From NCBI GenBank assembly GCA_000091205.1, contig AP006483.2: DNA of 64,000 bases. One strand, 5' to 3'. How positions within the stretch are numbered: the first letter of the stretch is position 1; every line of letters starts with the position of its first letter. This document shows positions 1-64,000 of this stretch, piece by piece. The notes under the pieces were generated by a model. That model did no database searches. It had not been told where the DNA came from and saw only the letters and a program-made list of their open reading frames with translations. The position numbers were made by a program, and so were the translations under genes. This DNA comes from Cyanidioschyzon merolae. Its lineage: Eukaryota.

Positions 1-1200
1 TTCCCTCCGTATACCATGCTCAAATGCCGCATGCTTCAATTGTTTGGAACAGTTCGTTTTGAGGCTGCTCGTAGGGCAGCTATCTGTGCGGACGCACTGA
101 CGAGAAAAACTTCAGCGTCGTCATATGCGGAATCCTCCACAAGTTCAAGGAAAACGTTCTTCGAGACGAGCACGTCAAATCATCGATCTCGTTCGGAAAG
201 ACAAACCTTCATCTCTTTGCGGCCATCAATGAGATGGACATCGACACCCGGCTGATTCCCCTCATGGGATATGCGTCAAGACGCCCCCGTCGCTTCTTTT
301 TTGCACGGCAGAGCGCCTTGAACTCCGAATGCAGTCACCACAGCCATCGCTTCCGATGTCGAGTTCGGTACCGTGTTGCACGAAGCGAGCATGCGAGGAT
401 CGAAAATGCTCCGCATGATTTCCGATGTTGATTCTTATTCGGTTACTCGTTTCATCATGGACGACATCGTGTTCTAGAAATCCTGTATCGAATGGACCAG
501 CGTTCGCTACCCTCTGCAGCAGATAGAACAGGCTCAAAAGGGATCGCCCAGAAGAAAGCACGCGATCGAGGGATATCGTAAGGGGTACGGCATTGGGGAG
601 GCGCTTCGAGGAGAGGCCCCACGGACGTGTTTCAAGAGCATGCATCAAGCGATGATATGAGTCTTCATGCGCCACAGGGCAGCGCCCGACGGTGGAGCTG
701 TTGTTGAGCTTTCGGAAATACTGTCTATAGCAAAGTGTAACCGCTGCGGGGAGTGCACTGCAGAAGTAGGCAAAGGCGTAGAAAACGGCAAGCAAAGCGT
801 AGCTCGCGACGAACTTCGGTACCTGAAAAATGTCGACAACAGCTGGAAGCTGCAAAATCGCGATGTTTCTGCTTCCATCAATACCTTTTGACTCCAAGCA
901 ATAGAGCTGAAGGGAAAGAAGAGCCCGGCGTGTTTCATGCCAAAGCTCAACGGGAGAGGAAAACAATGCAGTTGAAGAAAAATCCGCCAGAAGCTAGTGT
1001 CGATGACAGTGGACAGTGATACAAACTTCAGCATGGACGCCCGAGTTGGCTGCGTGCGCCTTGCCCATTTCATTCGAACATGAGTATAACGCATCCGGCA
1101 TTCTACAGCAGCGATGACACCACATGGACAGGGACGAAGGATCTGGGCCCTAGACGATCCGCAGCGTTGCACGACGTGCGCACCTTGCGTATCCAGCCCG

Positions 1201-1400
1201 CTTCCCCGGATGCCTCCATGAAAACCATCATCGGGTATGTACCATGCATGGCGATGATGCGTTATTCAGTGAGAGGGAAATGCAAGCCTGCACGCCTTGC
1301 CCGAACGCCTCTATGAAAACCATCATCGGGTATGTACCATGCATGGCAACGATGCGTTTATCAAAGAACCCGGGCTCGCGTGCTGCCTCGCAGCTGGTAC
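1201..1400. repeat. Imperfect direct duplication with ~100-bp period; ~55-bp core (ctccatgaaaaccatcatcgggtatgtaccatgcatgg...) at 1211-1262 and 1311-1362
   Basis: Two near-identical ~52-nt blocks 100 bp apart, read directly from the sequence; each contains GTATGT. Confidence 0.6.
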
Positions 1401-2447
1401 GCCATTTGCGTCGGACGCGCTCCAGTGCGTGGATCCGACTCGAGCGTGCGACAGTCAAGTTGCTTCATGGAGGCAGCTGTGGTGTCTGTTTAGGTAACCA
1501 GCGATCATCATCATTTTGCGCATTGGATTCTTTGGGATTCGCGTGAGCAAACCTATCACGGACGCATTAGAGAAGCAGAGGAAACACCTGATCTCTCGAA
1601 AGCGGACACCTGCCAGGGTACACGACAGAGCCCTTCTGTACTGATTCAACAGCCAGGGCTGCGCATTCAGCGCGATAGCTAACCCATGCACTCGACTCGA
1701 AATCGTCAAGTTTCCAGCAAGTACGGCGTTTCTCTATTGACACTGCATGCATCCTATTCTAGATGTTGTTGAACGCGACGGCTTCGTAACATCTACTGCG
1801 CTTTCATCCCTACCAACAAGTACAAGTGCCAGATCCACAGCCGGATCGCCAGAAGTATCGATCTCGTCCCGGAAAAAAGGACTTGGAGCCCGCATTGCCA
1901 GTCGCCCGCATCTCTAGGGCCGTTTGATGCACGCCGCAGCGGCACTGCGTCCATTGCTGGTGCAGCGCCAGCGCGGTACCCTCGGCGATGTCCGCTTTGT
2001 CCAGACCTAGGATCGATTTCGAGAGCGTGCCTCGCCTGCGTTCGACGCGAGGGCGTACACGTGTCCCATTTTCTCCTCCGACGGTTCCACGTTGTAGGCC
2101 TACCCGCGATCGCCGGCCATTCTTTTCTTTGCAGATTGGTGCACTTACCCAAATAAGGCAGTTCGGAGCGGGCATAGTTCTCCGCTCTATCTCTACTGCC
2201 AAGTCCGACACTTTTGGGGTTATCGGTGCAACAAGGCAGGTCTCGGTGTGAAACAAAACTGGCTTGGGCGCTAGCTGCCGGAACAAACCGCCTCGTACAG
2301 CATACCGTGCCTCAGGGCGAATACCCCTGGGAGCGGTGCTGAACATCGTAAAGTGCGTTCCAGATAACAAAGACTGTTCAGGGGGGTTTTGGTATCTGAT
2401 TGAACTTATTGCGAAAGCCTTTGACTCCATTGTTTTATTGGTTTGAC

Positions 2448-3645
2448 ATGTACGGATCAGGTGCTGGAGCCTTTGCGGGGCAGGAGCAGTTCGCCGCGCA
2501 CGCAAGTCGACGGACCTCGTTGGAGATGCCGTTGCAGGAGCGGGCCACGCACGCGGCCCCTCGAGGTGAACTCGAAGCTGTCGGTCAGAGCGCTGCATCG
2601 CAGGCGAGTCCGAGCGACGCTGCGTCGCCCGCGGAGCGTCCCAAGCCCGCTTCCTCTGCGAGTGCTTGCTCACACGCGAGCGTGCCGCTCTGGGAGAAGC
2701 GGTCGTTACCTGGATTCCGCATCGACACGACACCCGTGGTCCATACGAACGGAAAGGATTCGGGTTTTGGAATTCGCTCGGGCAGTACGCTGTCGTTAGC
2801 TTCGCGCTCAGATGCGCCTGGCGACGCGGTGCATATACCTTCTCGCAGGGGTACCCTGAGTAACCTGAGCAGAGCGAACCTAAGCGAGCAGCCCTTTGCT
2901 ATCTCGCCGACGAAGAAAGAGCTGAGATCGCCCGGTGCGCTCGAGCCGAATATCGGACGCGGCTGCAGCAGCTGCCGACCCGCACACACAGGAAACCGGA
3001 CTCCCGGCTGGGGCGCGCAGTCGCGCACATCTACGCACGAGACACGTCCAGAAGCGCACCCATGGACAACACCAACAGCAGCAGCAACAGCAGCAGCAGC
3101 AGCACATCCACCACGGACGCCTGCAAGTGCACCGCCCATTGGCGCCCACGCAGTCAACGACCTGTACAAAACAGAACTGTGTCGGTCGTGGATAGAGACT
3201 GGCGCCTGTCGCTACGGGAGCAAGTGTCAGTTTGCGCACGGACAGGAGGAATTGCGCCCGCTACCCCGCCATCCGAAATACAAGACCAAAGTGTGCAAAA
3301 ACTTTGCGGAAAATGGAAGTTGTCCCTACGGGAGCAGGTGCCGCTTTATTCACGAACGTACCCGAACGGGAAGCTTTGAGGGTCTCGAGCCCGAGCTCCT
3401 AGCTGTCGTGACGGCTGGCTCCAGCGCGACACCACGCAAACTGCCCATCTTCGAGCAGCTCCACCACAGCATCGAAATCGATACCGCCCGCCCGCTTGGC
3501 GCCAGACCTGCGACACCCAGTCGCGAGTGTGTCTCGCCGGAGCGCCAGCGAGACCGCTTTTTCGGAACATTCGTTGCTGAGCCGCCTTCGCCTCCGTCGC
3601 CTGTGCTGTCGTCGCCTGTGCTGTCGTCGTCGCTGCCGCCTAACT

Positions 3646-3678
<33 letters not shown>

Positions 3679-4391
3679 CAGCCGCCGTAAGTGCACAGAC
3701 GACAAACGCCCTCGCGAACTCGTGGCCCGAAAATCCTTTGCTGCCGTCGCCAGGTTCGGGCGCCTGCCTGTCGCTGCCTCCGTCGGCACCGGAAGCGACG
3801 GGAAAGCGGTCTGAGCCCAGCGATCGATCACAGCTGTCGCCAGCGCGAAGCGTGGAAACACCGAATTCGAGGCCGCTGGATGCAACCGCAATATCGTATT
3901 GGAATTGGTGGAGTGCGGAGCACTCGCCAGTGAGCAGGCACGCACTCGAAGCCGCCAAGGTGCTTCCCATGGACGCATTACCGCTATCCGTGAAGCAAGA
4001 GCGCGTCATGACCTGGCACAGTATGGAGGAGAGTCTCAGCCCAATAACGCCGGCAAATATCGTCGCGGGTGCTGCCGCTGAGGAGCTCCCCAAATCCGTG
4101 TCCACCACCTGGGGTAGTGCTCGGAGTCTGTGGACGGCATTCAGTGCGGCCTCGATGCCGCTTTCCGCGACGCCATCGACCCCGTCGCCATCTTCCTCCT
4201 CTTCGTCTGCGTGTCTTTCGGCATTGTCTTCGACAGCGACGCTGAGCCTGAAAGCGGAAAGCGGCGGCGTTGCCGACTCGAAAGAGCGGTGCACGGCGGG
4301 GAGCCAGGACCAGGGCCAGGGCCAGGCCTTGACGCCTGTCGCCGGTCAGAATACCTGTCACGGAAAAGACGCCTTTACATGGATTCATTGA
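2448..4391 (+). CDS. Tandem CCCH zinc-finger protein, TIS11/tristetraprolin (TTP) family
   Basis: Two C-x8-C-x5-C-x3-H fingers with the canonical lead-in: [26 protein letters not shown] and [26 protein letters not shown]. Long low-complexity Ser/Pro/Ala tail. First ATG at 2448 inside the 663-aa ORF. TGA stop. Confidence 0.8.
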
Positions 4392-4405
4392 CGGTTCGCG
4401 CTATG

Positions 4406-5008
4406 TCAGACGTCTGGAAACTCAAACACAACATCCTTGCCCGTAAGCTTCTTGTAAACGATGGCATACGTGTCGATACGATGCTCGACCTGGTTGCGCT
4501 CGTTGGGGTCCAGGTGCACCCGCAACAGGCGCGTCTGGTCCGTACGGTACAGAATCCGTTTCCCGACAATATCCGTGGGGTACACGACGTCTTCGAGGTA
4601 TGCCTCATGGACAGCTGTGAGCGTGCGTGAGTGTGGACGTTTCTGTTTCAAGAGCCGGCGCCCGTTCCGCTCCCTAGGCAGAATGCGTCGTTTCCCGATG
4701 ATCACGACCTGCTTCCCACTGAACTTTTTCTCTAGTTCTCGTACAAGTCTCGTGTGCACTCGGTGGTACTTGGACAGGAGACGGTACGGAACAACAAGCA
4801 AAATGGCGCGACGTCCACCACCACCTACATCGATTTCCACGGCGCTATGAAACACGAGCTCGCGCAGGTCCGCGCGCCACTCCGCCGACCCCGACTCGAG
4901 ATCGTACATCGCTTGTGCCACTTGCTCCTCAATCGGGCTTATGCGCTCTTTCGTTTGTTTCACAATCCTTCTCATGATAACGCCCGAGTCGCTGGGAACG
5001 GTCTCCAT
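4406..5008 (-). CDS. RPS7: 40S ribosomal protein eS7
   Basis: ORF ...AEWRADLRELVFHSAVEIDVGGGGRRAILLVVPYRLLSKYHRVHTRLVRELEKKFSGKQVVIIGKRRILP...TLTAVHEAYLEDVVYPTDIVGKRILY...KKLTGKDVVFEFPDV matches eS7 along its whole length. Start may instead be the internal Met at 4975 (MRRIVKQ...). Confidence 0.9.
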   Translation of the reverse strand: METVPSDSGVIMRRIVKQTKERISPIEEQVAQAMYDLESGSAEWRADLRELVFHSAVEIDVGGGGRRAILLVVPYRLLSKYHRVHTRLVRELEKKFSGKQVVIIGKRRILPRERNGRRLLKQKRPHSRTLTAVHEAYLEDVVYPTDIVGKRILYRTDQTRLLRVHLDPNERNQVEHRIDTYAIVYKKLTGKDVVFEFPDV

Positions 5009-5297
5009 CGTTTCGGAGAGTACTGGTCAGCGTCTGCACGCGTATGTTTCCGCAAAAGCGCAGCCCAGTGCTCGCCAGGGGTCGCAGCGGCAGGGACGGG
5101 CCGGGCGCGGCGGCGACGGCGGCGATCGCGGCGATCGCCACCACATCATTACGCTTTATATATCAATTTACGAGAGCAAATCCCAAGACGTACGGGACCC
5201 AAGGATCGAAACCTCGTCTCGCTAGGAGCGGATGCGGCCTTCGGCGGCGGCGGCGGCGGCAACGATACACCACCGTCAGAGGCAGGCACCGTCTCAA

Positions 5298-5379
5298 AAG
5301 CGAGATGGCGCAGCGGAAGCGTGATGGGCTCATAACCCATAGGTCCGACCGAACGCTCTTTTGCCACTCGCCTCGCTCC
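5298..5379 (+). tRNA. tRNA-iMet-derived sequence with aberrant T-arm (pseudo-tRNA or tRNA-derived element)
   Basis: AGCGAGA-TG-GCGC-AGCGGAA-GCGT-G-ATGGG-CTCATAA-CCCAT-AGGTC is near-identical to eukaryotic initiator tRNA-Met through acceptor 5' strand, D-arm, anticodon arm (CAT) and variable loop. The following 25 nt do not form a canonical T-arm. A partially complementary acceptor 3' strand (CCTCGCT) followed by CCA is present. Confidence 0.3.
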
Positions 5380-6738
5380 AGAATACATCGCTTCCCCATA
5401 TCTGCCCTAGCGTCGACGCATCTCGGGGGCGTTTCCCATGTACAGGACCATGGGCACCGTCCAGGCGAGATCGACTGCAGCACCACACCAGGCAGGAGAC
5501 GTCGTGCGACGTTCCCCGAGATGCCGCGCACCAAGCACCGCTTCGGGATTCAGGCGCAGCAAGCCTGGGCGTGCATCGACCACACCGATCGATGCTGCCG
5601 GAGACCGTCGGGCATCCCCGATAAGCACTCGAACCCGGCGCACGAAACGGACAATCAGTGAAGCTATGCGCGTTCATCCGCAACTGCGCACCGATGACGG
5701 TGTTCACGAAGCGTCGCACAGCGGGTGCCAGCGCCATATATTCCCATTGCTGCCGCCGAGCAGCGCATCATCCACGGCCGGTATCTGCGTACCAGACGGC
5801 ATCGTCGGGAGCGCCCGCGGCTTCAGCGCTTTTGGGCGACGGCAGCACACATGCGCACAGCGACACAGTACGCATCCCATGCGTCTACCTGGATGTGATC
5901 GGATGCACCTGTGCCGCTGATGCCCAGCGAAGCGATCTCACGTGCTCTACATGCATGGGAACGTTGGGCTAGTTTCTGCTCTGCATTTCCCAGATGCGAA
6001 TGAGGCTTGAAGAATCGAGCGGGTCTGCAGGTGCCGAGCCTCACATGAGCGGTCACTGCAACGCATGCCATGTCGCCACAGTCGCGCAACAGAGACAGGC
6101 CGAGCGCACCGCACACCCCTGCATGGGCATGGGTTCAAAGCGCGTCTGCTGAGGGGCACGCTGTTGCGGCTGCTGGGGCTTCTCTACCTCGCCCGGCAAC
6201 CGGGGCATGCCAAGTGCGCGCCCTGACGACACACCCGGTCCGAAGTACCCGCGATAGCGATGCAAGCGCACGCTGATTCTCGAGAACAAATACGCATCAT
6301 CGTTCGGCGTTGATGGGCGCGAAAACCTCCACCATTCCGCTGGCTGCCGCAGCGGCAGACTGTAAGCGCGGATTCGTAACCAGCACCCGGGCCTTGTCAT
6401 TGCCGTGGTCGATCTAGACACGCGAGGAGCACAACCCGACCAGGAGCGAGTACGGAGCAGGCAGTGCTGTTGCGTTTATCGCTCGCGAAACGAGTATTGC
6501 TGTGGAAGACGCAAATGCGCTCGAAGCGCGCCGCTGTTGCAAACACCTACACATCAATACACAAATATGCTGAAGGAAGCTTCGCAGGAAAGCTGCTTTT
6601 TAACGACGCGCACCACGCGGTATGCATATCTCGTCGAAAAAAAGCGCCCGATATGAATGTACCAATCCGCTCATCAGGCCTGAATAACCATGAACTTTAC
6701 ACGGGGATACGGCTGCACCGATTCATCGTCCTAAACCG

Positions 6739-6847
6739 CTACTCCCGTTTCGTCGAGAACGCACCCAGTGCTGGTCGGCTCGCTGGTGTCGCCAGTGTCA
6801 CCGGTGACGTCCGCTGATGTCCATCCGCAGTATGATCATAGTCAGCA

Positions 6848-6884
<37 letters not shown>

Positions 6885-8709
6885 CAGTAGTAGTAGTCGA
6901 ATGTTGCAGCGACGCGTAAAACACGCGCAGTTCCTCAAAACGAGCAGCGCATGCGGCTGCGCTTCGTGTCGGAACGAGGGAGGCGATAAGCTGCCACCGG
7001 GCTGCACCTTTGGAAGCACCAAAACGTCGCAGCGCCTCCTCCAGTTGCCGCTGCTCACTGACCGTCCAGGAAGCAACATTCGGTGGCGTCAGGCTGGCAA
7101 TGCGTTGACCAACGCTCTGTGGCGCCCGCATGAGCGCCTGCGCTTGAGCCCGTATCTCAGCCGGCGTATACCGGTGCTGCAACGCTTCCGCGATGCGCGT
7201 CCAGCGGTCTCGCGTACCAGCGGGATACTTTTTCAGTGCACGCGAGAGAAGCGCCAGCTCCTGCGCACTCCATGCATCCGCATTTGCAGCGCGCTGCGTA
7301 GACGCGGCATCAGGAGCAATCGTCGCTGCCCCATTTCGGCAACCGCCCACACCGCATGACGTTTCGTGCGATCCCTCTGCGTCTCCGCTGAGCGATGACA
7401 ACCGCGACGACGAGTTAGAGCCGGCAGTCGTCGCGAGTGCAGCTGCATCGCCACCCGCATCCATGGTGGTGCTTCCAGCGTCTGCGAACTCGCCGCGATG
7501 CCTCTGATGCCTTTCGAGCGCATCAGCGCGCCCGGCACGTCCGGTACCCTCATGAACACCAGGCGGTTGTACCAGTGTCTGGCACTGTGCCCCAGGCGTC
7601 ACTCGATGATCCGTGGACGCATGCGACGCCACTGCGTCTACTTCCACAGACGCAGTGCGCAACGCAGGGCGCACAGCTTCTCCATAGACGGCTGCATTCT
7701 GAGATAATGACGTTTCCGCGGGATGCTGCGCCTGCGCAGGCGCTCCATCCGCTGCCTCCAGCCACTGCTCCCGAAAGCGTCGCCGTGCTGCCCGCTCAGC
7801 CGCTTTGCGCTGGCGCTCAGCTTCGCGTATCCTGCGCATACGCGGATCCAACCGATAACTCCGCTCGACAAGCTGCCGAATACGTGCGCGCTCCAGCTGC
7901 TTCCGTCGCAGGCGCGCTTTGCGCTCCTGGCGTTCATGAAAGCGACGTTCCTCGCGAGTCATACTCTGATCCTCCCACAGCTGATCCGCATCTTCCGAAG
8001 GGAACTCGCGCCACGACTCAAACGCTTGCCAGAACGCGTAAAACGCTAGCACTTCATCGTCTGGTGTCGAGGCATCGCCGAGAAGCGGCACCGGCTGCCG
8101 GCAACTCCAGCGTGCATTGCGGCGAAACGTTGCCCCGAAGACTGCGTAGAACGCAGCTTCATCGTGCGCATCCTCTTCATCCGGGACACTATCGTCAAAG
8201 TTTCCGTCCTTCGAGTCATAAATCAGGCGACGTTGCGGGTGTAGGAGCACCCGCAGCGCCTGCTGGAGTCCCTGGAATACCTCATGCGCCTGCTGACGTG
8301 CGTTCGGAGACAGACGCACCACTCGATCCGGGTGCACAGCAAGGGATACCCGCTTATACGCTTGTCGAATATCGTCTGTGCTGGCCAGGTATCGAATGTT
8401 TTCCAGTCCCAAAAGCCGGTACCAGTCGCCTTGGCGAACAGCGATCAACAATGCGTCCAGCTTTGCCGGTTGTGGTGCGTTATCCGACACGCTCGGGTCG
8501 TCGTGCGTGCCGGTGGAGTCGGCTTCAGGCAACGCATCGCGAAGGCTGGACTCAAAGCACTCGAAGAAGGTACGCCCAGCGCACTCGAGGCGCCTCGGGC
8601 GACAGCGCGCTGCGGACGCGAACACCGCACTAGCCGCTGATGTCGTGCTAGCGTACGGAAGCGCCCGCCTGGGTCCCGTCTGTGACCGGGATCGGCTCTC
8701 GTGCTCCAT
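6739..8709 (-). CDS. DNAJC2: DnaJ homolog subfamily C member 2 (zuotin/MPP11/ZRF1-like): J domain plus two SANT/Myb domains
   Basis: J domain DWYRLLGLENIRYLASTDDIRQAYKRVSLAVHPDR (HPD motif). Two SANT repeats (WSAQELALLSRALKKYPAGTRDRWTRIAEAL...; WTVSEQRQLEEALRRFGASKGAARWQLIASLV...). Charged RRKQLERARIRQ middle region typical of zuotin. ATG at 8707-8709. TAG stop. Confidence 0.8.
6860..6905. repeat. (AGC)n/(AGT)n trinucleotide microsatellite encoding poly-Ala in the DNAJC2 C-terminus
   Basis: agcagcagcagcagcagcagcagcagcagcagtagcagtagtagtagt. Confidence 0.7.
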
Positions 8710-8727
8710 GCATGGAAGAGGAGTCTT

Positions 8728-11700
8728 TTACCAAGGCACAAAGTCTGCAGGGATGTTCTCGAAAACCCCAATGGTGCCGTCGTGTGCTGCAACGACGACC
8801 ACCAGGCCGTCAGAAGTGGACGTTGCGCGCAGCAGTGCCGCCGTACCAGTTGCAGACGACGACAAGGGCGTTGCTGCTGCTGCTGCTGCTGCTGTTACTG
8901 GTGCTGGTGCTATTTTCGCACGTGTTGGGTAGATGGAAGTGGACGGGCTTCGCTCGATGACGTCCAGTCGATTGGTGCTGCGCTGGGGTGCAAACACCGC
9001 AGCTGTAACGTGCGCTTCACCGAACGGCATGAAGGCCTCGAAACGGTCGTTACGGTAACGACGAATACGAGGCAGTTGACTCGAACTGGTACCGTCGCGG
9101 CTTGTGCCTGCTGCTGCGCTGCTGGACGGATTCGAGGTCAATGCGGATGCGGATGCCCGTTCCGACAGCATACGGTCTGGATAGTACTGCTGCTCGGTAC
9201 GGGCCGCATTCGTCGTGCTACTCGGGTTGTTGGTGTTGGTAATGGGCCCTGAGTGCCGCGTCTGCGGGTTACTCGCAAGTGCCGCTGACGCTTCGGGTGC
9301 CATTTCATGAGCTGCAGCAGCGGTGCCGCCACCTGCGTCACGCAACCGGGGCGTGCCTTTCGACCACTGGCTTAGGTGCAAGGCACAACCGGGTGCGCTG
9401 TGGTGTCCGGCTTGCTCGTACAGCACCGTATTCCAGATGTAGACGAGCCGATCCTCACTAGCCGTGATCACGTACCGAAAATCGTCACTGAAACTTGCCC
9501 GGATATGGTTCCAAGTACAGGAGTGTCCGACGAACTTGCTTACAATGCGCAAGTCCTGAACCCGATACAACCGTATACGACTGTCGTTGGTGCTGATCAA
9601 TACTTCGTAGTGCTGAGAGCTGTTGCTGCTGCTGCTGCTGCTGCCGGTGTTGCTGCTGCTGTGTGCACTCGGTGCCATGGTCGCTGCAAACTCGTTGCCG
9701 GCGTTCTGTCCAGGTACGAAAACGTTGGAGGTCGTCGACACCGCTGGAGCGGTACTGCCGCTGCCGCTGTTGGTGCCTCGACCAGGGCCTCGATCCGGTG
9801 TTGGCATCATGGCGAAACTGGTGATTTTGCTGCCCTTGCTATTGCGTCCGCGACGACTGTGCACCTCCAGGGTCGTGATGTACTGGAGAGCCCGTTCGCC
9901 CTCCTCGAAACGGACAACGTTGTAGACTTTGCACTCACCGCGATACGTGCCAACGAGCGCCTGCTCGCCGTTGGGTGTAAACCCACAAGCGGTTACGAGG
10001 CCCCGCACTTCTGCATAGTCTGAAACGTGCCGCGAGCTAATGTTCCAGAGACGAATACGCTCGTCCAAAGAGCCACTGAGGAAGAAATTCTCGTTCCGCG
10101 GATGAAAGGCGACACAGGTTACAAAATCGGCATGCAGGAACTTGCGCAACACCTGGTTGTAGTCTACGTGCCAAAGACGCACAGTTTTGTCCATAGAGCT
10201 GGATAAAAGGAAATTATTGGCAGACCACGCGACACAGAGAACGTCACCCCCGTGTCCGCGAAACACTCGATGAGGCTCTCGGACCTCGAATAGACAGCGT
10301 GCGTACAGACGCTCGGGTCCGTCGTCCACGGTGACCGCTGCTCCGTCGCTGCTTTCCGGAGGCGGGGTCAGCAGCCTTTGAAACGCTCGCGCGCCTGCCG
10401 TAGCCGGTGAGCGCAACCAGCTGGCAATCTCCAACAAGTCCGCATTCGAATAATTCAGCGTGTGCGGCTCGTTCTGCACTTTCCAAACCATGATCACGGC
10501 GTCTTGACCGCCAGTCGCCAGATATCGACCATCGGCAGAGAATTCCATACTCCAGACAGGTCCTGTGTGCGGCCTGAAGCACTGTACCAGACACATGTTG
10601 GCGGTGGTGTTAGCTCCTCGCGACTTGTTCGGAGCATGGACGCGCACAAAGCGCTGTGCAACACGGAATTCCCGAAGCAGCCGTTGGTACTCGCGCTTGT
10701 TCAAAGCGCTACCCTTTTCAGGGAACTTGAATAGAAAGCGCGGCCTACCGAGTACGGTCGTGTCCTCAGTGATAGCGCGTTGCGTCGCTGTACTGGCAGT
10801 AGCTGGTGCGGCGGCTTTTGTAAGCAGGCCCCGGTCGAGGCTGCCCGCGGGTGACCGAAAATCCTCGACTGTGTCGTCGACTACGGAGCCGAACGCTTTT
10901 CCATCGCCAGCGAGCGGCGTCTCTGCGGCCGCACCGGCGGTTGATGTCAGCGATGTGAGCGAGTCTGCACCGGCTTGCACTCGCTGTGTATTGAGCATTG
11001 CACCGTCTTGCCTGGTGCGGGTCGCTGCCGACTTGCTGTGCTGCAAAGCCGCGGCTTGTGTCGAGGATATCGAGGGCGACGCATGCGTCGGTGCTGTTTT
11101 CGCGCGCGGTAATAATGAAAATGCTCGAATTCGCCCCAGTGGCGTCGAGGAAAAGGTACGTGAACGGCGACTTTTCGTACCGGAGCTTGCGCCCGTCGGA
11201 TCGTCCTGGTGGGGGTCACGACGCTGCATGACGGAACGTTGTCGCCGCATCAGTTGCTGCACTGTATCCGCGGAAGTCATCTGGGCAACTTCCTGCTCAG
11301 TGAGATACCGTTCTTCACCGGTATCCAAGTTCTTAATAAGAAATTCTACACCCTGCTGCGGCTTCCTCGAATCACCCGCGGATCGCTCTCTCATCCGAGT
11401 GATCACTTGAAACCCAGCTTGATCCACTTCAGCAGTACCGAACTCTAGAAGCAGATCTCGTCGACTCGAATCCGGAGACGGTTTGCGCAGTGGCTGGGTT
11501 AGCCTGTGCAGCAAACTGCGTCCCGACTCTGGGGCAGTGCTGAGGCGGCCCCTCAGGTCCGTGTCACCACCTGCACTGGTGCCGATTGGTGCAGCTAAAC
11601 TGCCGCTTCCGCTCCTTTCGAAAGCCGGCGGGTACGTGGCGTCATCGACACTGCGGCTGCGATGCCGCTGACCGGTGCTGGAACCCGAGCGCTGATGCTC

Positions 11701-12168
11701 CGGGTGCCTTGCACGCGTCTCCGAAACTATACTGGTCCGTTTGGGAAGGTTTTTCCCGACGAAGCCTCGAACGGAAGAGAGGAAGCCGCGGAAGCTCAAC
11801 CACGAGGAGTCCGAAGCAGGTACATCGGAGCTGGAGCCCACCTCACCGAGTGAATGTCGGGCAGCAGCTGGTCCAGCGATGTCACTAGTTGATACAACGG
11901 CACCGCCAGTGCCTCTTTCGATTTCCGATACCAACGACTTGCAGTCAAGGGGTGCGGGATCCACTTCTGTGGTCTCTTGCGGAGTGGCAGCCAGGTCGAG
12001 TGCGCTACCGTAGGAGCGCAGTGACGAATAACTCATTTCAGGAAGCGCAGAGCCCCGGGAGATACGCTCAGGGCTCGAGTCAAAGCTCTCTGTTCCCGTA
12101 CGCGATCTTGAATCACTCGCGTCACTGCCGATACGTACATAACGCCCAGAGAGCGTCTTTTGATTCAT
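8728..12168 (-). CDS. WD40-repeat protein, WDR44 (rabphilin-11)-like
   Basis: WD40 block HTGPVWSMEFSADGRYLATGGQDAVIMVWKV...FRGHGGDVLCVAWSANNFLLSSSMDKTVRLWHVDYNQVLRKFLHADFVTCVAFHPRNENFFLSGSLDERIRLWNI... matches WDR44 family repeats. Long low-complexity N-terminus. TAA stop at 8728-8730. Confidence 0.75.
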   Translation of the reverse strand: MNQKTLSGRYVRIGSDASDSRSRTGTESFDSSPERISRGSALPEMSYSSLRSYGSALDLAATPQETTEVDPAPLDCKSLVSEIERGTGGAVVSTSDIAGPAAARHSLGEVGSSSDVPASDSSWLSFRGFLSSVRGFVGKNLPKRTSIVSETRARHPEHQRSGSSTGQRHRSRSVDDATYPPAFERSGSGSLAAPIGTSAGGDTDLRGRLSTAPESGRSLLHRLTQPLRKPSPDSSRRDLLLEFGTAEVDQAGFQVITRMRERSAGDSRKPQQGVEFLIKNLDTGEERYLTEQEVAQMTSADTVQQLMRRQRSVMQRRDPHQDDPTGASSGTKSRRSRTFSSTPLGRIRAFSLLPRAKTAPTHASPSISSTQAAALQHSKSAATRTRQDGAMLNTQRVQAGADSLTSLTSTAGAAAETPLAGDGKAFGSVVDDTVEDFRSPAGSLDRGLLTKAAAPATASTATQRAITEDTTVLGRPRFLFKFPEKGSALNKREYQRLLREFRVAQRFVRVHAPNKSRGANTTANMCLVQCFRPHTGPVWSMEFSADGRYLATGGQDAVIMVWKVQNEPHTLNYSNADLLEIASWLRSPATAGARAFQRLLTPPPESSDGAAVTVDDGPERLYARCLFEVREPHRVFRGHGGDVLCVAWSANNFLLSSSMDKTVRLWHVDYNQVLRKFLHADFVTCVAFHPRNENFFLSGSLDERIRLWNISSRHVSDYAEVRGLVTACGFTPNGEQALVGTYRGECKVYNVVRFEEGERALQYITTLEVHSRRGRNSKGSKITSFAMMPTPDRGPGRGTNSGSGSTAPAVSTTSNVFVPGQNAGNEFAATMAPSAHSSSNTGSSSSSSNSSQHYEVLISTNDSRIRLYRVQDLRIVSKFVGHSCTWNHIRASFSDDFRYVITASEDRLVYIWNTVLYEQAGHHSAPGCALHLSQWSKGTPRLRDAGGGTAAAAHEMAPEASAALASNPQTRHSGPITNTNNPSSTTNAARTEQQYYPDRMLSERASASALTSNPSSSAAAGTSRDGTSSSQLPRIRRYRNDRFEAFMPFGEAHVTAAVFAPQRSTNRLDVIERSPSTSIYPTRAKIAPAPVTAAAAAAATPLSSSATGTAALLRATSTSDGLVVVVAAHDGTIGVFENIPADFVPW

Positions 12169-12264
12169 AACCTGCTCGGCAGCGTTGCCGCTCAGCGTGT
12201 TCCGCTCTGTTCCGCGTTATTTCCGGAACCTTACGCAAGGTCTTGAGTGCTGGGTTCCACGGAG

Positions 12265-12282
12265 ACACACACACACACACAC
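12265..12282. repeat. (AC)9 dinucleotide microsatellite
   Basis: acacacacacacacacac in the WDR44 upstream region. Confidence 0.8.
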
Positions 12283-12689
12283 CGGTTCGCAAGCCTTGCA
12301 CGCTCCACTGAAAGCAACCTTGTCCGCGCCACGACAAGCTCACCCGCTTTTCCACCTGCAATAAGTGCACTGGAGCTCCTCAGGAAGCTCAGGTTCCTGG
12401 AATTTTACTCGTACAAACGAGTTTCTTACGATCCGCGTTGACTCGTTCCGTTGGCGTCGCACGAGCACTAGTGCCAGCTCGCAAAGCAAAACACCCCTGA
12501 CCGGAATGACGACACTCGGGCGCCACTGGCCTGTCTCCAGCAAGCTTCGCAAGAAGCCACTGACCACAGACTGATAAAGTGCGTTAACGAAAACTTACCT
12601 CGACGGAAGCAGGCACCGCTAAGGGAGTAAAGAGCGCGTTCCTCCGAGCTACAAAGGCAGCTCACTGGTGTCGACGTCGAAACCCGTAC

Positions 12690-12852
12690 AAAAACTCCAG
12701 TATCTAACCAGTAGGTTCTGCAACTGCTTCCCTGCGCACAAGTCGGCGCGATAGAGCACGCCACACCGATCGCCTGCTTATCGATGCACCGACGTGCACA
12801 AGTCTCCCAGTCTTTTTGACCGGCTCCCTGTTACCGGTTTCAACTTGTTCTT
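12690..12852 (-). ncRNA. Candidate omega-RNA scaffold region: conserved tail immediately 3' of the Fanzor-like ORF
   Basis: Sequence downstream of the stop stays alignable between the two copies (e.g. gacgtgcacaagtctccc vs gatgtgcagacgccccc; caactgcttccctgcgcacaagtcggcgcg vs gaacgcttctcaaacgacgaacgtcgccgcc). Homology decays near 12700. Contains the local hairpin TGCAC-GTCG-GTGCA. By analogy with TnpB omega-RNAs overlapping the ORF 3' end. Confidence 0.3.
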
Positions 12853-15042
12853 CTACGTTTCTACCTTGAGAGGCTGACCGACAAAGTTGTCTCTCGTCAG
12901 TTCCAGGAGTCTCTTCTCCAGCACGGCATAGCTCTTTATATTGATAGAAGCACTAAAGTCTCGGTTCACGCACTCCAGGCGTTTCTCGTCGCCGCTTGTA
13001 CTCACCAGTGCAGGGAGTCCTCGAACCTGTGCCCTGCTTTCCATTTCCTGCCCTTCCGTCACCGCTCCGTACTTTTGGATATCCCCAGGGCTCCTTTGGC
13101 ACTTTTCCATCTCAACCCTCTGAAGTGTACACCCTAGCTCGTGATGAATGGATGACGTTCCGAACGCATTTATCAGTATCGAAACGAAAAGGTGTGCGCA
13201 GTCCTTGTACGCTCGTGTCGACGGAGCTGGTATACAACCTTTTGTGGACGCCCAGCGTCCTGATCCGTATGCTAATACGAGCATTTTACGCTTGTCCTCC
13301 TTGAGGGCCCTCAACTCATTGAAGAACTTGTCAAATGCACGCTGCTTTCCTCTGTGCAGACGCATATGCAGACGAGCCCATCTGGTCTTGGTGTACTGTT
13401 GCCACAGCGCCTCCCAATGAGCAGTACAAACTTTCATGAATTCCAGAAAAGCCTCAAAGTCCGCTCCTCGGCTAGTCACCTCGCTCAAAGCTTCCAGGTG
13501 CTCTTTCACTCCTCGATTCTATTCCTTAATTTTTTCCTCGCGTTCATTTTTCCGGATTCTCGATCGTATCTTGCTCTCGAGAAATTTAAAAGACACATGT
13601 CTTCTGACGTAAGCTGCCGTCAGTGCCATCTTCCGCACGCTTGGGTGCTGCGATGGTCATGATATTCGTGTCCCCAGGGTCCGCGCCAACGACATTGTCG
13701 TTCTCCTGGACCTCCTGCATCACAGGATCCGCCTCGTATATATGTTCATGTTTCGTCGCGGGCGAAGCCGGGGACGGAACTGGACGATCTACCTTCAAGC
13801 ACTTATAATCTACAAATATGGCTACTCCATCACTTTTGATCATCCCAGGGAATAACTTTTGCTTGCTCACTTTGAGGCGTTCGAAATCGAACATATTCTT
13901 CCAGTACGTCTCCCGGTTTTCACCGGAGAACTCGAAATTCCTTACATCGAACTCTGGACTGATCTCCTTCATGATGCCATGAAGGACGCTCGAGTCGATT
14001 GCCACAATATCTGACTTGACGGTGCACAACGGAGCGACATGGAAGCGCTTACCCATTAGGGCAGCCTCCCGTCTCTCCGACTCTTCATTTTTTCCCCACT
14101 CAGCTTCATCTCTGCCTTGCGTTCGAGTTCTCGGTCCAAAAACACAAAATACCGTAGAATGAGGCGATAGTATCTTTCCGTATCCTTTTTCAACTCTGAT
14201 ATCTTTTCTACTGGATTCGCTAGCCCCAGTACCGCACGACGCTCTTGAATAGACGCACGGATTCCAGAAGCTTCATTCCTTCTCATGTGTGATGTCTTCT
14301 TGTCTACGGATTCGATCCTCTGTTCATTCTCCCTATCGTTCGTGATGCCATCGATGGTGACCCATCTCGCCCTGTGAGGCAGGGCCGCCTATAATGCAAA
14401 CGCGGTGCGTATCATGAAACGTTCGAGGTTCATAGTCATATCGCTCATCAGGTACGTGGGGTACTTCATCGCTCCGTAGGTGCGAATTCGCCAGTCTCCC
14501 CTCTATCGAGTACCGTTGAGGCGGTATTCGGCGTACTTTTTGTGCAGTATACACACTCGCGCATTTTTCGTCGACATATCCCAGGTGCTTACCATCCGGT
14601 AGCGTATAACGGTCTCGTTGAAAAATTCCTCCGGAACCTCGACTTTTTTGGTGTCCGTCACGTTGTTGTATATCTCTTTTACCAAATGCACTAGTACTGG
14701 AAAAGCCTTTACAATACTCAAGGAGTACGACTCGACACGGTTTCCGATGGCCTCTCGCAACTTCTGCTTGTACGGATCCTTGATACATCCAAGAAAACGA
14801 GCTTTCACTACCATCTCGTCGTACTGTCGTCTTTGATGCAGGCATAGACGTCTGGGATCCTGTCTCAGCTTCTTGGACGTGTCTTGTTCCTCTTTGCTCG
14901 GCACTGTTCTCCGTTTTCTTCCGGCAGCCGGTGACACCAGGCCTCCAGGATCCTCTACTTCCTTCTCCACAACTTGCCTTTTTTCTATAATTTTAGATTG
15001 AATGCTCTTTGAACGCCTCTGCTGTAAACAGTGTAAAATCAC
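12853..15042 (-). pseudogene. Fanzor/TnpB-like RNA-guided RuvC endonuclease gene (~730 codons), interrupted by 2 in-frame TAG codons and 3 frameshift points
   Basis: Segments 15042-14503, 14286-14056 (same frame, TAGs at 14503-14505 and 14389-14391), 14056-13586 (frame change at an A6 run near 14075) and 13509-12853. RuvC-I NVVGADPGDTNIMTIAAP (Asp 13679-13681). TS/Zn-ribbon remnant SSIHHELGCTLQRVEMEKCQ. RuvC-III ECVNRDFSASINIKSYAVLEKR (Asp 12958-12960), the hallmark xRDxNAAxNI of TnpB/Fanzor. Confidence 0.6.
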
Positions 15043-16020
15043 TTGAATTCACTAACTTGAGGGTCGAAGCATAAGTGAACTGAAAACTATACTTTGTTAT
15101 GACTTGAATGTAAATACAAGTTGTGCGTTAGACACCAAGTCAACGAATGATCAGGATCGCATATCCCTTCAATGCCGAGATGCTCGTCGCGTCTGATGCC
15201 TCCAAGATGCGGAAATGCGCTAACCGACCGGACTATATAGAGCAAAGAACAGAAACGAACCATTAAATAGCAACGAGATGGCAATTTCTTTCCCCTCTAC
15301 GGTAAACGTTAGAAAATGGCAAACGCTTTCCGTATAATCGAATGTCTACAGGTGGCATGTCCCGCGTGCCGGACGAGTCTGCAGGGCTAATGCTTCGTGC
15401 TCGCCCCAGTGGCAGATGCTTTATTGAGACCTGCGCAACTCGTCCGAAACGCTGCTTATTCTGGGACTAGGAGCGGCTAGCTTGCATCTGGGCATCGCGC
15501 TTGTCTCAGCGGACTCCTCGTGTATTCCTTCGCGCTGCCGCATGCAGTAGATCTGTCTGAACAGATTCCAAGCCCCCAGAATAATAATGAATCGCGACCC
15601 GGTATCGCGCTAGCCACGCCTCGAGCCAACGTCATCACTCGCATGGTAAAAACGATCTATCTCCGTGATGCTTGTGCTCCAGCGGCATAGGCGCTCCTGC
15701 AGGTACAGCACGACAGGCACTCGGCGCTCGATCGAACGCACAAAACGAATTGTATATCCGAAAAGAAGTATAGGTCATGCAACTTGGAGAAAGGATGCAG
15801 CAGCACGATGTACGCCTCCTCGAAAGCCAATATCCATCCAATCCGCAACCTGAAATCCAAGGTCAACGGACACTTTTCAGCCATCGACAGAATTCCCGCT
15901 GCGCTACGCCGCGCGTACCCGCAGGCTGCGCGCAGGCGCCCCGTTTCCAATCGATTCGAGCGTTTTCAAACGCAGTGCTCCGTATAGGCACGAGTTCCAG
16001 CGCCAAAAGTGCGTGATAGA

Positions 16021-16320
16021 ATGCCGGCTCAGCAGATACAGTACTCGGAAAAATATTATGATGATACATACGAGTACCGTCACGTTATTCTGCCCCCAGA
16101 TATTGCGCGTCTTTTGCCGAAGAACAAACTTCTCAGCGAGGCAGAGTGGCGGAGCCTTGGCGTGCAGCAGTCACGGGGCTGGGTTCACTACGCTATCCAT
16201 CGACCAGAGCCCCATATTCTCCTATTTAGACGCCCGTTGAACTACTCGCAGGGTGCTACTACTGCGACGACGGGGCTATCGCAGAACCCTTCTGAATCTG
16301 CCTCACACGCCGTTCCGTGA
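16021..16320 (+). CDS. CKS1: Cyclin-dependent kinase regulatory subunit CKS1/Suc1
   Basis: [73 protein letters not shown] is a near-perfect match to the CKS family across the whole domain. TGA stop. Confidence 0.9.
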
Positions 16321-17230
16321 ACAGCAGAGGATGCGGGGAATCGCTCACCGGCCGCGTCGTTCGGGTGACAGCGGTAGCATTCCCCAGCAAAAAACGTCTT
16401 GATGCAAGCGGTACTAGATGCTTGTATTCGGTTGCGTTGAAGTTACTGCATTCGTTCTTCTGAAACTGTCGCGGAATGAGACCGGGTGTGGTACGACTGG
16501 TCAGGGGTGCTTTGCAGCAAGCCCAGGCCTCGTTTGACGGGAGTATGCGAGCTAGCGCCCCAGCGCGCTCGCCACCTCAGGTACACGCTTTCAGTTCAAT
16601 GCCTCTGGTTGTCTGATTGGCATGGTCCGCTTCGGATTCGGTCTCAAGAGTTGTGACGCTGCGTGCGCCGCCTTGCCCTACTTTCCGCAGCAGCAATGCT
16701 GCGGGCCTGCTCGGCAACCGTGAGAGTTGACGTTGTCTGGGGTTCGCTGAAGACGCACAGGCAACTGATTCCCCTGAAAAGGTTCGAAGTAGCGGTGATT
16801 GCGCTCCAATGTCCAGAGATGCTACGCAAATAGCGTTATAGCGGATCTTTTGGACCAACAGGGACGAAAGCATGGATTGCGCTTACCCGACAGCACCTGG
16901 ACGATGCTTACAACCTGACGAGTGAGGGCCCCGTGTGCTCGTAATGAAAATTTGCACAGTTTAATGTGAACGCAATTTCGTAAAATCGAATGCTCACATC
17001 TAGCATCTGCACCTGAAGCGGTCGAGGAGGCAGCGTCTCTGTCGCGGCGCATCAGACATGGACGCCAATGCAGCAGCCCTGTTACAGGAACGGATTGCAC
17101 ACAGCGGGTGTACGTAAGCTGTTCAAGCAAGTGCCCGTCCCCCGCCTGCAACGCACAGGGCGGGATCGCCTGCTCAATAGTGCGGTATCCGTGCGCCCCA
17201 GCACGATGCTAGCCGCTCTAGAGATGGGTG

Positions 17231-17842
17231 TTACCTGGCGCTTTCCGCCGCTTCATCCGCCTGCTCCGCGAGCTCAACACAGTGTCGAACTCCAGGCTGC
17301 GGCGGGTTCAACGCAGGCTCTGACGACTTCGAGAACGACCAGTCCAGGAACGCCCCAAAAGCACCGAGCACCGCGCAGATACCGACCCCAGTGCCGAGCG
17401 AGCCAGCGCGAACCCCAAACGCGCTGCCCGCGAGACAGCCGCCTATCGCGCTATTCCAGGGGTCTTGTTTGTCACCACGAAGCGCTCGTGCTGAGTATTC
17501 GCCCACGACGAACAGACCGCCAATGCTGGACAGGAAACCAGCGTGCGCAGCTACGGTGCGCCACGGTGACTGCAGAGCCGGGTGCACAGGCGCACCGCCT
17601 TGTGCGCTCGTCGCGGATGTGAAGTCTACAGGCCTGACGCTCCTCGAGAGACCCTGGAAGCTAAACGGGGCACGACGTGGACGCTCGCCCGGTTTCGTGG
17701 CTTGGAACTGCGCGAGCGGGTTCTGCTCGTAGCTGTGCCAGTAGACGATGGAAGCACCCATTGCAGTTCCTAGCAGAGCACCTGTTACCATGCTCTGTAC
17801 CAGCGTAGGCAAGAAGCCTGCATCATCCTGATCCGAGGCCAT
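17231..17842 (-). CDS. Tim17/Tim22/Tim23-family inner-membrane translocase subunit (Tim22-like)
   Basis: MASDQDDAGFLPTLVQSMVTGALLGTAMGASIVY... and ...KQDPWNSAIGGCLAGSAFGVRAGSLGTGVGICAVLGAFGAFLDW show the Gly-zipper membrane segments of the Tim17/22 family. Internal ATG at 17840-17842. TAA stop. Confidence 0.6.
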   Translation of the reverse strand: MASDQDDAGFLPTLVQSMVTGALLGTAMGASIVYWHSYEQNPLAQFQATKPGERPRRAPFSFQGLSRSVRPVDFTSATSAQGGAPVHPALQSPWRTVAAHAGFLSSIGGLFVVGEYSARALRGDKQDPWNSAIGGCLAGSAFGVRAGSLGTGVGICAVLGAFGAFLDWSFSKSSEPALNPPQPGVRHCVELAEQADEAAESAR

Positions 17843-18862
17843 GAACCGATCCCTCGTCTCGGTGGTAAGCGCCGCGGTGCTGCTGCCGCACAACTGCAGC
17901 TGTGCGCGATCTGCTGCCGTCGAATGCCGTCGACGACGCGCTGTGCCTGCGGGAACGCGCAATGCCCTGCAGACGTCATTCGTTTGGGCGTCGTTGCTCC
18001 GGAAATGGGCGTCAAAGGGTACGCTCCTTGCGACGAGCTTGCTTGTTTTGGTCCCTGATACTGTGCTTAGCGTTTCGCGGAACCCGCTTCCGCATACATT
18101 CCCAGAATGGCGACGACGGCGCAGGAACACGGACGAGGTCCGAGCGTCCGAGAATGCCAACAAGCGGTAAGCGTTTCTCCAGCGCTTCAAGTCTCATTGT
18201 TGTACCGCGACGCGACCAAACATACCACGTACTAGAAAAGAGTACGAACGCGCCCTGAGCTGCATATCGTGACCGGAACACCCATGGCGCTGCAGCACCA
18301 CGTTCGCTAGGGGCTTCAGTTTTCCGATCGTATATAGAGATGTTCTCGGGGATGCGTCCAGTTGTCATATCTACGGAGGATCGTGCCAGGCACATATTCA
18401 TCGCTCCGAGCACGCATAATCTGCCTATGCTTCGCTTTATCCGTATGTGACAGCATGCCGATCAAGTGCCCCGTACCCATAAAGCCAATCCCCATCGAAG
18501 CCGTATTTTCATAGCACTCGCATTCGGAACGCTCCCAGGATAGACGCACACTCCAGGTAGGACGTGTACGCTGTACACACGAGTCTATGCATGCACGATT
18601 CACTGATTTCTTCGAGCAAATGTTCATGCATGCATGCATGCACTGCGATGGACACGTCACCCGCAGCCTCGACGAGTGCACGCATCGTGCGCACGCATCG
18701 TCGGGCAACGGCTGTGCGTACAGCGCTCGCTGCGCGCACACGCTCCCTCCGCACTCATTGATTCATTCTCTTTCGTGTTTTTCACGCGACAACGTGCGTG
18801 CGCTACTGTACAGGAACGTGCGCAAGAGCGTTCCGGTACACCCCGGAGCACTTGGTGCACCC

Positions 18863-19702
18863 ATGGGTAACCGACCCTCCACGGAGCGACGGCTGGCGGG
18901 TGATGCAACTCGGCAACCGCCACCGCCGCCACCGCCTGGCAGGTCTGTGAATGCACGCAACGGGCCGACTTCATCGACGTCGACCACGTCAGTACCGTGG
19001 ATGCCGCAACAAGCTCCAGGCCCTGCATCTGAGTCTCCGCCAACCTTTACAATGGCGGCAGGCACGCGACACATATACGCACCGAGTCTGCCGATACGGC
19101 CGCTGACCGAAGTACCCTACTATCCGTACCTGCGGTATCGGGTTGTTGTCGAAGACGAGTACGGTTCGTTGCTCGTAGTGACACGGGAGGGTCTTCGTCG
19201 TCAACGGGATGCCATTCGAGTTGCTTGTGAAACGGAAGCAGATCCTTACGCACTCATCGCGCTGGCCACGTGGCAGCAACGCAAAGCACGCGTGAGTCCA
19301 GTGGAGCTCGACCAGGTTTGTCCGCCGCAGCGCTTCGCATCGCTGGAGGCCAACGACGCCCACACTGTCGAGACTACAGCTGCGCAGACTTGATCTATCT
19401 GTCTGGAGAACTTCGCACCGGAGTCTGCTGTTCGAAAACTGCCCCGATGTGGTCATGTTTTCCATGACGATTGCATTCGCGGTTGGGCATGCCACAAGCG
19501 TGCACAGTGCCCGGTGTGCCGAACCTGGGTTCTTGACGACGCTGACATGTTGCGACGTTCCATGGCCGAGGCAGCGATCAGGGCTGAGCTGCAACATGCA
19601 GCCCTTGTCGAAGAACGAATACGGGAGTACTTGCGTCGTCAGGTTGCTTTATCCAGAGCATGCGGTTGCCGAACCGATACACAGGTTCCGAACGGAACCT
19701 GA
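18863..19702 (+). CDS. RNF11-like RING-H2 E3 ubiquitin ligase (N-myristoylation MGN, Pro-rich/PY motifs, C-terminal RING-H2) with an in-frame TGA at 19391-19393 in place of the first zinc-ligand Cys
   Basis: MGNRPS... N-terminus, PPPPPPP and VPYYPY motifs, then QT-[TGA]-SICLENFAPESAVRKLPRCGHVFHDDCIRGWACHKRAQCPVC. This reads C/U-x2-C-x15-C-x-H-x2-H-x2-C-x11-C-x2-C with the CIxxW hallmark. Upstream and downstream ORFs are in the same frame, separated only by the TGA. Confidence 0.55.
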
Positions 19703-19713
19703 ACAGTCTCGGG

Positions 19714-21703
19714 TCAGAATTTGTTTTCTGAACTGAACACACACTCTCGAAGACGCGCTTTCAGATGCTCGAAGGATTCCCTTTCATCGCGAACCTGTCT
19801 TACGAGTCGGTACCAGCGACTCGGAGCGGAGTCGGGTGATTCCATGGACGCTTGTGATTGCGGATCATTCGGGGACTGGCGATTTTCCGCTGGTAACGCC
19901 CCAGCAAAGCCCCACGAGGCAGCACAGCGCGTTTGCTGCGGCCAAAGCGTTGCAGGAACGAGCATATCCGCTGCCCCAAGCTCCGTTAAATGACGCACAA
20001 CCCAGCCCGCCAGCTGCGTTTGCAAATAGAACGATTCATGCTGCTGGTTTGCGTCTGTCATGGTAGCTTGCAGGGTCGTTACGCACTGCTCTGTGATCGT
20101 TGCGATTTGATAACATGTCTCCGCGTGGCGCGAGTTCGTTCGGACATCGGCCCAGCGTCGAAGCGCACTGGCCCAGCTCGCCCAGCGTGAGGCAATACCC
20201 GCAACGCCACTTGCGGTGAAGCTGGTGTCTGTGGGCGCGTCACGAGTCGATTCCGCAGCCACCGTTGGCACATCCGTCTCACTCAGCTTGAGAAGCACAA
20301 TCGAGAGCGGTAGCATCGGCATTGGCTCAGAAATACAGGGGAATGAGATGCACTGGGTTTGGAACCAGTCCCACAGAATGTCGAAAGAAACGTTTTGTGT
20401 ATGGCGGACAGCAAAACATGCAAAGGCAGATTTGCGGTTCTCGTACACGAGCACTGTATCGTGCAAATGTTTTGTGCACGAAATACCCTCAGGCGTTGCT
20501 CTCTTTGTCGTCATTGCTGACGTTGGTGTTGGTGTTGTCGTCGCCAGTGGCGATAGCATCATGAGCACCACCAGCGGGAATCGTCGTTGGCGCGCAAAAT
20601 CCGTGGACATCTCGGTCGCTTTCGATCGAATCACTTGTTTGAGCGGAGACGCGCACACTGATGGTGCGTCACCGCGCACCACGGCCAGCAGACCAGCCAG
20701 GTTATCGGGACACATGTTCCCTGGCAAAACAAGCTGCAGCTGTTGCCGCTGATGCTGCGCATACGACTCGGAATCATCTTGCTCGTTGCATCGGATACAG
20801 AGGTCCTGACAGAGTCCTTGGACGAGGTCTTTGCACACAATGTCGTGCGGGGGCCACCAGACACCAATCCGCAGGTCTCCTGCTAGGGATGATGCCAGAC
20901 GCAGTACCGCGAAGGTCTCAGGTGGCGGCGCAGTTTGCTGCACGCGCGGGCTTGTTGATGGATGCTCGGGCGCTGCAGCGGCCGCGACCGGCGGTAACGG
21001 CAGCGACACTAAACGAGTCAGCGGACTGGGGCGAAGTACCAGCTCTTGTACGAGGCGATCACGAAGCAGGCGTTGTGTCTGTGCGATGGTGGCTTCTTCA
21101 CGGAGCTTGGAAGCCGCCTGGACCGCACGCTCAACAGCGCTTTGATACGCAGCGATTTGGCGGAGTAGGCGGTTGATTCGTGGGCCAACCTCTGAAGCCG
21201 GTCGACTAGCTGCGCTCAGTTGCGCAGCAGTCTGTTTGAGCTGACCCAAAACATGATGTGTTTGCTCTAGACGTGATTCGAGCTCGGTCAATTGCTCCCA
21301 GAAAGATGATGGTAGTGCGCCACCACGCTCACGCAGATTTTGCGCAAGATATCGTTCTAGCATGAGACCAGCGAGCACCAAGTACTCGATGGCATAGGCG
21401 GGCTCGTGGCGCGCCAGGAGCCACTGCGCATCCAATTGTTCCAGGGCTGCTTCGACTTGCTCATCGTGTGCTGCTTCCATTCGCACCAGAGCAGCGCCCG
21501 TGGGCGGTATGGGCGGCGGCATTGCCGTCACCGGGCGCTCGCGTGGCACGTCACTTGGTGCGAGGGTTTTGTCATCGACAGCCACCGAGGAGTGCTCCAG
21601 CCCAGACTCGCGCCCTGTTGGCGTTGCTCGCGTCTGGTGTGGTGTCATCAGTGCTGGGATCGCTTCAATAGGCGCTCTCTGGACGGCATCCGAGGCCATT
21701 TCT

Positions 21704-21742
<39 letters not shown>

Positions 21743-24516
21743 TCTGTAGCCTGCCTTTGAGCCTTGTTGTCGAACTGAAAAGACGCGGGCGCTGGCTTCG
21801 TAGGCGGCACGATTCCTGTCTGCCCTGTTGACGACCATGGCGAGCGTGCAACCGCACGCTCCGATACCTCCTCCGGCCGTATGGTGCGTTGCGAGGTCGG
21901 TCCCATCACCGCTGCGGCAGCTTGTACTGGAGCGTTCACAGCTGCCGTAGCAACTGCGTTCCATTCGCGCCGCCGGCTGCCTTCAGCTGCAGCTGGCTGT
22001 TGCGCATCCGCGGCATAGGCGTCTGCGGCAGAAACTTTGCCTCCTCCACTGATAGACGCCGTCGGGGTGTTGGTCCCAGTTTGGAGCAGCAGCGGCCGCG
22101 CATCCTGCAACCTCTGCGCTCGTTCCGAGTCGTGCACGTCTCGGTCAACACCAGCAGTACATTCATGCATCTGGGGCGTTCCGACTTGTGAGCCAAATGC
22201 TACCGGCTCTTTTGTTGCTGCTTCCGGAGATGGACGCGGTTCGAGAAGCGATTGCGCGTTGCGGACACATGCAGTTGGCAAGTCCACCGAGATGCCGTTG
22301 CCACTGCCGCTGCCGCTGCTGCTGCTCGCCATCTCGTTACGAGGGCATGCGTCCGACCACTTTTCGCCACCAGCAGCGCCAGGCACGCCGCTTCTCAACT
22401 CCACGCTCATCTGATGCGAATCGCTTCTATCCTGAGAAAACGGCGCCGAGTTCGCCGTTGCAGGCACGGCCACGTGCGGGTCTTTGGAAGCCACTTGTCG
22501 TTCGGAACGCTGTCTGGCGAGCTCAGCAGCTATACGCTCCCGCAAACACTGCTCCCGGGATGCGGGCGGCACCTTGCCTTGGATAATTTCACTGGGTTTG
22601 AGGCCCAGCGCCTTGCGTTCGACACAACGCTGGCCTACGAACCAGTAGAGCGGTCGCAAGGTCGCCTGTGTGGCGTCGGCTGTCTTTGCACGCAGTCTGG
22701 ACACGTGTGGCTCCAGTGTCGCAAGCGCGACGCTGTCACCGTCGACGGTAACGTGCAAGTCGCAGCTCCGCAGGAATGCTGCTGCATCGTCATCATCATC
22801 AAAGGCAAGCAACGACACCAGCGCGCTGAGAGGCCATACTTCCTGACGTGCTGCGGCACGAGCCAACTGCTCCAGCGCCCACAGCCGCATCATACCAAAG
22901 TGCCGATGCATCATACACGCTTGGAGGAAGGAGACTTGCGCGAGCAATCGACCGAAAAACGCCTGAAAATCGCCAGCTTGACGAGCCCGAATCACTTGCA
23001 GTGCAAGCTGAACTTGCTCACTGTGCAGTGTCTCCGGATCGAGTTCGCGCAGGATCTGGATGACGGCGTCGTTGCGGTTCTGGAGTAATAGATAGTACGC
23101 CTCAAACTCGCTTCGATGGGCACTTACAGAACGACCCTGTCGAGCGGCTTCTCGATAGAGGTGACAAAGCGCTAATAAACATTTGTCAAGCTGCTCCATA
23201 TTCTGTTTTGAGGAGAAGACCTCTGGTCCAGTGACGGCCAATCGATACTCGGCGAGGATGTGAAAGCGTACGCACTGCTCATGCACCCAGGCACAGTTGG
23301 TGTCATAGATACCCTGGTACGTGAAATCCTGTCGAATACTGCGTGTTCGATCCCGTAAGAACGCGTAGACTTCGTGAAATGGAACATCTTCACGATCCAC
23401 AATATGCTGCAACAGGTATTCCATTGTCTGACGCAACACGTGCGGTGGGCGCACTTGTTCCGGACGCACGGCTTCTGCACCGGCAGCCGGTCGCGCAAAC
23501 TTTTTCACCATGAGTTGTGGGTTCGGCTCGAGGGTGCGCTCCGGGTTCAAACTCATTTCGAGAACATGCACGTCACGTTGCATCCGACGTTGGTGTTGCT
23601 CCTCCAGGGGACACATCATCAGGCAGGTACCCAGGAGCGCAGGTTGCGCATCCAGCGGCAACGGCAGCGCAGTGGATGCGCTGCTCCCAGCCTGTTGCTG
23701 AGAGTCTCCGTGCTCCCCAGAAGCGAACACGGGCTCCCGATGCTTCGTCCAGGGATCGGTTGTGGAACGAGCGTTTGGTGGCAGGGCGTCGCTTCGGAGG
23801 GTCTCGTCGTGCTGAGCATTCAGGTCTTCATGATGGGCGTCACTGTGTGCAGTGGTTGTTGCGGGCATCGATGCTTGAAAAACACTGATACGCTGCTCTG
23901 GAAACGTACCGACAGTGGAAGCTGTTCGTGATGCGGTTTCCCAAGTCTCGTTCAACGTCCCGGGTAGTGCTTGATATCCACTGGTCTGGGTCGGCGGCGG
24001 GAAAGCGGCAGCTTCTGTGGTCGAACGAGTTATCGACTGCAGGGATGATTTGGCGGCGTTGACAGATGCTCCTGCTGACGTTCCCGTACGCTCTTCGGGA
24101 ATCATCGCTGGTCCGAATGCGTTCTGAGGAGGATACGCAGCTTGCCAGCGCTGCAGGGACGCTCGTGCTGCAGGCGGGATATAGTAACGAAGGCGAAAGT
24201 TCGGTCGGTTTCCCAGCGCAGAGGTGGTCGTGTTGGGAGCCTTACGAAGCGCTGCAGCTGCAGCTCTTTGCGTCTGAAACTCTATGAGCGCGCTCCGTTT
24301 CTGCGGACGCACCTGCACGCGGGTCACTTGTTTGGGTACCACCTGTTCGAAGTATGTGCGAAGGCGCTCTTCATCGCAGTACGCTTCAGGGCACTGGAGC
24401 AGCAGCAGTGTCCGGCCACGGTACCGCACCTGTCCGGTTGGCGAGAGGTAGATCTGACCTTCATCGGGTAGCGCTTCGAGTACTTTGCTTCTTTCGTGGA
24501 ACTCAGCGGTGTCCAT
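19714..24516 (-). CDS. SAC3/GANP-domain protein (TREX-2 / MCM3AP-like mRNA export factor), 1600 aa
   Basis: SAC3/GANP core CPLEEQHQRRMQRDV...NPQLMVKKFARPAAG...VLRQTMEYLLQHIVDRE...VYAFLRDRTRSIRQDFTYQG...CVRFHILAEYRL. RRM-like N-terminus, long low-complexity regions, poly-Ala (CAG/GCT)n tract. TGA stop at 19714-19716. Confidence 0.65.
21705..21740. repeat. (CAG)12 trinucleotide repeat (poly-Ala on the coding minus strand of the SAC3-domain gene)
   Basis: cagcagcagcagcagcagcagcagcagcagcagcag. Confidence 0.8.
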
Positions 24517-27413
24517 AGGCTTGCTGCCGGCAAGTCCTCTCCCGGTACGAACAGCCGCGCTTCAAGCGCAGTGCTCGCTCGTGAGTTGAGAAGCTTCCTC
24601 CTGGATTCAGCTGTAAACCTCAGCGTCGCAGACACGGAAGCAGCAGTATGCTGCAAGTGCGCAAGGCAGTCCAGAGAAGTTGGATGTTCCTCGGTGTCCT
24701 ACGCGGGGCCGTGTGGAGCTGCCCTGGCACTCGACCATTCGCCTCGGGGACCCGGAGCGTCCGACCTACAACTTCCCGTCTTCTAAACTAAACCAGTACG
24801 GTGCGGTACGAAGTGAACGCGTAGCACCAGACGCTCAAAGCACGAACCAGTGGTGGCACGTGGAAGAACGCTTCTTCATGACCGTAACAACGGCAAACGC
24901 AAGTCTGCGTTGCTGGATGCGCTAGCGGTGTTGGTTTCTGGACTTGTCGCCGGTAACGCGCGGTTGCACTAGTGACAACGTCTCTTGAGCGAAATGGCCT
25001 GCTCTGGGACAAGCCAGCTTTGATGCCTGATAGCTAGAAGCTTGCTTCAGCTGTGAGCGTTCCGGGAACGGGCGTCCCAGCTCCGGCTTCTGACCAGCTG
25101 GCCGAGAACTTGCTTCGAAGCGAGCAGGACTCGTCGTCGGCGTTGCATTCGTTATGATCGAAATCAGTCGAGCGAAACAGAATCTACACGAAGGAACCGC
25201 CTTGTATGATACTATCACTCGCGACGTGTTGCTATGGAGCAGACGCTGGTGCACGCTCTAACGAGGCGCTCGTTCGTTTGTTGCGTCTCGAACCAGGGGA
25301 AACGAGAACATTGACTCGTAGACTCGCTAGTCTCCGATAGGGACACCTCACTTCCTGCCAAGTTGCAACATATCGCGCAGCGTATTCTAGCGGCTGCTCG
25401 TGAGCGAGCTCCTTGGCTACTTGTTGCGAACGCACTGAGTGGAAGCGCGTCGAGCCTCGGCGTGTACCTCGTCAAGAACGTTGTTTTGTGATGTTGCTGA
25501 CAAGCTTCACCGGTTTATGAACCGAATTCGCTGCGTGGCACCTGCCCATTGTTGCAACGCCAAAGAGGGAGCACGGGCTGGGGACAACCTTCGAGGAGCA
25601 CGTCCCGCTGCGGGAGTGTTCAGCGTATCTGCTCACCGCCAGGTGCAGATACAGCTGCAGTCGCTTCCTGTTGTCGGTCGCAAGTGACAGAATTTACACC
25701 TGAATGATATCGCGCAGATGATCGCATGATCCTTTTTCTGCCAATACGGTGACATGGGTACTCCACTAGCGTTCTGTAGCATTCCTAGACCCGAGCGTAT
25801 TCCATTCGCGTTCACTGCTTCGATGGTATGGAGCGACTCGTATACGACACATATACGTCACCTATACACATGCTGTGTCGCTACATGTCATCCACACAGT
25901 ACCGCAGAGCGCCCACTGCAGCCGCATTCGGATACGTGTAGGCTGTGGGTGTCGGGCGTTGCCTGGAGGGCGTGAGTTCGCCAGATCGCTCTTGAGCTAG
26001 TCGACTTTGGTATTGGGCATCATCGGATGCTGGAATGGAGCCTTCTGTGGTGACCAGTTCGTTTCTCCTACGTGACCCAAGAAGGCGCTCATCGTTTCGA
26101 ACGGTAAGCGGTCAGAGGAGAAGGCAAAAACTGATACCGATGCACACTCGGGCACCTTGCTCTACGAACTGCGTGGCGGCCTCGATCCATCGAGCAGCTC
26201 AGCGGTGCATCGATCTGCAGCAAGTGCAGCGGATGATACCGGTGCTGCGTATCGAGACCAACGCCTCTAGAGCAGTTCGATAACGGAATCGGGTCGAAAG
26301 CAATCTTTCCAGGAGGCCAGCGCTCAGCTAGTGTGCACGCTCATACTGGAAGCTGTTGGAGTGCTTTTTGGATTCGTCGCGGGCGATAAGCGTTTGCGAA
26401 GCGTGTGCGTCAGAGCAGCAAACAGACCCAGCCGGATAGCGGCAAATACAAGCGATATCTAATGAATGGAGTGCCTTAGGTGCCGGTGCGGTGCGAGAGC
26501 ATTCGCGAGTCTCGTGGAAACAACAGAGGAAGAGCGCAGCTGCAACTTTCGTGGCAACTGCTGCACAGACGGCTGCTTCCGATTCCATGACCCATAACCA
26601 CTGCGATAGGTGATGCATATGAGTTGCTGCAGCCGCCTCAGCGTAAAAGAGTGCCACCTGGTTGCAGCGCGCTTGCGGTGCATGCATCAGTCGTGCTCAA
26701 CGCTGCGCTTCTAGTCCGAGCATCGCGCGTCATCTACAGGCCTGTTCGTTGGACTAGCATCCGCCCCTACCCGCGGGGTATCGATACAGATGGTGCATTG
26801 AACTTTCGTCGTGATCATTCGAACGACGGATCTGATTTCCCTCAATTTCTTCGTGGATGACAAGGCTGCTTTCTATCCGCCGCATTCGCAAGCGCGTCTT
26901 CCTCCCAAACTCTTGACGCAGCGAGTTCGCATTAGCCTTGATCCGCCATTGCAACGCTCGAATATCCGATCCAGAAAGCGGTGTTTTGAATACTCGAGCC
27001 GTGTGTGCTTCCCGAACATTCGAGCTGTTTTCGTCAAGAGCAGCGATCCGGAGAGGTAGCATGGCCCTGGTCAGGACTCCACGGCCCACATCGCGCACGT
27101 GACGTACAACTTTGGTGCACTGACCAGCGCTGTCGTCTTGCGCAAAGCATTCGACGCACCATGCACATCGTCTGCAACTCGCCGCGGCTTGCAGCGAATA
27201 AGAAAGGCACGGTTGCGTCAACCTTACCGACGATGCAGGCATCTACCCAGCGAAGATCGTGCAGCGCATGGTCGCTGCGTGATTGGCTCCCAGGAATGCT
27301 ATGATGGAAGCGTACCAAACTTTTGCGATGCCAGGAGCGCACTGATACCAACGTTGTGACGGATCTCGCCAAATGCAAACTCAACGTTTGCAGCTCCGAC
27401 GTTCGCCTCTGCT

Positions 27414-28052
27414 CTAGGGAATGGTCTCGAACGGAGCAGTGTCGCGATAACATGGTTCAAATGCACGTTCTACGGCGTCTCGAGCTTCTGCTTCACTACA
27501 GTTGCGGTTCATTTTGACGCTCATTTCGGCTCTGCGCTTGATGCAACGACGGAACTGCCCGCCGATGCGAAAATGGCTACGAGCGACTTCACGGAGCCAG
27601 TCGCAATCACCGCTGAGTGCAGCGGCTCGAATCTCACTGCAGGCATGGTGGACGCAGTTGCTCCAGTCCAAATATGCCCTACACTGATCGTAGGCGTGAA
27701 TAAGTTCGTGGACTAGCGTCGTCGATGTCATTGACTGCGACTGCAAATGATTGGCACACAGGATGACGGTGCCATCGTCCTGGAAGCCACCGCCAACAGC
27801 GGCCTCACAGTGGCGACAGCAGATCCGAGAAGACAACTTCTCCGCGGCACCGGGCTCCAAGGACTGCACCCCGGGCGAAGGCGGCGTTCCCGTCTGTTCA
27901 ACGAACACTGGGCACCCGGCCTCGCGGAGCGCTCTCACCATGAACTGCACAGTCGGGTTCGAATGAACTGCTCGTTGCACGAACTTTTCGCATCGCTCGA
28001 GATCGGCCGTATTTCCAACTCCTTGGTCCTCGATTTGCGCTTCAACAACCAT
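27414..28052 (-). CDS. ATP23: Mitochondrial inner membrane protease ATP23 (peptidase M76)
   Basis: ...CEKFVQRAVHSNPTVQFMVRAL...GGGFQDDGTVILCANHL...HELIHAYDQCRAYLDWSNCVHHACSEIRAAALSGDCDW...CYRDTAPFETIP matches the ATP23 family including the HExxH motif. TAG stop at the expected C-terminus. Start may be further upstream (ORF open to 28232). Confidence 0.75.
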   Translation of the reverse strand: MVVEAQIEDQGVGNTADLERCEKFVQRAVHSNPTVQFMVRALREAGCPVFVEQTGTPPSPGVQSLEPGAAEKLSSRICCRHCEAAVGGGFQDDGTVILCANHLQSQSMTSTTLVHELIHAYDQCRAYLDWSNCVHHACSEIRAAALSGDCDWLREVARSHFRIGGQFRRCIKRRAEMSVKMNRNCSEAEARDAVERAFEPCYRDTAPFETIP

Positions 28053-28877
28053 GATCAGGGAGACAAAAAGCTTGTGACAGATTGCTCTGCCAGTGCGCTT
28101 CCTGTTTGGGTCTATGGCACTGCGATTCGCTGCCTGGTCGCAAAAAAGTAAGCAGCGACAACGTCCTTGTTTGAACGTTCTAAGCGGCACTGCACAGTCT
28201 TCCAAGCACCTTGAATAGTCGGCACCGAACACAGCGTCCTGGTAAAGACCTGTTCTGTTTTACGTGCCCTTCTACCGCTAGTCAGAGCCCGTCGACGTGT
28301 CTTCGCAGTGAGCCGGAGTTCAGTTAAAGCTGTTTTCTAGAGCGTATTCCTTGACCTGGGACTCAGACTTGTCCAATATAGTGTAGCAAGCCCTCTTCGC
28401 CGTGCACTTTTTCCGACGACTCGAAAAGCGAATGCCACCGCAACAGCTGCTGCAGTTCGGCGTCGACGACGCTCCCGAGGCGCCCGGCTCGAGTTTCACA
28501 GTGCAGCGTACGCCCTTTGAATAACGACACACTTTCGTGCACCCAGTCTCCACTTGATCGAGCGGGAAGTCGCCCACTCGGCGAAGACTAGACGACAAGC
28601 GCTGCCCGTACAAGTCGCTTCGTGCGCCCAGGTCAATGGAGCGATGCGGTGCGGAGACAGGTTGCAAGAAACTACAACAAATAGGACATAAATGTATTAA
28701 AATGCCCTGTCGTTTGGAAAGACTCGCTGTCCATCGTCGAGGCTCGTTGAAGCGATTTGCGGACGTACTACAGCACTGTAGACAAGTTGCTTTCAGGAGA
28801 CACTCGGTTCGAGAGTTGAAAGCAATCGCCGCGTGCGAGATATGGTGTGAGTCTAGACGAGGCTGCGGACTCTGCTG

Positions 28878-29672
28878 ATGCTGTCCACAAACAATGATCC
28901 GTTTTATCGTTTCAAAGCTAGCGTGGAGCAGCAGTTGACTGCGCTCGAGACAAGCTTACGACAGACGAGTCCCAACGGCTTTGGGCTTGAACTCGCTTCT
29001 CATGATGGCTCGCTATCAGTCGACGGATCTTCCAACTTTGAGGCTAGCAAGGCGAAACTGAAAGAGAATCTGCGAGAGCTTTCCGAAACCGTTCGTGTTG
29101 TTCGAGGCAACCGCGAACGTTTCCCTATAACGGACGCGGAGCTTGCCGAACGAGAGCACGCCATTCATGAACTCTGGCAGCGACTCGACGCTTTGGAGTT
29201 GTCAGGAAAACAACCTGCTGTAGTGGACTCTCTTTTCTCCGCGCGACCTGGGTCGCGCTCGCGTCAGCGAGACACGGAGCCGTTTGCGAGCACCGCGTCG
29301 ACCGGACGACCCCTGGACTACGCAGCACAAAAGGCAGCGCACCGAATTGAGCGCGAAAATGAGGTATTTTTGGATCAAGAGCAAAAAGAGCAGCGAGTTT
29401 TGATCGAACAACAGGATCAGGACTTGGAAGATATGTTGTCTGTCGTGAAGAGGCTCGGCGATATGGGTCTGGCGATCCGAAGTGAGGCTTTGCGGCACGT
29501 TGAACGCATCGATGCAGTCGATTCGAGCATGAGCGCAGTCCAGTCTCGCTTCAGGCAAGTACAGTCCCGCTTGGAGTCGCTTATTCAGGAGACGGGACGG
29601 GAACGTTTATGTTCCTTGCTGGGACTGTTTGCGGTATTCGTTGTTCTGCTATTGTTGGTACTCTATACCTAG
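28878..29672 (+). CDS. Qc-SNARE of the syntaxin-6/Tlg1 family
   Basis: N-terminal helical domain, SNARE motif IEQQDQDLEDMLSVVKRLGDMGLAIRSEALRHVERIDAVDSSMSAVQSRFRQVQSRL, then a C-terminal TM anchor LLGLFAVFVVLLLLVLYT. TAG stop directly after the TM segment. Confidence 0.75.
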   Translation: MLSTNNDPFYRFKASVEQQLTALETSLRQTSPNGFGLELASHDGSLSVDGSSNFEASKAKLKENLRELSETVRVVRGNRERFPITDAELAEREHAIHELWQRLDALELSGKQPAVVDSLFSARPGSRSRQRDTEPFASTASTGRPLDYAAQKAAHRIERENEVFLDQEQKEQRVLIEQQDQDLEDMLSVVKRLGDMGLAIRSEALRHVERIDAVDSSMSAVQSRFRQVQSRLESLIQETGRERLCSLLGLFAVFVVLLLLVLYT

Positions 29673-30273
29673 CAATTGGCAACTGACAAGTTAGGACAAT
29701 GGAAATTGCGTCATGTCCACGATCTTTGGTTCGAAACTTGTCTGGAAGCCTAAGGTCTCGCATAGCGGAAGCGATCGAGACGGCGGCTGGGTGCTCTCAG
29801 GGTATTCGGCACGTCGTAGCATAGGACATGAGCACCATGTTATGCGAGGCGTGAACCACGAGTGCATCAACTGCTGACGTCGGGTTACCGTTGGCCTCGC
29901 AGGACCCCAGCGTTAGCTGCTTTGAGCGATCGCATACGAACCATTCCCAATGGATATCAGGATACATGACTGGAGAGAAGCCATCTGGACACCGAGGAAC
30001 GCTCGTTACCCTCGGTGTCATTAGTAGTTGCCGGCTTGGTGAATAATGCACATGTGTGGGTCCAAAGTCTCCTGGCGCTCTCAGCGAAGTCAGCAAGACT
30101 CCCGCGAACAATAGCACTATGCTTACAATCATGACACGAAAACGCTGCACGGTCAGTCCGTCGACAGCATTTCACAGCACCAGCGTCGAGTGCCAGCTCG
30201 TGCGCCCATGCGTCCAACAGGGCAGCGACAGGGCGAGGCGCTTACTGCGCCAGCCGTCGTCTCCGACGCCACC

Positions 30274-30520
30274 ACTAGTATTCGTAATATTTGCGACACC
30301 AAGCTAGCGCCATAGAGACAACTTCGCAGTGTAATGCGTTGGTCAGGTGCAGCGGTTTCGCACGCCCACTGAAGGCATCGCTGCAGCGGGTTGCAACAAC
30401 TAGTATTTGTAATATTAGCGACACCAAGCTAGCGCCATAGAGACAACTTCACAGTGTAATGCGTTGGTCAGGTGCAGCGGTTGCGCATGCCCACTGAAGG
30501 CATCGCTGCAGCGGGTTGCA
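30274..30520. repeat. Tandem direct duplication, 2 x ~125 bp, ~95% identical
   Basis: actagtattcgtaatatttgcgacaccaagctagcgccatagagacaacttcgcagtgtaatgcgttggtcaggtgcagcggtttcgcacgcccactgaaggcatcgctgcagcgggttgcaac repeated from 30399 with a few substitutions. Confidence 0.7.
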
Positions 30521-32840
30521 GCACGCGCGCGCTAGGATCATGTAAAGTTACCAGCGCTCGATGCAGGTGCCATGTGTTACTTTTTTGAGAGCCCTGGTGT
30601 CCGAGTGCACATACAGATTGTAGAGCGCACATCTGGAACCCTGGTTGACGAACCAGGTTTGCTCCCAGACATGGCCACACCAGCGACCCAGGGAAAACGT
30701 GCATGCGACGCATGCGGACGGCCCGGCAAGAGCAGGTGTCAGCGCAGTTGTAGCTGTACGTCGCGGTACCGAACCGACTTGGTATTTCCATGGTGTCCTG
30801 GACGAGGCATCGACACTTGCGTATCAAACGCTCGAATTCATCATTACAACGATCCTCTGTCATGATTCGATCGTTCTGGGTTCAGGTTGTGAGCAGTGTT
30901 CGCACTTACCAGCCCACGCATCGAGAGCGTCTTGCGAAGACCTCTGCATATATGGAGTGATTCATGGCACAGGCTGCGCCCGTGTCAGATGAGCATGGCG
31001 TACCGAAACGCTCGTTCCGATCATGCCTTGTAATTTCCTACCCAATGTGTCGTTCACATCGATAAACTCGACATTCATGTTGGAGCAAGAACGGTTCATC
31101 GAGTCCAATGGTTTTACAGATTTTTTGGACAGAGCTTCTCGACGCCTTGCCACTACAGTTCCTTATGTTACCGTCATCATGATGATCGGCGACGTCCGTG
31201 AGACACAGTTCGTAAAGTAACCAATAGCTTCGTGTGATTCACGCGTACAAGCCTCCACGCTGCTCTCAGTCTCAAACGTAGCATGTTCGAATCAGGTATT
31301 CTCCATGTTTTCTATTTTTATGTTTCAAAACGACTTGGAGGCGCTGCAATGCGCTGCACTCCATGGATGACAATCAGTGACTCGAAGCTGTCCATTGACA
31401 CCTGCATCATAAGCATCATGGCGAAATGCCACAATGCTACTGAAATCAAATAATCGGTTCCGTTCCAGAGACAGATACTCTTTTCTTGGTGTCCGTGGAC
31501 AAAACGGGAATCGACAGCAGCATGATACCCCTCACGAGAAATATGCTCCAAAGCTCCGCTCTCTTCGGTTTGGACGGAACGACGTCTTGCACTCGGACAC
31601 AAGTCACTGCTGCGATTGCCTCCAATGGTGCGTGCGTCACGGCCTGGCAAGACCAGAGCGTAGATGGATTGAAATCGCCCGACTTCAACTCCAGCTTGGA
31701 TATCTCTTCCAGTCCGCGTGTTTATCATGGACAGCATCGCGTTCCATAAACCTCTACTGAATGGCACAGGGCGTGATTGCACATGCAACCGACAGCGTAC
31801 GCACCGAGGGAATCGTCCAAGAAAATTCCGTTTTCGCTAGGGACGGCAGCGGGCGCGATAACGAAGGAACACGTATCCGGGAGCGCCTCCTGTACCCGTC
31901 GGTGGCATGTATCGAACGAGGAAGCGAGCGTTCACACGCCATTTGGGGCACTCCTCAAAGAACCAGGAGGTGCTGCAGACGTAGCGGAAACACCGCATCA
32001 CAGTCTAGTGTTACTCGTGCAAGGAATACACCTGAACGGTCGATATCGAAATGAAAAAATGGAAAGCGACGCGTAGATCGCAACGTCCACCCGAGCCCCA
32101 AACCCATCGACCAATGCTGGATACAGCGATATCGGGACCAGAATCATCCGACCAACATCTTGTGACTGCTGACAACGAACCTCGATCATAAATCAAAGAC
32201 TGACGTGTCTAAGAACGGAGACAAGGAAAAGGCAAATTCGTAGCAGAATCCCTCAAAGCCTTCTGTTGATGACAACTAGGGGAAACCAAAACATTTGTGC
32301 AAACATCAGAGCTAGCGTCTACAATGCCCAGCTGCTGAACGTCAGCATCGGTATAGATCGTATCGAGGCAGCTCTCAGTGTCCATATCCAACACGCTATT
32401 CGCCCCAGCAATCCACAAAAGAAACGAGTCGTTATCCAACCAAGTCCCGCGGGTGCATCTGCATCATCCGATGCGCGATACGCCCGGGCGCGCTCCATCG
32501 CCAGATGCGGCGATGCCAGATGCGGATTCCGCCAGGCGCGCATCGCCGCCAGCCCCTTGAATCCACACCACAGCAACTCGCAGGTACAGGGATGCTGGAC
32601 GCTTTCTTATCAGAGACGAGCTCTGCTTCCGTGAATGTTGCGTCGTGTCTCTAAGCGACAACAAGAGTTCTGCAACGTTCTGACTCTGAGCTCGTATTAT
32701 CGCACGGTACTGTGACTAGACGACTTGACGGGGTAGCGCAGGCTGCATCCGGTGTGACTGCGTGCTTCTCGTGCTGTGTTCGTGGCTGGTCTGGTCACGA
32801 TTCTAGAACTGACTGACGCTGTGTTTGTGTTGTTACGTGC

Positions 32841-33776
32841 ATGTTGGCACTTGATCGCTGGCTGCAGGAAACACCTATCCTGCTCGAGGGTGCTTCTCCA
32901 GACTTGAAACGGCAGCGGCTACGACGGAGCCTTCTCTGGGCGCTTCTCTCGCTGGTAGCCTCGCACCTCTTATGCTATCTTGATGTACCGGCTTTCCTGG
33001 AGATAGCCGAGCACCAACTGAAGGCCCCAGTGCTATTTTTGCGGGAGCATCGCGCTCGCAGTGTTTCGTCGACGGCGCTCGTGCGACTGGATCATAGCGA
33101 TGTACGCGCGGCGCTAATCAGCATCATTTTAGCGCCGATTCTATGGAATGGACTCGCTCGCCTCGAGTACCACTATCGCCTGTGGACAAGAATGACACGG
33201 GGACGGAGCGTATTCGCACATCGGCTGTTTTCTCTCTTCATCATCGCATGCTCAACGATTCGAGAGTACTGTATCCATAGAGCTGTTCGAACGAGTTCAG
33301 TATGGAGTTTGACGCATCTTCACCACGGTGCGGAGATTGCTCGCGTGCTTCGCTTTTGGGGTGCGTTCTTGTACACTACTGGTGCTGTGCTCAGTTTGAG
33401 TGGGTTCTGGCGGCTGCGTCTCTACACGTACATGCCCGAGTATTTCGGGCTTTTCTGCTCGGAGATGGTTTCCAGCTTTCCGTTTAACGTTTTCTCAGAT
33501 CCCATGTACTTGGGTAGTGCACTCATGCATTTCGGCTATGCGCTCTGGTGTCGTTCATCGACGGGGCTTGTGCTCGCTGTGGTGCTGTCGTTGGTATACT
33601 GGGTCGCTGCGCGGTTGATTGAAGAGCCATTCATGTACAAACTCTATGCAGAAGAATTCCGGCGACGTGGAATGGAGCAGCAACGAGAACATCTCGAGCA
33701 CAGTGTCGATATCATACGCAGTACGACAGCGTGCGTCAAGATGGCGTCGGTGCATGCGTCCAAGAAATGCACTTGA
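32841..33776 (+). CDS. PEMT: Phosphatidylethanolamine N-methyltransferase (PEMT/PEM2 family) with N- and C-terminal extensions
   Basis: ILAPILWNGLARLEYHY... and FPFNVFSDPMYLGSALMHFGYALWCRSSTGLVLAVVLSLVYWVAARLIEEPFMYKLYAEEF align closely with PEMT (FPFNILDNPMYWGS...LYEEPFTAEIY). ATG at 32841. Confidence 0.8.
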   Translation: MLALDRWLQETPILLEGASPDLKRQRLRRSLLWALLSLVASHLLCYLDVPAFLEIAEHQLKAPVLFLREHRARSVSSTALVRLDHSDVRAALISIILAPILWNGLARLEYHYRLWTRMTRGRSVFAHRLFSLFIIACSTIREYCIHRAVRTSSVWSLTHLHHGAEIARVLRFWGAFLYTTGAVLSLSGFWRLRLYTYMPEYFGLFCSEMVSSFPFNVFSDPMYLGSALMHFGYALWCRSSTGLVLAVVLSLVYWVAARLIEEPFMYKLYAEEFRRRGMEQQREHLEHSVDIIRSTTACVKMASVHASKKCT

Positions 33777-34324
33777 AGGTACCCAAGCAGAAAATGCTGG
33801 CATTCTGTATCCGGTACAAGTAGCGTCAGCATCCTTGAGCAGAAACCTGCAAGCTTCTCGCGGAATCGTCCCGATTTGAGGTGATGTCCGTCTTTCGCTT
33901 GTGCAACTGGAAGAGTGGTCGTTTGCGCACCATCAATTGGTTCGAAGACGGAGCTTGTTATGAAAATAGAATATTCAGAGGCGCTTGAGAAGAATCAAGT
34001 GTACATTTTAAAATTTCGCTAACGTTCAGGTATCTGAAAGACTCCGTTCTGATTGATCGACTGCATACCCCGAGCATCTGCACAACGGCTAGACCTTGAC
34101 ATGAACTGGGTGCCTAAGCTCGAAACATACCGAGTCCTTCGCCTCGTTATCGTCTGCGTTCGCGTCATCGATGGAATCCTCCTTGAGCGGTGTATCACTG
34201 CGTTGGAAGAAAATTCTCGTTTGCGTCTGTTGCGTGCGAAATACCTGGACTGCCGCTCCGTTATTCTGCTGAGAGGCCAGGAACGAGCATACCTTGTGAA
34301 CAACCTACAGGGCTTCAGGCTATC

Positions 34325-35527
34325 ATGCCACAACGACCGAAGCGACCGAACAGAGCTAGGGGCGAGAAAAGCACACTCTGGCTCGTGTTCCTTTGGAGCG
34401 GTTTTTTTGGCGTTCTCGCGGCTGTTTGGCGAGCGATCATTGCCCCAAGCGGACCTTTTTCTATCCGCACGTGGTTCCATATTTGTGTCGACGTGGCTCG
34501 GGCTCGTCTCGCGGCCCCGTCGTGGAACGTCAGGCCGCTGGAACAGGTTACGGAACGTGCAGTTGCTATAGTAACCGGGGGTAACTCAGGTATCGGCTTC
34601 GAAACTGCACGCGGCCTCTGGCTGGCAGGCTACAACGTCATCCTGGCGTGCAGAAGTGAAAATCGTGGCCAAGAGGCCTGTAAACAAATACTGGAGACGG
34701 AAAGGCACCCATCGGCTTCGGCGAAGCGTGGTACGCTGACGGTGCTCCCGTTGGACCTGAGCGAGCTGTCCTCTGTTGTGGCGTTCGTAGAGCGCTATCA
34801 TCAGCGCTGGAAGACTTTGGACCTCTTGGTACTGAATGCAGGCATCATGTCACCTTTTCGCTACGAGGAAACAGCCCAAGGTTACGAGGCACACCTTGGT
34901 GTGAATCATTTGGCACAGTACTTGCTGGTGCGTCTCTTGATGGATATGCTGGAGCAGCGTCGAGGTCGTGTGGTGCTTGTCAGCAGTATTCTCGCGCTGC
35001 TCGCGGATGACCTGAGCTGGCACGGTCCACAGTGGTCGAGGCAAGGTCAGTGGCCCTTCATGGCCTATGGATGGAGCAAGGCGTACAATTATATGCTCTC
35101 GCTGGAACTGCAGCGGCGAGGTCTGGATGCTCGGTGTGTGCATCCCGGTGAGGTTCGCACCGAGGTCGTCCGGCGACTTCCTTCTTGGGTCCAACGTGCC
35201 TATACCTGGATCGGATCGTTTGTGCTTCGTACACCTGCTGAGGGTGCTGCGACTGTCCTGTTCGCTTGCTTTGCACCATTAGCGGACGACGCCGATGAAA
35301 GGGCTGTATCGACACCGTCCAAGAGTGCACGGACTCCGTCGGGGAACCAGTCAGAGCAGGAGGTCACTGCCTTGACGGTTGCTCAGCGTGAGGCGCTCAT
35401 TCTTGATGCTGGCACCCGGTTTCTCGCGATGCCGCTGTGGATGCGTGCCCCAGCGAATACACAGCAGCTGTGGATGCTCTCGGAACACGCTGTTGAGCCG
35501 TACTTGCGTACATCGACAGGTTCCTGA
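34325..35527 (+). CDS. Short-chain dehydrogenase/reductase, retinol dehydrogenase (RDH11-14)/WWOX-like, N-terminal membrane anchor
   Basis: VAIVTGGNSGIGFETARGL...NVILACR...LDLLVLNAGIM...HLGVNHLAQYLLVRLL...RVVLVSS...YGWSKAYNYMLSLELQRR...HPGEVRTEV. Met at 34325 precedes a hydrophobic segment LWLVFLWSGFFGVLAAVW. Confidence 0.75.
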   Translation: MPQRPKRPNRARGEKSTLWLVFLWSGFFGVLAAVWRAIIAPSGPFSIRTWFHICVDVARARLAAPSWNVRPLEQVTERAVAIVTGGNSGIGFETARGLWLAGYNVILACRSENRGQEACKQILETERHPSASAKRGTLTVLPLDLSELSSVVAFVERYHQRWKTLDLLVLNAGIMSPFRYEETAQGYEAHLGVNHLAQYLLVRLLMDMLEQRRGRVVLVSSILALLADDLSWHGPQWSRQGQWPFMAYGWSKAYNYMLSLELQRRGLDARCVHPGEVRTEVVRRLPSWVQRAYTWIGSFVLRTPAEGAATVLFACFAPLADDADERAVSTPSKSARTPSGNQSEQEVTALTVAQREALILDAGTRFLAMPLWMRAPANTQQLWMLSEHAVEPYLRTSTGS

Positions 35528-37204
35528 ACCTGCCTTGTTCGGGGTATTGGTTTTTCTTCGGTAGCTGCGCTGCGCACGACCTCGAATGACCGCATAGCGG
35601 GGGCAGTATCCACCAAAGGCGCGCTGTAAGAGGAACTTTCATCGAGTCGCCGATGCAGGGTGCGTTTGCATCTGTACCTTGTAAGGCTCCGGACTGGCGC
35701 CGGCTGCTGCTTCATGGCGTGAACGTGAAAGCCTCAAGCGCAACAGATGCTTTTGCTCCTGCTGTTGCTGCTGCACTGAACGGGGCAAGTTTCTTGGTAC
35801 CTGGAAAGCATGCAAGTTGTGTCCTGATCCGAAGCTGCACTAGCAGTGTAGAGGCTGCTGCCGTTACCGCAGAGGCATGCTGAACAGGCCATGTTTCTGG
35901 GTACCTGGATCGCACGTCCGCAATCGGCAGCGTGCACTCGGTACATTAGAAATCGTTCTTGATAGCATATGTAGGCCAGCAGCACTCTATTGTCAAGCAA
36001 CCTGGCGTTGCCTGTACAAGGGCGCAGCGTATATTAGCGTGAGAAACCTTTGGCAGTACTCTAATACTCACCTGAGGCATCGTCATGGATGTTCTGCTTG
36101 CACATAGGCACCCAGCCTGCTCAGAGGCCTTTTGTCTCTGAATCGATGTAACATGGGCATTCGGGGCAACGCAGTGCCGCAAAACGAGGCCCTTGTAGCG
36201 CCAGACGCTGATACTTCGCACCAGGTGTACCGGCAATAGCCGTGTCCGGCTTCGAATGGACAAGCTCGGTACCCGCTTTGCCGCGCGTGACGAACACGAA
36301 CAGGGCGGCTATTGCTGCTCGCTGGTCACTGATGTTGTCCAATGTTGCTTTGTGTTTCGTTTCGCGGCTACAGACCGAGCAATGCCGCAGGACAAAGATG
36401 CCCACCGAGAAGTTTCAAGGATGCCAGCGAAACGCTCTGCTATTCATTGGATTTGTGTTTTCGCCATTGCAGGCAACTTTTCCATGGACCAAGACAGTGG
36501 AGTATAATGCTCTTATCTTGTCGACCAGAGCCCGAAAGCGGAATCCAACAAATACTCGCAAGCGCGCGCTCGAGGACAAGAACTCGAAAGCAAGTTCCCA
36601 GCGCGGGTACCACTGCGGACAACGAACGCCAACGCTGGTGCCCGTCGACGCTGGTTTTGTGCAAAATGGACCACCTCTGGGATCCCTGCAGCTCGGTAAT
36701 TGCTGAGTCTCAGAAGCCTCGAATTCTGTGTGCTGAACACGTTGCTGCGATAGAGCTTCCCAGCATCTGCCGCTGCCGCAGCATCTCTATGCATGCACGC
36801 TTTGCCGACAAGTGCTAGAGCCGCTGTGGATTCTCCCGTCTCTCAGCAGTGGCACTGCCGGTGTCCTTTGCTTCGAATCAGGACGATATCCGCTGACTAG
36901 CGCAGTCGTTTCGCAGCATTCGGTACAGCGCAGAAGCTCGCACTCTTCTGTTGCATGTTTGCTGTTCTCGTGGTGCCGTTTACCCAAGCTCGCACACGAG
37001 ACGACCTGATAGAAGCGGATTTGCGTATTCACCTTAACACAGGATGTCCGAGGGCGTCTTACTCGAGACGCACTCAGGAAACAGCCAGAGAGAAGCATCT
37101 CTGCGGGACAGCTTCCACAAATTACTGTATGTATCCTACGCCCTGTTGACTACTGGATGCATATGTATTACTTTCGATTAGGTTGTGGAGGGACTTCCAA
37201 TTTC

Positions 37205-37224
37205 GTGTGTGTGTGTGTGTGTGT
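37205..37224. repeat. (GT)10 microsatellite
   Basis: gtgtgtgtgtgtgtgtgtgt. Confidence 0.8.
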
Positions 37225-37924
37225 TTGCCTATGTGTGTATGAGCAGGGAGTGTTGTGAGAAACTGCCCGCATGATTCATAGGTCATCAGTACCTGCTTCT
37301 CTTCCTTCTTCATTGACTTGAGTGTCCATAGATCCATGGGAGAGACTTTACGGCATCCGGCATGACCAGTGCAATCCACTTGTATTGCTAGACGATCTCG
37401 AGAATCGATTGAATCTATACGCGATAAATTTTGTGAACGAAGCTGTCACAGCTGACGAAAGCATACCATTCGGGTATCGAGTACGCGCTTCCGATGCTGG
37501 AGAACAGCGTCATCGGCACCAGGTACCACTTCCTCGACACCGTGTTCGCGGGTCCACGACGAGAGGTATCAGTTTGGGACTTGTGTGGTTAGGCGAAGGG
37601 AGCACGTTTCCCGTCCGGAGCAGCTCCAAGCCAAAACCGAAAGTTTCTCGAATAGATATCGATTGTGCCTGGAAAGCCGGCGAGCAGGCGTCAGGCACGT
37701 GGCGTCGGACGAGTGTTTGTTTATTTGTCTGGCTATATGGGTGTGGAGCTTCGTTCGACACCAGTGTCCCGTCCAGGCTTTGAAGCCAAACCTCCAAGTC
37801 TGTAGGCAAGGCTCGTTTCGCACTGCAGACAGGACCTGGACAAGTCAACCAATCGTTCTTTAAGAATAGCTGGTGCGCTCCGGTGCCTCTACGACCGCTG
37901 TAAATACTGGGAGTTTGGGTCCCT

Positions 37925-40870
37925 ATGAGCGAGCAAGCGCAGGAATCACTGCCGCCGCTAACGCCAGGCTACCGTGAACTCCTGGTACGTCTGTTGCTAG
38001 CGTCAACAGCGGTTGCGACGCAGCCGTCAACAGCGCTCGAGTCGACGCAGTACCTGGAGCGCTTGGAAGCTGAGCACCCTGGACTATTTGTCCACGGGCT
38101 CTTGGAGCTTGCGCTGGACACGAGTGGAGCGCTAGACCTCCGCGTCCTGAGTGCGATCTGTGCGAAGAATGCGGTAACAAGGCGCTGGTCCCACTACATT
38201 GCTCAGCGTGTCTCCGACAGGGAGCGTCACCGGGTTCATCAGTTCCTCTGGCGAGCACTGGACTCTACCGAACAGCCCATATCACGAGTGATACTTGAGG
38301 TTACTGCGGTGGTGGCTCGTTACGACTACCCCAAAGCATGGATCAACTTACCCGAACAACTACTCGCGTGGTGTCCAGCCACTGCCCCACTCGAAAGACA
38401 ATACCGCTGGCTCGTGATTGTGAACCACATCTGGAAGACCTTGAGCCGTCATCGAAGTCGTTCCCAGCTTGAACATGTGAGCGTTATGGCACGTTCATTA
38501 TGGCATCGCCTGGTCGACCTGTGGTTCCGTTTGTGGAACCAGAACCTCGCAGCGTGGTTGCCTGGACTCGTACCGGCACCGGCGAGTTGCTTCTGGCAGC
38601 CAAGTGCCGACCAGCTCGACCTCTGGTTGGACTGCGTCCGGGAAAACCTAAAAGGACTACGACGTCTAGTAGCGCAGGAGGTTTTCCAGGGTCCAGACGC
38701 CAGCACGCTGATAGCGTTGCTGCAGCATTGTACACATGTAGAGCGATGCCTCGCTGGTGTTGTTGGGCATGCGGCTGCTGCGCGTCTGCGGTATCTATTG
38801 ATCAAGTTCAAGTACATTTGCTTTACGAATCACCGCTCTATCGAGGATTTTCCTCTTTCCATGTTGTTACCTTGGAGCGAAGACATTTGTGCGATGCTCT
38901 TACAGGTACCAGAGAAGCGCGAGCGCTCAGATGCGGCGCTCGACGAGTCCAACGAACGTCGCAGCCTCTACGCAATGCGCTTTCTCCGAGACATTCTCGG
39001 CGAACTGCGGGATCTGGAAACCGCTGATGATATCGAAGAAGCCTGTCTAGCTGCCTGTGGCGATATCGGTGCACAGCGCGCACTCGAGGATCGGCATCAT
39101 CCGGTATGGACGACGCTGCAGGCACTGGTGAAGGCACAGTACGCAGCGCTGACTTGTGCCCTGCTCGATCGCTTTGTGCGACTCTCGGCGACGGAGCTGG
39201 CCACCTGGCTAGAGCGTCCCGCTGCTGCATGCTACGACGATGAGGAATCGGAATGGAACGACGATCAGATGCGTTCACTGGCGGAACAAGTGTGTGCAGC
39301 GCTGGCCGCCATTGATGCGGATGCCTTTGTCACCACGTTGTCTGCCCGAATAGGCGCCTTGCGAGCTGTACATGACTGGCTCGGCATTGAGGCTGCTTTT
39401 CGTGTCCTGGGACGTGCAATATCCACGCTGGGCGACGCCCTGGACACCAGGGCGCTCCTAGAGTCGATGCTGTACCCGCTGCTGCAGAGCGAAGGCGCTG
39501 ATGCGGCGGAGCTGTTCCTGCAGGCTCGTACTGCAATCCTCACGGGTCAGTGCGGTGAGCGTCTCCCGAAAGTGGATCGTTGTCGGTTGTACGGGGCGTT
39601 GGTCTCAAAACTCGGGGACGTGGCGTCGCCAGCGCACCTGGTACGCGCCTTCGGAGCCGCACGCGGATTGCTGATGTTGCTCTGTGATCTCGGATTCTGT
39701 GCGGATGACTTTTGCCCTTATTTACCGGATGCGATGACTCATGTTTTCACGCTGATGGAAGCATGTACGGAGGAGCCGAAGTCCATGTCGCAGCTGCTGG
39801 ATCTGGTCGTTGTTCTAGTAGAATCTTGCCCAGGCGCGTTTTTCGACGTGCACGACACTGAGAGCATGATCTCTTGGATTAGTGTTCGCCTGTGTGACGT
39901 TATGGAGCGGCTCTTCTTCGGTGGACACGACGACGGAACCCTGCACCTGGTGCGTTGCCAGCTGGTAGCGCATCTGACACGCCTTCTTGCCGCTGATCGA
40001 GGCGGGGTGCTTGCACGTCAACCAGCCGTCATAGCGCTGGCGTTAAGGATGATCACGTTTGGCATCGGCTACGGGAGTGATGCCTCGACATACCTCATAG
40101 ATGATGCATTCGAGTTGCTTCATCGCGTGCTGCTGGTGGCTTCCGAATACGACGTAGTACTGGATCGCCTATTTTACTCTGTCATGGATTGGCTCGGAAA
40201 CGGTGACCTGCTGCGTCCAGTGCTTCGGGTTGTACGCGCCTACGCCATGCTCGGAGGCTGTGTCTGGTATGCTCGGCACGCTGGAGCGCTCGCTGGACAC
40301 TTTGGCAACCTCTATGCTTCGGGATTGTCGGATCGAGTTGTCGCAGAGCTTTCGGAGCTGCTGCTTGCTTTGTTCGCCTGTGCAGATGACGCAGAGCGAT
40401 TTCACAAAGACTTTGGGATCCTGCTCGGTGCACTGGAGAAGGATCTCCACGCTGGTCAGTTTGGTTGCGGCCCGCGAGCGAGCATCGCTGTCCTTCTGGC
40501 TACTGCTCTGCGTGACCATGTGCTGATGGATGATGATCTCGCGAGGATTTTCCTCGAAGCGGCTGCGGTGACGTTCTCGACGACCCAGCGAGCGCGCTTG
40601 GCTCTGCTCTTGGCCAAATACTTGGACGCGCATGAGGGCCAGCATTGTTTGCATAGAGATCGCATCCTGCGGCTGCTACGACAAGTGCATCGTGAACTTG
40701 GCGAGGACTCGACCCCCGACGATGATCTGTCGGCACACAATGGCGATGTGGAGCACGTTTCCGGTGTACCTGGGGACACGGGCCTGCTTCCAGATTGTAC
40801 AGCGCAGGACATACGTGGTGAATGGAATCGCCTTGTTGAACGACTGCTCGCTAGACACATGTCAGATTAA
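37925..40870 (+). CDS. Importin-beta family karyopherin, importin-11/Kap120-like (981 aa)
   Basis: N-terminal importin-beta domain pattern: ...YLERLEAEHPGLFVHGLLELAL...LRVLSAICAKNAVTRRW...EQPISRVILEVTAVVARYDYPKAWINLPEQLL. This parallels IPO11 (...QIAVLIAKVARLDCPRQWPELIPTLI). Size fits importin-11. Confidence 0.65.
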   Translation: MSEQAQESLPPLTPGYRELLVRLLLASTAVATQPSTALESTQYLERLEAEHPGLFVHGLLELALDTSGALDLRVLSAICAKNAVTRRWSHYIAQRVSDRERHRVHQFLWRALDSTEQPISRVILEVTAVVARYDYPKAWINLPEQLLAWCPATAPLERQYRWLVIVNHIWKTLSRHRSRSQLEHVSVMARSLWHRLVDLWFRLWNQNLAAWLPGLVPAPASCFWQPSADQLDLWLDCVRENLKGLRRLVAQEVFQGPDASTLIALLQHCTHVERCLAGVVGHAAAARLRYLLIKFKYICFTNHRSIEDFPLSMLLPWSEDICAMLLQVPEKRERSDAALDESNERRSLYAMRFLRDILGELRDLETADDIEEACLAACGDIGAQRALEDRHHPVWTTLQALVKAQYAALTCALLDRFVRLSATELATWLERPAAACYDDEESEWNDDQMRSLAEQVCAALAAIDADAFVTTLSARIGALRAVHDWLGIEAAFRVLGRAISTLGDALDTRALLESMLYPLLQSEGADAAELFLQARTAILTGQCGERLPKVDRCRLYGALVSKLGDVASPAHLVRAFGAARGLLMLLCDLGFCADDFCPYLPDAMTHVFTLMEACTEEPKSMSQLLDLVVVLVESCPGAFFDVHDTESMISWISVRLCDVMERLFFGGHDDGTLHLVRCQLVAHLTRLLAADRGGVLARQPAVIALALRMITFGIGYGSDASTYLIDDAFELLHRVLLVASEYDVVLDRLFYSVMDWLGNGDLLRPVLRVVRAYAMLGGCVWYARHAGALAGHFGNLYASGLSDRVVAELSELLLALFACADDAERFHKDFGILLGALEKDLHAGQFGCGPRASIAVLLATALRDHVLMDDDLARIFLEAAAVTFSTTQRARLALLLAKYLDAHEGQHCLHRDRILRLLRQVHRELGEDSTPDDDLSAHNGDVEHVSGVPGDTGLLPDCTAQDIRGEWNRLVERLLARHMSD

Positions 40871-43654
40871 ACTTAAACGCTGAGTTGCGGGTCGTATTGA
40901 TGGCTCTTGATTCTTTGTGGGACTTTGACATGTACAGCCCCGAGTTTGGGAGTCAACAATAAGCGTATAGGGATGCTTACGAGTATTTTGGTGATTCTTG
41001 GTTGTGTTTCTCGGAACGGCTATATTGCGGCTCTGTGTCACCGGCATTCGTTCCATCACCCCGGGATCAAGAACATTCGCTGTGACCTCAAAACAAGGCA
41101 TCGCATATGAAATGATGCAATGATCTCATGCATAGACAGACAATACCATTCGTTTACTGGCTCCGCATGTAGCGTGGTGAAATCATGTATGGTTCCCGTT
41201 TTTTGTTTTTCGTTTTTCGCTCCGTACTGGGCGACGCTTGCGCAAAGGCGGCGCAGGAATGCTCGGAAGAACACGAAGCGTATCGATGAAGAACACGGTT
41301 GTTGACTTGCGACATGGAGCTCATGAGCGTTATGTGCATCTTTGTTTCGCAGATTCGAAGGAACTCACGGACTGCTTTAGAGCGAAAGAGCGAGGGAAGT
41401 GAAATGAAAGCAAGACGGATCGATTCGCACTACATGGACAAGATGTAGTGTTTCGCTTGGCGGCCAAAAGCGTTGCAATATCCATCGTTATCAACCGCTA
41501 AAGTAGGATCTAATTCAGTACCCCTTCGGAGCTTAAATGCAATCCTGCACTTCTGAGGGAATACGCGGAGGAGCGACGAGCGATATCGCAGTGTCGTTTC
41601 GCGGGCATGCTCGCCGGTGTGATCTGCATCGGCCCGTAGCCAAGGCGTACGAGACTCAGCACCTGCACTTTCGTGACATCCAAAGCCAAGTCCGACATTT
41701 CCTTGGTAACAGGCAACGCTCTTGATCAACGAGTTTCGAGCACGTCGACCTGCTTCCGCGAGGAGTTTGTTCCCAGCGCATGCACGTCGTAATTTCTCAG
41801 CGTTTGCGAGTGAGTGAAATTAGGGTACGACCTGCAAGCGCGTGATCGAAACAGACCGGATTCGATGACGCCCTATTCGAATGATCCCAAGCGGACTGAA
41901 AATGCATGGGCCATGTAAACGAGTCGATTAGGTACCATGGTGCTCGCCACGCGCATTGGCATGTGTTATGGAAAGGGAACGCGGAGATCGAAGAGAGAGC
42001 CAGGAAGCGGATCGCGAGGTATCGAATAGGATAGCGTCTGCCTGCGCCTGCAGCGGAAACCGTACACGCTGAGCGGGTTGTCCAGCAGAGGCTTAGGATA
42101 CGAGGGTAAAAAACCGGACTCGAAACTGGAGAAGCATATCCTGGCGATCCGTCTACACCAGTCGAGGGCATGCACCGGGCAATGAAACAAGCGGTCATGC
42201 GCCTCAGGGCGGCGCTCGGAGGAGGACGAGGTTTAAGGGATTTCCATGGGCACCTACCTACCGCCAAGCGTCTCTTTGCGGGCCGCAGATCGAGGCTCTG
42301 TACATCGAAGATGAACATAGCAGCCGTGACGTAGATCGGAAACACCGGCTGTGCTTTGCATGCGTCGACAGCAGCCGAATTTGGCACGATCAGGGTCTTA
42401 AAGCGGCCTTCATGGTCCCTGGGCAGCAAACATCAGATCTGAAGCGAGCCGAGTGAACGTCGTACTTGAACCGGGAGATCACTGGGAGGAAACCAAGCAG
42501 TCGCCTTAAAAGCCACCAAATGCACGTGTTGGCGTCCATGAGAGGCAAACAAAACGTTTTGCGTGGACGCCCCAAATCAACGGGCACGTTCGATTTTCGT
42601 CTGATCTTTTTGTCGAGGTTTCTGAAGCGTTTAGGTATAGAACCTCGGGAATTAGTGAAGCCTGCATCCGAAGAATGCGTTGTAATCGGGGTAGCGATCA
42701 CCCAGAGACGGGCAGCGCCCCATTCGACTTTGGCAGCTTGTCGAGCCGCTGACGTCTCGGAGACGCCGTCCGTAGCGGACCTATCAAGCGGTATGACGAT
42801 CGAGAGGCCGTGGGCGAGCACTCTATATCGCAGCTCAGCAGCATTCATCGACGGGTACCTATCACAAGAGTAGCGGACCGGTTCTCATGTGTTGATCGGT
42901 GATCCACAAGGAACTCAGCCAGCGCGATTGCCAGCCACCGGAGCGCGTTTTTCTCCGTCAAAGCGACCTGGTTATCAAGCTGAAGGCAGGCGCAGCGAGT
43001 CACAGCCAGCGTCCATGGCCTCAGTGTGCTTCCGGGGACGTGATAGTACGCACGCCGGCACTTGTCTACCGGCAGCGCAAAATACCGCTGCACCCCGCGT
43101 TGAATGACAAAAACAGTGCAGCATGAATATCACACATCGGTAGAACCTCTGCCTGTGGCGTGCGGCTCTATACACGCTCGGACCTGGTGGCGTAGTCTCC
43201 AGACGATTGCCGCGTACCTGTTTCTATTCACGATTCCGATTATTACATAAGCGCCGTGCTTCAAAGCGAGAACCTCTCCAATCGATGCCGGTGGCTTTCC
43301 TGTGACGACGCCAGTGCTCCGTAGCGTCCCTGGTTGTGCAGAGCCGGCTCCATCACAGAGTATCGACGCCGCCGCAGAGCACCAGCGGTACCGGCGACGG
43401 GTCCGTGGAGCGCGCGCCCTGCCGCCTAGACGTCTGTGGCACGCAGTGCACTGGTAGTGCACCCGATGACCAGAGCCCCCGAACAGAAGCGCTGGTCAAG
43501 GAAAATGGAGCTAGGACGTAGAGAGACGGATGTTATCGCCAGCGTCCGGCGCACAATCGAGGATCCCGCAGTTCGTAGCAACCTTCGATCGAGCCATGAA
43601 CAGCGCACCCGATAGCCGTTACGGATTTGCGGGGTGGCGCGCGCGCCAAATGCG

Positions 43655-43696
43655 CACGCACGCATGCACGCACGCACGCACGCACGCACGCACGCT
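43655..43696. repeat. (CACG)n tetranucleotide microsatellite upstream of the CDC20 start
   Basis: gcacgcacgcatgcacgcacgcacgcacgcacgcacgcacgc. Confidence 0.8.
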
Positions 43697-43812
43697 GCCA
43701 ATATTTTTCGAGTTTCAGCTGTGTCAAGCACGTGAAGAAAAAGCGCTTCTGCTGCTGTGTTTGTGTTCCCAGGCGGTACCAACGACAGGTCCGTGTTCTT
43801 TTTTCCTATCCG

Positions 43813-46293
43813 ATGGAAAGTCTGGATGTTATAGAGGCGAACATTGGCGAGAATGCTCCGGTTCCACGTTGGAAACGGCGCCAGCAGCGCCAACTCGCCG
43901 AGCAGCTCGCCAGAGCCGACTCCGCGAGGCCCGTGTCCATTCGCTCCCACGACGACAACGAAACACGCTCCGTTCTTGAGCGCAGCAACTCAGCTGCTGC
44001 TGTTCTTCGGGAGAGAAACCAGATAACCAGTCCATCGTTGGTTCATCGGAAGCGCTCCCGGTCCACGTTACCGAGTCCAGCATCGCATGCTGCGTCCCCG
44101 CGTTGCGACCGCTTCATTCCCGATCGTTCTGCCATGGACCTCGAACTGGGTCGTTTCGTGATGACGGCTGCTCTGGGTCGTTCCATCACACCAGGAACAG
44201 GGCCAGCGGAAACGCTGGAAAGCGTAGAGGGTTCACAGGCCTCGAGAACAGAGGTGACTGTGGAGCGCCCAGCCTGGGGCTCGGGCGCATTCAGTGCTCC
44301 AGAGCATGCTGTGCATACGCATGAGCTACTCGATGACCGAGCGAATCGGCCAGGTGCATCTTCATCATCGCCGACCTCGAGTACCTACCAGAGGTCGGGC
44401 ACCCTCAGTAGCGCACAGAGCTGGGCCTCTAGCCTCGACACGTTTTCTTCGATACCGAGCACCGCAGACGAACTCACCGGGGAGTGGCAGACAAGTGACG
44501 TGCGCTCGCCAGCGCGTCTGGCTGCAGCCGCAGAGAAGATTCACGCACCTGGAGCAGTCGACCCTCGACAGCTCGCCCAGAGCCTAGAGTACCGGAGCCA
44601 ACTCGCTAGTGAGCTTGGTACCGCTGGCTTGCTCGGCTCCGTGATTGATAGCCCCAGCGATGAACCATGGCAAGCACACGAAGACACCAGCGGACTTGGC
44701 AGTCGACAGACGGCAAAACGAGGTAATACAGCCGAGTCCATGCCCGGCAGCGGTACCAAAATCCTCGCCTTCAAACCGAAACCCCCGGTGCACCTCGGCG
44801 ATAAGGCTGCTCATGCGGCTATCGCTGTGGTCTATACGCAGAACCGCCTCGGTGCAGCTTGTAGACGACACCTCCATCGACATATCCCGAGTGCGCCGGA
44901 GCGAATCCTCGATGCTCCCGAGATGGTTGATGACTACTATCTGAACCTGTTGGACTGGAGTGCCAACAACGTGCTGGCGGTGGCGCTCGGTTCGGCGGTT
45001 TACCTCTGGAATGCCAGCACTGGTGGCATTGAGCAGCTCACTGACCTTGCACCTGGGGATCAGCACACCAACCAAGACTATGTGTGTTCGCTTAAATGGG
45101 TCCAAGGCTCTGGTTGCGCTCCGCATGCAAACGCAGAAGCTTCAGCACCGTACCTAGCAGTAGGGACCGCCTTTGGTCACGTTCAAATCTGGGATGTTGA
45201 AGCGAACAAGCGGCTGCGAACGCTGCGAACGCACCAGGGACGCGTCGGCTCCCTGCACTGGAACGGACCGCTGCTGTGCTCGGGCAGTCGGGACAGCACC
45301 GTGCAGCTTCATGACGTGCGGGAAGCACGCCACCTTGCCTCGACACTTGTAGCGCACGAACAAGAGGTCTGCGGCCTGCAATGGAGTCCGAACGGTATGC
45401 AACTGGCTACGGGCGGTAACGATAACCTGCTGATGGTTTGGGATCGTCGCGCACTGCAGCATCCACGACTCCGTTTCGATGAGCACACTGCTGCGGTTAA
45501 GGCACTCGGCTGGTGCCCCTGGCAGAGTCATCTGTTGGCGTCGGGTGGTGGTACCACCGATCGCATGCTGCGCTTCTGGAATACCCATACGGGCGTCTGC
45601 TTGCAAGCCGTCGATACCGAGAGCCAGGTGTGTGCGCTGCAGTGGAGTATGCATTATCGGGAACTCGTCACGGGCCATGGATTCAGCCGCAATCAACTTG
45701 TAGTCTGGAAGTATCCCGACCTGAACAAAGTCGCTGAGCTAACTGGCCACGGGGCACGCGTCCTGCACCTAACCACCTCACCGGATGGTCAAACCGTGGC
45801 AAGTGCTGCCGCCGATGAGACGCTGCGCTTTTGGAAGATTTTCCCCAAACCCCAAACGAGTCGTTTCGGAGTGGGCAAAGCCCTGCTCGCTGGAACAGCG
45901 CGGGAAACGCTGGTGCCCGAGGACACCAGGCAACTTGCGCATGCTGGCACAGCCTCGTCGTCTTCCAGCAGCCAAAGATCTCATGCAGGTGACAGGAGCG
46001 CTTCAGCAACCGGGCGCTTACCTTTCACAGCGATGTGGAAGTCGCTCGGTTCGGCGGAAAGCGCCCCAGCTGGGGATACGGATGCATCGCCCGCTGTCGA
46101 AGGCACTCGTTTCACAGAGGCATCAGCGTCGGCCTTCGTTCGTGTATCCGCTGCTCGCACAGCGGATGCTTCGCGCACGGGAGACACAGCCTCGATGACG
46201 ACACTGGAGCAGCTTTCGTCGCTGCGGAATGAACTGAACCGACGGATCGGAAGCCGACCCTTGACGACCATGCGCTCAAGTGCGATACGTTAA
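43813..46293 (+). CDS. APC/C co-activator of the Fizzy family (CDC20/CDH1)
   Basis: C-box DRFIPDRS, seven WD40 repeats (LLASGGGTTDRMLRFWN, ELVTGHGFSRNQLVVWK, ...) and a C-terminal IR tail (...RSSAIR*). Low-complexity N-terminal region. Met at 43813. Confidence 0.8.
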   Translation: MESLDVIEANIGENAPVPRWKRRQQRQLAEQLARADSARPVSIRSHDDNETRSVLERSNSAAAVLRERNQITSPSLVHRKRSRSTLPSPASHAASPRCDRFIPDRSAMDLELGRFVMTAALGRSITPGTGPAETLESVEGSQASRTEVTVERPAWGSGAFSAPEHAVHTHELLDDRANRPGASSSSPTSSTYQRSGTLSSAQSWASSLDTFSSIPSTADELTGEWQTSDVRSPARLAAAAEKIHAPGAVDPRQLAQSLEYRSQLASELGTAGLLGSVIDSPSDEPWQAHEDTSGLGSRQTAKRGNTAESMPGSGTKILAFKPKPPVHLGDKAAHAAIAVVYTQNRLGAACRRHLHRHIPSAPERILDAPEMVDDYYLNLLDWSANNVLAVALGSAVYLWNASTGGIEQLTDLAPGDQHTNQDYVCSLKWVQGSGCAPHANAEASAPYLAVGTAFGHVQIWDVEANKRLRTLRTHQGRVGSLHWNGPLLCSGSRDSTVQLHDVREARHLASTLVAHEQEVCGLQWSPNGMQLATGGNDNLLMVWDRRALQHPRLRFDEHTAAVKALGWCPWQSHLLASGGGTTDRMLRFWNTHTGVCLQAVDTESQVCALQWSMHYRELVTGHGFSRNQLVVWKYPDLNKVAELTGHGARVLHLTTSPDGQTVASAAADETLRFWKIFPKPQTSRFGVGKALLAGTARETLVPEDTRQLAHAGTASSSSSSQRSHAGDRSASATGRLPFTAMWKSLGSAESAPAGDTDASPAVEGTRFTEASASAFVRVSAARTADASRTGDTASMTTLEQLSSLRNELNRRIGSRPLTTMRSSAIR

Positions 46294-47485
46294 GGTTGCC
46301 TGCTACTGTTGCTGCTGTGCATTGAATGCTGCTCACAGGAGCGGCGTTCGCGTAACTCCTCCTGGGGCACCCGTCAAACGCGGTGCTGCATCTCGGAATG
46401 CCAGGGCATGACCCCTGCTTGCAGCCTCCCTCCGCTTCGTTGTTGCACGGAACGCAGGCGCGCTCTGCGGCATGAATAGCATGCTCATGGTCGTCGCAGA
46501 GGCTGCTGTCCTCGACACCGTCACAGCAGAGTGCTTGCGGGCATCACATTCCTGATAGGCATGCTACTGGCCGTTGATATCTACGCGGTTGGCGCTACAC
46601 TTGTCGCGATGGTGTTTCATCGATAGTTGGCGCAGTACGCGCACCAGAGTAAAAAGGACCGCGATGCTGCCTGATGAAAAGTTCCCAGTGACTGCTGCTG
46701 CTGTGCGTTCGGCGTTGGCAATGAGCGTTCCTCAGCTGAATGCGTCCGGGCATTCTCTGAAGATGCGGGAAAGAAGCAGCCTGGCACAAATCATGGAAAG
46801 GCGGGGCTATTTATAGTTATGCCCAAACTGCTGAAGGTCAACGGGCTCTTTTTCCAGAAGTCATCAGTGGACGCGCTGATACCCACGGTGTGGAGGCAAG
46901 CCGCACACGCCCTGGTGTAGGGTTCCACGGGTATTCGCGGCGTGAATGCGCTTACCACTCGTGGGAGCGAAAAGAGCAGTCAGAAACAAGAGCCTGCTTC
47001 TCTATCGTTGAGCGCGTCATATGCTTACTGGATTTGCGGGACGTCAGGCACAGCCGCTGGAACCTATCGTGGCAGGCACCTCCTACGCAAGCCCTAGAAA
47101 AGAAGGGATTCTGAATTCGTCAACTGCATGTGCCTTTTTGTTGTTGTTGCTATTGCTACTGACGTCTGGTCGGTGGGAAACGACGGACTGGAGTGCTATC
47201 TGTGGTGCCTGAGTTTGCTGCTGCTTCGTCTACACCGGCGTCGGTATGAAATGGAACCTAGACCTGCTCGCTCCATTCTTGAATTGAGATTTTGTCCCGA
47301 ATTTGTTTTCGATAATCAGGCACAACGTTCCGAGTACAGCGATAATGGCTCAGGGACTAGTTCGTAGAATGAGGATTGTTGGTGAGCCTTAAAGGGTGCT
47401 TCTTCAACGCCCTGCCGCTCGGTTTCTCTACGTCACTGGAATTACGACGATTTACAACACCGCCGAACACGGGTTCGTACCAAAA

Positions 47486-47506
47486 CCATCATCATCATCA
47501 TCATCA
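47486..47506. repeat. (CAT)7 trinucleotide repeat
   Basis: catcatcatcatcatcatcat. Confidence 0.8.
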
Positions 47507-48365
47507 TCTTATGCGAAGGCATGAGCCTTCACTCTGTTTCGTTCCTCAGGTGTGGCATGCTGCAATGCCGCTTGCCTCAAGTTTTCCATATTTCTGTTTC
47601 AAGGCCTTTCAGGGCTAACGTCATGGGCACCGGCAGGTCGACGCCGAGCAGCCATCAAAGCCGTCCTCGACGTCTTCTCTTGAAAGGCTCACAACGAACA
47701 ATCCCGACACTTTTCATGCCAAATAATCGATACCGTTCGAGACGCCTATCATCATCATGCTAGGGTCATTGAAGGAAAGGCGTCCAACAGCATTCGCTAG
47801 ATTCCTCTTATCCGACATGCTTTCAGAGGCTCGCTTGCCTTTCGTTTGCATGGGAATGTATATCTCGGACTCGGACATCTGGTATCGCTGCATTGACCTC
47901 TGGCGGAGAGTGCGTCACTGCATTGTCCCAAGGGAGCGCAGAAGAATCGAACGTTCTTGTGCGGCTCTCGACACTGGGTTTTCATTCCTGTACGCGATCC
48001 ATCATGGACAGGATTGCGTTCAACACGTCCTTGTGCTAAATAGGACAGCATACGTTACCGTATGCATCGGATGAGGTACTCGCCAAGGAAAACGCCTCAA
48101 AAAAGCATGTGATTTTAGAGTACGAGTGTAGGGCGCAAGAATGGAAACGGGCCTCCAGCGCAGCCTTCTCTCCCCGTCGATAACATGCACCTTGCGGTGA
48201 AGCAGGTGTTCATGCTCCACAGGGCCGTGTCCGACGGAGCAGCTGCGATGGATATACGATATCATCTGACGACTGGCAAGCGCCACCGCAGCACATGGCG
48301 CACCGAGACTGGGCATGATCAAGCTGAAAATGGAAAGGGAATCGTAAATCGCAACTTTGGGGAGT

Positions 48366-48384
48366 CTGTGTGTGTGTGTGTGTG
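48366..48384. repeat. (GT)n microsatellite
   Basis: gtgtgtgtgtgtgtgtgtg. Confidence 0.8.
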
Positions 48385-48620
48385 AGGCATGCTGAGAAAA
48401 AAGCTGGAAGCGGTGAAATCGGTACTGTAATGCAGCTATCAACATCCTCCGACTGCTGACAAGACAGCGCGAAGGAAACGAGAGTCCAGCGTATTTCAAG
48501 CCGGAAATAGGAGAGAGGGCAGGATGCAGTTATGGGAAAAACCCGAATAGGCTGGTGTTGATCACAGTGGAGTGAGCGACTCGAGCTTTAGCGTAGACGC
48601 CTGAGTCAGCACAGTGGACC

Positions 48621-48642
48621 CATTCCATTCCATTCCATTCCA
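48621..48642. repeat. (ATTCC)4 pentanucleotide repeat
   Basis: cattccattccattccattcca. Confidence 0.8.
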
Positions 48643-49751
48643 GTCTAGTCTCGTCTACTCCAGGCTAGGCAACACAGAAAGCACACACATGGCTAGCTTT
48701 ACTGTGAATCCAACGGACTCGTGTACCGGTCAGCTGTGACATCTGGACAGTTCCTGGTCTCTCCGCTGCTGCGCTCCTTCTATTCGCGTTTGTTTTCAAC
48801 TCCGCCTACCTAAAGCGTCCATTCCAAGCCGAGCGCTCGACGCCAGCATACGCAACAAATACCGTACCACTTTTGAACAGTATCATAGCGTCGAGGCTTG
48901 CAAACGAAGACAAGCGCTGCATCCAGCGGCTGCGCACGCAGTCGACGCGCTCTGAGCCTACGGAACACGTCAACGCTGCACGTGCGGAAGGTCCTGCTCG
49001 TTCCTCGTCCGAGCAGACGAGTTACCAAAGCGCTCAGGGTTTCGATGACGCTCCAGCTACGCGCGTTTACTCCAGAGTGATACAATTACTAGCGCGCCAA
49101 GTCGGCTGAGTAGCCTCGTTACAACGATTCTACTCTGCTCTGACCGCGAAAAGCTTATGCTGGATGTGCATACTCCGCCAAGTCATACGCTAAGCGTAAC
49201 GAAGAAGTTGCTTCTTCCCTCGGGGCAAACGTATGCGCCCAGACTGAGAGCTCTCGCGACGTCCGCACCTCACGTCAGGATTCGGAGCCGGTTCAGCTCG
49301 GATCGACGCGCCAGCACAATGCCAAAAAGTTCTGTCTGCACAGGTTTAGGCCACAACATTGAAAGTACAACGCATTTCAGTTCGTTGCAGTGCAGTTTCG
49401 AAGACAACAAGGCGTGCCTGCGGTAGTCCCAGTGGAGTCATACGCTGCGAACTTGCCACTGCGGGGAAACCGCACCATATGACCATTGCGCAGCAGTGGT
49501 GCTCTCGGCGAAGCGTTCACGGGAAACTTGCTGGAGTCGGGGTCTCGGAACACTTCCAGGAAGCCTGCTGAACAAGCGACTCACCCTCGATCTATACCAG
49601 GGAAGCAGCCTAGGCGAACCGCTGTGTCCGACACACACACACACGTAAAGACTGGCAAAGGTTGTTCCGGAGCTCGTGTCTTCGCAGTCGTACAAACGGC
49701 TCGCGCCGTCGAACGAGGCTTCCAAGAAAGCGCGTACGCAGCTGTTCCGCA

Positions 49752-52700
49752 ATGCCGCTTCCGTCAGCACAGACGCGTCGCTTTATTAAAAGAGCAAGAG
49801 GTGCTGGTGCCACTGGGCAGGCCTCGGTGCTCCGCGTCTCCCGGGAGCACTACTTGCGGAGTGATCTACCGCTGCCTCCGGAGCCAGCCCTGCGGCCGTT
49901 TCTCTTGGTACCCGACACGAACGTAGTGCTGCGTGCAGCGAGCCTTTTCGAACTCGATGCCGTCCAGGAGGTTGTCTTTTTGCAGACCGTGCTGCAGGAG
50001 ACCCGCAAACAAAGTCCAGAGACCTACGATCGCATACGGCGACTGTTAGCTTCCCCGGAAGCGAAGCGCCGACACCTCTACCTCTTCAGCAATGAACACT
50101 GTGCAGCAACGTTCTCGGAGCCACTAAAGGGTGAGTCACCAAACGACTACTACGACCGGCTGATTCGCAAGTCTGTGGCGTGGTTGAATACTCAGTACAA
50201 CGCACTGCAGGGGCCGCGAGTGGTGCTCCTCACCGAGGATCGCGAGAACGCTCGTCGAGCCAGAGACGATGATCATCTGGTTACCTTCAGCCTCGCGCAA
50301 GTGGATGCATGGTGTGCGGGCGCTGCAGACACGCGAGTTAGGGACCTAGTGGCAGACTCTGGCGGTCACCATGATGCAGCACTGAACGAAAGCGCTTCGG
50401 AAAAAGCGCATGCAGCACCTGCGTCCAGGACGGAGTCTGCGCCCTACCCGGAGTACTGGCCAGTCGACAAGGTTGAACGCGCGCTCGCCAGTGGTAAACT
50501 GTTCCGTGGCGTATTTCGTGCAACCATGTATGAGCCGTTGGAGAGCGGTGTAGTGGTCATTCGGTCGCCAGCGGGAAATGCGGAGCCCCAGAAGACACAG
50601 GTCGCCACACAAGTGCAGCCAGCGCTGCGCATTCGGGTCCAGGGCGCTGCCGCCGTGAATCGTAGCGTTGACGGAGACCTCGTCGCTGTGCTACCACTGG
50701 ACGGCGTTGTCGACGGAGCAGCCAGTGCTGGTCGAAATGCGATACCGACCATCGACGCAGACGCCTTCAGTAGCGTGACAGAGCAGGTGGTGACAGCTGC
50801 CTCTGCACTGGGATCCGAGTCCTCGGATCCGCTGGCTTCGACGCCTTCCCAGGGGCCTCGTCTTGGGAAGATTGTTGCAGTGCTTGAGCGCCGTTGGCGT
50901 GCGCAGTACTGTGGATCGCTGCAGGCCAAATACACCGCAGATACATTGAGTTTCCAAGGTCGCAGACGACACCTCTTTTTGCCGGTGGATCGGCGGATAC
51001 CCCCGATCCTACTGGAGACACTGCAGGCAGCGTCTCTCTACGGCAAGCGGGTGGCTGTTGCTCTTGATCGCTGGGATACCCAATCGCGTTTCCCGGTTGG
51101 TCATGTGGTCAGCGTGCTGGGGCGCATTGGCGATGAGCAAGTCGAAACGCAGGTTTTGCTTCTGGAGAACGGCATTGTGACCCGACCGTTTTCGGAGGCG
51201 GCGCTAGCGTGTCTGCCTCCACCAGACTTTTCCGTTGCGCCTGCCCCGATGGATACCACGCTGGTTGGTCGCCTCGATTTGCGGTCTATGTTTGTTTTCA
51301 GTATCGACCCACCGGGGTGCACCGACATCGACGATGCGTTGCACTGCCGCCTCGTGGATCGGAGCAATGGACAGGGAGCAAATGCGAGAGCGTCGACTCG
51401 CCTTCAAGTTGGCGTGCATATCGCTGATGTGGCGAGCTTCGTTCGAGCAGGGACAGCACTCGATGAAGAGGCACGGGAGCGTGGCTGCACTGTCTACCTG
51501 GTGGACCAGCGCATCGAGATGCTGCCGGCGCTGCTAACGAGCAACCTGTGCTCGCTGGTTGCGGGCAAGGATCGGTATGCGTTCTCGGTTCTCTTCGAGT
51601 TGGACGTTGAATCTGCCCAGATTAACGATGTCCAGTTTACACGCAGCATGATTAGGTCACGAGCATCGTTGACCTACGAACAGGCTCAGTTGATGCTGGA
51701 TGCATTGGTTGTCGACAAACAGAGCGCGAAGCAACTGGGGATACCGCCCGAGCTAGGCGAAGCGCTGCCGCTTCTAGCCCGCGTTGCAGGAAGACTGCGG
51801 GCTGAACGACTCGCCAATGGTGCGCTCATTCTCGCGTCACCGGAGATCCGTTTCGAGCGAGCGGATGGTGAGAGCCCGAGTCCCAGCGTTGGTTCAGGCT
51901 CCAGTTGTCGCAGTTTTGACACGCACCACCTCGTCGAGGAGTTTATGCTGCTCGCAAATGTGACGGTAGCTAAGCGCATTGTGCACCAGTTTCCGCACTC
52001 GGCGTGCTTGCGCCGACATCCTCCGCCGAGTGTCGAGCAGTTTGAGCCACTGGTACGGGCGGCAGCAGCATACGGAATCGAGATGCACGTGGATTCGTCC
52101 AAGGCGCTTGCGGCAAGTCTCGACGCCGTCTCAACGACCTCAGCTGGCCAAGAGGACCCACTGCTGGAAGAGCTGTTTCGGATGCTTGCAACTCGTTGCA
52201 TGATGCAGGCTGCATACTGCTCCGCTGGCTCGGCTCCTGCGTCATCCTACTACCACTACGGACTCGCAGTGCCGCTGTATACCCATTTCACGTCACCGAT
52301 ACGGCGCTATGCCGACATTATTGTACATCGCCAATTGGCAGCAAGCTTGGGGTATGAGGATGCTCCTGGTGAGTTGCTCATGAATGAGCAAGTCGAACGT
52401 ATCTGTGAACACGTGAACGAACGCTATCGCAATGCACAGGCCGCAGGACGAGCGAGTTCTGCGCTCCATGTGTTGCTCTGGTTCCATCGGCAATGCCAAC
52501 GCCCAGCTCATGAAGCACGCGATACGGCCTCGATGCTAGAGACAGACGGCCGAATTCTGCGATTCTTGTCGACTGGATTTGTGGCGTACCTGCCCAAGTT
52601 TGGTATTGAGGGCGTCGTTCGCGTAGACGGTGCAGAGACCTCCTGGGTATTGAGCCCTGATTCGCAAACGATCCTCCATAAGGACTCGGGAGTGACGTAC

Positions 52701-52898
52701 CGTATTTTGGGCGCTTGTCGTATTCGAATTGTTATTGATGAAAATGCTGTCGGTGCCGATCGTATTCGATTCGAGCTGCTTCCTAGGAACGCCAACAACG
52801 CCGTTCAAAGTCGAACGACGTCGGGCGTGTGCAGTAGTGGCGGCAACCGCGCCCAAGACGAAACGTCTCCTACTGACGTACAGATGCCACCAAAATAA
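49752..52898 (+). CDS. DIS3: Exosome catalytic subunit DIS3/RRP44 (PIN plus RNB exoribonuclease)
   Basis: N-terminal VLRVSREHYLRSD and PIN motif LLVPDTNVVLRAASLFE. RNB core FSIDPPGCTDIDDALHC...VGVHIADVASFV...TVYLVDQRIEMLP. S1-like C-terminus. Met at 49752. Confidence 0.85.
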   Translation: MPLPSAQTRRFIKRARGAGATGQASVLRVSREHYLRSDLPLPPEPALRPFLLVPDTNVVLRAASLFELDAVQEVVFLQTVLQETRKQSPETYDRIRRLLASPEAKRRHLYLFSNEHCAATFSEPLKGESPNDYYDRLIRKSVAWLNTQYNALQGPRVVLLTEDRENARRARDDDHLVTFSLAQVDAWCAGAADTRVRDLVADSGGHHDAALNESASEKAHAAPASRTESAPYPEYWPVDKVERALASGKLFRGVFRATMYEPLESGVVVIRSPAGNAEPQKTQVATQVQPALRIRVQGAAAVNRSVDGDLVAVLPLDGVVDGAASAGRNAIPTIDADAFSSVTEQVVTAASALGSESSDPLASTPSQGPRLGKIVAVLERRWRAQYCGSLQAKYTADTLSFQGRRRHLFLPVDRRIPPILLETLQAASLYGKRVAVALDRWDTQSRFPVGHVVSVLGRIGDEQVETQVLLLENGIVTRPFSEAALACLPPPDFSVAPAPMDTTLVGRLDLRSMFVFSIDPPGCTDIDDALHCRLVDRSNGQGANARASTRLQVGVHIADVASFVRAGTALDEEARERGCTVYLVDQRIEMLPALLTSNLCSLVAGKDRYAFSVLFELDVESAQINDVQFTRSMIRSRASLTYEQAQLMLDALVVDKQSAKQLGIPPELGEALPLLARVAGRLRAERLANGALILASPEIRFERADGESPSPSVGSGSSCRSFDTHHLVEEFMLLANVTVAKRIVHQFPHSACLRRHPPPSVEQFEPLVRAAAAYGIEMHVDSSKALAASLDAVSTTSAGQEDPLLEELFRMLATRCMMQAAYCSAGSAPASSYYHYGLAVPLYTHFTSPIRRYADIIVHRQLAASLGYEDAPGELLMNEQVERICEHVNERYRNAQAAGRASSALHVLLWFHRQCQRPAHEARDTASMLETDGRILRFLSTGFVAYLPKFGIEGVVRVDGAETSWVLSPDSQTILHKDSGVTYRILGACRIRIVIDENAVGADRIRFELLPRNANNAVQSRTTSGVCSSGGNRAQDETSPTDVQMPPK

Positions 52899-53422
52899 CA
52901 TACCATCGGAGGAAATTCCCTTATACCTCCCCTGCGGTATTCCTCGGCGAGCTACGTCGAAGCTCATCTACGATCGTTGTGATCTCTAAGCGCAGCGCTG
53001 CGGAACCCTTGGCACTATGTACCGGCGAAGTTGTTGTTCGAAATGGTCAGAGATCTGCCTAGTTTCTGAAAAGGCATTGAGCGCTTGTGCTAGTTGCGCT
53101 GAACGCTAGACAATCTACGGGAGATTTAGCTCGGACTCTGGACAATTGACGGGCGGTCACTCGTGCCGCTACGCAAAAGAGGTTTTTGACTGGATACGCA
53201 CACTTACGCGATCGATTCTAGCCGATGACGTGATCGGCAGCTTTCGCACCGGAGACGTCCTAACCCAAGAAAGTACAAGGCATGTTTGTCTCTGATCCGC
53301 TGTACCAGGGCTAAAGAGTAGTTCGCTCACCTGCTGTAAGTAGAGCACCGTTTCCGCTGGGTACCGCACGTGACGGGTGCTTCGCAGCTCGATACCGTCA
53401 CCACTGCCAGCGTCCGCTTCCT

Positions 53423-54483
53423 TTGGTAATGCAGCGTTCGCCTGTAGCGCGCCGGCAGCACGCGCTGCATCTTCGAAAGGGCCCGAAGCAGTCGCAGATC
53501 GCCGTGATCACTGGCGCGTCCTCTGGGGTCGGTCTGTATGCAGCTCGCGCTCTGATCAGCAAGGGCAACTGGCACATCGTCATGGCATGTCGTGACATTG
53601 ATCGGGCGGAACGCGCAGCAAACAGCGTGAACCTTCCAAAGGACGCCTATACAGTGCTGCATTGTGATCTGGATGATTTCGCCTCTGTACTAAAGTTTGT
53701 GAGAGAGCTGTCAAGTGTGGCGCGCATCGATCACCTAGATACCCTGATCTGCAATGCCGCTATCTGGCATCCGCGGGACAAGAAACCGCGTTTCACGGTG
53801 GACGGCATCGAGAAGACCATACAGGTTTGCCATCTGAGCCATTTGCTTCTATGTCGGGAGCTGTTGCCGAAGCTGAAAATATCGCGCGGGCGCATTGTGT
53901 TTCTGACGACTCAGACACACTCGCCGAATTCGCTGCCGGGAAAGATCCCCCCGCAGGCTCGTCTCGGTGATTTGTCTGGTCTAGCCGCGGGGCTTGGTCC
54001 GCAGACGACGGGCATGGTGGACAGTGGCCCGTTTGAGCCCACAAAAGCTTACAAAGACGCCAAAGCCGCGAACGTGTTGACAATGAAGGCGCTCAGTGAT
54101 CGATACGGCCGCGACGGGGTGACCTCTGTGGCGATTTTTCCGGGATGTGTCGCCGACAGCAACCTCTTCCGCGAAAAGCGTGGCTGGTTCCGCTGCGTAT
54201 TCTTTCCGATTCTTCAAAATACATCACTCGGCAATACGTTCCGAATGATGAGGCCGGACGCCGCGTAGCCGAAGTGGCGCCCCAGGGACAGTTCCCGGAC
54301 TCGGACTGGTATTATCAGTGGCGTGGCAAATATACGGAAGGTCGACAGAAGACGAAACCGCAGGTTATTGAACCAACATACGAAATCCACAAGGCAGATC
54401 AGTTTTTCGAACTGAGTCTTGATCTGATCGACCAGGCGTTGCGGCGGCGAGGCCTCAAGTCGACTATCTTGGCCCCTGTCTAA
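53423..54483 (+). CDS. POR: Light-dependent NADPH:protochlorophyllide oxidoreductase (POR), with an apparent +1 frameshift near 54190-54200
   Basis: VITGASSGVGLYAARAL...WHIVMACRD...LDTLICNAAIW...GKIPPQARLGDLSGLAAGLG...MVDSG.FEPTKAYKDAKAANVLTMKAL...FPGCVADSNLFRE, including the POR-specific insertion loop. The C-terminal motif (SKYITRQYV...DSDWYYQW) continues in the next frame after an A4 run. Confidence 0.75.
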
Positions 54484-57271
54484 GGTTTGTTAGTGATGAA
54501 AATGAGATGCGGGCTTCGGAGCGCAGACCGCTGCTTCAAGAACAGATGTGGGAGCAACAGCGTAACGATGAGACGGCACCCCACAGTCACGATCGGATCG
54601 TGATCGGGTGAAAGGGCACTCATCCTGACGTGGTGAACCAAAATCGCTCCGCGAGTCATGAAGCGTACTGCAATAGTGATTAATATAGCTATAGCTATGA
54701 CCTACTTCGGATCGAATGCGCCAGAGTATGCTAAAATCGGTCGTCCGTGAGTGTAGAGCATATGTGCGGCCACTGCATATAGCGTATCCGCTCTGGAGTG
54801 TACGCGAAAGCGTTCAGAATTAGGGACATTTATTGTTGAATCTCATCGTGGGACCTGGTACTGAATATGAAATGCATCCGATTCTTTTGCTCCGGCCGTG
54901 AGACAGATGCATGGAATCAGGATTTCCCTGGTCCCTAGGAGCTGCCTGGGTACAGGGGATGCTACGAGTGCCCTCTTCCGAATTTGAATGGATTCTACGA
55001 GTTGCAGAGCGGTCTCTCATGTTATATTAGTGGGTCGTACCTTCCGGGCAGTGCGCTAGGACATGTCATTAGTCTGCGACAGCCGAGCGACAGCCATCGA
55101 GTGGCGAGCTAGAAGAAGCTAGACTACTACGGCACGGTGCTGACCAACACAGCCTTCCCCGTGTGTACTGGGAAAGCGGTGCCGAAGAGGAGCAACGTAG
55201 GTCGTGTTTGAACACCGCCACTACGGCGAGGAAACGGGATTTACCATCTCCACAGATTTTACCCTTTCGAGGCAGATTCTGCCAAGAAGGCGAATCGTCA
55301 AATTGAAGGATGATTTCAGCTTTCAACTTCTACTCTGGGGGATTAATTGCGAATATCTAGTTGCGAGCATGTATTTAGCTTCTGTTTCCTTTTTTCTTTG
55401 GATACAGTAGGGCAAGCAGCTGAACCACGCAAGCAGCCCGCATGTTAGATTGCGAAAAATATTGCAGAAGCTGGATCGTAGCATGAAGAAGCTCTAAACT
55501 CCAGAACGCGCCTTCACATGCGAGGAAATCCAAATAAACCCCGATGAATCCGTAGCAGCGAGCCATCGAACACAGAACAATGCGAGAGGCCCAAGGAATG
55601 GATCATGGCTCCGCTCACTGACAGAGCCGGTGATCGTGCCTCCCGCGAATCATTGGACAAAAGAGAACAAGGAATCCAGGGCAATATGTCTGGGGAGAGC
55701 GTTCAAGAAGAAAGGATATGTACTGGGCAATGTGCTGTATGAAAAGCACATTGCGAAACAGGTGCTGGCATCATTGCCTGAGCACGGTTGAAGTTCGAGA
55801 TAGAATTTGTCCGTAGACTTGGTCGCCAAGTCTCGCTGTTTGCTCGATAACTATGCGGAGATTTTCGTGGATCCTGCTGGGAAGACTGTCGGATCGCCAA
55901 AGGTATATATGGTACTTATAAAGTGCCCGCTACTCAACTAAACAGTTACGGAACGACGCCTCTGGGAATACAATTGTTTATGATGCTAGGCACCGTCTTG
56001 AAAAAGCAGCTACACATTCAGCGACTCTGATCAAGCAGGCAAACATGATCTGATTTCAGTTTTCGAGCCCCAGACGTTGGATCATTGTCTTGGCTGCTGC
56101 CAAAAGACCAATTCAGACTAGAGCATTTTCAAAGTTCAACAAGTTCCCACTCCGAAATGCGAGCATGGATATTCATTGGTGTCATGACGCCCTTGGCGGG
56201 TTACGGATCGAGGCCGACATTCATGTAGACAGTGTCATCTGCAGCAGCAGAGCTCTCTTTCCGGGGAGGGGATGTAAAAATACACTCCACGGAGGATTTT
56301 TCGGTAAATTGGATGAAACGTGAGGAAGTCTCCGATTGTGAAAGTATTCTACGCGGATCATTGGTCTGCGCCAGCCCTGCAAATGCATGGTGATGCAAGG
56401 CTTGCCAGCGGCAGTTGAAATACATGCTCAAAGCTTACGCCGAATAAGGTTAGATGAAGAAGTGACTTACGAGTTCCCACTTCGTGGGTTGATAGCTGAA
56501 GCATGGGTACGGACATGTGCGGGTGTTTTCGAGCAACGAGGGAGGGTCCCGAATCAGAGACCACATTCCTCGCGAGCAATATTGTTTAGTATTCCTCGCA
56601 ATAGAAACATTGGAGCTCACTAGTTAATGTTTCTTATCTAAGACAAATACCAATGGTACAGACCTACATAAACCTCCCAACTACTCAGCTTGGCTGTCAC
56701 CACGAGAACAGGACTGCAACACAATAAATCTAACACGGAATATTTCCACTACAATCGTCTCCCTAAAATATAAAATAGAAAATACGCCTTAGAGATTCAT
56801 CTGCCTTTCAGGTGGAAGACGAACCTCAGCAACCGATAGTTCGTTATTCGCTATCCTTCTTACCCCAAGCCATAGTCTGTTGAGCCCTGCTGACTCGCAC
56901 CTGGAAGGAGCAGTACTCGGGAGTTACTCATTCCAATGAAATCCCACTAGCCTATATATAGCTTTCAGTACCTCTCTCAACTTGGATATTTCGGACTATG
57001 AACCCCGAAATCCCTACGTCCGTTACGCTCCAGTCTCGACATCAACGTGAATTCTTCATCGCATCATGATGACTCCAATTCAAATTCCTCTGCAGTGCGC
57101 GCGCGCGTTTCGCGTTTTTGGCGCTATCACGTTGTGCGTTGTTGTTTTGGCTTTCACAAAACACGGCGGTTACGTTCGTGTTGACCATAACGAAAAAACA
57201 ATAGTGAAGAAATATTCACGCAAGAAAGAACAAATATCCGTATTTATTGGACTGAGAGAGCATCGAACGAG

Positions 57272-60007
57272 ATGTTTCGTGCTCGCTCTCTGGTACGTGC
57301 CCTGGGAGTAGCTGTTTGTCTATTGTTGGCGGCGACGTTTTCCGTTTCGCTTGTGGCTGCGTTGTCGCCTGTGAGTACGGTTAGCTGGACCTGGATAGGT
57401 GGAGAGACGGGTGTCAATAATCCTGGTAATTATGGAACGCTGAACCAGACTTCAGCAGATAGTGTTCCAGGAGGCCGTTCCGATTCAGCAGCCTGGGTCG
57501 GAAGTTCGAGCTTGGTATACTTGTTTGGCGGGCTTGGGTATGGAAACCCATATCTGAGCTACTTTAATGATCTATGGACCTTCAACTTGACCTCATATGA
57601 ATGGACGTGGATAGGAGGTTCCTCAGAAACCGACCAACCAGGAGTGTACGGCACAGTCGGCACAGGCAGCCCAAATAGTATACCCGGCAGCCGTTACGGA
57701 AGTGCGTATTGGCAGACGGACGAGCACCATTTTTGGTTGTTTGGAGGACTCGGCTTCGATGTGAACGGTAATCAGGGCGAACTGAACGACATGTGGCGGT
57801 ACGATACTGAAACGGGAATCTGGACGTGGTTCAGTGGGAATGATACTTTTAACGCCAATCCAGTCTATGGACCGAAGGATATCTACAGTCAAATTTACAA
57901 CCCCGGAGGCCGAGGTAGCGCGGCATTCTGGCTAGGCGCGGACGGTTTGTTTTGGATTTTTGGTGGTGCGCGTATTGCGTATGATCTTCTGTCAGATCTC
58001 TGGTCATTCAACCCTGTTACATTCGAATGGGCATACAGAGGCGGATCACAACTTGTTAACCAGCCTGGTAACTATAGCGCACCTGGCGTGGCGAGCAACT
58101 CAAATGCCCCAGGTGCGCGCGGCTTCTCGCATACGTGGACAGATTTTGAAGGAAATCTCTGGTTGTTCGGCGGCTATGGCTACGGAAACAGCACAGCACT
58201 AGGGCAAGGCGAATTGAATGATCTCTGGGTCTACAACATAAGCCAATCCGTATGGATTTTTATCACAGGGAATACCACTATTAACAATCCAGGATCATAT
58301 GGAAATCTCGGTGCTTTCTCCCCAACCAGTTACCCAGGTGCAAGATTCTCAGGCGTAAGTTTTGTGGATCCTTTGGGTAATCTACAGCTGTTTGGCGGTG
58401 CGGGACTCGCCAATACAAGCGAATCCTTTGGCAATTTGAACGATCTTTGGGTATTTGATATCACACTTGGTCAGTGGGCGTGGATCAATGGAAGCCAAAG
58501 TGTGGATGCTCTTTCAGTATATGGAGTTTTGAACGAATCCGACCCGAGTGTTGTACCTGGTGGTCGCTTTGGACCAGCTTTCTGGAACACCAGTGGGACT
58601 GATCCGCTCATATTTGGTGGAAGTGGATTCTCGAACACGAGCAGAGGTGGCTTTCTCAATGATGCCTTCGCTTTGAGAGAAACGTTCTTTACGCCTACCT
58701 CTACGCCTACGCCAACATCAACGCCAACTCTGACACCTACAATTACGGCAAATGCTACTGCGACCCCGACACCCACGCTGACACCTACACCAGTCTGCAC
58801 CATTGAGATCTGCGGCTCTCCAGGACAGTACACCAACCAGGACGCTTGCGAGCAAGTCGGATGCTGCTTCAACTCCCAGACAAACGCGTGCACCCTGAAG
58901 AGCGTCTCAGTGGCGTGCAGCGCTGTTCCAGTGACGCAGCGCGTCCCCTGCGGCTGGAGCTACATCTACCCCGACGAGTGCACTGCGATACCGGGATGCT
59001 GCTGGCAGCCCACAGCGAACGGCATCCTCGCGCCCTGGTGCTACTACGACATCAACCATGCACCGCAGGCTTCTGTAGCGCTGCAGGAGGTGCAGGCACC
59101 AGTACCCGTCTGCCCGTCACCGGGAGCGCAGCGCCAGCCGTGCGGCAACGCGGGTATCAACCAGTTTACATGCTATGCCCAGGGCTGCTGCTACGACTCG
59201 CAGGCGCAGAACCAGTGGGTGCAGAACGGCAAGCAGCAGAGCGACTTTGAGTCGAACCCGTACTGCTTCCAGCCCGAGAAGACGTGCGCGGTGGGCGAGT
59301 TTGAGCGCCAGCCGTGCACGAATGCGGTGAATCAGAACCAGCAGCTGAACAATAACATCAACAATAACCAGTTTGTGCGTCTGCTGAACACGCTGCTGTA
59401 CGGAGAGCAGCATCGGACGCAGCGCACGAGCTACTCGCCGCAGCAGTGTCTGGAGGCTGGTTGCTGCCTGGGGCTCGGCAACGAGTGCTTCCAGCCGATG
59501 ACCGAGTACGTGTGCCAGACCTACGGGTACGTCTCGAACTCGCTGAGCGGCACGACCGGCAACGTGTCGAACTCGAGCTATATTGCTTGCGGCCCCGAGT
59601 GCTGCAACGCCGAGACGCAGAACTGTACGTACAACCCCTTCAGCAACAACAACAACCAGCAGCAGCAGCAGCAATTGCAACAACAGCAACAACAACAGGT
59701 GCTGCTGCCGTCATTCTGTGTGTGCAAGGACCCAACGAAGCAGTGCGGGACGTACCTGATCCCTTCGGATAACCTTGTGAACAAGGTGCGTTGCTGCCGC
59801 GCTGACGAGGAGTGCATCAACAACCAGTGTGTGGTGATTAGTCCAACACCGACTCCGAGTCCCGTGGCTGTGACAGCGACACCCTCTGCGACGGTGTCTG
59901 CAACAGTCTCTGCGACAGCTTCTGCGACGGTGTCTGCGAGTGCATCAACGAGTGCATCAGCGAGTGCTTCAGTTTCAGCTTCTGTGTCGACGTCTGCGAG
60001 CGCCTAG
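57272..60007 (+). CDS. Secreted protein: signal peptide, six Kelch/galactose-oxidase-like propeller blades, Thr/Pro linker, four trefoil (P-type) domains, poly-Q/N and Ser/Ala/Thr-rich C-terminus
   Basis: MFRARSLVRALGVAVCLLLAATFSVSLVAA signal. Repeated NDLW.(F/Y)..........W.WI.G blades. TPTSTPTPTSTPT linker. Trefoil consensus R/QxxCG........C...GCC(F/W/Y)........WC(F/Y) four times (e.g. RVPCGWSYIYPDECTAIPGCCWQPTANGILAPWCYY). Confidence 0.7.
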   Translation: MFRARSLVRALGVAVCLLLAATFSVSLVAALSPVSTVSWTWIGGETGVNNPGNYGTLNQTSADSVPGGRSDSAAWVGSSSLVYLFGGLGYGNPYLSYFNDLWTFNLTSYEWTWIGGSSETDQPGVYGTVGTGSPNSIPGSRYGSAYWQTDEHHFWLFGGLGFDVNGNQGELNDMWRYDTETGIWTWFSGNDTFNANPVYGPKDIYSQIYNPGGRGSAAFWLGADGLFWIFGGARIAYDLLSDLWSFNPVTFEWAYRGGSQLVNQPGNYSAPGVASNSNAPGARGFSHTWTDFEGNLWLFGGYGYGNSTALGQGELNDLWVYNISQSVWIFITGNTTINNPGSYGNLGAFSPTSYPGARFSGVSFVDPLGNLQLFGGAGLANTSESFGNLNDLWVFDITLGQWAWINGSQSVDALSVYGVLNESDPSVVPGGRFGPAFWNTSGTDPLIFGGSGFSNTSRGGFLNDAFALRETFFTPTSTPTPTSTPTLTPTITANATATPTPTLTPTPVCTIEICGSPGQYTNQDACEQVGCCFNSQTNACTLKSVSVACSAVPVTQRVPCGWSYIYPDECTAIPGCCWQPTANGILAPWCYYDINHAPQASVALQEVQAPVPVCPSPGAQRQPCGNAGINQFTCYAQGCCYDSQAQNQWVQNGKQQSDFESNPYCFQPEKTCAVGEFERQPCTNAVNQNQQLNNNINNNQFVRLLNTLLYGEQHRTQRTSYSPQQCLEAGCCLGLGNECFQPMTEYVCQTYGYVSNSLSGTTGNVSNSSYIACGPECCNAETQNCTYNPFSNNNNQQQQQQLQQQQQQQVLLPSFCVCKDPTKQCGTYLIPSDNLVNKVRCCRADEECINNQCVVISPTPTPSPVAVTATPSATVSATVSATASATVSASASTSASASASVSASVSTSASA

Positions 60008-61189
60008 GAAGCAGCGACATCTTGAGCTCCACGGACTGCGTTGGCGGACGTGTCAACTGTTAATTTGCTCACAGTCTAGATCACGTCTATGCTGATACTC
60101 TGTTGCGACAATATTCCACTCATGTTCACAAGACCCGAGAGTACGAATGAACGAATGCGTTAATGCGGATAAATGTGCGCGGAGTGTCATCTGAGGTCCT
60201 CTTCGGGGACTGACATTCAGAGATCAGATGAACAGAAAGAATGGACCAGAATTTGCTTTTGGAACGTAAAGGAATGATTACCTCTGCCTATGAGCTTGCC
60301 CCCGATGATAGCCTTGGTGGTAATGGCGGTATATTGGTACCCTTTCTTCTCTTTGTAGTCAGAATACGGTTTCCGAGTTGCATGTAGCGAGTGTGTCTGC
60401 AGTAGGGCGTCTGGAACTGTTTTTTTAGTTTCGTTGTACTTGAGCACATTCTAGTCCTGAGGAGCGGTTCTGGAGCAAGTTTGACTCGATCCGTACAACC
60501 GCAAATTTCACCAAAATCCGATTCCTCTTGAGGAAAAGCTAATATTCGTGACGCCTGCATACGGGCTCCGGCTCCGCTTGGCACGAATGGAAGCAGGGCC
60601 GCCAGCCTCACAGCGCACTTATAGCTTGTTCTGTCGGTCGAGGCATCGTCTCGATATATTCACCACTGTTGCCTACCGTTGCTCGTAGGCTACGTCAATA
60701 AAACCGTCTGAAGTGTTGTGCTGATTTCCGGATTATGTTTATGTCTTGTACACTAGAAAAAAAACGAGAACGAAGTGGTGGTAAGCCGTGAAGACGTAGA
60801 TGCGCAGTTACCGTTACTCGGTCCAGAGGCACACCATGCCAGGCAGTCACATCCTGGGACGAGCTGTACGCTATGTAAGCATTAGCACAGCACCTTGAGC
60901 ACAGCTGGAGGCATTCTAGAAGCGGCCAGTATCGATTCTAAACAATTGATCTTGTTCTATATCATTGCAAACAAATTGGTAAACGGATCCGTTGCTAATA
61001 AATGGACACAGGGCCCTCGGAAGATAGATAAACGACAAGGCAGCTGATGATGTATCGAATACAGAAGAACTCGAGTTGCCCATTTTCCACATTTTCTGTC
61101 ACATCAGTCCTGTTACAGCCATGGCAGCGATATCTTCACGAAAAGCATCAACTATTACCACATATACTCTAGGTACTCTTCGCAAATAC

Positions 61190-61370
61190 GGTCTGAATAA
61201 GCGACGTAACGCGCCCGCACCGAACGCTTCTCAAACGACGAACGTCGCCGCCGGCCGTGTACGGTAGTGGAGGGAAAACCGCGCCTTGGACAAATCGTCT
61301 CCAACTGATGTGCAGACGCCCCCCGCCTTTCTCGACGAGCCACCCACTACTGCTTCCAACTTCTTCTCAT
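61190..61370 (-). ncRNA. Candidate omega-RNA scaffold region of copy 2 (homologous to 12690-12852)
   Basis: Conserved with the copy-1 3' tail. Contains the local hairpin CGTCT-N13-AGACG. In copy 2 this region is also open in the protein frame to a TGA at 61231. Confidence 0.25.
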
Positions 61371-63559
61371 ATAGTTCGACTTTGAGAGGTTGTCCAATAA
61401 AATCCTCTTGTGTCCACTCTGGAGGTCGTTTCTCCAGCACCGCACATCTCCGTATATTGATAGCGGCATGAAAATCTCGGTTCACGAACTCCATACATTT
61501 CGTGCCGTTGGGAGCTGTACTCACCAATACGAGTAACCCTTGAACTTTCGCCTTCCTTTCCATTTGCTCCTCCGCCAGCGGTCCGTACTTTTGCAATTTC
61601 CTCAGCGCTCTTCTGGCACTTTTCCATCTCCACCCTCTGAAGCGTGCAGCCCAGTTCTTGGTATGTATAGGACGTCCGGAACTCATATACAGGTATCGTA
61701 ACGAGACGCCGGGCGCACTCCTTGTACAGCTTCGTCGCTGGAGCTGGCGTAGTTCCTTTTCTGTTCTTCCAGCGCCCTGCTCCATACGCTTCTACGAGCC
61801 TCTGACGGTCATCCCCCTCAAAGGCGCTCAACTGATTGAAAAAATTCGCAAACGCCCGCTGCTTCACACCGTATAGATTCATTCGCAGACGAGCCCACCG
61901 GGGCTTTCTATACTCCTCCCACAGCGCATCCCAATGGGCAACACGAAATTCCATGAATTTCCGAAAAGCTTCATGGACCGCTCCGCGGCTCGTCGCCTCG
62001 CTCAAAGCTTCCAGGTGATGCTTTATTCCTGCATTCCACGTAACGATTATCATCCTTGCATTCACTACAACGGATTCTCGATAGTATCTCGCTCTCGAGA
62101 ATCTCAGCAGACGCATGTCTTTCTGGCGTAAATTACCGTCCATGCCATCTTCCGCACGCTTCGGTGCTGCGATGGTGATGATATTCGTGTTCCCAGGATC
62201 CGCGCCAACCACAATGTCTTTATCCTGCACTTCCTGTGTGGCAGGATCCGCCTCTTTCTTTCCTTGATGCTTCGTCGCGTCAACCATAAAGTCGTTATCC
62301 TGCACATTCTGTTCGGCAGGATCCGCCTCCTTCTGACCTTCATCCTTCACCGCGCCAACGACACGGTCGTTATCCTGCACTTTCTGCATCACAGGTTCCG
62401 CCTCTTTCTCTTTTTCATCCTTCACCGCGTCAGCGACAAAGTCGTCATCCTGCACCTCCTGTGTCGCAGGATCCGCTTCTTTGATTTTTTAATGCTTCGC
62501 AGAGGGCGAAGCGAAAGGCACAATCGGACGGTCCACTTTCAAGCGCCGATAGTGTACATACAAGGTTACTCCATCGGTCTCGATCAACGCAGTGAATACC
62601 TTTTGGCTTCTCACTTTGAGCCGTTTGAAATTGTAGATGTTCTTCAAGTACGTCGCCCGGTTTTCACCGGTGAAGTCATCCCTGCTAACAGTGAACACTG
62701 GACTGATCTCCTTCATGATGCCGTAAAACACGTCCGAATCGATATTCACGAAATGTGACTTGATGCTGCACATTGGAACCACGTTGAAGCGCTTACCCAT
62801 TAGGACAGCCTTCCGTCTCTCCCAATCTTCTTTTTTTTCTTCACTCAGCTTCATCTCCGCATTTCGCTCGAGTTCTCGGTCCAGAAACACGAAATAGCGC
62901 AGAATAAGACGATAGTATCTTTCCTTATCTTTTTTCAACTCTGATGTCTTGTATGTTGGATTCGCCGGCCCCAAGATTGCACGGTGCTCTTGTATAACCG
63001 AATGGATTACAGAAGTATCATTCGTGCTGTCGTTAAACGCCTTCGTGTCGACGAATTCGACATCACCTTCATGCTTGCGATCGTTCTTGATGCCATTGAT
63101 AATCACCTATACTCCTTTGCGAGAGACGCCCGGGTAAAGTGCAAACACGGCGCGTATCATGAAACGTTCTAGGTTCATTGTCAAATGGTTCGTCAGGTTC
63201 GTGAGGTTCTTCATCTCCCCATAGTCGTAAATACTCCGGTCCCCCTTGTATCGAGTACCCTCGAAGCCGTAAAAGGGATGTTTTTCGTGGAGGGCATGAA
63301 CCCGCTCGTTTTCCTCCCGCGCTTCCACTGTTGCAAGCATCAGGTATCGAATAAAGGTCTCGTCGAATAACTCGTCCAGAATCTCGACCGTTTCCATGTA
63401 CGTCACGTCGCGATACATATCCCTCGCAAAATGCATCAGCCCTGACCATGCCTTGATAATACTCTTGGAGTACGAGTCGACACGTTTTTCGATAGCGTCT
63501 CGCAAATTTTCCCTGTAAGGATGCTTGATATGATTAAGAAGACAGGCTTTCACCATCAT
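61231..63559 (-). pseudogene. Fanzor/TnpB-like RuvC endonuclease gene, copy 2: in-frame TAG (63107-63109) and TAA (62489-62491), frameshift between the Zn-ribbon remnant and RuvC-III, degenerate N-terminus
   Basis: RuvC-I IVVGADPGNTNIITIAAP. TS/Zn remnant YEFRTSYTYQELGCTLQRVEMEKCQ. RuvC-III FVNRDFHAAINIRRCAVLEKR sits in a different frame from the upstream core. Stops align with sense codons in copy 1. Confidence 0.6.
62193..62487 (-). repeat. 4 x 75-bp tandem repeat inside Fanzor-like copy 2, encoding 25-aa units that duplicate the RuvC-I beta-strand region
   Basis: atcctgcac recurs at 62222, 62297, 62372 and 62447 (75-bp period). Units encode KIKEADPATQEVQDDDFVADAVKDE / KEKEAEPVMQKVQDNDRVVGAVKDE / GQKEADPAEQNVQDNDFMVDATKHQ / GKKEADPATQEVQDKDIVVGADPGN. 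Copy 1 has a single unit. Confidence 0.75.
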
Positions 63560-64000
63560 CTCATTCTACAGTCATCTTTCCCGCCGCCTTCGACCTAGGG
63601 CCTCCCGCTTTCGGTTCTTCTTCTTTTCCTGTTCTTCTGGACTCGGCTCTGTTTTTTGTTTTTATTTCTGGCAGCAGGCGACACTGGGCCTCCGGGATCG
63701 TCGACTTGCTTTTTCATAGCTTTTCTTTTCATTTTTTTGTGTGAAAAAGAACGCTCTTTGAACCCTTCTATTATATACTGCGAGAAATCAATTGAATATG
63801 TTTACTTGAGGGTTGAGACACAATCGAACTGGAAACTATGATTTGTTACGACTTCCACGCAAATACAGCTTGCCCGTTAGAACATCAAGAAAACGTGTCG
63901 TCACGGTCGCGTTTCTCTTCGAAGGCGACAGATGCGTCGTGTCTCGCAAGTGCCATACTTGGAGATGCACGTATCGAGCGCGCCATACAGGAAAAAGGAC

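Follow-up and report, generated by a model that had tools for sequence, protein, structure and literature searches.

A decayed CMe-1A Fanzor1 transposable element between divergent WD40 and CKS1 genes of Cyanidioschyzon merolae

The DNA analysed here, hereafter the window, is a 64,000-nucleotide stretch of Cyanidioschyzon merolae 10D chromosome 1: 6 of the 8 open reading frames looked up matched C. merolae 10D proteins exactly, and entries BAM78815-BAM78825 are exact matches to window proteins. A WD40 gene annotated as "similar to Rab11-binding protein" (8728-12168, minus strand) and CKS1 (16021-16320, plus strand) are divergently oriented in it and lie 3852 bp apart, with no annotated gene at this locus between the consecutive reference-proteome accessions BAM78816 and BAM78817. 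The gap is occupied to 83% by an element on the minus strand (12695-15886; copy 1) with a GC content of about 49-50%, compared to 54-63% in its flanks. This agrees with the initial annotation, which had placed a disrupted Fanzor/TnpB-type nuclease gene within a mobile element that filled most of a 3.85-kb gap between divergent genes. The neighbouring genes are identical to nuclear genes of C. merolae, and an origin from a prokaryotic TnpB or from contamination was rejected on that ground.

Comparison with published transposable elements assigned copy 1 to CMe-1A, a C. merolae Fanzor1 family that was part of the first description of Fanzors (Bao & Jurka 2013, Mobile DNA 4:12, PMC3627910) and is listed in Repbase. 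Using the consensus DNA and the CMe-1 protein provided in the supplement of that work, a blastn search aligned positions 9-3092 of the 3169-bp consensus with window positions 15877-12788 at 81.5% identity over 3106 columns, which is far beyond chance at the sequence level and fits the identity of about 80% to the consensus reported for the approximately 150 copies of the family (Bao & Jurka 2013, PMC3627910). The feature is hence an ordinary member of an already known family, catalogued in 2013, and the earlier remark that Fanzor families of this kind are poorly described does not apply to CMe-1A. Copy 1 is almost certainly an old, inactivated CMe-1A insertion on the minus strand between the WD40/Rab11-binding-like gene and CKS1.

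The ends of copy 1 were set by MAFFT alignments and motif searches, giving a length of about 3.19 kb with a 3' end that is uncertain within 12682-12695. The extent first proposed for the element (12690-15280, at least 2.6 kb) was thus accurate at the 3' end but stopped short at the 5' end, which lies at about 15886, missing a TE-N2_CMe-like module of about 600-640 bp. As aligned to the consensus, this 5' module (consensus 1-635) spans 15245-15886, with consensus positions 9-635 present from 15877 to about 15245. Its equivalence to TE-N2_CMe is as reported by Bao & Jurka, who found the 5' 635 bp of CMe-1A to be 95% identical to that separate repeat (Bao & Jurka 2013, PMC3627910), copy 1 itself being compared to the consensus. 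The module is followed on the same strand by the non-coding leader of the Fanzor core (14971-15244, consensus 636-905), which begins with a GC-rich hairpin, by the remnant of the Fanzor1 open reading frame (12853-14970, consensus codons 1-707 of 734), and by a degenerate 3' tail (12695-12852, consensus about 3027-3169). The corrected boundaries bear on the annotation of the CKS1 and WD40 promoters. Within the 3.2-kb element no recombinase open reading frame and no Rfam family was found, and comparison of its two end sequences revealed no inverted terminal similarity.

A tblastn search with the CMe-1 protein matched the coding remnant at 68-76% identity, spread over three frames, and the previously listed minus-strand fragments (12853-13509, 13586-14056, 14056-14286 and 14503-15042) and RuvC motifs were all located as quoted. 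The RuvC-I motif NVVGADPGDTNIMTIAAP (13643-13696) and the RuvC-III motif ECVNRDFSASINIKSYAVLEKR (12910-12975) keep their aspartates, corresponding to consensus D431 (codon 13679-13681) and D672 (codon 12958-12960). The intervening segment (13096-13179), which contains SSIHHELGCTLQRVEMEKCQ, covers the position of the Fanzor-type alternative RuvC-II glutamate and that of the degenerate TNB/zinc-ribbon domain. Here the consensus VDEFRTS reads INAFGTS in copy 1, replacing the catalytic Glu603 with alanine (codon 13165-13167). In addition, the start codon has changed from ATG to GTG (14968-70), four in-frame TAG codons interrupt the frame (14503-5, 14389-91, 13519-21 and 12853-5), and three 1-bp deletions in A-rich runs shift it (about 14097, 13604 and 13534). 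Of the lesions noted at first, the frameshifts at A-runs were therefore confirmed, whereas the in-frame TAG codons number four rather than two. In the 3' tail there are a 9-bp insertion and numerous substitutions, and the arms of the long-range helix are not preserved. Copy 1 is a pseudogene, unable to make the nuclease.

A second diverged copy in the same window had been taken as a sign of a mobile family, and such a copy was found at 61225-64000 on the minus strand (consensus 630-3169, 82-86% identity by blastn), cut by the window end. It shares 73% nucleotide and 51% amino-acid identity with copy 1 and retains the D/E/D residues (GADPGN, VYEFRTS and NRDFHAAINI), but is also a pseudogene, with frameshifts at about 63665 (+2) and 61593 (+1) and in-frame stops. 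Just upstream of RuvC-I, TRF and blastn identified in copy 2 a minus-strand tandem array of 3.8 units of 75 bp (62200-62482), an in-frame expansion of consensus 2117-2196 that is also present in an intact homologue (P0001). A 65-bp piece of the CMe-1A 3' tail stands alone at 52827-52891 (minus strand; consensus 3073-3137, 88% identity), antisense within the last codons of a Dis3/Rrp44-like open reading frame (49662-52898). Outside the window, 255 tblastn-confirmed stretches of the family were found in metagenome contigs, from which 80 loci were fetched. The two window copies and this recurrence in metagenomes support the mobility of the family.

The relatives from environmental Cyanidiales carry other 5' modules where the consensus has the TE-N2_CMe-like module, the Fanzor core being joined to at least four unrelated ones, and independent copies share orientation-specific flanks, with a T-run on the 5' side and TTTG on the 3' side. 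In intact family members, strong conservation extends over the final 150 nt or so, which can fold into a multi-hairpin structure. RNAalifold predicted no structure from the full alignment of 39 3' sequences, and yielded a fold with E=-38 and 86.5% of cells paired from 31 copies after degenerate copies had been removed. Covariation in this fold is weak, with 10 pairs showing double changes versus 5.9 in shuffled alignments, and 16 of 500 shuffles scoring as high. The conserved 3' region, foldable but with weak covariation, can be regarded as no more than a candidate omega-RNA scaffold.

These features bear on how CMe-1A moves. The family has no terminal inverted repeats (TIRs) and no established target-site duplication (TSD) (Bao & Jurka 2013, PMC3627910), which would suit a route other than cut-and-paste, either mobilisation of a non-autonomous element by an HUH-type enzyme acting in trans, in a Helitron- or IS200/IS605-like manner, or nuclease-triggered homing. 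The hairpins at the core start and 3' end, the orientation-specific conserved flanks and the carriage of Fanzor1 by Helitrons in Chlamydomonas are consistent with such a route. However, the element was found to contain no gene for an HUH enzyme or another transposase, the termini lack the 5' TC and 3' CTRR of Helitrons, and Replitron-type Rep proteins have been reported as undetected in red algae. We consider this route unlikely overall, and membership of the Helitrons or Replitrons was not adopted, given the misfit of the termini and the reported absence of Replitron Reps from red algae.

A related and rather doubtful proposal concerns what the mobile unit is. It might be the Fanzor core (consensus about 640-3169), which is bounded by hairpins and would be comparable to an IS200/IS605 element that lacks TnpA. 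The omega-RNA scaffold would be encoded in the final 130-150 nt or so of this core, where it overlaps the end of the open reading frame; copy 1 would then be the fossil of a chimaera between core and carrier. The varied 5' modules and shared flank motifs are suggestive of site-specific insertion, or of RNA-guided homing beside other repeats, and the solo tail (52827-52891) might have been left behind by core insertion or homing events.

An empty pre-insertion site was sought in related strains, but the insertion is there, at about 99% identity, in all 4 of the orthologous contigs (L002-L005), which left no empty site from which to read its exact ends and TSD. The same insertion occurs at 98.7-99.4% identity in several environmental strains. 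One further reading, which is compatible with the decayed insertion described above and to which we assign a low likelihood, is that the inactive element now serves as regulatory DNA, the promoter of CKS1 and/or the WD40 gene lying in or against the transposon. The insertion fills most of the divergent gap, its 5' end lying 135 bp from the CKS1 ATG and its 3' end about 530 bp from the start of the WD40 gene, and it is fixed in every strain sampled. Nevertheless, because C. merolae intergenic regions are short, these two intervals could hold complete native promoters.

It is very improbable that copy 1 still works as a gene or has been domesticated by the host, with its lesions bypassed or a sub-fragment used, such as the 218-aa C-terminal open reading frame at 12853-13509. 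Retention of the insertion in several environmental strains and a dN/dS against the consensus below 1 (0.49, with 0.44 for copy 2) might be read as signs of constraint. Yet the flanking DNA is likewise about 99% identical between strains, which makes retention uninformative on selection, and divergence that built up in active lineages prior to insertion would itself be expected to leave dN/dS below 1. The values for both copies indicate that divergence arose partly under selection in active lineages and partly after death. The lost ATG, the four in-frame TAG codons, the three frameshifts, the change of the catalytic glutamate to alanine and the missing gene annotation all speak against a functional gene, and the old, inactivated insertion remains our preferred reading of copy 1.

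The nature of the encoded protein was addressed through structural prediction, as the initial annotation had suggested, using not the broken window reading frame but the intact homologue P0001, which is 64% identical to copy 2. Its AlphaFold2 model (pLDDT 73, pTM 0.62) was compared to the PDB with Foldseek, and all seven significant matches were Fanzor1 structures (SpuFz, PpFz and GtFz), with E-values from 2e-16 to 1.4e-13 and probability 1.00. The SpuFz matches 9cey, 9cez, 9ceu and 8gkh had E-values of 2e-16 to 4e-15 and TM-scores of 0.55-0.69, and the Fanzor1 structures were followed by ISDra2 TnpB (E=0.019), then by Cas12f and other Cas12 proteins. Consistent with the fold comparison, an hmmsearch of the family profile (A1) against published Fanzor1 proteins (Z=1e6) matched CMe-1 (6e-289), VCa-2 (1e-42), VCa-1 (3e-23), CVu-1 (1.5e-15) and CRe-1 (4e-8), and gave no match to the Fanzor2 protein ACa-1. 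Thus, by modelled fold and by motifs, the CMe-1 family protein is a Fanzor1. Together with the near-full-length identity of copy 1 to CMe-1A, the fold and profile comparisons give three independent lines of support for the initial annotation.

In contrast, the suggested check against the Pfam models OrfB_IS605 and OrfB_Zn_ribbon produced no significant match, an outcome that nominally goes against the initial annotation by the first refuting condition it had set itself. No open reading frame of either window copy matched Pfam at E<=1, and among nine distant homologues only a sub-threshold match to PF07282 was obtained (E=0.006, 17 bits versus a cut-off of 26.3). Homologues carry the precomputed label DUF8286. 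The element therefore shows kinship to TnpB by fold but falls outside TnpB as Pfam defines it (PF01385, PF07282). Searches against PDB sequences were similarly unproductive, as phmmer with the repaired copy-2 protein returned nothing and the profile returned a sole, non-significant match to Guillardia theta Fanzor1 (E=0.63), in which the RuvC-I motifs were aligned. A further large search for homologues, started from the family alignment, recovered close relatives only and did not increase its diversity. Although these blank Pfam and phmmer results could suggest a chance resemblance of motifs in a protein that is not a RuvC/TnpB-type nuclease, the probability of this is negligible and the reading is refuted by the exclusively Fanzor1 top matches in Foldseek, by profile matches to published Fanzor1 proteins and by the placement of CMe-1 in Fanzor1 when Fanzors were first described. 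Fanzor motifs missed by Pfam models were thus recognisable from sequence alone.

The catalytic residues D431, E603 and D672 occur in this order in the consensus, copy 2 and homologues (GADPG, VDEFRTS and NRDxNAAINI), with 241 residues between the two aspartates in the family consensus, in line with the approximately 240 aa estimated beforehand. In the DPG motif, the aspartate is nearly invariant and the proline invariant in alignment A1. In Fanzor1 proteins the canonical RuvC-II glutamate is replaced by Gly or Pro and an alternative glutamate is found downstream, beside the TS/zinc-ribbon motif (Jiang 2023, PMC10530073). Other published Fanzor1 proteins also present the DE[FY]xTS motif (IIDEYKTS in CRe-1 and MDEYRTS in translated PUl-1), and, reading the alignment at motif level, the CMe-1 strand VVAYGAG upstream of the alternative glutamate appears to place a glycine at the canonical TnpB glutamate position. 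The presumed zinc-ribbon remnant does lie at the TNB domain site, but it has no CxxC pairs; these ligands, usual in TnpB and in many Fanzors, are missing from the CMe-1 clade. Finally, the basic N-terminal stretch, KKRKTVPSPEEQEKTKKQKREARRQR in the consensus and RKRRTVPSKEEQ in copy 1 (14884-14970), looks like a putative nuclear localisation signal.

A mechanism for intact members may be proposed by analogy with other Fanzors (Saito 2023; Jiang 2023; solved SpuFz/GtFz/PpFz complexes). The CMe-1 protein would enter the nucleus via its basic N-terminus and bind an omega-RNA that is produced from the element's own 3' end and combines a scaffold overlapping the last part of the open reading frame with a guide read from the flank. 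Its single split RuvC site (D431, alternative E603 and D672) would then cut guide-matching DNA beside a target-adjacent motif, and cleavage would presumably aid the persistence or homing of the element. No report of nuclease activity for any CMe-1 protein was found in the literature searched. With no start codon, four TAG codons, three frameshifts, alanine in place of glutamate and a scrambled 3' tail, such a mechanism could not operate from copy 1, which is a molecular fossil shared with environmental strains at 99% identity. As one of about 150 decayed copies, it matters little alone; the wider CMe-1 family may merit attention for its intron-free Fanzor1, which comes from a thermo-acidophilic alga and has an RNA-like, conserved 3' region, though this applies to intact copies elsewhere rather than to this locus.

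Among known systems, the closest to copy 1 is the CMe-1A consensus itself, from the same species and with the same order of parts (a TE-N2_CMe-like region of 635 bp, a 734-codon open reading frame and a short hairpin-rich 3' tail) and no TIRs; copy 1 differs from it by decay only (start codon, TAG codons, frameshifts, E603A, 9-bp insertion and scrambled 3' terminus). The characterised Fanzor1 proteins SpuFz1 (8GKH, 9CEU-9CEZ), GtFz1 (9CER) and PpFz (9CF0/1) resemble CMe-1 in fold (TM up to 0.69), and characterised Fanzor1 proteins share with it the split D...E...D RuvC site, the glutamate within DE[FY]xTS and a basic N-terminus. They differ in that sequence identity is only 12-15%, the CMe-1 clade has no CxxC ligands, and CMe-1A has no associated transposase or TIRs. 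The TnpB of IS200/IS605 elements shares the RuvC core fold (ISDra2, 8H1J; Foldseek E=0.019, probability 1.0, about 270 columns) and, as an OMEGA system, also has its gene beside the element 3' end, where structured RNA is encoded (a candidate in CMe-1A), and neither TIRs nor established TSDs. By comparison, CMe-1 is much larger, owing to an N-terminal helical half, has its glutamate in the alternative position, and is eukaryotic and presumably nuclear, with no TnpA partner and with Pfam TnpB models below significance. Fanzor2 proteins (IS607-like; ACa-1 and mimivirus ApmFz2) are likewise TnpB-derived RuvC nucleases of eukaryotes or viruses, but membership was rejected, as there is no profile match to ACa-1 and no serine recombinase. 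The Helitron-borne Fanzor1 proteins of Chlamydomonas (CRe-1/2/3) are, like CMe-1, algal Fanzor1 passengers in elements without TIRs and are matched by the family profile (E=4e-8). The CRe proteins, however, keep a CxxC...CxxC zinc ribbon and have introns, whereas the CMe-1A gene is a single exon in an element with ends unlike those of Helitrons.

The element lying between CKS1 (16021-16320, plus strand) and a WD40 protein gene annotated as 'similar to Rab11-binding protein' (8728-12168, minus strand, exact match) is a degenerate copy of an already known Fanzor1 transposon. The two genes diverge across 3852 bp, in line with the ~3.85 kb proposed in the initial annotation, and the GC content of the element region is ~49-50%, compared with 54-63% in the flanking genes. 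The paper defining Fanzors (Bao & Jurka 2013, PMC3627910) describes a single Fanzor1 family for C. merolae, CMe-1A. Its ~150 copies each share ~80% identity with a consensus of 3169 bp; the family lacks TIRs, has an undetermined TSD and encodes a single-exon Fanzor1 of 734 aa (CMe-1), and its 5' 635 bp share 95% identity with TE-N2_CMe, which is a separate repeat. The consensus DNA sequence and its protein, both given in the supplement of that paper, were aligned to the window. Consensus positions 9-3092 align to window 15877-12788 (copy 1, 81.5% identity), and positions 630-3169 align to 64000-61225 (copy 2, cut at the window end, 82-86% identity). Both copies thus belong to CMe-1A, and the initial statement that Fanzor families in this type of genome are poorly described does not hold for C. 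merolae.

The assignment to Fanzor/TnpB-like RuvC nucleases is, by contrast with that statement, upheld by consensus, fold and profile matches. Pfam searches of all ORF fragments from both copies, including the suggested TnpB check, returned nothing relevant, and phmmer gave no match among PDB sequences. A search of a large protein collection with the frame-repaired copy 2 protein returned 56 matches, nearly all from JGI hot-spring-type metagenomes, for which the only precomputed label was PF26935/DUF8286; the best match was an intact homologue of 752 aa (P0001, 64% identity). The motifs GxDPGxxN, VDEFRTS and VNRDxNAAINI are conserved in the family. P0001 was modelled with AlphaFold2 from an alignment of 17 sequences (pLDDT 73, pTM 0.62). 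When this model was compared with the PDB using Foldseek, all seven significant matches were Fanzor1 structures (SpuFz, PpFz and GtFz); several states of SpuFz were among them, with E-values from 2e-16 to 4e-15 and TM reaching 0.69. ISDra2 TnpB came next (E=0.019, probability 1.0), followed by Cas12f and other Cas12 proteins; the element is related to TnpB by fold but does not reach Pfam TnpB thresholds.

Consistent with these results, an HMM built from the family alignment recognised previously described Fanzor1 proteins of Volvox (1e-42 and 3e-23), Chlorella (1.5e-15) and Chlamydomonas (4e-8), with E-values calculated for a database size of one million. We rejected a Fanzor2 identity, since the HMM did not match Acanthamoeba Fanzor2. 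Its sole match among PDB sequences was Guillardia Fanzor1, at the RuvC-I motif, which is not significant alone. The catalytic Glu lies inside a DE[FY]xTS motif directly before the zinc-ribbon position, a placement reported for Fanzors as the 'alternative glutamate' (PMC10530073). Because the CMe-1 clade lacks the CxxC zinc ligands of Chlamydomonas Fanzors, the term 'zinc-ribbon remnant' is fair by position only.

Copy 1 occupies ~3.19 kb of the minus strand, or 83% of the intergenic gap. Its 5' end maps to ~15886, which leaves 135 bp to the CKS1 ATG, rather than to 15280, a boundary that missed the TE-N2_CMe-like 5' module (consensus 1-635, 15886 to ~15245 by consensus alignment); this is followed by a leader (~15245 to 14971) and an ORF remnant starting at 14970. 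The 3' end, at ~12682-12695, is roughly 520-530 bp from the WD40 gene ATG, matching the ~520 bp originally estimated. The proposed minus-strand ORF fragments (14503-15042, 14056-14286, 13586-14056 and 12853-13509) are present, as are all three quoted peptides on that strand: RuvC-I (13643-13696), the TS...C...C stretch (within 13096-13179) and RuvC-III (12910-12975).

Relative to the consensus, copy 1 has lost its start codon (ATG to GTG, 14968-70) and carries single-base deletions in A-rich runs (~14097, 13604 and 13534), the initial annotation having noted frameshifts at A-runs; in-frame TAG codons number four rather than two (TAC to TAG at 14503-5 and 14389-91, TGG to TAG at 13519-21 and TAT to TAG at 12853-5). 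Both catalytic Asp codons are kept (13679-81 and 12958-60), Glu603 is replaced by Ala (13165-7), and the 3' tail presents an insertion and heavy substitution. Given these ORF lesions and the degraded tail, copy 1 is non-functional. The dN/dS values against the consensus (0.49 for copy 1, 0.44 for copy 2) are intermediate between selection and neutrality and fit lineages that diversified while active and decayed afterwards, in agreement with the report that some old CMe-1A copies are still intact (Bao & Jurka 2013, PMC3627910).

The copy 1 insertion long predates the divergence of the sampled strains. The same insertion is present, at 98.7-99.4% identity to window 12000-16400, in all four environmental Cyanidioschyzon contigs from JGI metagenomes (L002-L005) that carry the orthologous WD40 gene and the same WD40-CKS1 intergenic region, and no empty site was found among them. 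Upstream of the WD40 gene, contigs L004 and L005 both end within ~1 kb (L004 inside the repeat), a pattern typical of assembly collapse at multi-copy elements.

The second diverged copy predicted for the window is indeed present at its right end, with 73% nucleotide identity to copy 1 over ~2.4 kb and 51% protein identity over ~750 residues after frame repair. Copy 2 carries frameshifts and stop codons of its own, yet keeps the catalytic residues D431, E603 and D672. Just upstream of its RuvC-I motif, an in-frame tandem array (62200-62482, 75 bp x 3.8) encodes acidic EADPATQEVQDxDFVV-like repeats; as intact P0001 carries a similar expansion, the array arose in an active lineage.

By analogy with characterised Fanzors, the CMe-1 protein would be nuclear, bind an omega-RNA made from the transposon 3' end and cut guide-matched DNA beside a TAM through a single RuvC site. 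Across 80 metagenome loci, the last ~150 nt of CMe-1A, including the final ORF codons, are strikingly conserved. RNAalifold predicted no structure on the full 39-sequence 3' alignment; with degenerate copies removed, the same segment yields a multi-hairpin fold closed by a 10-bp long-range helix, in which 86.5% of cells pair but covariation is weak, with only 10 pairs showing double changes versus 5.9 in shuffles (16 of 500 as high). This candidate omega-RNA tail is degraded in copy 1.

In metagenomic relatives (L006-L085), at least four unrelated 5' modules precede the Fanzor core (consensus ~640 onward), with the junction at consensus ~640: a TE-N2_CMe-like module, an inverted TE-N2-like terminus followed by A-rich spacer sequence, a module containing the palindrome GGACACGTGTCC, and one reading TAAGATAGTT... 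The core begins with a GC hairpin whose stem varies by module (GCGCTC-GGT-GAGCGC versus GCGCG-GTCGATA-CGCGC). This modularity is the sole feature not matched to the description by Bao & Jurka 2013 (PMC3627910). Independent copies also share TTTG(T/A)TG or TTGATGGTG directly after the consensus end ...GGCG (L006-L085; copy 2 at 61215-61225), and a T-run, TTTTTTC, directly before the consensus start CGATGACAAAACG (L006-L085). Either the true termini would reach past the consensus by a few bases, or the element would insert in a site- and orientation-specific manner. Together, the 5' modules and shared flanks leave room for speculation on site-specific or homing spread, which concerns the family and not the copy 1 locus.

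Elsewhere in the window, exact-sequence look-up of eight large ORFs matched six to C. merolae 10D chromosome 1 proteins (BAM78815-BAM78825). An Rfam tRNA model matched at 5299-5366 (plus strand; 29.6 bits against a gathering score of 29, E=0.042), and ARAGORN found no tRNA across the entire window. A 911-aa ORF (57272-60007, plus strand) has Kelch repeats and two P-type (trefoil) domains, along with linkers rich in Thr/Pro and runs of poly-Gln/Asn. The protein collection lacks this exact sequence although it contains several other window genes, which makes it probable that the reference gene model differs from the ORF as read here. Lastly, a solo 65-bp fragment (52827-52891, minus strand) corresponds to the structured 3' tail of CMe-1A and to no other part of the element (consensus 3073-3137, 88% identity). 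It lies antisense within the last ~23 codons of a Dis3/Rrp44-like ORF with RNB, PIN and CSD domains (49662-52898, plus strand), so that the C-terminal tail of this ORF may be transposon-derived.

Follow-up and report, generated by a model that had tools for sequence, protein, structure and literature searches.

What lies behind the two Fanzor-like open reading frames (ORFs) in this stretch of Cyanidioschyzon merolae DNA, and could it be the scaffold of a guide RNA? An earlier note on the 64,000 nt analysed here (the window) proposed that the two copies remain similar for ~150 bp beyond the stop codon of copy 1, and that this tail is both an ωRNA scaffold and the right end of a mobile element. 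It offered a coding C-terminal extension as the alternative. Answering the question requires the identity of the element, the anatomy of its 3' end across the family, and a decision on which sequences in the window still carry that end.

Two dead copies of a Fanzor1 family

Both ORFs in the window are dead copies of a high-copy, ~3-kb Fanzor1 family. Copy 1 (12832-15194) and copy 2 (61348-63944) lie on the minus strand and are ~73% identical by blastn. Their main parts are:

12853-15042, minus strand: Fanzor1 pseudogene of copy 1, with an in-frame stop, frameshifts and loss of the catalytic Glu (NAFGTSS for family DEFRTSY)
15195-15885, minus strand: 5' non-ORF region of copy 1, which fits the TE-N2_CMe-like 5' part of CMe-1A (blastn, left-end alignments and profile, PMC3627910)
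61372-63945, minus strand: Fanzor1 pseudogene and core 5' region of copy 2, the 5' part being cut by the window end

Both are pseudogenes because both have stops and frameshifts and copy 1 has also lost the Glu. The ORF of copy 1 has two frame changes and one in-frame stop; that of copy 2 is interrupted by two in-frame stops, shifts frame near 61610, and carries 75-nt coding tandem repeats at 62200-62500.

The description of these ORFs as Fanzor-like holds. A profile of 15 family proteins matched the PDB entries for SpuFz1 (8gkh, E=4.5e-9, profile positions 268-628), Parasitella Fz1 (9cf0, E=5.2e-9) and Guillardia Fz1 (9cer, E=1e-3), with the DPG, DEFRTS and NRD motifs aligned. Only the profile reached Fanzor1: neither the ORF pieces nor full homologs matched anything in Pfam or NCBIfam, a PDB search with a single sequence was equally negative, and the precomputed Pfam assignment of the family is DUF8286, weakly. 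The consensus motifs of the split RuvC triad D...E...D (DPG, [DE]E[FY][RK]TS and NRD-NAA-NI in Fanzor1), VVGADPGNTNI, VDEFRTSYT and FVNRDFNAAINI, align to those of SpuFz1, and VVGADPGNTNI, (D)EFRTSYT and NRDFxAAINI are recognisable in the window copies. Between the TS motif and RD, where Bao & Jurka place a C4 zinc finger, the family reads THHELGC-x11-C, which offers two His and two Cys; a canonical CxxC...CxxC finger is absent from the family, which has no CxxC pairs. An AlphaFold2 model of one protein (P0001), built on the 15-sequence alignment, has a pLDDT of 48.

The family is large, with at least 600 pattern matches and, among the matches listed, at least 370 relatives confirmed by tblastn (metagenome contigs). 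Host proteins next to the elements are exact matches to BAM78816.1 and BAM78817.1 of C. merolae 10D. Homology of copy 1 runs ~690 nt upstream of its ORF, which gives an element of ~3.1-3.2 kb. The family fits CMe-1A of Bao & Jurka 2013, the match being to the published description rather than an alignment to the Repbase consensus. CMe-1A was reported as ~150 copies of ~3 kb with ~80% identity, without terminal inverted repeats (TIRs), and with a 5' 635 bp common to TE-N2_CMe; some copies were still intact, and target-site duplications (TSDs) could not be determined (PMC3627910). Like it, the family described here occupies the same host, has that length of ~3.1-3.2 kb, consists of copies ~70-80% identical, encodes a single Fanzor1 ORF, lacks TIRs, and has a 5' region of ~630-690 nt that behaves as a separate element. 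Given this agreement, the element is already known. Unlike the present account, the 2013 paper (PMC3627910) has no 3' RNA, right-end hairpin or C-terminal extension, and the literature searched yielded no description of an ωRNA for CMe-1A or of an expressed ωRNA in C. merolae.

The family tail: a coding extension and a non-coding module

Where does the element end, and how much of its tail is protein-coding? We aligned 58 non-redundant copies over a span that starts 90 nt upstream of the ...GQPLKVE codons and reaches 700 nt downstream of them; identity per column is 80-99% over ~150 nt past KVE and then falls abruptly to ~25%. The multi-copy alignment thus places a sharp right boundary ~150 nt past KVE, and the proposed tail of ~150 nt followed by decay holds both for the family and for copy 2.

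The first part of this tail is coding. The consensus ORF runs 29 codons beyond KVE (LYEKKLEAVVGGRSKKTGRRLHVSWRRFV) and then meets TAG. The commonest stop is at +29 (15/58 copies), 11 further copies stop between +23 and +30, and 6/58 (10%) are open beyond +30 (L001, L005, L018, L057_4382, L059 and window copy 2). Nucleotide diversity (pi) at the three codon positions is 0.14/0.11/0.26 in the upstream ORF (position 3 above 1+2, p=1e-25) and 0.19/0.17/0.26 in the extension (p=0.02). This third-position bias, clearer in the first 15 extension codons than in the last 14, marks the 29 codons as coding. The coding-tail alternative is therefore right for the extension, including what copy 1 retains of it at 12788-12852, but not for the last ~62 nt, which are non-coding. 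The basic composition of the extension suggests a nuclear-localisation or nucleic-acid-binding tail. The last part of the extension is lineage-specific, since distant homologs (~30% identical) are shorter by ~20 residues at this end.

The ~62 nt after the stop have an anatomy of their own. In order, they contain a GGCG...CGCC stem, the box CGCCACTACTGTACAC and a terminal stem-loop of 11-17 bp that reaches the element end; the TAG itself is part of a small AGAC(G)-N3-5-(C)GTCT stem, on its 3' arm. Around positions 45-55 the tail reads GGAGGCGTCTGCACG..., and the right-end sequence is ...GGCGTTGNTGG. The 16-nt box is near-invariant (pi <=0.2, below first and second codon positions), but loops and stem arms vary (pi 0.4-0.7), so on average the non-coding part (0.32) is no less diverse than third codon positions (0.26).

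What the copy 1 interval contains

The earlier note had centred on copy 1. Its 3' end resolves into three parts:

12853-12855, minus strand: premature TAG that arose in copy 1 by mutation of a Tyr codon in the family ORF (...KVE-L-Y-E-K-K...), from the alignment to copy 2 and the family
12788-12852, minus strand: remnant of the coding extension, ~codons 3-24 of 29 (tail profile, pairwise comparison with copy 2, codon-position pattern)
12690-12787, no strand: segment without family homology, outside the recognisable element (profile, pairwise, blastn, covariance model)

As had been noticed, copy 2 has a Tyr codon opposite the stop of copy 1, and so does the family: copy 1 reads KVET*KNKLKPVTGSRSK, and the family counterpart is KVELYEKKLEAVVGGRSK. 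The claimed similarity past this stop is real for ~65 nt. A local alignment of 12852-12788 with 61371-61300 is better than shuffles (p ~0.006), and the only match of the tail profile (nhmmer) in copy 1 is 12851-12788 (E=7e-8, profile positions 5-69); blastn similarity between the two copies stops at 12832/61348. The rest of the claimed ~150 bp is not supported. For 12787-12640, similarity to copy 2 and to a solo unit described below is at the level of shuffled sequence (p=0.38 and p=0.43, respectively). The distal-half tail profile finds no match in 12640-12787 even at E<=100, and blastn of that segment against ~90 family loci finds no relative. A covariance model built from the copies (R1) deletes 83 of 105 positions on copy 1 and scores 7.2 bits (E=2.5). 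With pairwise, profile, blastn and covariance searches all negative, 12640-12787 was rejected as a diverged tail or a variant right end.

Judged from these sequence comparisons, the reported interval begins, behind a Tyr-to-stop change, with a decayed remnant of the first two thirds of the coding extension and continues into unrelated DNA; copy 1 is either 3'-truncated or decayed past recognition at 12690-12787. Because that segment matches nothing in the family, copy 1 has no structured module. The stop-codon hairpin, the box and the terminal hairpin are all missing from it, so ~12700, which had been taken as the end of copy 1 with a guide flank beyond, is no mapped end and its flank is no candidate guide. 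The segment sits in the upstream region of a WD40/Rab11-binding-like gene (8728-12168). Ten environmental contigs carry the same broken copy 1 ORFs at the orthologous position; in a search among strains for an empty site, the insertion was present in 10/10.

Where the module survives

The non-coding module is carried in the window by copy 2 and by a unit that has no ORF:

61286-61371, minus strand: remnant of the C-terminal extension in copy 2, with a 1-nt deletion near profile position 52 and CAA in place of the family stop at ~61286-61288
61216-61325, minus strand: candidate ωRNA scaffold module of copy 2 (R1 73.5 bits, E=7e-17)
61196-61217, minus strand: right-end flank of copy 2, where family conservation collapses; a putative guide if the module is an ωRNA scaffold, by analogy with the 14-15 nt guide of SpuFz1 (PMC10432273)
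52790-52893, minus strand: solo module without a Fanzor ORF, tail positions ~50-148 (R1 92.9 bits, E=1e-21; nhmmer E=8e-21)

Copy 2 matches the entire tail profile (nhmmer, 61371-61220, E=1e-36), and its element ends at ~61218-61220 rather than at the ~61190 first proposed. Its tail does stay open in the protein frame, as the earlier note observed, to 61231; it does so only because the 1-nt deletion has moved it to another frame than the family's and the family stop reads CAA. The module of copy 2 comprises the last ~12 codons, the stop position, GGCG..C(T)CC, the box (CTCCACTACCGTACAC, 61257-61272) and a degenerate terminal hairpin, with a predicted fold of -35.6 kcal/mol. A covariance model made from the copies, which the earlier note had called for, thus recovers copy 2 and the solo unit but not copy 1.

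The solo module is the best-preserved module of the window, with a right end at ~52792, a predicted fold of -46.8 kcal/mol and a predicted 12-bp terminal stem. It is placed between a POR-like gene (53423-54268, plus strand) and a DIS3/RNase II-like ORF (49662-52898, plus strand). Matching solo units occur in two environmental contigs (L050:1068-1175 and L055:921-1028) with the same upstream junction and a homologous POR flank, and in both contigs a full Fanzor element comes after the solo-type unit. As a separate observation, an origin of the solo unit by deletion of the element between two direct module copies, arranged as in those contigs, is met by downstream flanks that do not match. The solo unit starts at tail position ~50, which hints that the functional unit begins near there and overlaps the last ~12 codons. 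In GtFz1 (Saito et al. 2023, PMC10432273) the ωRNA overlaps 17 C-terminal codons.

Is the module structured?

When each copy is folded on its own, a terminal hairpin of 11-17 bp appears in nearly all of them, with a mean z of -1.9 where a coding control gives +0.3. In 41/45 copies the sense strand folds more stably than the antisense (mean difference -5.3 kcal/mol), and G-U makes up 20% of the pairs. In these folding models, the strand bias fits a structure in sense-strand RNA or in top-strand single-stranded DNA, not a symmetric DNA palindrome. The stem occurs as two sub-variants, …GTTCGA/TCGAAC… and …GTTTTTC/GAAAGGC…, which preserve the hairpin in different registers. The CGCC segment could pair either in the local GGCG/CGCC stem or in a long-range helix, with about equal support for each. 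Of the non-redundant copies, ~20% lack the terminal hairpin wholly or in part, and ~80% carry it.

Alignment-based tests depended on the alignment. On a 238-column MAFFT alignment of the tail, RNAalifold found almost no consensus structure (4 pairs, -0.87 kcal/mol). Fixed-register covariation on this structure-blind alignment showed no excess (0.116 vs 0.127 for shuffles); in a fixed-register count, 74% of cells were paired vs 38-52% with the partners slid. After refitting to R1 (68 distinct sequences, in an alignment that leans to its own model), covariation was 0.163 vs 0.119, and 0/500 shuffles were as high, a nominal significance that overstates the support because the copies are related to one another. 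Rfam gave no match in 61150-61450 at E<=1, and across the whole window at gathering thresholds it returned one borderline tRNA only. R1 detected no related module in the 3' flanks of distant homologs. Aligned to each other, those flanks share one block, in two sequences only.

Two other candidates for parts of the module were rejected. The terminal hairpin is not a repeated target site: there are no free-standing hairpins in the window, and most copies carry it. The "ACTG|TA" in the box is not a Tc1-like terminus: hairpin-less copies share 8-10 nt beyond it, and it has no inverted partner at the left end.

The left end

The left end of the family is fuzzy. Its consensus is ...GATTTTTTTCGATGACAAAACG, usually preceded by a pyrimidine, in at least three different 5' contexts. 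The left end of copy 1 is at ~15870-15890, with blastn matches to family loci reaching 15868-15887; the core common to all 5' subfamilies begins at ~15255 (copy 1 coordinates). Left-end alignments and a profile revealed no clear pattern for a target-adjacent motif (TAM) or target-site motif, and no TSD is evident in the 12 paired ends listed. No TIRs were found in the family, the right end having no inverted partner at the left.

An ωRNA scaffold, a DNA signal or a 3' UTR?

What, then, is the function of the module? By analogy with SpuFz1 and GtFz1, a candidate ωRNA scaffold is the most likely reading of the non-coding part. Several features lead to this reading: membership of the family in Fanzor1, the position of the module at a sharp boundary, its sense-specific structure, the missing TIR partner, and the solo unit. 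Weighing on the other side are covariation that changes with the alignment, the ambiguous fold of the CGCC segment, a mean diversity of the non-coding part no lower than at third codon positions, the ~20% of copies with variant or truncated ends, the lack of a TAM pattern, the missing CxxC...CxxC finger and the failure of R1 to find a related module behind distant homologs. We give a probability of roughly 60% to the full statement that the window holds dead CMe-1A-like Fanzor1 copies and that the final ~100 nt of an intact element (the non-coding part together with ~12 codons) are the ωRNA scaffold. The original proposal that the tail is scaffold and right end thus stands at the level of the family, with its sharp boundary and non-coding hairpin, but not at the coordinates of copy 1.

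Fanzor ωRNAs are discrete, nuclease-bound RNAs that reach 14-21 nt into the flank. For the family described here, we infer that a transcript would run through the right end of the element and then be processed, that the Fanzor protein would bind the structured module, and that the 15-20 nt flank just past the element end would serve as guide. In the window, the source of such RNA would be limited to the decayed copy 2 and the solo unit, and these modules would act only in trans, with Fanzor supplied by an intact copy elsewhere in the genome.

There is precedent for this arrangement. A conserved 3' tail with a terminal hairpin abutting a variable flank is the published layout of Fanzor ωRNAs (PMC10432273, PMC10530073). 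The overlap with ~12 codons proposed here parallels the 17-codon overlap in GtFz1. The SpuFz1 "ghost" loci of Spizellomyces punctatus (PMC10432273) are ORF-less copies of the ωRNA region, like the solo unit. In contrast to the family described here, Spu-1 has 30-nt inverted repeats at both ends, which its ghost loci keep, whereas the solo unit is a right-end piece only; also, the SpuFz1 ωRNA was shown experimentally (PMC10432273), whereas the present one is predicted. In Chlamydomonas, the fRNA of CrFNuc-1 (Jiang et al. 2023, PMC10530073) is likewise a conserved structured RNA at the 3' UTR/right end, with conservation that reaches into the coding region and with stand-alone genomic copies of the RNA region. 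Those elements are Helitron2-type with asymmetric terminal repeats (PMC10530073), whereas the family here shows no Helitron sign. The module also resembles the TnpB ωRNA (OMEGA) of ISDra2 and IS200/IS605, where the 3' end of the nuclease gene and the transposon right end form the scaffold and the flank is the guide. It differs in that the host is eukaryotic, that relatives have a DDE_3 transposase in place of Y1 TnpA, which was not found, and that no TAM is defined.

Other readings of the same sequence have to be weighed against the ωRNA scaffold. That the entire ~150-nt tail is coding and nothing more is scarcely credible: the first 87 nt do code in the family consensus, with third-position bias, and some predicted proteins continue to +52 or +66 codons (P0006, P0028), but stops cluster around +29, few copies are open beyond +30, those that read through use differing frames, and diversity after the stop is blocky, following stems, loops and box, rather than 3-nt periodic. 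A plain 3' UTR of the Fanzor mRNA, acting in termination, polyadenylation or stability with no guide role, would account for a module that directly follows the family stop on the sense strand with sense-specific stems. It would not account for conservation that stops exactly at the repeat boundary, for a solo unit away from any ORF, or for a box more conserved than the codon positions that determine amino acids, and the same region gives ωRNA in every Fanzor/TnpB system tested; we regard a plain UTR as quite improbable. It is unlikely, too, that the module is a DNA-level transposition signal, its hairpin and box being recognised or cleaved by a transposase and any RNA being incidental. Such signals are found in the hairpin-ended single-strand transposons IS200/IS605, IS91, Helitron and Replitron, and a signal of this kind would be compatible with the ωRNA reading. 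Indeed, in IS200/IS605, one right end does both jobs.

Several observations do suit a DNA signal. The family lacks TIRs (also PMC3627910) and evident TSDs, a strand-specific hairpin at the very end could form in top-strand single-stranded DNA, the invariant box resembles a protein-binding site, and the module can persist without the ORF. Against this, no copy was seen to have an HUH/Y1 or other single-strand transposase nearby, a hairpin of strength similar to that at the right is lacking at the left end, and the G-U share of stem pairs would be weaker as G-T in DNA. A further weakness is that relatives were found with one transposase only, DDE_3 (IS630/Tc1-like), a type that acts on double-stranded inverted repeats, not on a one-sided hairpin. 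Movement of CMe-1A through a single-stranded, hairpin-guided intermediate in the IS200/IS605 manner was considered because of the missing TIRs, the lack of evident TSDs and the strand-specific terminal hairpin beside an invariant box. The right-end module might then be both transposition signal and ωRNA scaffold, and a solo module might be usable in trans by an intact Fanzor; this extended scheme is very doubtful.

Implications

What are the implications of an ωRNA scaffold at this position? The informative sequences are the end of copy 2 (61216-61325) and the solo unit (52790-52893), not 12690-12852. What is plausibly new is a predicted ωRNA module for an already known family, the Fanzor1 family CMe-1A. 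Should the module prove to be a real ωRNA, C. merolae would carry a native Fanzor1-ωRNA pair. The alga is amenable to genetic work, its genome contains very few introns, and its growth temperature is ~42-45 °C, at low pH. If the reading is true, it would provide a ~100-nt scaffold and candidate guides for a compact editor that may be heat- and acid-tolerant. It would also help to explain why an old, "non-autonomous" family has retained its ORF.

Copy 1 and a solo right-end module

The window contains two Fanzor1 pseudogenes, copy 1 and copy 2, of a family fitting CMe-1A. How old is the copy 1 insertion? Copy 1 (12788-15890) lies between a WD40 gene and CKS1, and this site is also occupied in environmental contigs L084-L093. 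All of the contigs encoding an identical CKS1 (10/10) carry copy 1 there, with the same broken ORF pieces. Thus, copy 1 is an old, fixed insertion.

The family's ~100-nt right end, a box and terminal hairpin considered a candidate ωRNA scaffold, also occurs by itself:

52790-52893, minus strand: solo Fanzor right-end module, ~100 nt, without an ORF

This solo module is better preserved than that of copy 2. It lies at the 3' end of a long DIS3/RNase II-like ORF (49662-52898, plus strand), whose mechanical reading frame extends into it. Its origin may lie in a deletion between direct copies of the module; alternatively, it may be a remnant or a ghost element. Elsewhere in the window, Rfam matches 5299-5366 (plus strand) to a tRNA at borderline strength (29.6 bits; gathering score, 29).

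Variation within the Fanzor ORF

Shortly before the RuvC-I motif are 75-nt repeats:

62200-62500, minus strand: in-frame tandem repeats in copy 2 (25 aa, ...KHEEKKEADPATQEVQDNDFVVDA...)
13681-13760, minus strand: single repeat unit in copy 1

Repeat number differs across the family, with one unit in copy 1, four in copy 2 and up to six in the predicted protein P0011. A second variable position lies 15 codons upstream of the KVE codons (...GQPLKVE), where an in-frame TAG is common to 11 of the 58 non-redundant copies (e.g., L024, L029, L007, L023, L050, L060 and L082). This codon is hypervariable (W/L/S/P/R/*) within ...RPPE-x-TREN..., equivalent to ~61414-61416 in the window, and the 45 codons downstream of the early TAG still have a conserved, coding look. 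The early TAG could mark a subfamily with a shorter protein, could be read through, or could be a recurrent mutation.

Left and right ends

The Fanzor core starts ~55 nt upstream of ...GACACGACGCG, at ~15255 in the window. At least three unrelated 5' regions are joined to this core, exemplified by loci L039, L055, L050, L082 and L007; by W1, L019 and L023; and by L064 and L009. The 635-bp region resembling TE-N2, a separate element, is only one among these; hence, it is uncertain where the mobile unit really starts on its left side. The right end also varies. At L008, L073 and L064, the terminal hairpin lacks its usual 3' arm: from tail position ~132 onward (counted 3' of KVE), a different, shared sequence (...AGGTTTGC...) takes its place. 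This pattern points to an alternative form of the right end, not to random truncation.

Association with a DDE_3 transposase

Distant Fanzor homologs (~30% identical) directly follow a co-oriented DDE_3 (IS630/Tc1-like) transposase gene, and DDE_3 remnants in C. merolae contigs adjoin TE-N2-like left ends or lie just upstream of a Fanzor tail:

L094:588-1466 and L095:81-1001: DDE_3 with distant Fanzor homolog
L043:4215-4658, L046:8064-8507, L082:73-795 and L065:6270-5796 (minus strand): DDE_3 remnants
L094:3560-3620 and L095:3100-3160: conserved non-coding block common to the two DDE_3 + Fanzor relatives

The block (ATACrCGATGA...GGTGT..CAC...GAGTGTA) lies ~110-170 nt 3' of the Fanzor stop, with similarity fading beyond it; with two sequences compared, it may be the relatives' own right-end or ωRNA region. 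Given the DDE_3 genes and remnants beside Fanzor homologs and TE-N2-like ends, the unclassified CMe-1A may have descended from a transposon that carried both DDE_3 and Fanzor.

What the first reader, a model, noticed from the sequence alone, without database searches (positions are those of the whole stretch)
18863..19702. RNF11-like RING-H2 gene with TGA exactly at the first zinc-ligand cysteine: selenocysteine candidate, nonsense allele or error
Two ORFs (18587-19393 and 19514-19702, the latter extending upstream to the stop) are in the same frame, separated by a single TGA at 19391-19393. Translating through gives MGN(myristoylation)...PPPPPPP...VPYYPY...QT-[TGA]-SIC-x15-CGH-VF-H-DD-C-IRGW-x7-C-PV-C. 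That is a complete RING-H2 (C3H2C3) with the CIxxW hallmark, in the same architecture as RNF11 (whose finger begins C-V-I-C). The TGA occupies the C1 position of the C-x2-C pair. TGA is a normal stop for eS7, CKS1 and others here, so it is not a sense-codon reassignment. Algal and protist selenoproteomes include Sec-for-Cys substitutions in otherwise ordinary families; a Sec metal ligand in a RING finger would be new. Alternatives are a TGY-to-TGA pseudogenizing mutation or a base error.
Basis: partly seen in the sequence, partly recalled or inferred. Interest (0 to 1): 0.65.

Follow-up and report, generated by a model that had tools for sequence, protein, structure and literature searches.

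The report
Premature stop in RING ligase gene
A conserved red-alga ubiquitin-ligase gene is cut short in the Cyanidioschyzon merolae 10D reference by a one-base change (TGC to TGA) that no relative shares, so it is an ordinary nonsense allele or base error, not selenocysteine.

Summary
The window is C. merolae 10D chromosome 1. An in-frame TGA at 19391-19393 sits where the first zinc-binding cysteine of a complete RING-H2 finger should be. The public annotation (CMA129C, 268 aa) stops there.

The selenocysteine reading is not supported.
- All 29 distinct near-identical (about 99.3-99.6%) environmental contigs have TGC.
- Two sister-lineage orthologues have TGC and TGT, and two distant family members have Cys.
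- The A at 19393 is private to the reference record.
- No SECIS was found by Rfam (E<=10) or by my pattern scan.
- The 3' UTR would run antisense into a convergent SAC3/GANP gene that starts 11 nt after the stop.
- TGA is the commonest stop here and ends this gene too.
- Three published surveys found no selenoprotein in C. merolae.

I could not decide whether the A is a real null allele of the 10D clone or a record error; I put the odds near even. Sato et al. 2020 report 288 SNPs that both resequenced 10D descendants share against the published sequence. The gene is a lineage-restricted, probably N-myristoylated RING-H2 E3 and resembles RNF11 only in layout. Interest is low, apart from curation value.

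The parts
18863..19702 (+). Complete gene as it exists in relatives: 279 codons plus the natural TGA stop. In this record it is interrupted at codon 177.
   Evidence: Translation. The identical 279-aa protein with Cys177 is P0012, and longer gene calls are P0001, P0010 and P0011. dN/dS against orthologues is 0.03-0.10 for the middle, RING and C-terminal parts.
19391..19393 (+). In-frame TGA at the position of the first zinc-ligand cysteine. The third base A (19393) is private to this record.
   Evidence: All 36 related loci (29 distinct contigs) have C at 19393. L027 has TGC and L028 has TGT.
19391..19522 (+). RING-H2 (C3H2C3) finger, residues 177-220.
   Evidence: Pfam zf-RING_2 at 46.8 bits and zf-RING_11 at 43.4 bits. 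The best solved relatives are the RLIM, RNF126, EL5 and AMFR RINGs. All ligand residues are invariant across the family.
19112..19390 (+). Middle region, residues 84-176, highly conserved up to about residue 153 (VPYYPYLRYRVVVEDEYGSLLVVTREGLRRQRD...). It has no known family and is the part still encoded upstream of the TGA.
   Evidence: No Pfam match. Only three real relatives among 1.84 billion representatives, all with the same architecture. dN/dS 0.03-0.07. The structure model has low confidence here.
18863..18880 (+). MGNRPS N-terminus, which fits the N-myristoylation consensus (Gly2, Ser/Thr6).
   Evidence: MGNR(P/V)(S/T) is kept in P0020 and P0021. The consensus itself is from general knowledge. 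Modification was not tested.
19538..19660 (+). Long C-terminal helix after the RING (about residues 226-266), conserved.
   Evidence: AlphaFold helix H314-354 of P0001, pLDDT 73-82. Invariant block MAEAAIRAELQHAALVEERIRE.
18587..18862 (+). Upstream extension included in the public annotation CMA129C. It is probably 5' UTR, and it contains an (ATGC)4 microsatellite at 18626-18641.
   Evidence: The 268-aa ORF equals CYME_CMA129C / XP_005535105.1. An 8-bp indel in 14 of 24 relatives changes the frame of this stretch.
19714..24516 (-). Convergent SAC3/GANP gene (1600 aa). Its stop lies 11 nt beyond the RING gene's stop, so any 3' UTR of the RING gene is antisense to this coding sequence.
   Evidence: ORF list. 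Pfam SAC3_GANP on the orthologous products and conserved synteny Tim17 - RING - SAC3.
19977..20070 (+). It is not a SECIS.
   Evidence: MFE -35.5 kcal/mol, z -2.5. The 3' side of the internal loop reads CUGU with no GA. The ATGA is GCTGC/GTTGC in L027 and L028, and part of the apex is a 10-nt insertion. No Rfam hit.

Best explanation
This is an ordinary cysteine-type RING-H2 ubiquitin-ligase gene conserved in Cyanidiophyceae. It has 279 codons and a start that fits the N-myristoylation motif. In the C. merolae 10D reference record one base (19393, A where every relative has C) turns the first zinc-ligand codon TGC into TGA.

The TGA is read as a stop. Translation would end after residue 176. 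The product would be an N-terminal fragment that keeps the MGN start and the conserved middle domain but lacks the RING and the C-terminal helix. In a haploid cell that is a null for ligase activity. Nothing recodes the codon.

What is shown: the base is private to the record, Cys is the ancestral and conserved state, and no SECIS is present.

What is inferred: the truncated product and the loss of function.

What is undecided: whether the A is in living 10D cells (a private null allele of the clone) or only in the record. My rough split is about 50% record error and about 44% true allele. The stated confidence is for 'plain stop, no recoding'.
For: Identity of the window: the 268-aa ORF is CYME_CMA129C of C. 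merolae 10D.

Position 19393: C in all 36 related loci, which are 29 distinct contigs 99.3-99.6% identical. The TGA 32-mer is absent from the JGI metagenome contigs, and the N-version finds two contigs, both TGC. Orthologues carry TGC (L027) and TGT (L028, Cyanidiococcus yangmingshanensis). The distant members P0022 and P0023 have Cys.

10D is a separate lineage: it has other private differences nearby at 15583, 15982, 18180, 18182, 18390 and 20301, plus a 1-nt deletion at 18319.

Selection: strong purifying selection on the part downstream of the TGA, dN/dS 0.05-0.10.

No SECIS.

TGA is the commonest stop in the window and also ends this gene.

Literature: no selenoprotein was found in C. merolae, including by a Sec/Cys-pair search (PMC2375036). 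PSTK is missing and no SECIS was found (PMC6627142). No selenoprotein genes were detected (PMC7539508). Both resequenced 10D descendants share 288 SNPs and 81 indels against the published sequence, including a confirmed gene-disrupting 1-nt fault in CMO228C (PMC7291098).
Against: No read-level or independent 10D data could be reached, so 'stop' rests on the absence of recoding signals and not on a protein or transcript measurement.

C. merolae does keep tRNA-Sec, SBP2, EFsec, SecS and SPS2 (PMC2375036). Those authors themselves raised the possibility of unusual SECIS elements that standard tools miss.

Downstream of the TGA the 10D sequence carries no further private change. That fits a very recent lesion or an error, but it would also fit a codon that is still translated.

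My own SECIS pattern scan had no positive control.
Confidence: 0.94

Rival explanations
1. Sub-case of the best explanation, not additional probability: the A at 19393 is an uncorrected base error in the published 10D sequence. Living 10D cells have TGC and make the normal 279-aa RING-H2 ligase. CMA129C is then simply mis-annotated.
For: Sato et al. 2020 (PMC7291098) found 288 SNPs and 81 indels shared by both resequenced 10D descendants against the published sequence, about 1.7e-5 SNPs per base. One is a confirmed gene-disrupting fault in CMO228C. My rough estimate is that about 6 of 288 random SNPs would create false stops in coding sequence. Errors hit conserved genes as readily as any other, whereas real nonsense variants are filtered out of a gene with dN/dS of about 0.05. 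The only truncated (...AAQT) protein found in the 15-billion-sequence collection is the reference annotation itself.
Against: Private differences of 10D are about 60 times more frequent here (7 SNPs in 6.6 kb) than the published error rate. A private base is therefore real by default. No resequencing data for this site could be reached.
Confidence: 0.5
2. Sub-case of the best explanation, not additional probability: the TGA is a genuine nonsense allele of the 10D clone. It arose in the wild lineage or in culture and leaves a RING-less 176-aa fragment. The ligase is dispensable in laboratory culture.
For: 10D carries its own private substitutions throughout this region, including I1406V in the neighbouring SAC3 gene. 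The lineage is therefore distinct, and one private change being a nonsense is plausible for a single haploid clone. Laboratory lines of 10D accumulate tens to about a hundred SNPs over a decade or more (PMC7291098).
Against: The gene is under strong constraint in all relatives, and the lesion removes the catalytic domain. There is no second lesion or sign of decay downstream. No other sequence in any searched collection carries the allele.
Confidence: 0.44
3. Selenocysteine: UGA177 is decoded as Sec with the help of a SECIS, possibly an atypical one. The result would be a RING finger with a selenolate zinc ligand and the first selenoprotein of C. merolae.
For: The in-frame TGA aligns exactly with a conserved Cys. 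The organism keeps tRNA-Sec, SBP2, EFsec, SecS and SPS2 with no known client protein (PMC2375036). A hairpin with an ATGA lies 290 nt past the stop (z -2.5).
Against: - The TGA is absent from all 29 near-identical contigs and from both orthologues. [quoted passage not shown]
- No Rfam SECIS hit at E<=10, and no ATGA/NTGA..AA..GA pattern within 2.1 kb.
- The hairpin lacks the 3' GA of the quartet, and its ATGA is not conserved.
- The 3' UTR is antisense to SAC3 coding sequence.
- PSTK is reported missing (PMC6627142).
- The gene's own terminator is also TGA.
Confidence: 0.01
4. The allele is real, and leaky near-cognate read-through of UGA (inserting Trp, Cys or Arg) supplies a biologically meaningful trace of full-length ligase. 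On this reading the gene is hypomorphic and not null.
For: From general knowledge of yeast and mammalian termination, UGA is the leakiest stop and can be misread by tRNA-Cys among others. The downstream reading frame is intact.
Against: The context is UGA-U, not the leaky UGA-C. No stimulatory structure lies downstream: z is -0.68 for 19388-19480. Basal read-through is typically well under 1%, and only part of it would insert Cys.
Confidence: 0.04

Closest known systems
Eukaryotic selenoprotein genes with Cys-containing homologues (Sec/Cys pairs, as used in selenoproteome surveys)
   Same: An in-frame TGA aligned exactly with a conserved, functionally critical cysteine, with conserved flanks.
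   Different: There is no SECIS. The TGA is not shared by any orthologue or near-identical strain. The cysteine is a structural zinc ligand and not a redox catalytic residue. The host has no known selenoprotein and reportedly lacks PSTK.
RING-H2 E3 ubiquitin ligases (RLIM/RNF12, RNF126, rice EL5/ATL type, AMFR, RNF165)
   Same: C3H2C3 ligand pattern and spacing, an Ile after the first Cys, and the conserved Trp. phmmer E-values of 2.5e-8 to about 1e-6 to solved RING domains.
   Different: The rest of the protein (conserved middle domain, long C-terminal helix) has no counterpart in these families. The family is restricted to a handful of clusters.
RNF11
   Same: The layout: an MGN start that fits the myristoylation motif, a proline-rich stretch, then a RING-H2.
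   Different: There is no PPxY motif. The protein has an extra 90-residue conserved domain and a 60-residue C-terminal tail. It is not an orthologue on this evidence.
Known faults in the C. merolae 10D reference, such as the 1-nt deletion in CMO228C/Tic236 (Chen et al. 2018, confirmed by Sato et al. 2020, PMC7291098)
   Same: A single-base fault in the published 10D sequence that truncates or mis-annotates a conserved gene.
   Different: That case is an indel verified by resequencing. Here the fault is a substitution, and its presence in 10D cells has not been verified either way.

Membership tests
Eukaryotic selenoprotein gene | In-frame UGA at a position occupied by Cys in homologues | tested here: met
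   TGA at codon 177 aligns with the invariant Cys of the family.
Eukaryotic selenoprotein gene | SECIS element (AUGA..AA..GA kink-turn hairpin) in the 3' UTR | tested here: not met
   No SECIS family among the Rfam hits at E<=10 over 18400-21500, and none at gathering score in the whole window. My pattern scan found 0 hits on the + strand of 19394-21500. The candidate hairpin lacks the 3' GA. An atypical SECIS cannot be formally excluded.
Eukaryotic selenoprotein gene | UGA conserved in orthologues or close relatives | tested here: not met
   0 of 29 near-identical contigs, 0 of 2 orthologous loci and 0 of 2 distant family members carry it.
Eukaryotic selenoprotein gene | Host encodes the complete Sec insertion machinery | not tested
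   Literature only. tRNA-Sec, SBP2, EFsec, SecS and SPS2 are present (PMC2375036). PSTK was not found (PMC6627142). None of these genes lies in the window.
Eukaryotic selenoprotein gene | Selenium incorporated in the protein (75Se labelling or mass spectrometry) | not testable with these tools
   This needs an experiment.
RING-H2 (C3H2C3) E3 ligase | Eight zinc ligands C-x2-C-x(9-39)-C-x(1-3)-H-x(2-3)-H-x2-C-x(4-48)-C-x2-C | tested here: met
   Met for the gene as it exists in relatives, and for this record if codon 177 is read as Cys (Pfam zf-RING_2 46.8 bits against a 27.3 cut-off). In the record as written the first ligand is a stop codon, so the encoded product has no RING at all.
RING-H2 (C3H2C3) E3 ligase | Ubiquitin-ligase activity with an E2 | not testable with these tools
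   Inferred from the domain only.
RNF11 | PPxY motif that binds WW-domain HECT ligases | tested here: not met
   No PPxY in the sequence. The nearest strings are PPPPPPPG and VPYYPY.
RNF11 | Sequence similarity beyond the RING domain | tested here: not met
   BLASTP aligns only residues 177-219. No named RNF11 protein appears among the 9 database hits, several of which are unnamed.
RNF11 | N-terminal myristoylation signal | tested here: inconclusive
   The MGNRPS motif fits the consensus and is conserved in Cyanidiales orthologues. Modification itself was not tested.
Unitary pseudogene | A disabling lesion plus signs of relaxed constraint (further lesions, raised dN/dS) | tested here: not met
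   There is one lesion only. No other private change lies between 18863 and 19702. The lesion is therefore very recent, or an artefact.

The most novel reading that the evidence does not exclude
The TGA is real in 10D and is decoded as selenocysteine through an atypical SECIS that current models miss. This RING-H2 ligase would then be the first selenoprotein found in C. merolae, with a selenolate zinc ligand, and a first client for the organism's orphan Sec machinery.
Probability: 0.01. Interest if true: 0.85.

Novelty: new member of a known kind. Interest (0 to 1): 0.1.

Why it matters
The biological importance is small. C. merolae keeps most of the selenocysteine machinery but has no known selenoprotein, so an in-frame TGA on a conserved Cys deserved a check. 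The check came out negative.

The practical value is curation of a model-organism reference. CMA129C is annotated as a 268-aa hypothetical protein with a false N-terminal extension and no RING. In every relative the gene is a 279-aa RING-H2 E3 with a start that fits the N-myristoylation motif.

If the base is real, the standard laboratory strain is a natural knockout of a strongly conserved, lineage-specific ligase. Anyone studying ubiquitination in this alga would want to know that.

Tried and rejected
1. Independent 10D data. Six exact-product look-ups for products that only a 10D-type contig would give (1600, 268, 255, 62, 176 and 54 aa) all returned 'not on record'. These negatives carry little weight. 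The reference's own 268-aa product was also not found, although the cluster table lists it on one contig.

2. A look-up of the invariant neighbour Tim17 returned only environmental contigs with a full-length RING gene.

3. Metagenome scan for the TGA allele: none. The N-version found two contigs, both TGC.

4. I rejected it.

5. Read-through-stimulating structure after the TGA: none (z -0.68).

6. The structure prediction of the full protein had too low confidence outside the RING and C-terminal helix (mean pLDDT 47.6) to justify a fold search, so the middle domain remains uncharacterised.

7. RNF11 orthology: rejected.

8. A literature search for CMA129C found nothing. The resequencing paper has no supplementary SNP list held.

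9. An intron or RNA editing as an escape: considered and dropped. In all relatives the same stretch is continuous coding sequence with TGC.

Full report
**What is in the sequence.** The region reads as the first-stage reader described. ORF 18587-19393 and ORF 19514-19702 share a frame and are separated by one TGA at 19391-19393. Translating 18863-19702 gives MGNRPSTERR...AAQT*SICLENF...CGHVFHDDCIRGWACHKRAQCPVCR...NGT*. With Cys in place of the stop, Pfam zf-RING_2 scores 46.8 bits (cut-off 27.3, E 3.4e-12), and the match begins at residue 176. The stop therefore occupies the first ligand of a complete C3H2C3 finger: C177-x2-C180-x15-C196-x-H198-x2-H201-x2-C204-x11-C216-x2-C219.

**Where the window comes from.**
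- The 268-aa ORF is identical to CYME_CMA129C (XP_005535105.1) on a 422,616-bp contig of Cyanidioschyzon merolae strain 10D, which I take to be chromosome 1 from the CMA locus-tag prefix.
- The public annotation therefore already ends this protein at the TGA.
- TGA is a standard stop here. It ends 5 of 11 long ORFs in the window, and also CKS, the neighbouring SAC3/GANP gene and the RING gene itself at 19700-19702.

**What relatives have at this codon.**
- A search of 5.8 billion proteins found a cluster of near-identical proteins from JGI metagenomes, ENA and Logan assemblies, all reading ...AAQTCSICLENF....
- I fetched the DNA for 36 loci, which are 29 distinct contigs. They are 99.3-99.6% identical to the window over about 4 kb.
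- At window position 19393 every one has C (TGC). The window alone has A.
- The exact 32-mer with TGA is absent from the JGI metagenome contig collection.
- Two orthologues from sister lineages have TGC and TGT: L027 at about 81% amino-acid identity over the aligned part, and L028 from Cyanidiococcus yangmingshanensis. Both keep the gene order Tim17 - RING - SAC3/GANP.
- Two more distant family members, found with an exhaustive HMMER search of the middle domain, have ...PTCLIC....
- Cys is therefore the ancestral and universally retained state.
- The part of the gene downstream of the TGA is under strong purifying selection: dN/dS is 0.05-0.10 for the RING plus C-terminus and 0.03-0.07 for the middle domain. 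dS is saturated, so these are rough values.

**Is 10D just a different lineage?** Yes.
- Across 6.6 kb covered by at least 8 relatives, the window has private SNPs at 15583, 15982, 18180, 18182, 18390, 19393 and 20301, and a private 1-nt deletion at 18319.
- Apart from the TGA itself, the one I translated (20301) is a conservative I1406V change in SAC3. 18180, 18182, 18390 and the 18319 deletion lie between the Tim17 and RING genes, and 15583 and 15982 fall outside any ORF of 90 aa or more.
- The TGA is one of about eight private differences.
- Within 18863-19702 it is the only private one. Nothing else in the gene has decayed.

**Test of the selenocysteine reading.**
- Rfam 15 scanned with permissive filters at E<=10 over 18400-21500, both strands, returned only weak microRNA noise and no SECIS family.
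- The whole window at gathering thresholds returned only a borderline tRNA.
- My own ATGA/NTGA..helix..AA..helix..GA scan of the + strand from 19394 to 21500 found nothing. The same loosest setting gives about 0.08 sites per kb across the window. The scan had no positive control.
However, the 3' side of the internal loop reads CUGU and has no GA to form the kink-turn quartet.
- In the alignment with the two orthologous regions, the ATGA corresponds to GCTGC/GTTGC, and part of the apex is a 10-nt insertion.
- The RING gene's stop is only 11 nt from the stop of the convergent 1600-aa SAC3/GANP gene. Any 3' UTR would be antisense to coding sequence.
- Most importantly, a Sec codon that exists in one clone while all its 99.5%-identical relatives have Cys would need a functional SECIS already present behind a Cys gene. 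It also could not explain why the lineage keeps Sec machinery.

**The literature agrees.**
- Lobanov et al. 2007 found SBP2, EFsec, SecS, SPS2 and a tRNA-Sec in C. merolae, but no selenoprotein. They used SECISearch and an explicit search for in-frame TGA/Cys pairs (PMC2375036).
- Liang et al. 2019 report PSTK missing and no selenoproteins or SECIS (PMC6627142).
- Jiang et al. 2020 also detected no selenoprotein genes (PMC7539508).
- I put selenocysteine at about 1%.

**Real allele or record error?** I could not settle this.
- Six look-ups for products that only a 10D-type contig would encode all came back empty. The index also failed to return the reference's own product, so these negatives say little.
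- One paper bears on the question. Sato et al. 2020 resequenced two laboratory descendants of 10D and found 288 SNPs and 81 indels that both share against the published sequence. These include a confirmed gene-disrupting 1-nt fault in CMO228C/Tic236 (PMC7291098). No site list is held.
- That rate, about 1.7e-5 SNPs per base, predicts by my rough estimate about six false stop codons in the reference's coding sequence.
- Genuine private nonsense variants in one haploid clone with about 0.1% private divergence should be of similar number. They are depleted in genes as constrained as this one.
- I therefore put the odds near even: about 50% record error and about 44% true null allele.
- If the allele is real, the predicted product is a 176-residue fragment that keeps the MGN start and the conserved middle domain but has no RING or C-terminal helix. 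Ligase activity would be lost in a haploid cell.
- Basal near-cognate read-through of UGA could at most supply a trace of full-length protein. The context is UGA-U, and there is no stimulatory structure downstream (z -0.68).

**What the gene is.**
- The true start is very probably the MGN at 18863. MGNR(P/V)(S/T) is conserved in the Cyanidiales orthologues and fits the N-myristoylation consensus (the consensus is from general knowledge).
- The annotated upstream extension contains an (ATGC)4 microsatellite. An 8-bp length change there shifts the frame in 14 of 24 relatives.
- After a variable proline-rich stretch comes a middle region of about 90 residues, the first 70 or so highly conserved. 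It has no Pfam match and only three real relatives among 1.84 billion representative proteins, all with the same architecture.
- Next come the RING-H2 and a long conserved helix. The RING and helix have pLDDT 73-82, and the rest of the model is unreliable.
- The RING is closest to the RLIM, RNF126, EL5, AMFR and RNF165 RINGs.
'RNF11-like' describes the layout only.
- On this evidence the gene is a lineage-restricted RING-H2 E3 found in Cyanidiophyceae and in two more distant, unidentified sources.

**Verdict.** The selenocysteine interpretation is not supported. The finding is ordinary, and its value lies in curating a model-organism reference. The decisive check is to look at position 19393 in the public reads or draft assemblies of the two resequenced 10D descendants (DRX207478, DRX207477; BLLC00000000, BLLD00000000).

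Noticed in passing
window 5299-5366 (+): Borderline Rfam tRNA hit (29.6 bits against a gathering score of 29), while ARAGORN finds no tRNA in the window. The sequence has an acceptor stem, a D arm and a CAU anticodon arm, but no canonical T arm follows. It may be one of the intron-containing or permuted tRNA genes described for C. merolae (from memory).
   Followed up: partly
window 18587-18862, microsatellite 18626-18641: The annotated N-terminal extension of CMA129C contains an (ATGC)4 repeat that differs by 8 bp in 14 of 24 related contigs, which shifts the frame. The extension is therefore probably 5' UTR, and the real start is the MGN at 18863.
   Followed up: yes
window 18917-18937: The poly-proline tract varies among relatives: 7 Pro here, PPPLPPP in P0001 and P0014, and 10 Pro in P0018 and P0019.
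   Followed up: no
window 19702-19714; L027 3070-3091: The RING gene and the SAC3/GANP gene converge with only 11 nt between their stop codons. In the L027 orthologue the called genes overlap by 22 nt. The 3' UTRs must therefore overlap the opposite gene's coding sequence.
   Followed up: no
window 18012-18480 (-), private changes at 18180, 18182, 18319, 18390: Four of the 10D-private differences, including a 1-nt deletion, cluster in the intergenic region between Tim17 and the RING gene. Gene callers place two probably spurious ORFs (95 and 61 aa) there in the environmental contigs.
   Followed up: partly
loci L001-L026, L029-L038 against window 14623-32019: About 30 metagenome, ENA and Logan samples hold a C. 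merolae population that is 99.3-99.6% identical to 10D and has its own shared polymorphisms. The Tim17 protein is identical in all of them and is indexed in 95 blocks of the collection. This could serve for population genomics and for checking the reference.
   Followed up: partly
window 19977-20070 (+): A moderately stable hairpin (z -2.5) lies antisense to the SAC3/GANP coding region. It is not a SECIS and is not conserved in the orthologues. It is probably incidental.
   Followed up: yes

Follow-up and report, generated by a model that had tools for sequence, protein, structure and literature searches.

Two Fanzor-like regions lie in a 64,000-nucleotide stretch of the Cyanidioschyzon merolae genome (hereafter the window), and the second of them, copy 2, reaches the window's end. 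Is copy 2 a working gene, a damaged gene or the remains of a mobile element, and under what constraint did it evolve? A preliminary description, drawn up from the nucleotide letters alone, had presented it as a broken Fanzor-type gene, an old paralogue of the first region (copy 1), starting at a conserved Met. Our analysis identifies copy 2 as a dead copy of CMe-1A, a Fanzor1-carrying mobile-element family already described in 2013, and moves the start of its gene upstream.

Copy 2 is a CMe-1A element

The published CMe-1A consensus (3169 bp) aligns to copy 2 by blastn in two blocks, consensus 630-2196 with 64000-62425 (82.3% identity) and 2122-3169 with 62274-61225 (86.0%), and copy 2 shows the nucleotide similarity of at least about 80% over most of the consensus length by which members of the family are recognized. 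The consensus holds a single Fanzor1 ORF and neither TIR nor transposase, the organization that marks the family, and the conceptual protein of copy 2 matches the published CMe-1 protein at 70% identity across all 734 aa. The alignment bears out the proposed homology to copy 1 within one family. The element had been placed at 61190-64000; a copy is present there, but its 3' end lies at 61225 and not at 61190 (Table 1).

Published CMe-1A has about 150 copies in a 16-Mb genome, each about 80% identical to the consensus, has no TIRs, and its 5' 635 bp correspond to TE-N2_CMe, which also exists as a separate element (PMC3627910). We likewise found no terminal inverted repeats in 61100-64000. The element probably does run past the window's end, as had been suggested: position 64000 equals consensus 630, and the last 14 nt, all that is visible of the 5' module, are TE-N2_CMe-like, GTCCTTTTTCCTGTATGG of copy 2 aligning to GTTCTTTGTTCTATATAG of copy 1, CMe-1A and the class-A metagenome copies described below. 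The leader that follows contains an imperfect palindrome, GGCGCGCTCGATACGTGC, at about 63984-63967, where the likeness among all family copies begins and near which 40+ related loci have their left boundaries; conservation is lower in the leader (0.81) than in the ORF (0.89). An exact look-up of four copy-2 ORFs and two neighboring host ORFs returned no contig from the public assemblies queried.

Table 1. Coordinates of the two elements and of the features of copy 2 within the window
Feature	Position	Strand	Remark
Copy 1, CMe-1A element	12788..15877	(-)	CMe-1A 9-3092 aligns at 81.5%
Copy 2, CMe-1A element, visible part	61225..64000	(-)	consensus positions 630-3169
Copy 2, end of TE-N2_CMe-like 5' module, last 14 nt	63987..64000	(-)	cut by window end
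Copy 2, 5' leader of Fanzor module	63718..63986	(-)	
Family start ATG (63717-63715) and Lys/Arg-rich N-terminal extension	63560..63717	(-)	disabled: +2 shift, TGA, TAG
Nonsense TAG (family TGG, Trp)	63107..63109	(-)	
Nonsense TAA (family GAA, Glu)	62489..62491	(-)	
In-frame 75-bp (25-residue) tandem repeat, 3.8 units	62200..62482	(-)	directly N-terminal of RuvC-I Asp
RuvC-I catalytic Asp codon, GAT in VVGADPGNTNI	62198..62200	(-)	retained; invariant D484 in A1
Relocated ('rearranged') RuvC Glu codon, GAG in VYEFRTS (family VDEFRTS)	61682..61684	(-)	retained; invariant E656 in A1
+1 frameshift in GAAATTGCAAAAG	61588..61600	(-)	private to copy 2
RuvC-III catalytic Asp codon, GAT in FVNRDFHAAINI	61474..61476	(-)	retained, shifted frame; invariant R724 D725 in A1
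-1 deletion, C-terminal tail, AAAGGC-GGGGGG	61324..61325	(-)	private to copy 2
Family stop position (CAA at 61288-61286) and 3' non-coding tail to element end	61225..61288	(-)	
Consensus hairpin TGCCGCCA..TGGCGGCA	within 61225..61288	(-)	degraded in copy 2

Copy 1 and copy 2 are old paralogues

Both copies align to the published consensus, which supports the view that they are old paralogues of one family. Compared codon by codon, the two agree in 404 of 713 residues (56.7%), within the range of about 50-60% first estimated, and the similarity extends beyond the ORF, taking in the 5' leader (63986-63718) and some of the 3' tail. At the nucleotide level, a blastn search of the window with 61000-64000 finds matches of 1525 nt (72.6% identity) and 943 nt (73.9%) in copy 1, within 12832-15194 and in the same orientation. 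Copy 1 keeps the full TE-N2_CMe-like 5' module (15877-15231), and its locus recurs at 99.3-99.7% identity in three contigs from hot-spring metagenomes. An open frame upstream of its EMVVKA motif, reported earlier, is there (ORF 14503-15042, about 76 codons from a GTG start), the start ATG having mutated to GTG (14970-14968). As the reference against which to judge copy 2 it is nevertheless the poorer choice, being more decayed than copy 2: it carries four TAG stops and at least four frameshifts and has lost the catalytic Glu (INAFGTS).

Copy 2 can no longer encode a Fanzor1 protein

As the reference for scoring lesions we used an intact consensus of 784 codons, derived from 29 distinct copies. 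The TAG said to replace a Trp codon stands where copy 1 and both consensuses, the published one and that from the metagenomes, have TGG, and the TAA corresponds to GAA in the two consensuses. The 1-nt frameshift is one extra base (61596 by MAFFT) at a point through which family members read ...EEIAKYGPLTEEQ... (EEIAKYGPL). Scoring against the intact consensus ORF brought out lesions missing from the earlier list: a TGA at 63574-63572 (consensus CGA), a TAG at 63568-63566 (consensus TAC), a net +2 shift in the A-rich tract 63669-63651 (63666-63665 by MAFFT), the deletion in the C-terminal tail and the loss of the family stop codon. One additional unit of the 75-bp repeat (62418-62344) is in frame. 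Copy 2 thus has no uninterrupted frame from family start to family stop; because it carries four nonsense codons, three frameshifts and a lost stop codon it has no capacity to make the Fanzor1 protein, and its standing as a pseudogene is supported.

Could copy 2 instead be an intact, expressed Fanzor gene, its stops and frameshifts being assembly or sequencing errors or lying in introns that are spliced out? All three indels fall in or beside homopolymers, where sequencing errors also occur (the A-rich tract, AAAA at 61592-61589 and the G-run at 61324), and Fanzor genes of other eukaryotes have acquired introns (PMC10530073). Against this stand the four stops (TGA, TAG, TAG, TAA), each an independent substitution in conserved sequence that can be aligned codon by codon, so that splicing them out would remove conserved residues. 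The long host ORFs in the window are uninterrupted, and the assembly is therefore not generally error-prone; three independent metagenome assemblies show the broken ORF pattern of copy 1 again; all 29 distinct related copies (from the best 80 of 311 loci) carry lesions of a similar kind at other positions; and the substitutions private to copy 2 look neutral (see below). We consider an intact gene very unlikely.

Two other explanations were tried and rejected. Recoding or reassigned stop codons would not account for the pattern, since the intact consensus has no in-frame stops and the stops sit at different codons in each copy. CpG- or RIP-like hypermutation finds no footing either, CpG transitions being only 1.5-fold enriched and the ts/tv ratio 1.0.

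The family reading frame starts upstream of the MMVKA motif

The conserved Met of MMVKA had been taken as the true start, a proposal that our comparison overturns. The family ORF starts at an ATG 52 codons upstream (63717-63715), which copy 2 keeps, and the published CMe-1 protein and the 29-copy metagenome consensus both begin upstream of the motif (MEKEVEDPGGP... and MKKQVDDPGGP...). Translated in the MMVKA frame, copy 2 gives EALGRRRRER*L*NEMMVKA, where P0001 (the ORF of a metagenome relative, see below) has GDALRRRRQERQLYDEMVVKT and CMe-1 has REARRQRLQERRQYDEMVVKA. The frame upstream of MMVKA is degenerate in copy 2, as described, but this is not evidence of a later start: it looks degenerate only because of the +2 shift and the two stops there. 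A basic N-terminal motif, RPDRxxKxxxRxxxxETVVK, is conserved even in distant relatives (30-40% identity). The corrected gene model therefore starts 52 codons upstream and includes an NLS-like extension.

The family encodes a Fanzor1 nuclease with a relocated catalytic Glu

The assignment to a Fanzor-type gene holds. A profile of 11 relatives matches Parasitella Fanzor1 (PDB 9cf0) at E=9.7e-12, and the top fold matches are solely Fanzor1 structures: for an AlphaFold2 model of the relative P0001 (not of copy 2 itself; pLDDT 74), the seven best PDB matches by Foldseek are SpuFz, PpFz and GtFz (E 3.5e-15 to 4.1e-13; target-normalized TM up to 0.70), followed by Cas12o at E=0.02, Cas12 proteins appearing only at E>0.01. 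A Pfam scan of repaired copy 2 gave no match, relatives gave only sub-threshold Cas12f1-like_TNB matches, and phmmer of the single sequence P0001 against PDB sequences gave none.

No sequence in the family alignment (A1) departs from the catalytic D, E and RD, and the Fanzor1 motif D ... [TS][TS] ... RD is present as the invariant GADPG, DEFRTS and NRDFNAAINI. At the canonical RuvC-II position the family has Gly (VVAYGAG), with the invariant Glu about 30 residues downstream in VDEFRTS, in line with the rearranged RuvC-II of Fanzor1, in which Gly or Pro replaces the canonical Glu and an alternative conserved Glu lies downstream (PMC10530073). What had been called a Zn-ribbon remnant is not decay of copy 2, as the intact consensus has the same sequence, THHELGCTLQRVEMEKC, with two His and two Cys and no CxxC..CxxC; judged from the aligned sequences, it is a trait of the whole family. 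Distant relatives have no conserved Cys pairs in this region. The 2013 authors classed CMe-1 as Fanzor1, under a definition that places a C4 zinc finger between the TS pair and RD (PMC3627910).

The tandem repeat of copy 2 (period 75, 3.8 copies, 78% matches by TRF) varies in unit number, with one unit in copy 1, one in the CMe-1A consensus and three in the metagenome consensus. The region is predicted to be disordered (pLDDT <30, residues 376-471 of P0001).

Metagenome relatives and selection history

We found 311 related metagenome loci and fetched the best 80, among which 29 were distinct full-length copies. The metagenomes contain two Cyanidioschyzon-type genomes, which are roughly 81% identical to each other. 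Intact family members had been suggested as a thing to look for; none occurs among these 29, every one of which carries at least one lesion, and the closest to intact are L004 (one stop) and L001 (one frameshift and one stop). The 752-aa ORF of L001 is P0001, and it still spans all catalytic motifs. Some CMe-1A copies are intact according to Bao and Jurka (2013, Mob DNA 4:12; PMC3627910).

These loci also bear on whether copies 1 and 2 might be a segmentally duplicated, decaying host gene family and not transposon insertions. Such a reading would fit the lack of visible TIRs and target-site duplications (also PMC3627910) and of any transposase adjoining copy 1 or copy 2. It is contradicted by the fetched 80 loci, which share sharply defined boundaries and are surrounded by many different, unrelated flanks, by a star-like phylogeny with long terminal branches, by the published copy number and by the flanks of copies 1 and 2, which are unrelated to each other. 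A host-gene origin is therefore extremely improbable.

Against the consensus, copy 2 has a dN/dS of 0.41, where 200 neutral simulations give 0.82 ± 0.12; the stops counted in copy 2 numbered 5, against 10.4 ± 3.0 expected under neutrality (200 simulations). An estimate of dN/dS had been suggested as a test for recent purifying selection. The substitutions that copy 2 shares (n=215) are constrained, with a dN/dS of 0.31; the private ones (n=93) look neutral, at 0.81, which also speaks against an intact gene. Because the private substitutions look neutral and the shared ones selected, copy 2 has been dead for about 4% divergence. Copy 2 illustrates how selection in the master lineage can be told apart from decay after insertion when shared and private substitutions are analyzed separately.

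The star-like tree, together with dN/dS values to the consensus of 0.3-0.55, had first suggested selection on each copy. Selection on individual copies after insertion was rejected, as private dN/dS averages about 0.93 and only the shared substitutions are constrained (about 0.36).

The 3' end as a candidate guide RNA

With its coding part dead, copy 2 might still be kept for a 3'-end guide RNA (omega/fRNA) used in trans by intact Fanzor1 copies. TnpB and Fanzor systems transcribe their guide RNA from the right end of the element (PMC10432273), and copy 2 keeps its 3' end to consensus 3169, within its best-conserved stretch relative to CMe-1A (86% vs 82%). Across 31 copies, though, there is no additional conservation at the 3' end: identity to the consensus is lowest in the tail (0.66-0.81) and about 0.89 in the ORF. 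For the final 400 nt RNAalifold predicts a weak fold (-12.5 kcal/mol; covariation term only -1.05); the consensus 3' hairpin shows no covariation, pairs no better than shuffled controls (73.6% vs 72.9%) and is degraded in copy 2; and Rfam holds no match for a 3' guide RNA. Retention for a guide RNA is thus highly unlikely.

Discussion

Copy 2 is very probably a non-functional, neutrally decaying CMe-1A copy, one of an old multi-copy Fanzor1 element of Cyanidioschyzon-type red algae. The ancestral element would have been about 3.2 kb long, with a non-coding 5' module of roughly 635 bp (TE-N2_CMe-like), a leader of roughly 260 bp, one intron-less ORF of 734-784 codons and a 3' tail of about 60 bp; it would have had no terminal inverted repeats and no transposase, Fanzor1 being its sole gene. 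By homology with characterized Fanzor1/TnpB, its protein was presumably a nuclear, RNA-guided RuvC DNA endonuclease with a Lys/Arg-rich N-terminal extension, the RuvC-I Asp, the relocated Glu and the RuvC-III Asp, and on the same analogy its guide RNA would presumably come from the 3' end of the element. The literature searched contains no report of RNA-guided, TAM-dependent DNA cleavage by CMe-1. The copy-2 lineage would have been under purifying selection while part of an active master lineage; copy 2 would then have been inactivated and have since gathered about 4% private, neutral-looking substitutions.

How the family moves may be hinted at by its 5' ends. Some metagenome copies carry 5' modules other than TE-N2_CMe-like ones; the TE-N2-like class A and the class B modules are each about 600 bp, and each occurs at no fewer than six independent loci. 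A speculative reading, which we regard as unlikely, is that the Fanzor module is a cassette that has been combined, always at the same imperfect palindrome (consensus about 646-663, the leader palindrome of copy 2), with five or more unrelated 5' modules. Provided that these junctions are genuine and did not arise by mis-assembly of the metagenomes, they would point to one-ended, rolling-circle or recombination-based movement with a fixed 3' and a variable 5' end; a family unclassified since 2013 would then become classified, and copy 2 would be one class-A product. We rejected the idea that CMe-1A consists of two elements with similar ends lying in tandem: the TE-N2 ends and those of the Fanzor module are no more alike than shuffled controls, and the class-B module bears no relation to TE-N2.

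A broken copy is the expected state in a family of 150 copies about 80% identical to the consensus, and by itself carries little weight. Both copies in the window can now be given a published family name, CMe-1A. The family keeps some interest as a thermo-acidophile Fanzor1 of a hot-spring red alga whose mode of transposition is unclassified.

Among known systems, the published CMe-1A (Bao and Jurka, 2013; PMC3627910) has the same organization as described here, with one ORF, no TIR and a 5' module of TE-N2_CMe type, which is complete in copy 1 and visible over 14 nt in copy 2. Copy 2 differs in having about four units of the 75-bp repeat against one in the published consensus, and in being broken where some published copies are intact. 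Characterized Fanzor1 proteins, SpuFz1 (Spizellomyces punctatus; 8GKH, 9CEU), PpFz1 (Parasitella; 9CF0) and GtFz1 (Guillardia; 9CER), have the same overall fold as the P0001 model (Foldseek E 4e-15 to 4e-13, target-normalized TM 0.5-0.7) and share with the CMe-1 family the RuvC triad with relocated Glu and the basic N-terminal extension; profile-level similarity reaches E=1e-11 for PpFz1, although sequence identity to the three is only 12-16%. Unlike them, proteins of the CMe-1 family contain a disordered insert of tandem repeats ahead of RuvC-I. SpuFz1 elements have 30-nt inverted repeats and a defined 88-90-nt omega RNA; for CMe-1A we found neither inverted repeats nor an RNA structure with support. 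Compared with bacterial TnpB of IS200/IS605 (e.g. ISDra2), CMe-1A lacks a TnpA-type transposase, and its protein is nearly twice as long, with a eukaryotic host, an NLS-like extension, Gly in place of the canonical RuvC-II Glu and no CxxC..CxxC zinc finger. IS200/IS605 and CMe-1A nevertheless have in common a RuvC nuclease core and a form of mobile element without TIRs or target duplications, with sub-terminal palindromes near its boundaries.

Two related copies in the window

Copy 2, a Fanzor-like element on the minus strand, is tiled by four ORF fragments (see the table). When 61000-64000 was compared with the window by blastn, the only match elsewhere was 12832-15194 (copy 1), which has the same orientation and is 72.6-73.9% identical; the search also showed an internal 75-bp tandem repeat. 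Global alignment and codon-wise comparison of the two copies gave 404/713 identical residues (56.7%), in line with the 50-60% over about 700 codons proposed in the preliminary description. The TAG, the TAA and the 1-nt frameshift (near 61596) that it reported were confirmed, copy 1 having TGG at the place of the TAG. As had been proposed, the element probably runs past the window end, since the window stops at position 630 of the published consensus, CMe-1A.

Features of copy 2, repeat numbers and alignments to the CMe-1A consensus
Feature	Coordinates	Strand	Detail
ORF fragment, begins MMVKA	63559-63107	minus	150 aa
ORF fragment	63106-62489	minus	205 aa
ORF fragment	62455-61367	minus	362 aa
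ORF fragment, another frame	61785-61231	minus	184 aa
Family ATG, present in copy 2	63717-63715	minus	relative to consensus ORF
Net +2 in A-rich tract, copy 2	63669-63651	minus	relative to consensus ORF
TGA, copy 2	63574-63572	minus	consensus CGA
TAG, copy 2	63568-63566	minus	consensus TAC
TAG, copy 2	63109-63107	minus	consensus TGG
TAA, copy 2	62491-62489	minus	consensus GAA
One extra in-frame repeat unit, copy 2	62418-62344	minus	relative to consensus ORF
+1 insertion, copy 2	within 61600-61588	minus	relative to consensus ORF
-1 deletion, copy 2	61325/61324	minus	relative to consensus ORF
CAA replacing stop codon, copy 2	61288-61286	minus	relative to consensus ORF
Repeat, copy 1	13681-13760		1 unit; also published consensus
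Repeat, metagenome consensus			3 units
Repeat, copy 2	62200-62482		about 4 units
Repeat, metagenome contig L013	5113-5491		5 or more units; also P0001
CMe-1A 9-3092 (copy 1)	15877-12788	minus	81.5%
CMe-1A 630-2196 (copy 2)	64000-62425	minus	82.3%
CMe-1A 2122-3169 (copy 2)	62274-61225	minus	86.0%

The ancestral ORF and its decay

A scan of JGI metagenome contigs returned 311 related loci; the best 80 of these 311, whose mutual similarity has a sharp start and stop, yielded 29 distinct full-length copies. The majority consensus of the 29 contains one intact ORF of 784 codons (MKKQVDDPGGP... to ...SWRRLV*) and is 90.6-94.2% identical to CMe-1A, while no intact copy was found among them, at least one frameshift or stop being present in 29/29. 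Scored against this ORF, copy 2 carries every lesion of the preliminary description together with others. The feature is real, and that description was correct but for its choice of start codon and its incomplete set of lesions. All three catalytic codons are kept (62200-62198, 61684-61682 and 61476-61474). Copy 1 is more damaged than copy 2, with four TAG codons, at least four frameshifts, a start ATG mutated to GTG (14970-14968), no catalytic Glu (INAFGTS) and the final ~77 bp absent. The least damaged relative found, P0001 (metagenome contig L001, 10001-12259), has a 752-aa open frame over all catalytic motifs, falling short only by ~21 codons at the start (one frameshift) and ~30 at the end (early stop), and might still be functional if an internal Met is used for translation start; its 90% cluster has 22 member sequences.

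The 75-bp repeat, of which Tandem Repeats Finder counted 3.8 units in copy 2, is in-frame (25 residues) and lies immediately ahead of the RuvC-I Asp, with a variable number of units. The region is predicted to be disordered (AlphaFold, pLDDT below 30), and the strand bearing the catalytic Asp comes from the last unit.

Two readings of the copy 2 protein did not hold. The conserved Met of MMVKA had been taken as the true start, but the frame runs on for 52 more codons upstream in the published protein, in the metagenome consensus and in copy 1. Copy 2, read in the frame of MMVKA, has EALGRRRRER*L*NEMMVKA, corresponding to GDALRRRRQERQLYDEMVVKT in P0001, and RPDRxxKxxxRxxxxETVVK ahead of that point is conserved even in relatives of 30-40% identity. 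The N-terminal extension of the family is Lys/Arg-rich and is probably a nuclear localisation signal, like those demonstrated at the N-terminus of other Fanzors (PMC10530073). Likewise, the term 'Zn-ribbon remnant' suggests decay of copy 2, but the intact consensus carries the same THHELGCTLQRVEMEKC without CxxC pairs. Because CxxC pairs are missing from this consensus and from more distant relatives, in which Cys are even fewer, the state of the region is, judging from sequence, a property of the clade and not of copy 2 decay, and it leaves the zinc-finger element of the 2013 motif definition unmatched or doubtful.

Selection history

By the Nei-Gojobori method, dN/dS was 0.41 for copy 2 versus consensus and 0.49 for copy 1 versus copy 2, and in the RuvC half 0.26 and 0.38, respectively. 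Neutral decay simulated from the consensus, with a substitution spectrum from four-fold and non-coding sites, gave at copy 2 divergence a dN/dS of 0.82 ± 0.12 and 10.4 ± 3.0 expected stops, compared with 5 in the automatic count, which includes a TAA (63664-63662) that is a by-product of the +2 insertion. We divided the differences into those private to a copy and those shared with another copy. In copy 2 the 93 private substitutions had a dN/dS of 0.81 (mean of 31 copies, 0.93) and the 215 shared substitutions 0.31 (mean of 31 copies, 0.36). Selection therefore acted on the lineages from which the copies arose, with neutral decay in every copy from then on. In copy 2 this neutral phase spans about 4% divergence, which means that it was not under purifying selection 'until recently', a possibility that the preliminary description had put up for testing. 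Neighbour-joining gave a star-like tree whose terminal branches are long, with CMe-1A near the centre and copy 1 on the longest branch.

Genomic surroundings

Several properties of the window and of its matches are in keeping with a Cyanidioschyzon-type host. The window has long uninterrupted ORFs and about 55% G+C, as expected for Cyanidioschyzon, and a eukaryotic CKS gene at 16021-16320. Window 13021-19319, comprising the copy 1 locus and genes for CKS, Tim17 and a RING protein, is 99.3-99.7% identical to contigs L082, L083 and L084 from three JGI metagenomes (Ga0123519, Ga0504776 and Ga0504777), in which the fragmented ORF pattern of the copy 1 locus is almost the same. It follows that those samples contain the organism of the window and that assembly error does not account for the lesions of copy 1. 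Many related loci originate from Ga0078972, a Yellowstone metagenome (PMC8986864).

At 52797-52891, in minus orientation, is an isolated fragment from the 3' end of CMe-1A, 79-88% identical to consensus positions of about 3073-3169; it overlaps the end of an ORF on the other strand (49662-52898). The fragment lies precisely on the border of a 3-kb block (52793-55756), which is 81% syntenic with metagenome contigs L065/L057, and this synteny ends where the fragment ends; L065 has the same fragment at 2873-2953 and a complete Fanzor module 745 bp later. An uninterrupted 911-aa ORF at 57272-60007 (plus strand) combines a signal-peptide-like start, Kelch-like repeats, Thr/Pro linkers, several Cys-rich modules (CGxxxxxxCxxxGCCW type), a poly-Gln run and a Ser/Ala/Thr/Val-rich tail; its product is probably secreted or located at the cell surface, and no recorded protein matches it exactly.

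Element ends and 5' modules

No terminal inverted repeat was found in copy 2. By the published consensus its 3' end is 61225, and the metagenome copies suggest a further conserved GTTTG beyond it. Conservation is lower in the 3' tail and in the 5' leader than in the ORF. A guide RNA was not located, since the last 400 nt gave a weak consensus fold, the one consensus hairpin shows no covariation and Rfam gave no match.

On the 5' side, similarity of all copies begins at an imperfect palindrome, GCGCTCAGTGAGCGC or GCGCGGTCGATACGCGC, at which the Fanzor module is always joined (copy 2 63984-63967, copy 1 about 15231, and the 5' junctions of L001-L081). Upstream of it these junctions show at least five unrelated module classes, copy 1 and, probably, copy 2 belonging to the class resembling TE-N2_CMe, a separate element. 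This class (A) and class B are each about 600 bp and each occur at six or more loci. Because some metagenome contigs are mosaic (e.g. L017, L009 and L062) and chimeric assembly is a caveat, we take these classes only as a lead, not as an established finding. The ~635-bp TE-N2_CMe-like module (15231-15885) also occurs solo, in either orientation, near other genes (L013 9223-9801, beyond ATP synthase beta and NOP10; L054 8704-9276), in agreement with the about 70 solo TE-N2_CMe copies reported (PMC3627910). This module lacks an ORF, and neither end of the Fanzor module resembles it.

Relation to CMe-1A and other Fanzors

A search of a large protein collection with conceptually repaired copy 2 gave 56 relatives, almost all of JGI metagenome origin. 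Those nearest to it (55-79% identity) are mostly fragments, and more distant ones are full length at 28-37% identity. The repaired protein and its relatives had no match in Pfam, nor did a single-sequence query among PDB sequences. A profile of 11 relatives matched Parasitella parasitica Fanzor1 (9cf0, E=9.7e-12) and, weakly, Guillardia Fanzor1. For an AlphaFold2 model of P0001 (mean pLDDT 74.3), the seven best PDB matches were SpuFz, PpFz and GtFz (E 3.5e-15 to 4.1e-13), Cas12 proteins ranking below these Fanzor1 structures and only at E>0.01.

CMe-1A comprises some 150 copies, with roughly 80% identity of each to the 3169-bp consensus, lacks TIRs, has undetermined target duplications and encodes a 734-aa Fanzor1, CMe-1; its 5' 635 bp are 95% identical to TE-N2_CMe (Bao and Jurka, 2013; PMC3627910). 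We aligned the consensus (supplementary file 2 of that study) to the window. Because of these alignments and the 70% full-length identity of CMe-1 to conceptual copy 2, and likewise to copy 1, both copies are, by their sequences, ordinary CMe-1A members. Copy 2 has long been dead and its family has been in the literature since 2013; a specialist would find nothing unexpected in it. The family alignment keeps invariant the RuvC-I Asp (GADPG), the Glu in DEFRTS and the RuvC-III Arg-Asp (NRDFNAAINI), and has AYGAG at the canonical RuvC-II position; with AYGAG and the Glu in DEFRTS, the CMe-1 family has the same 'rearranged' catalytic site as that described for Fanzors (PMC10530073).
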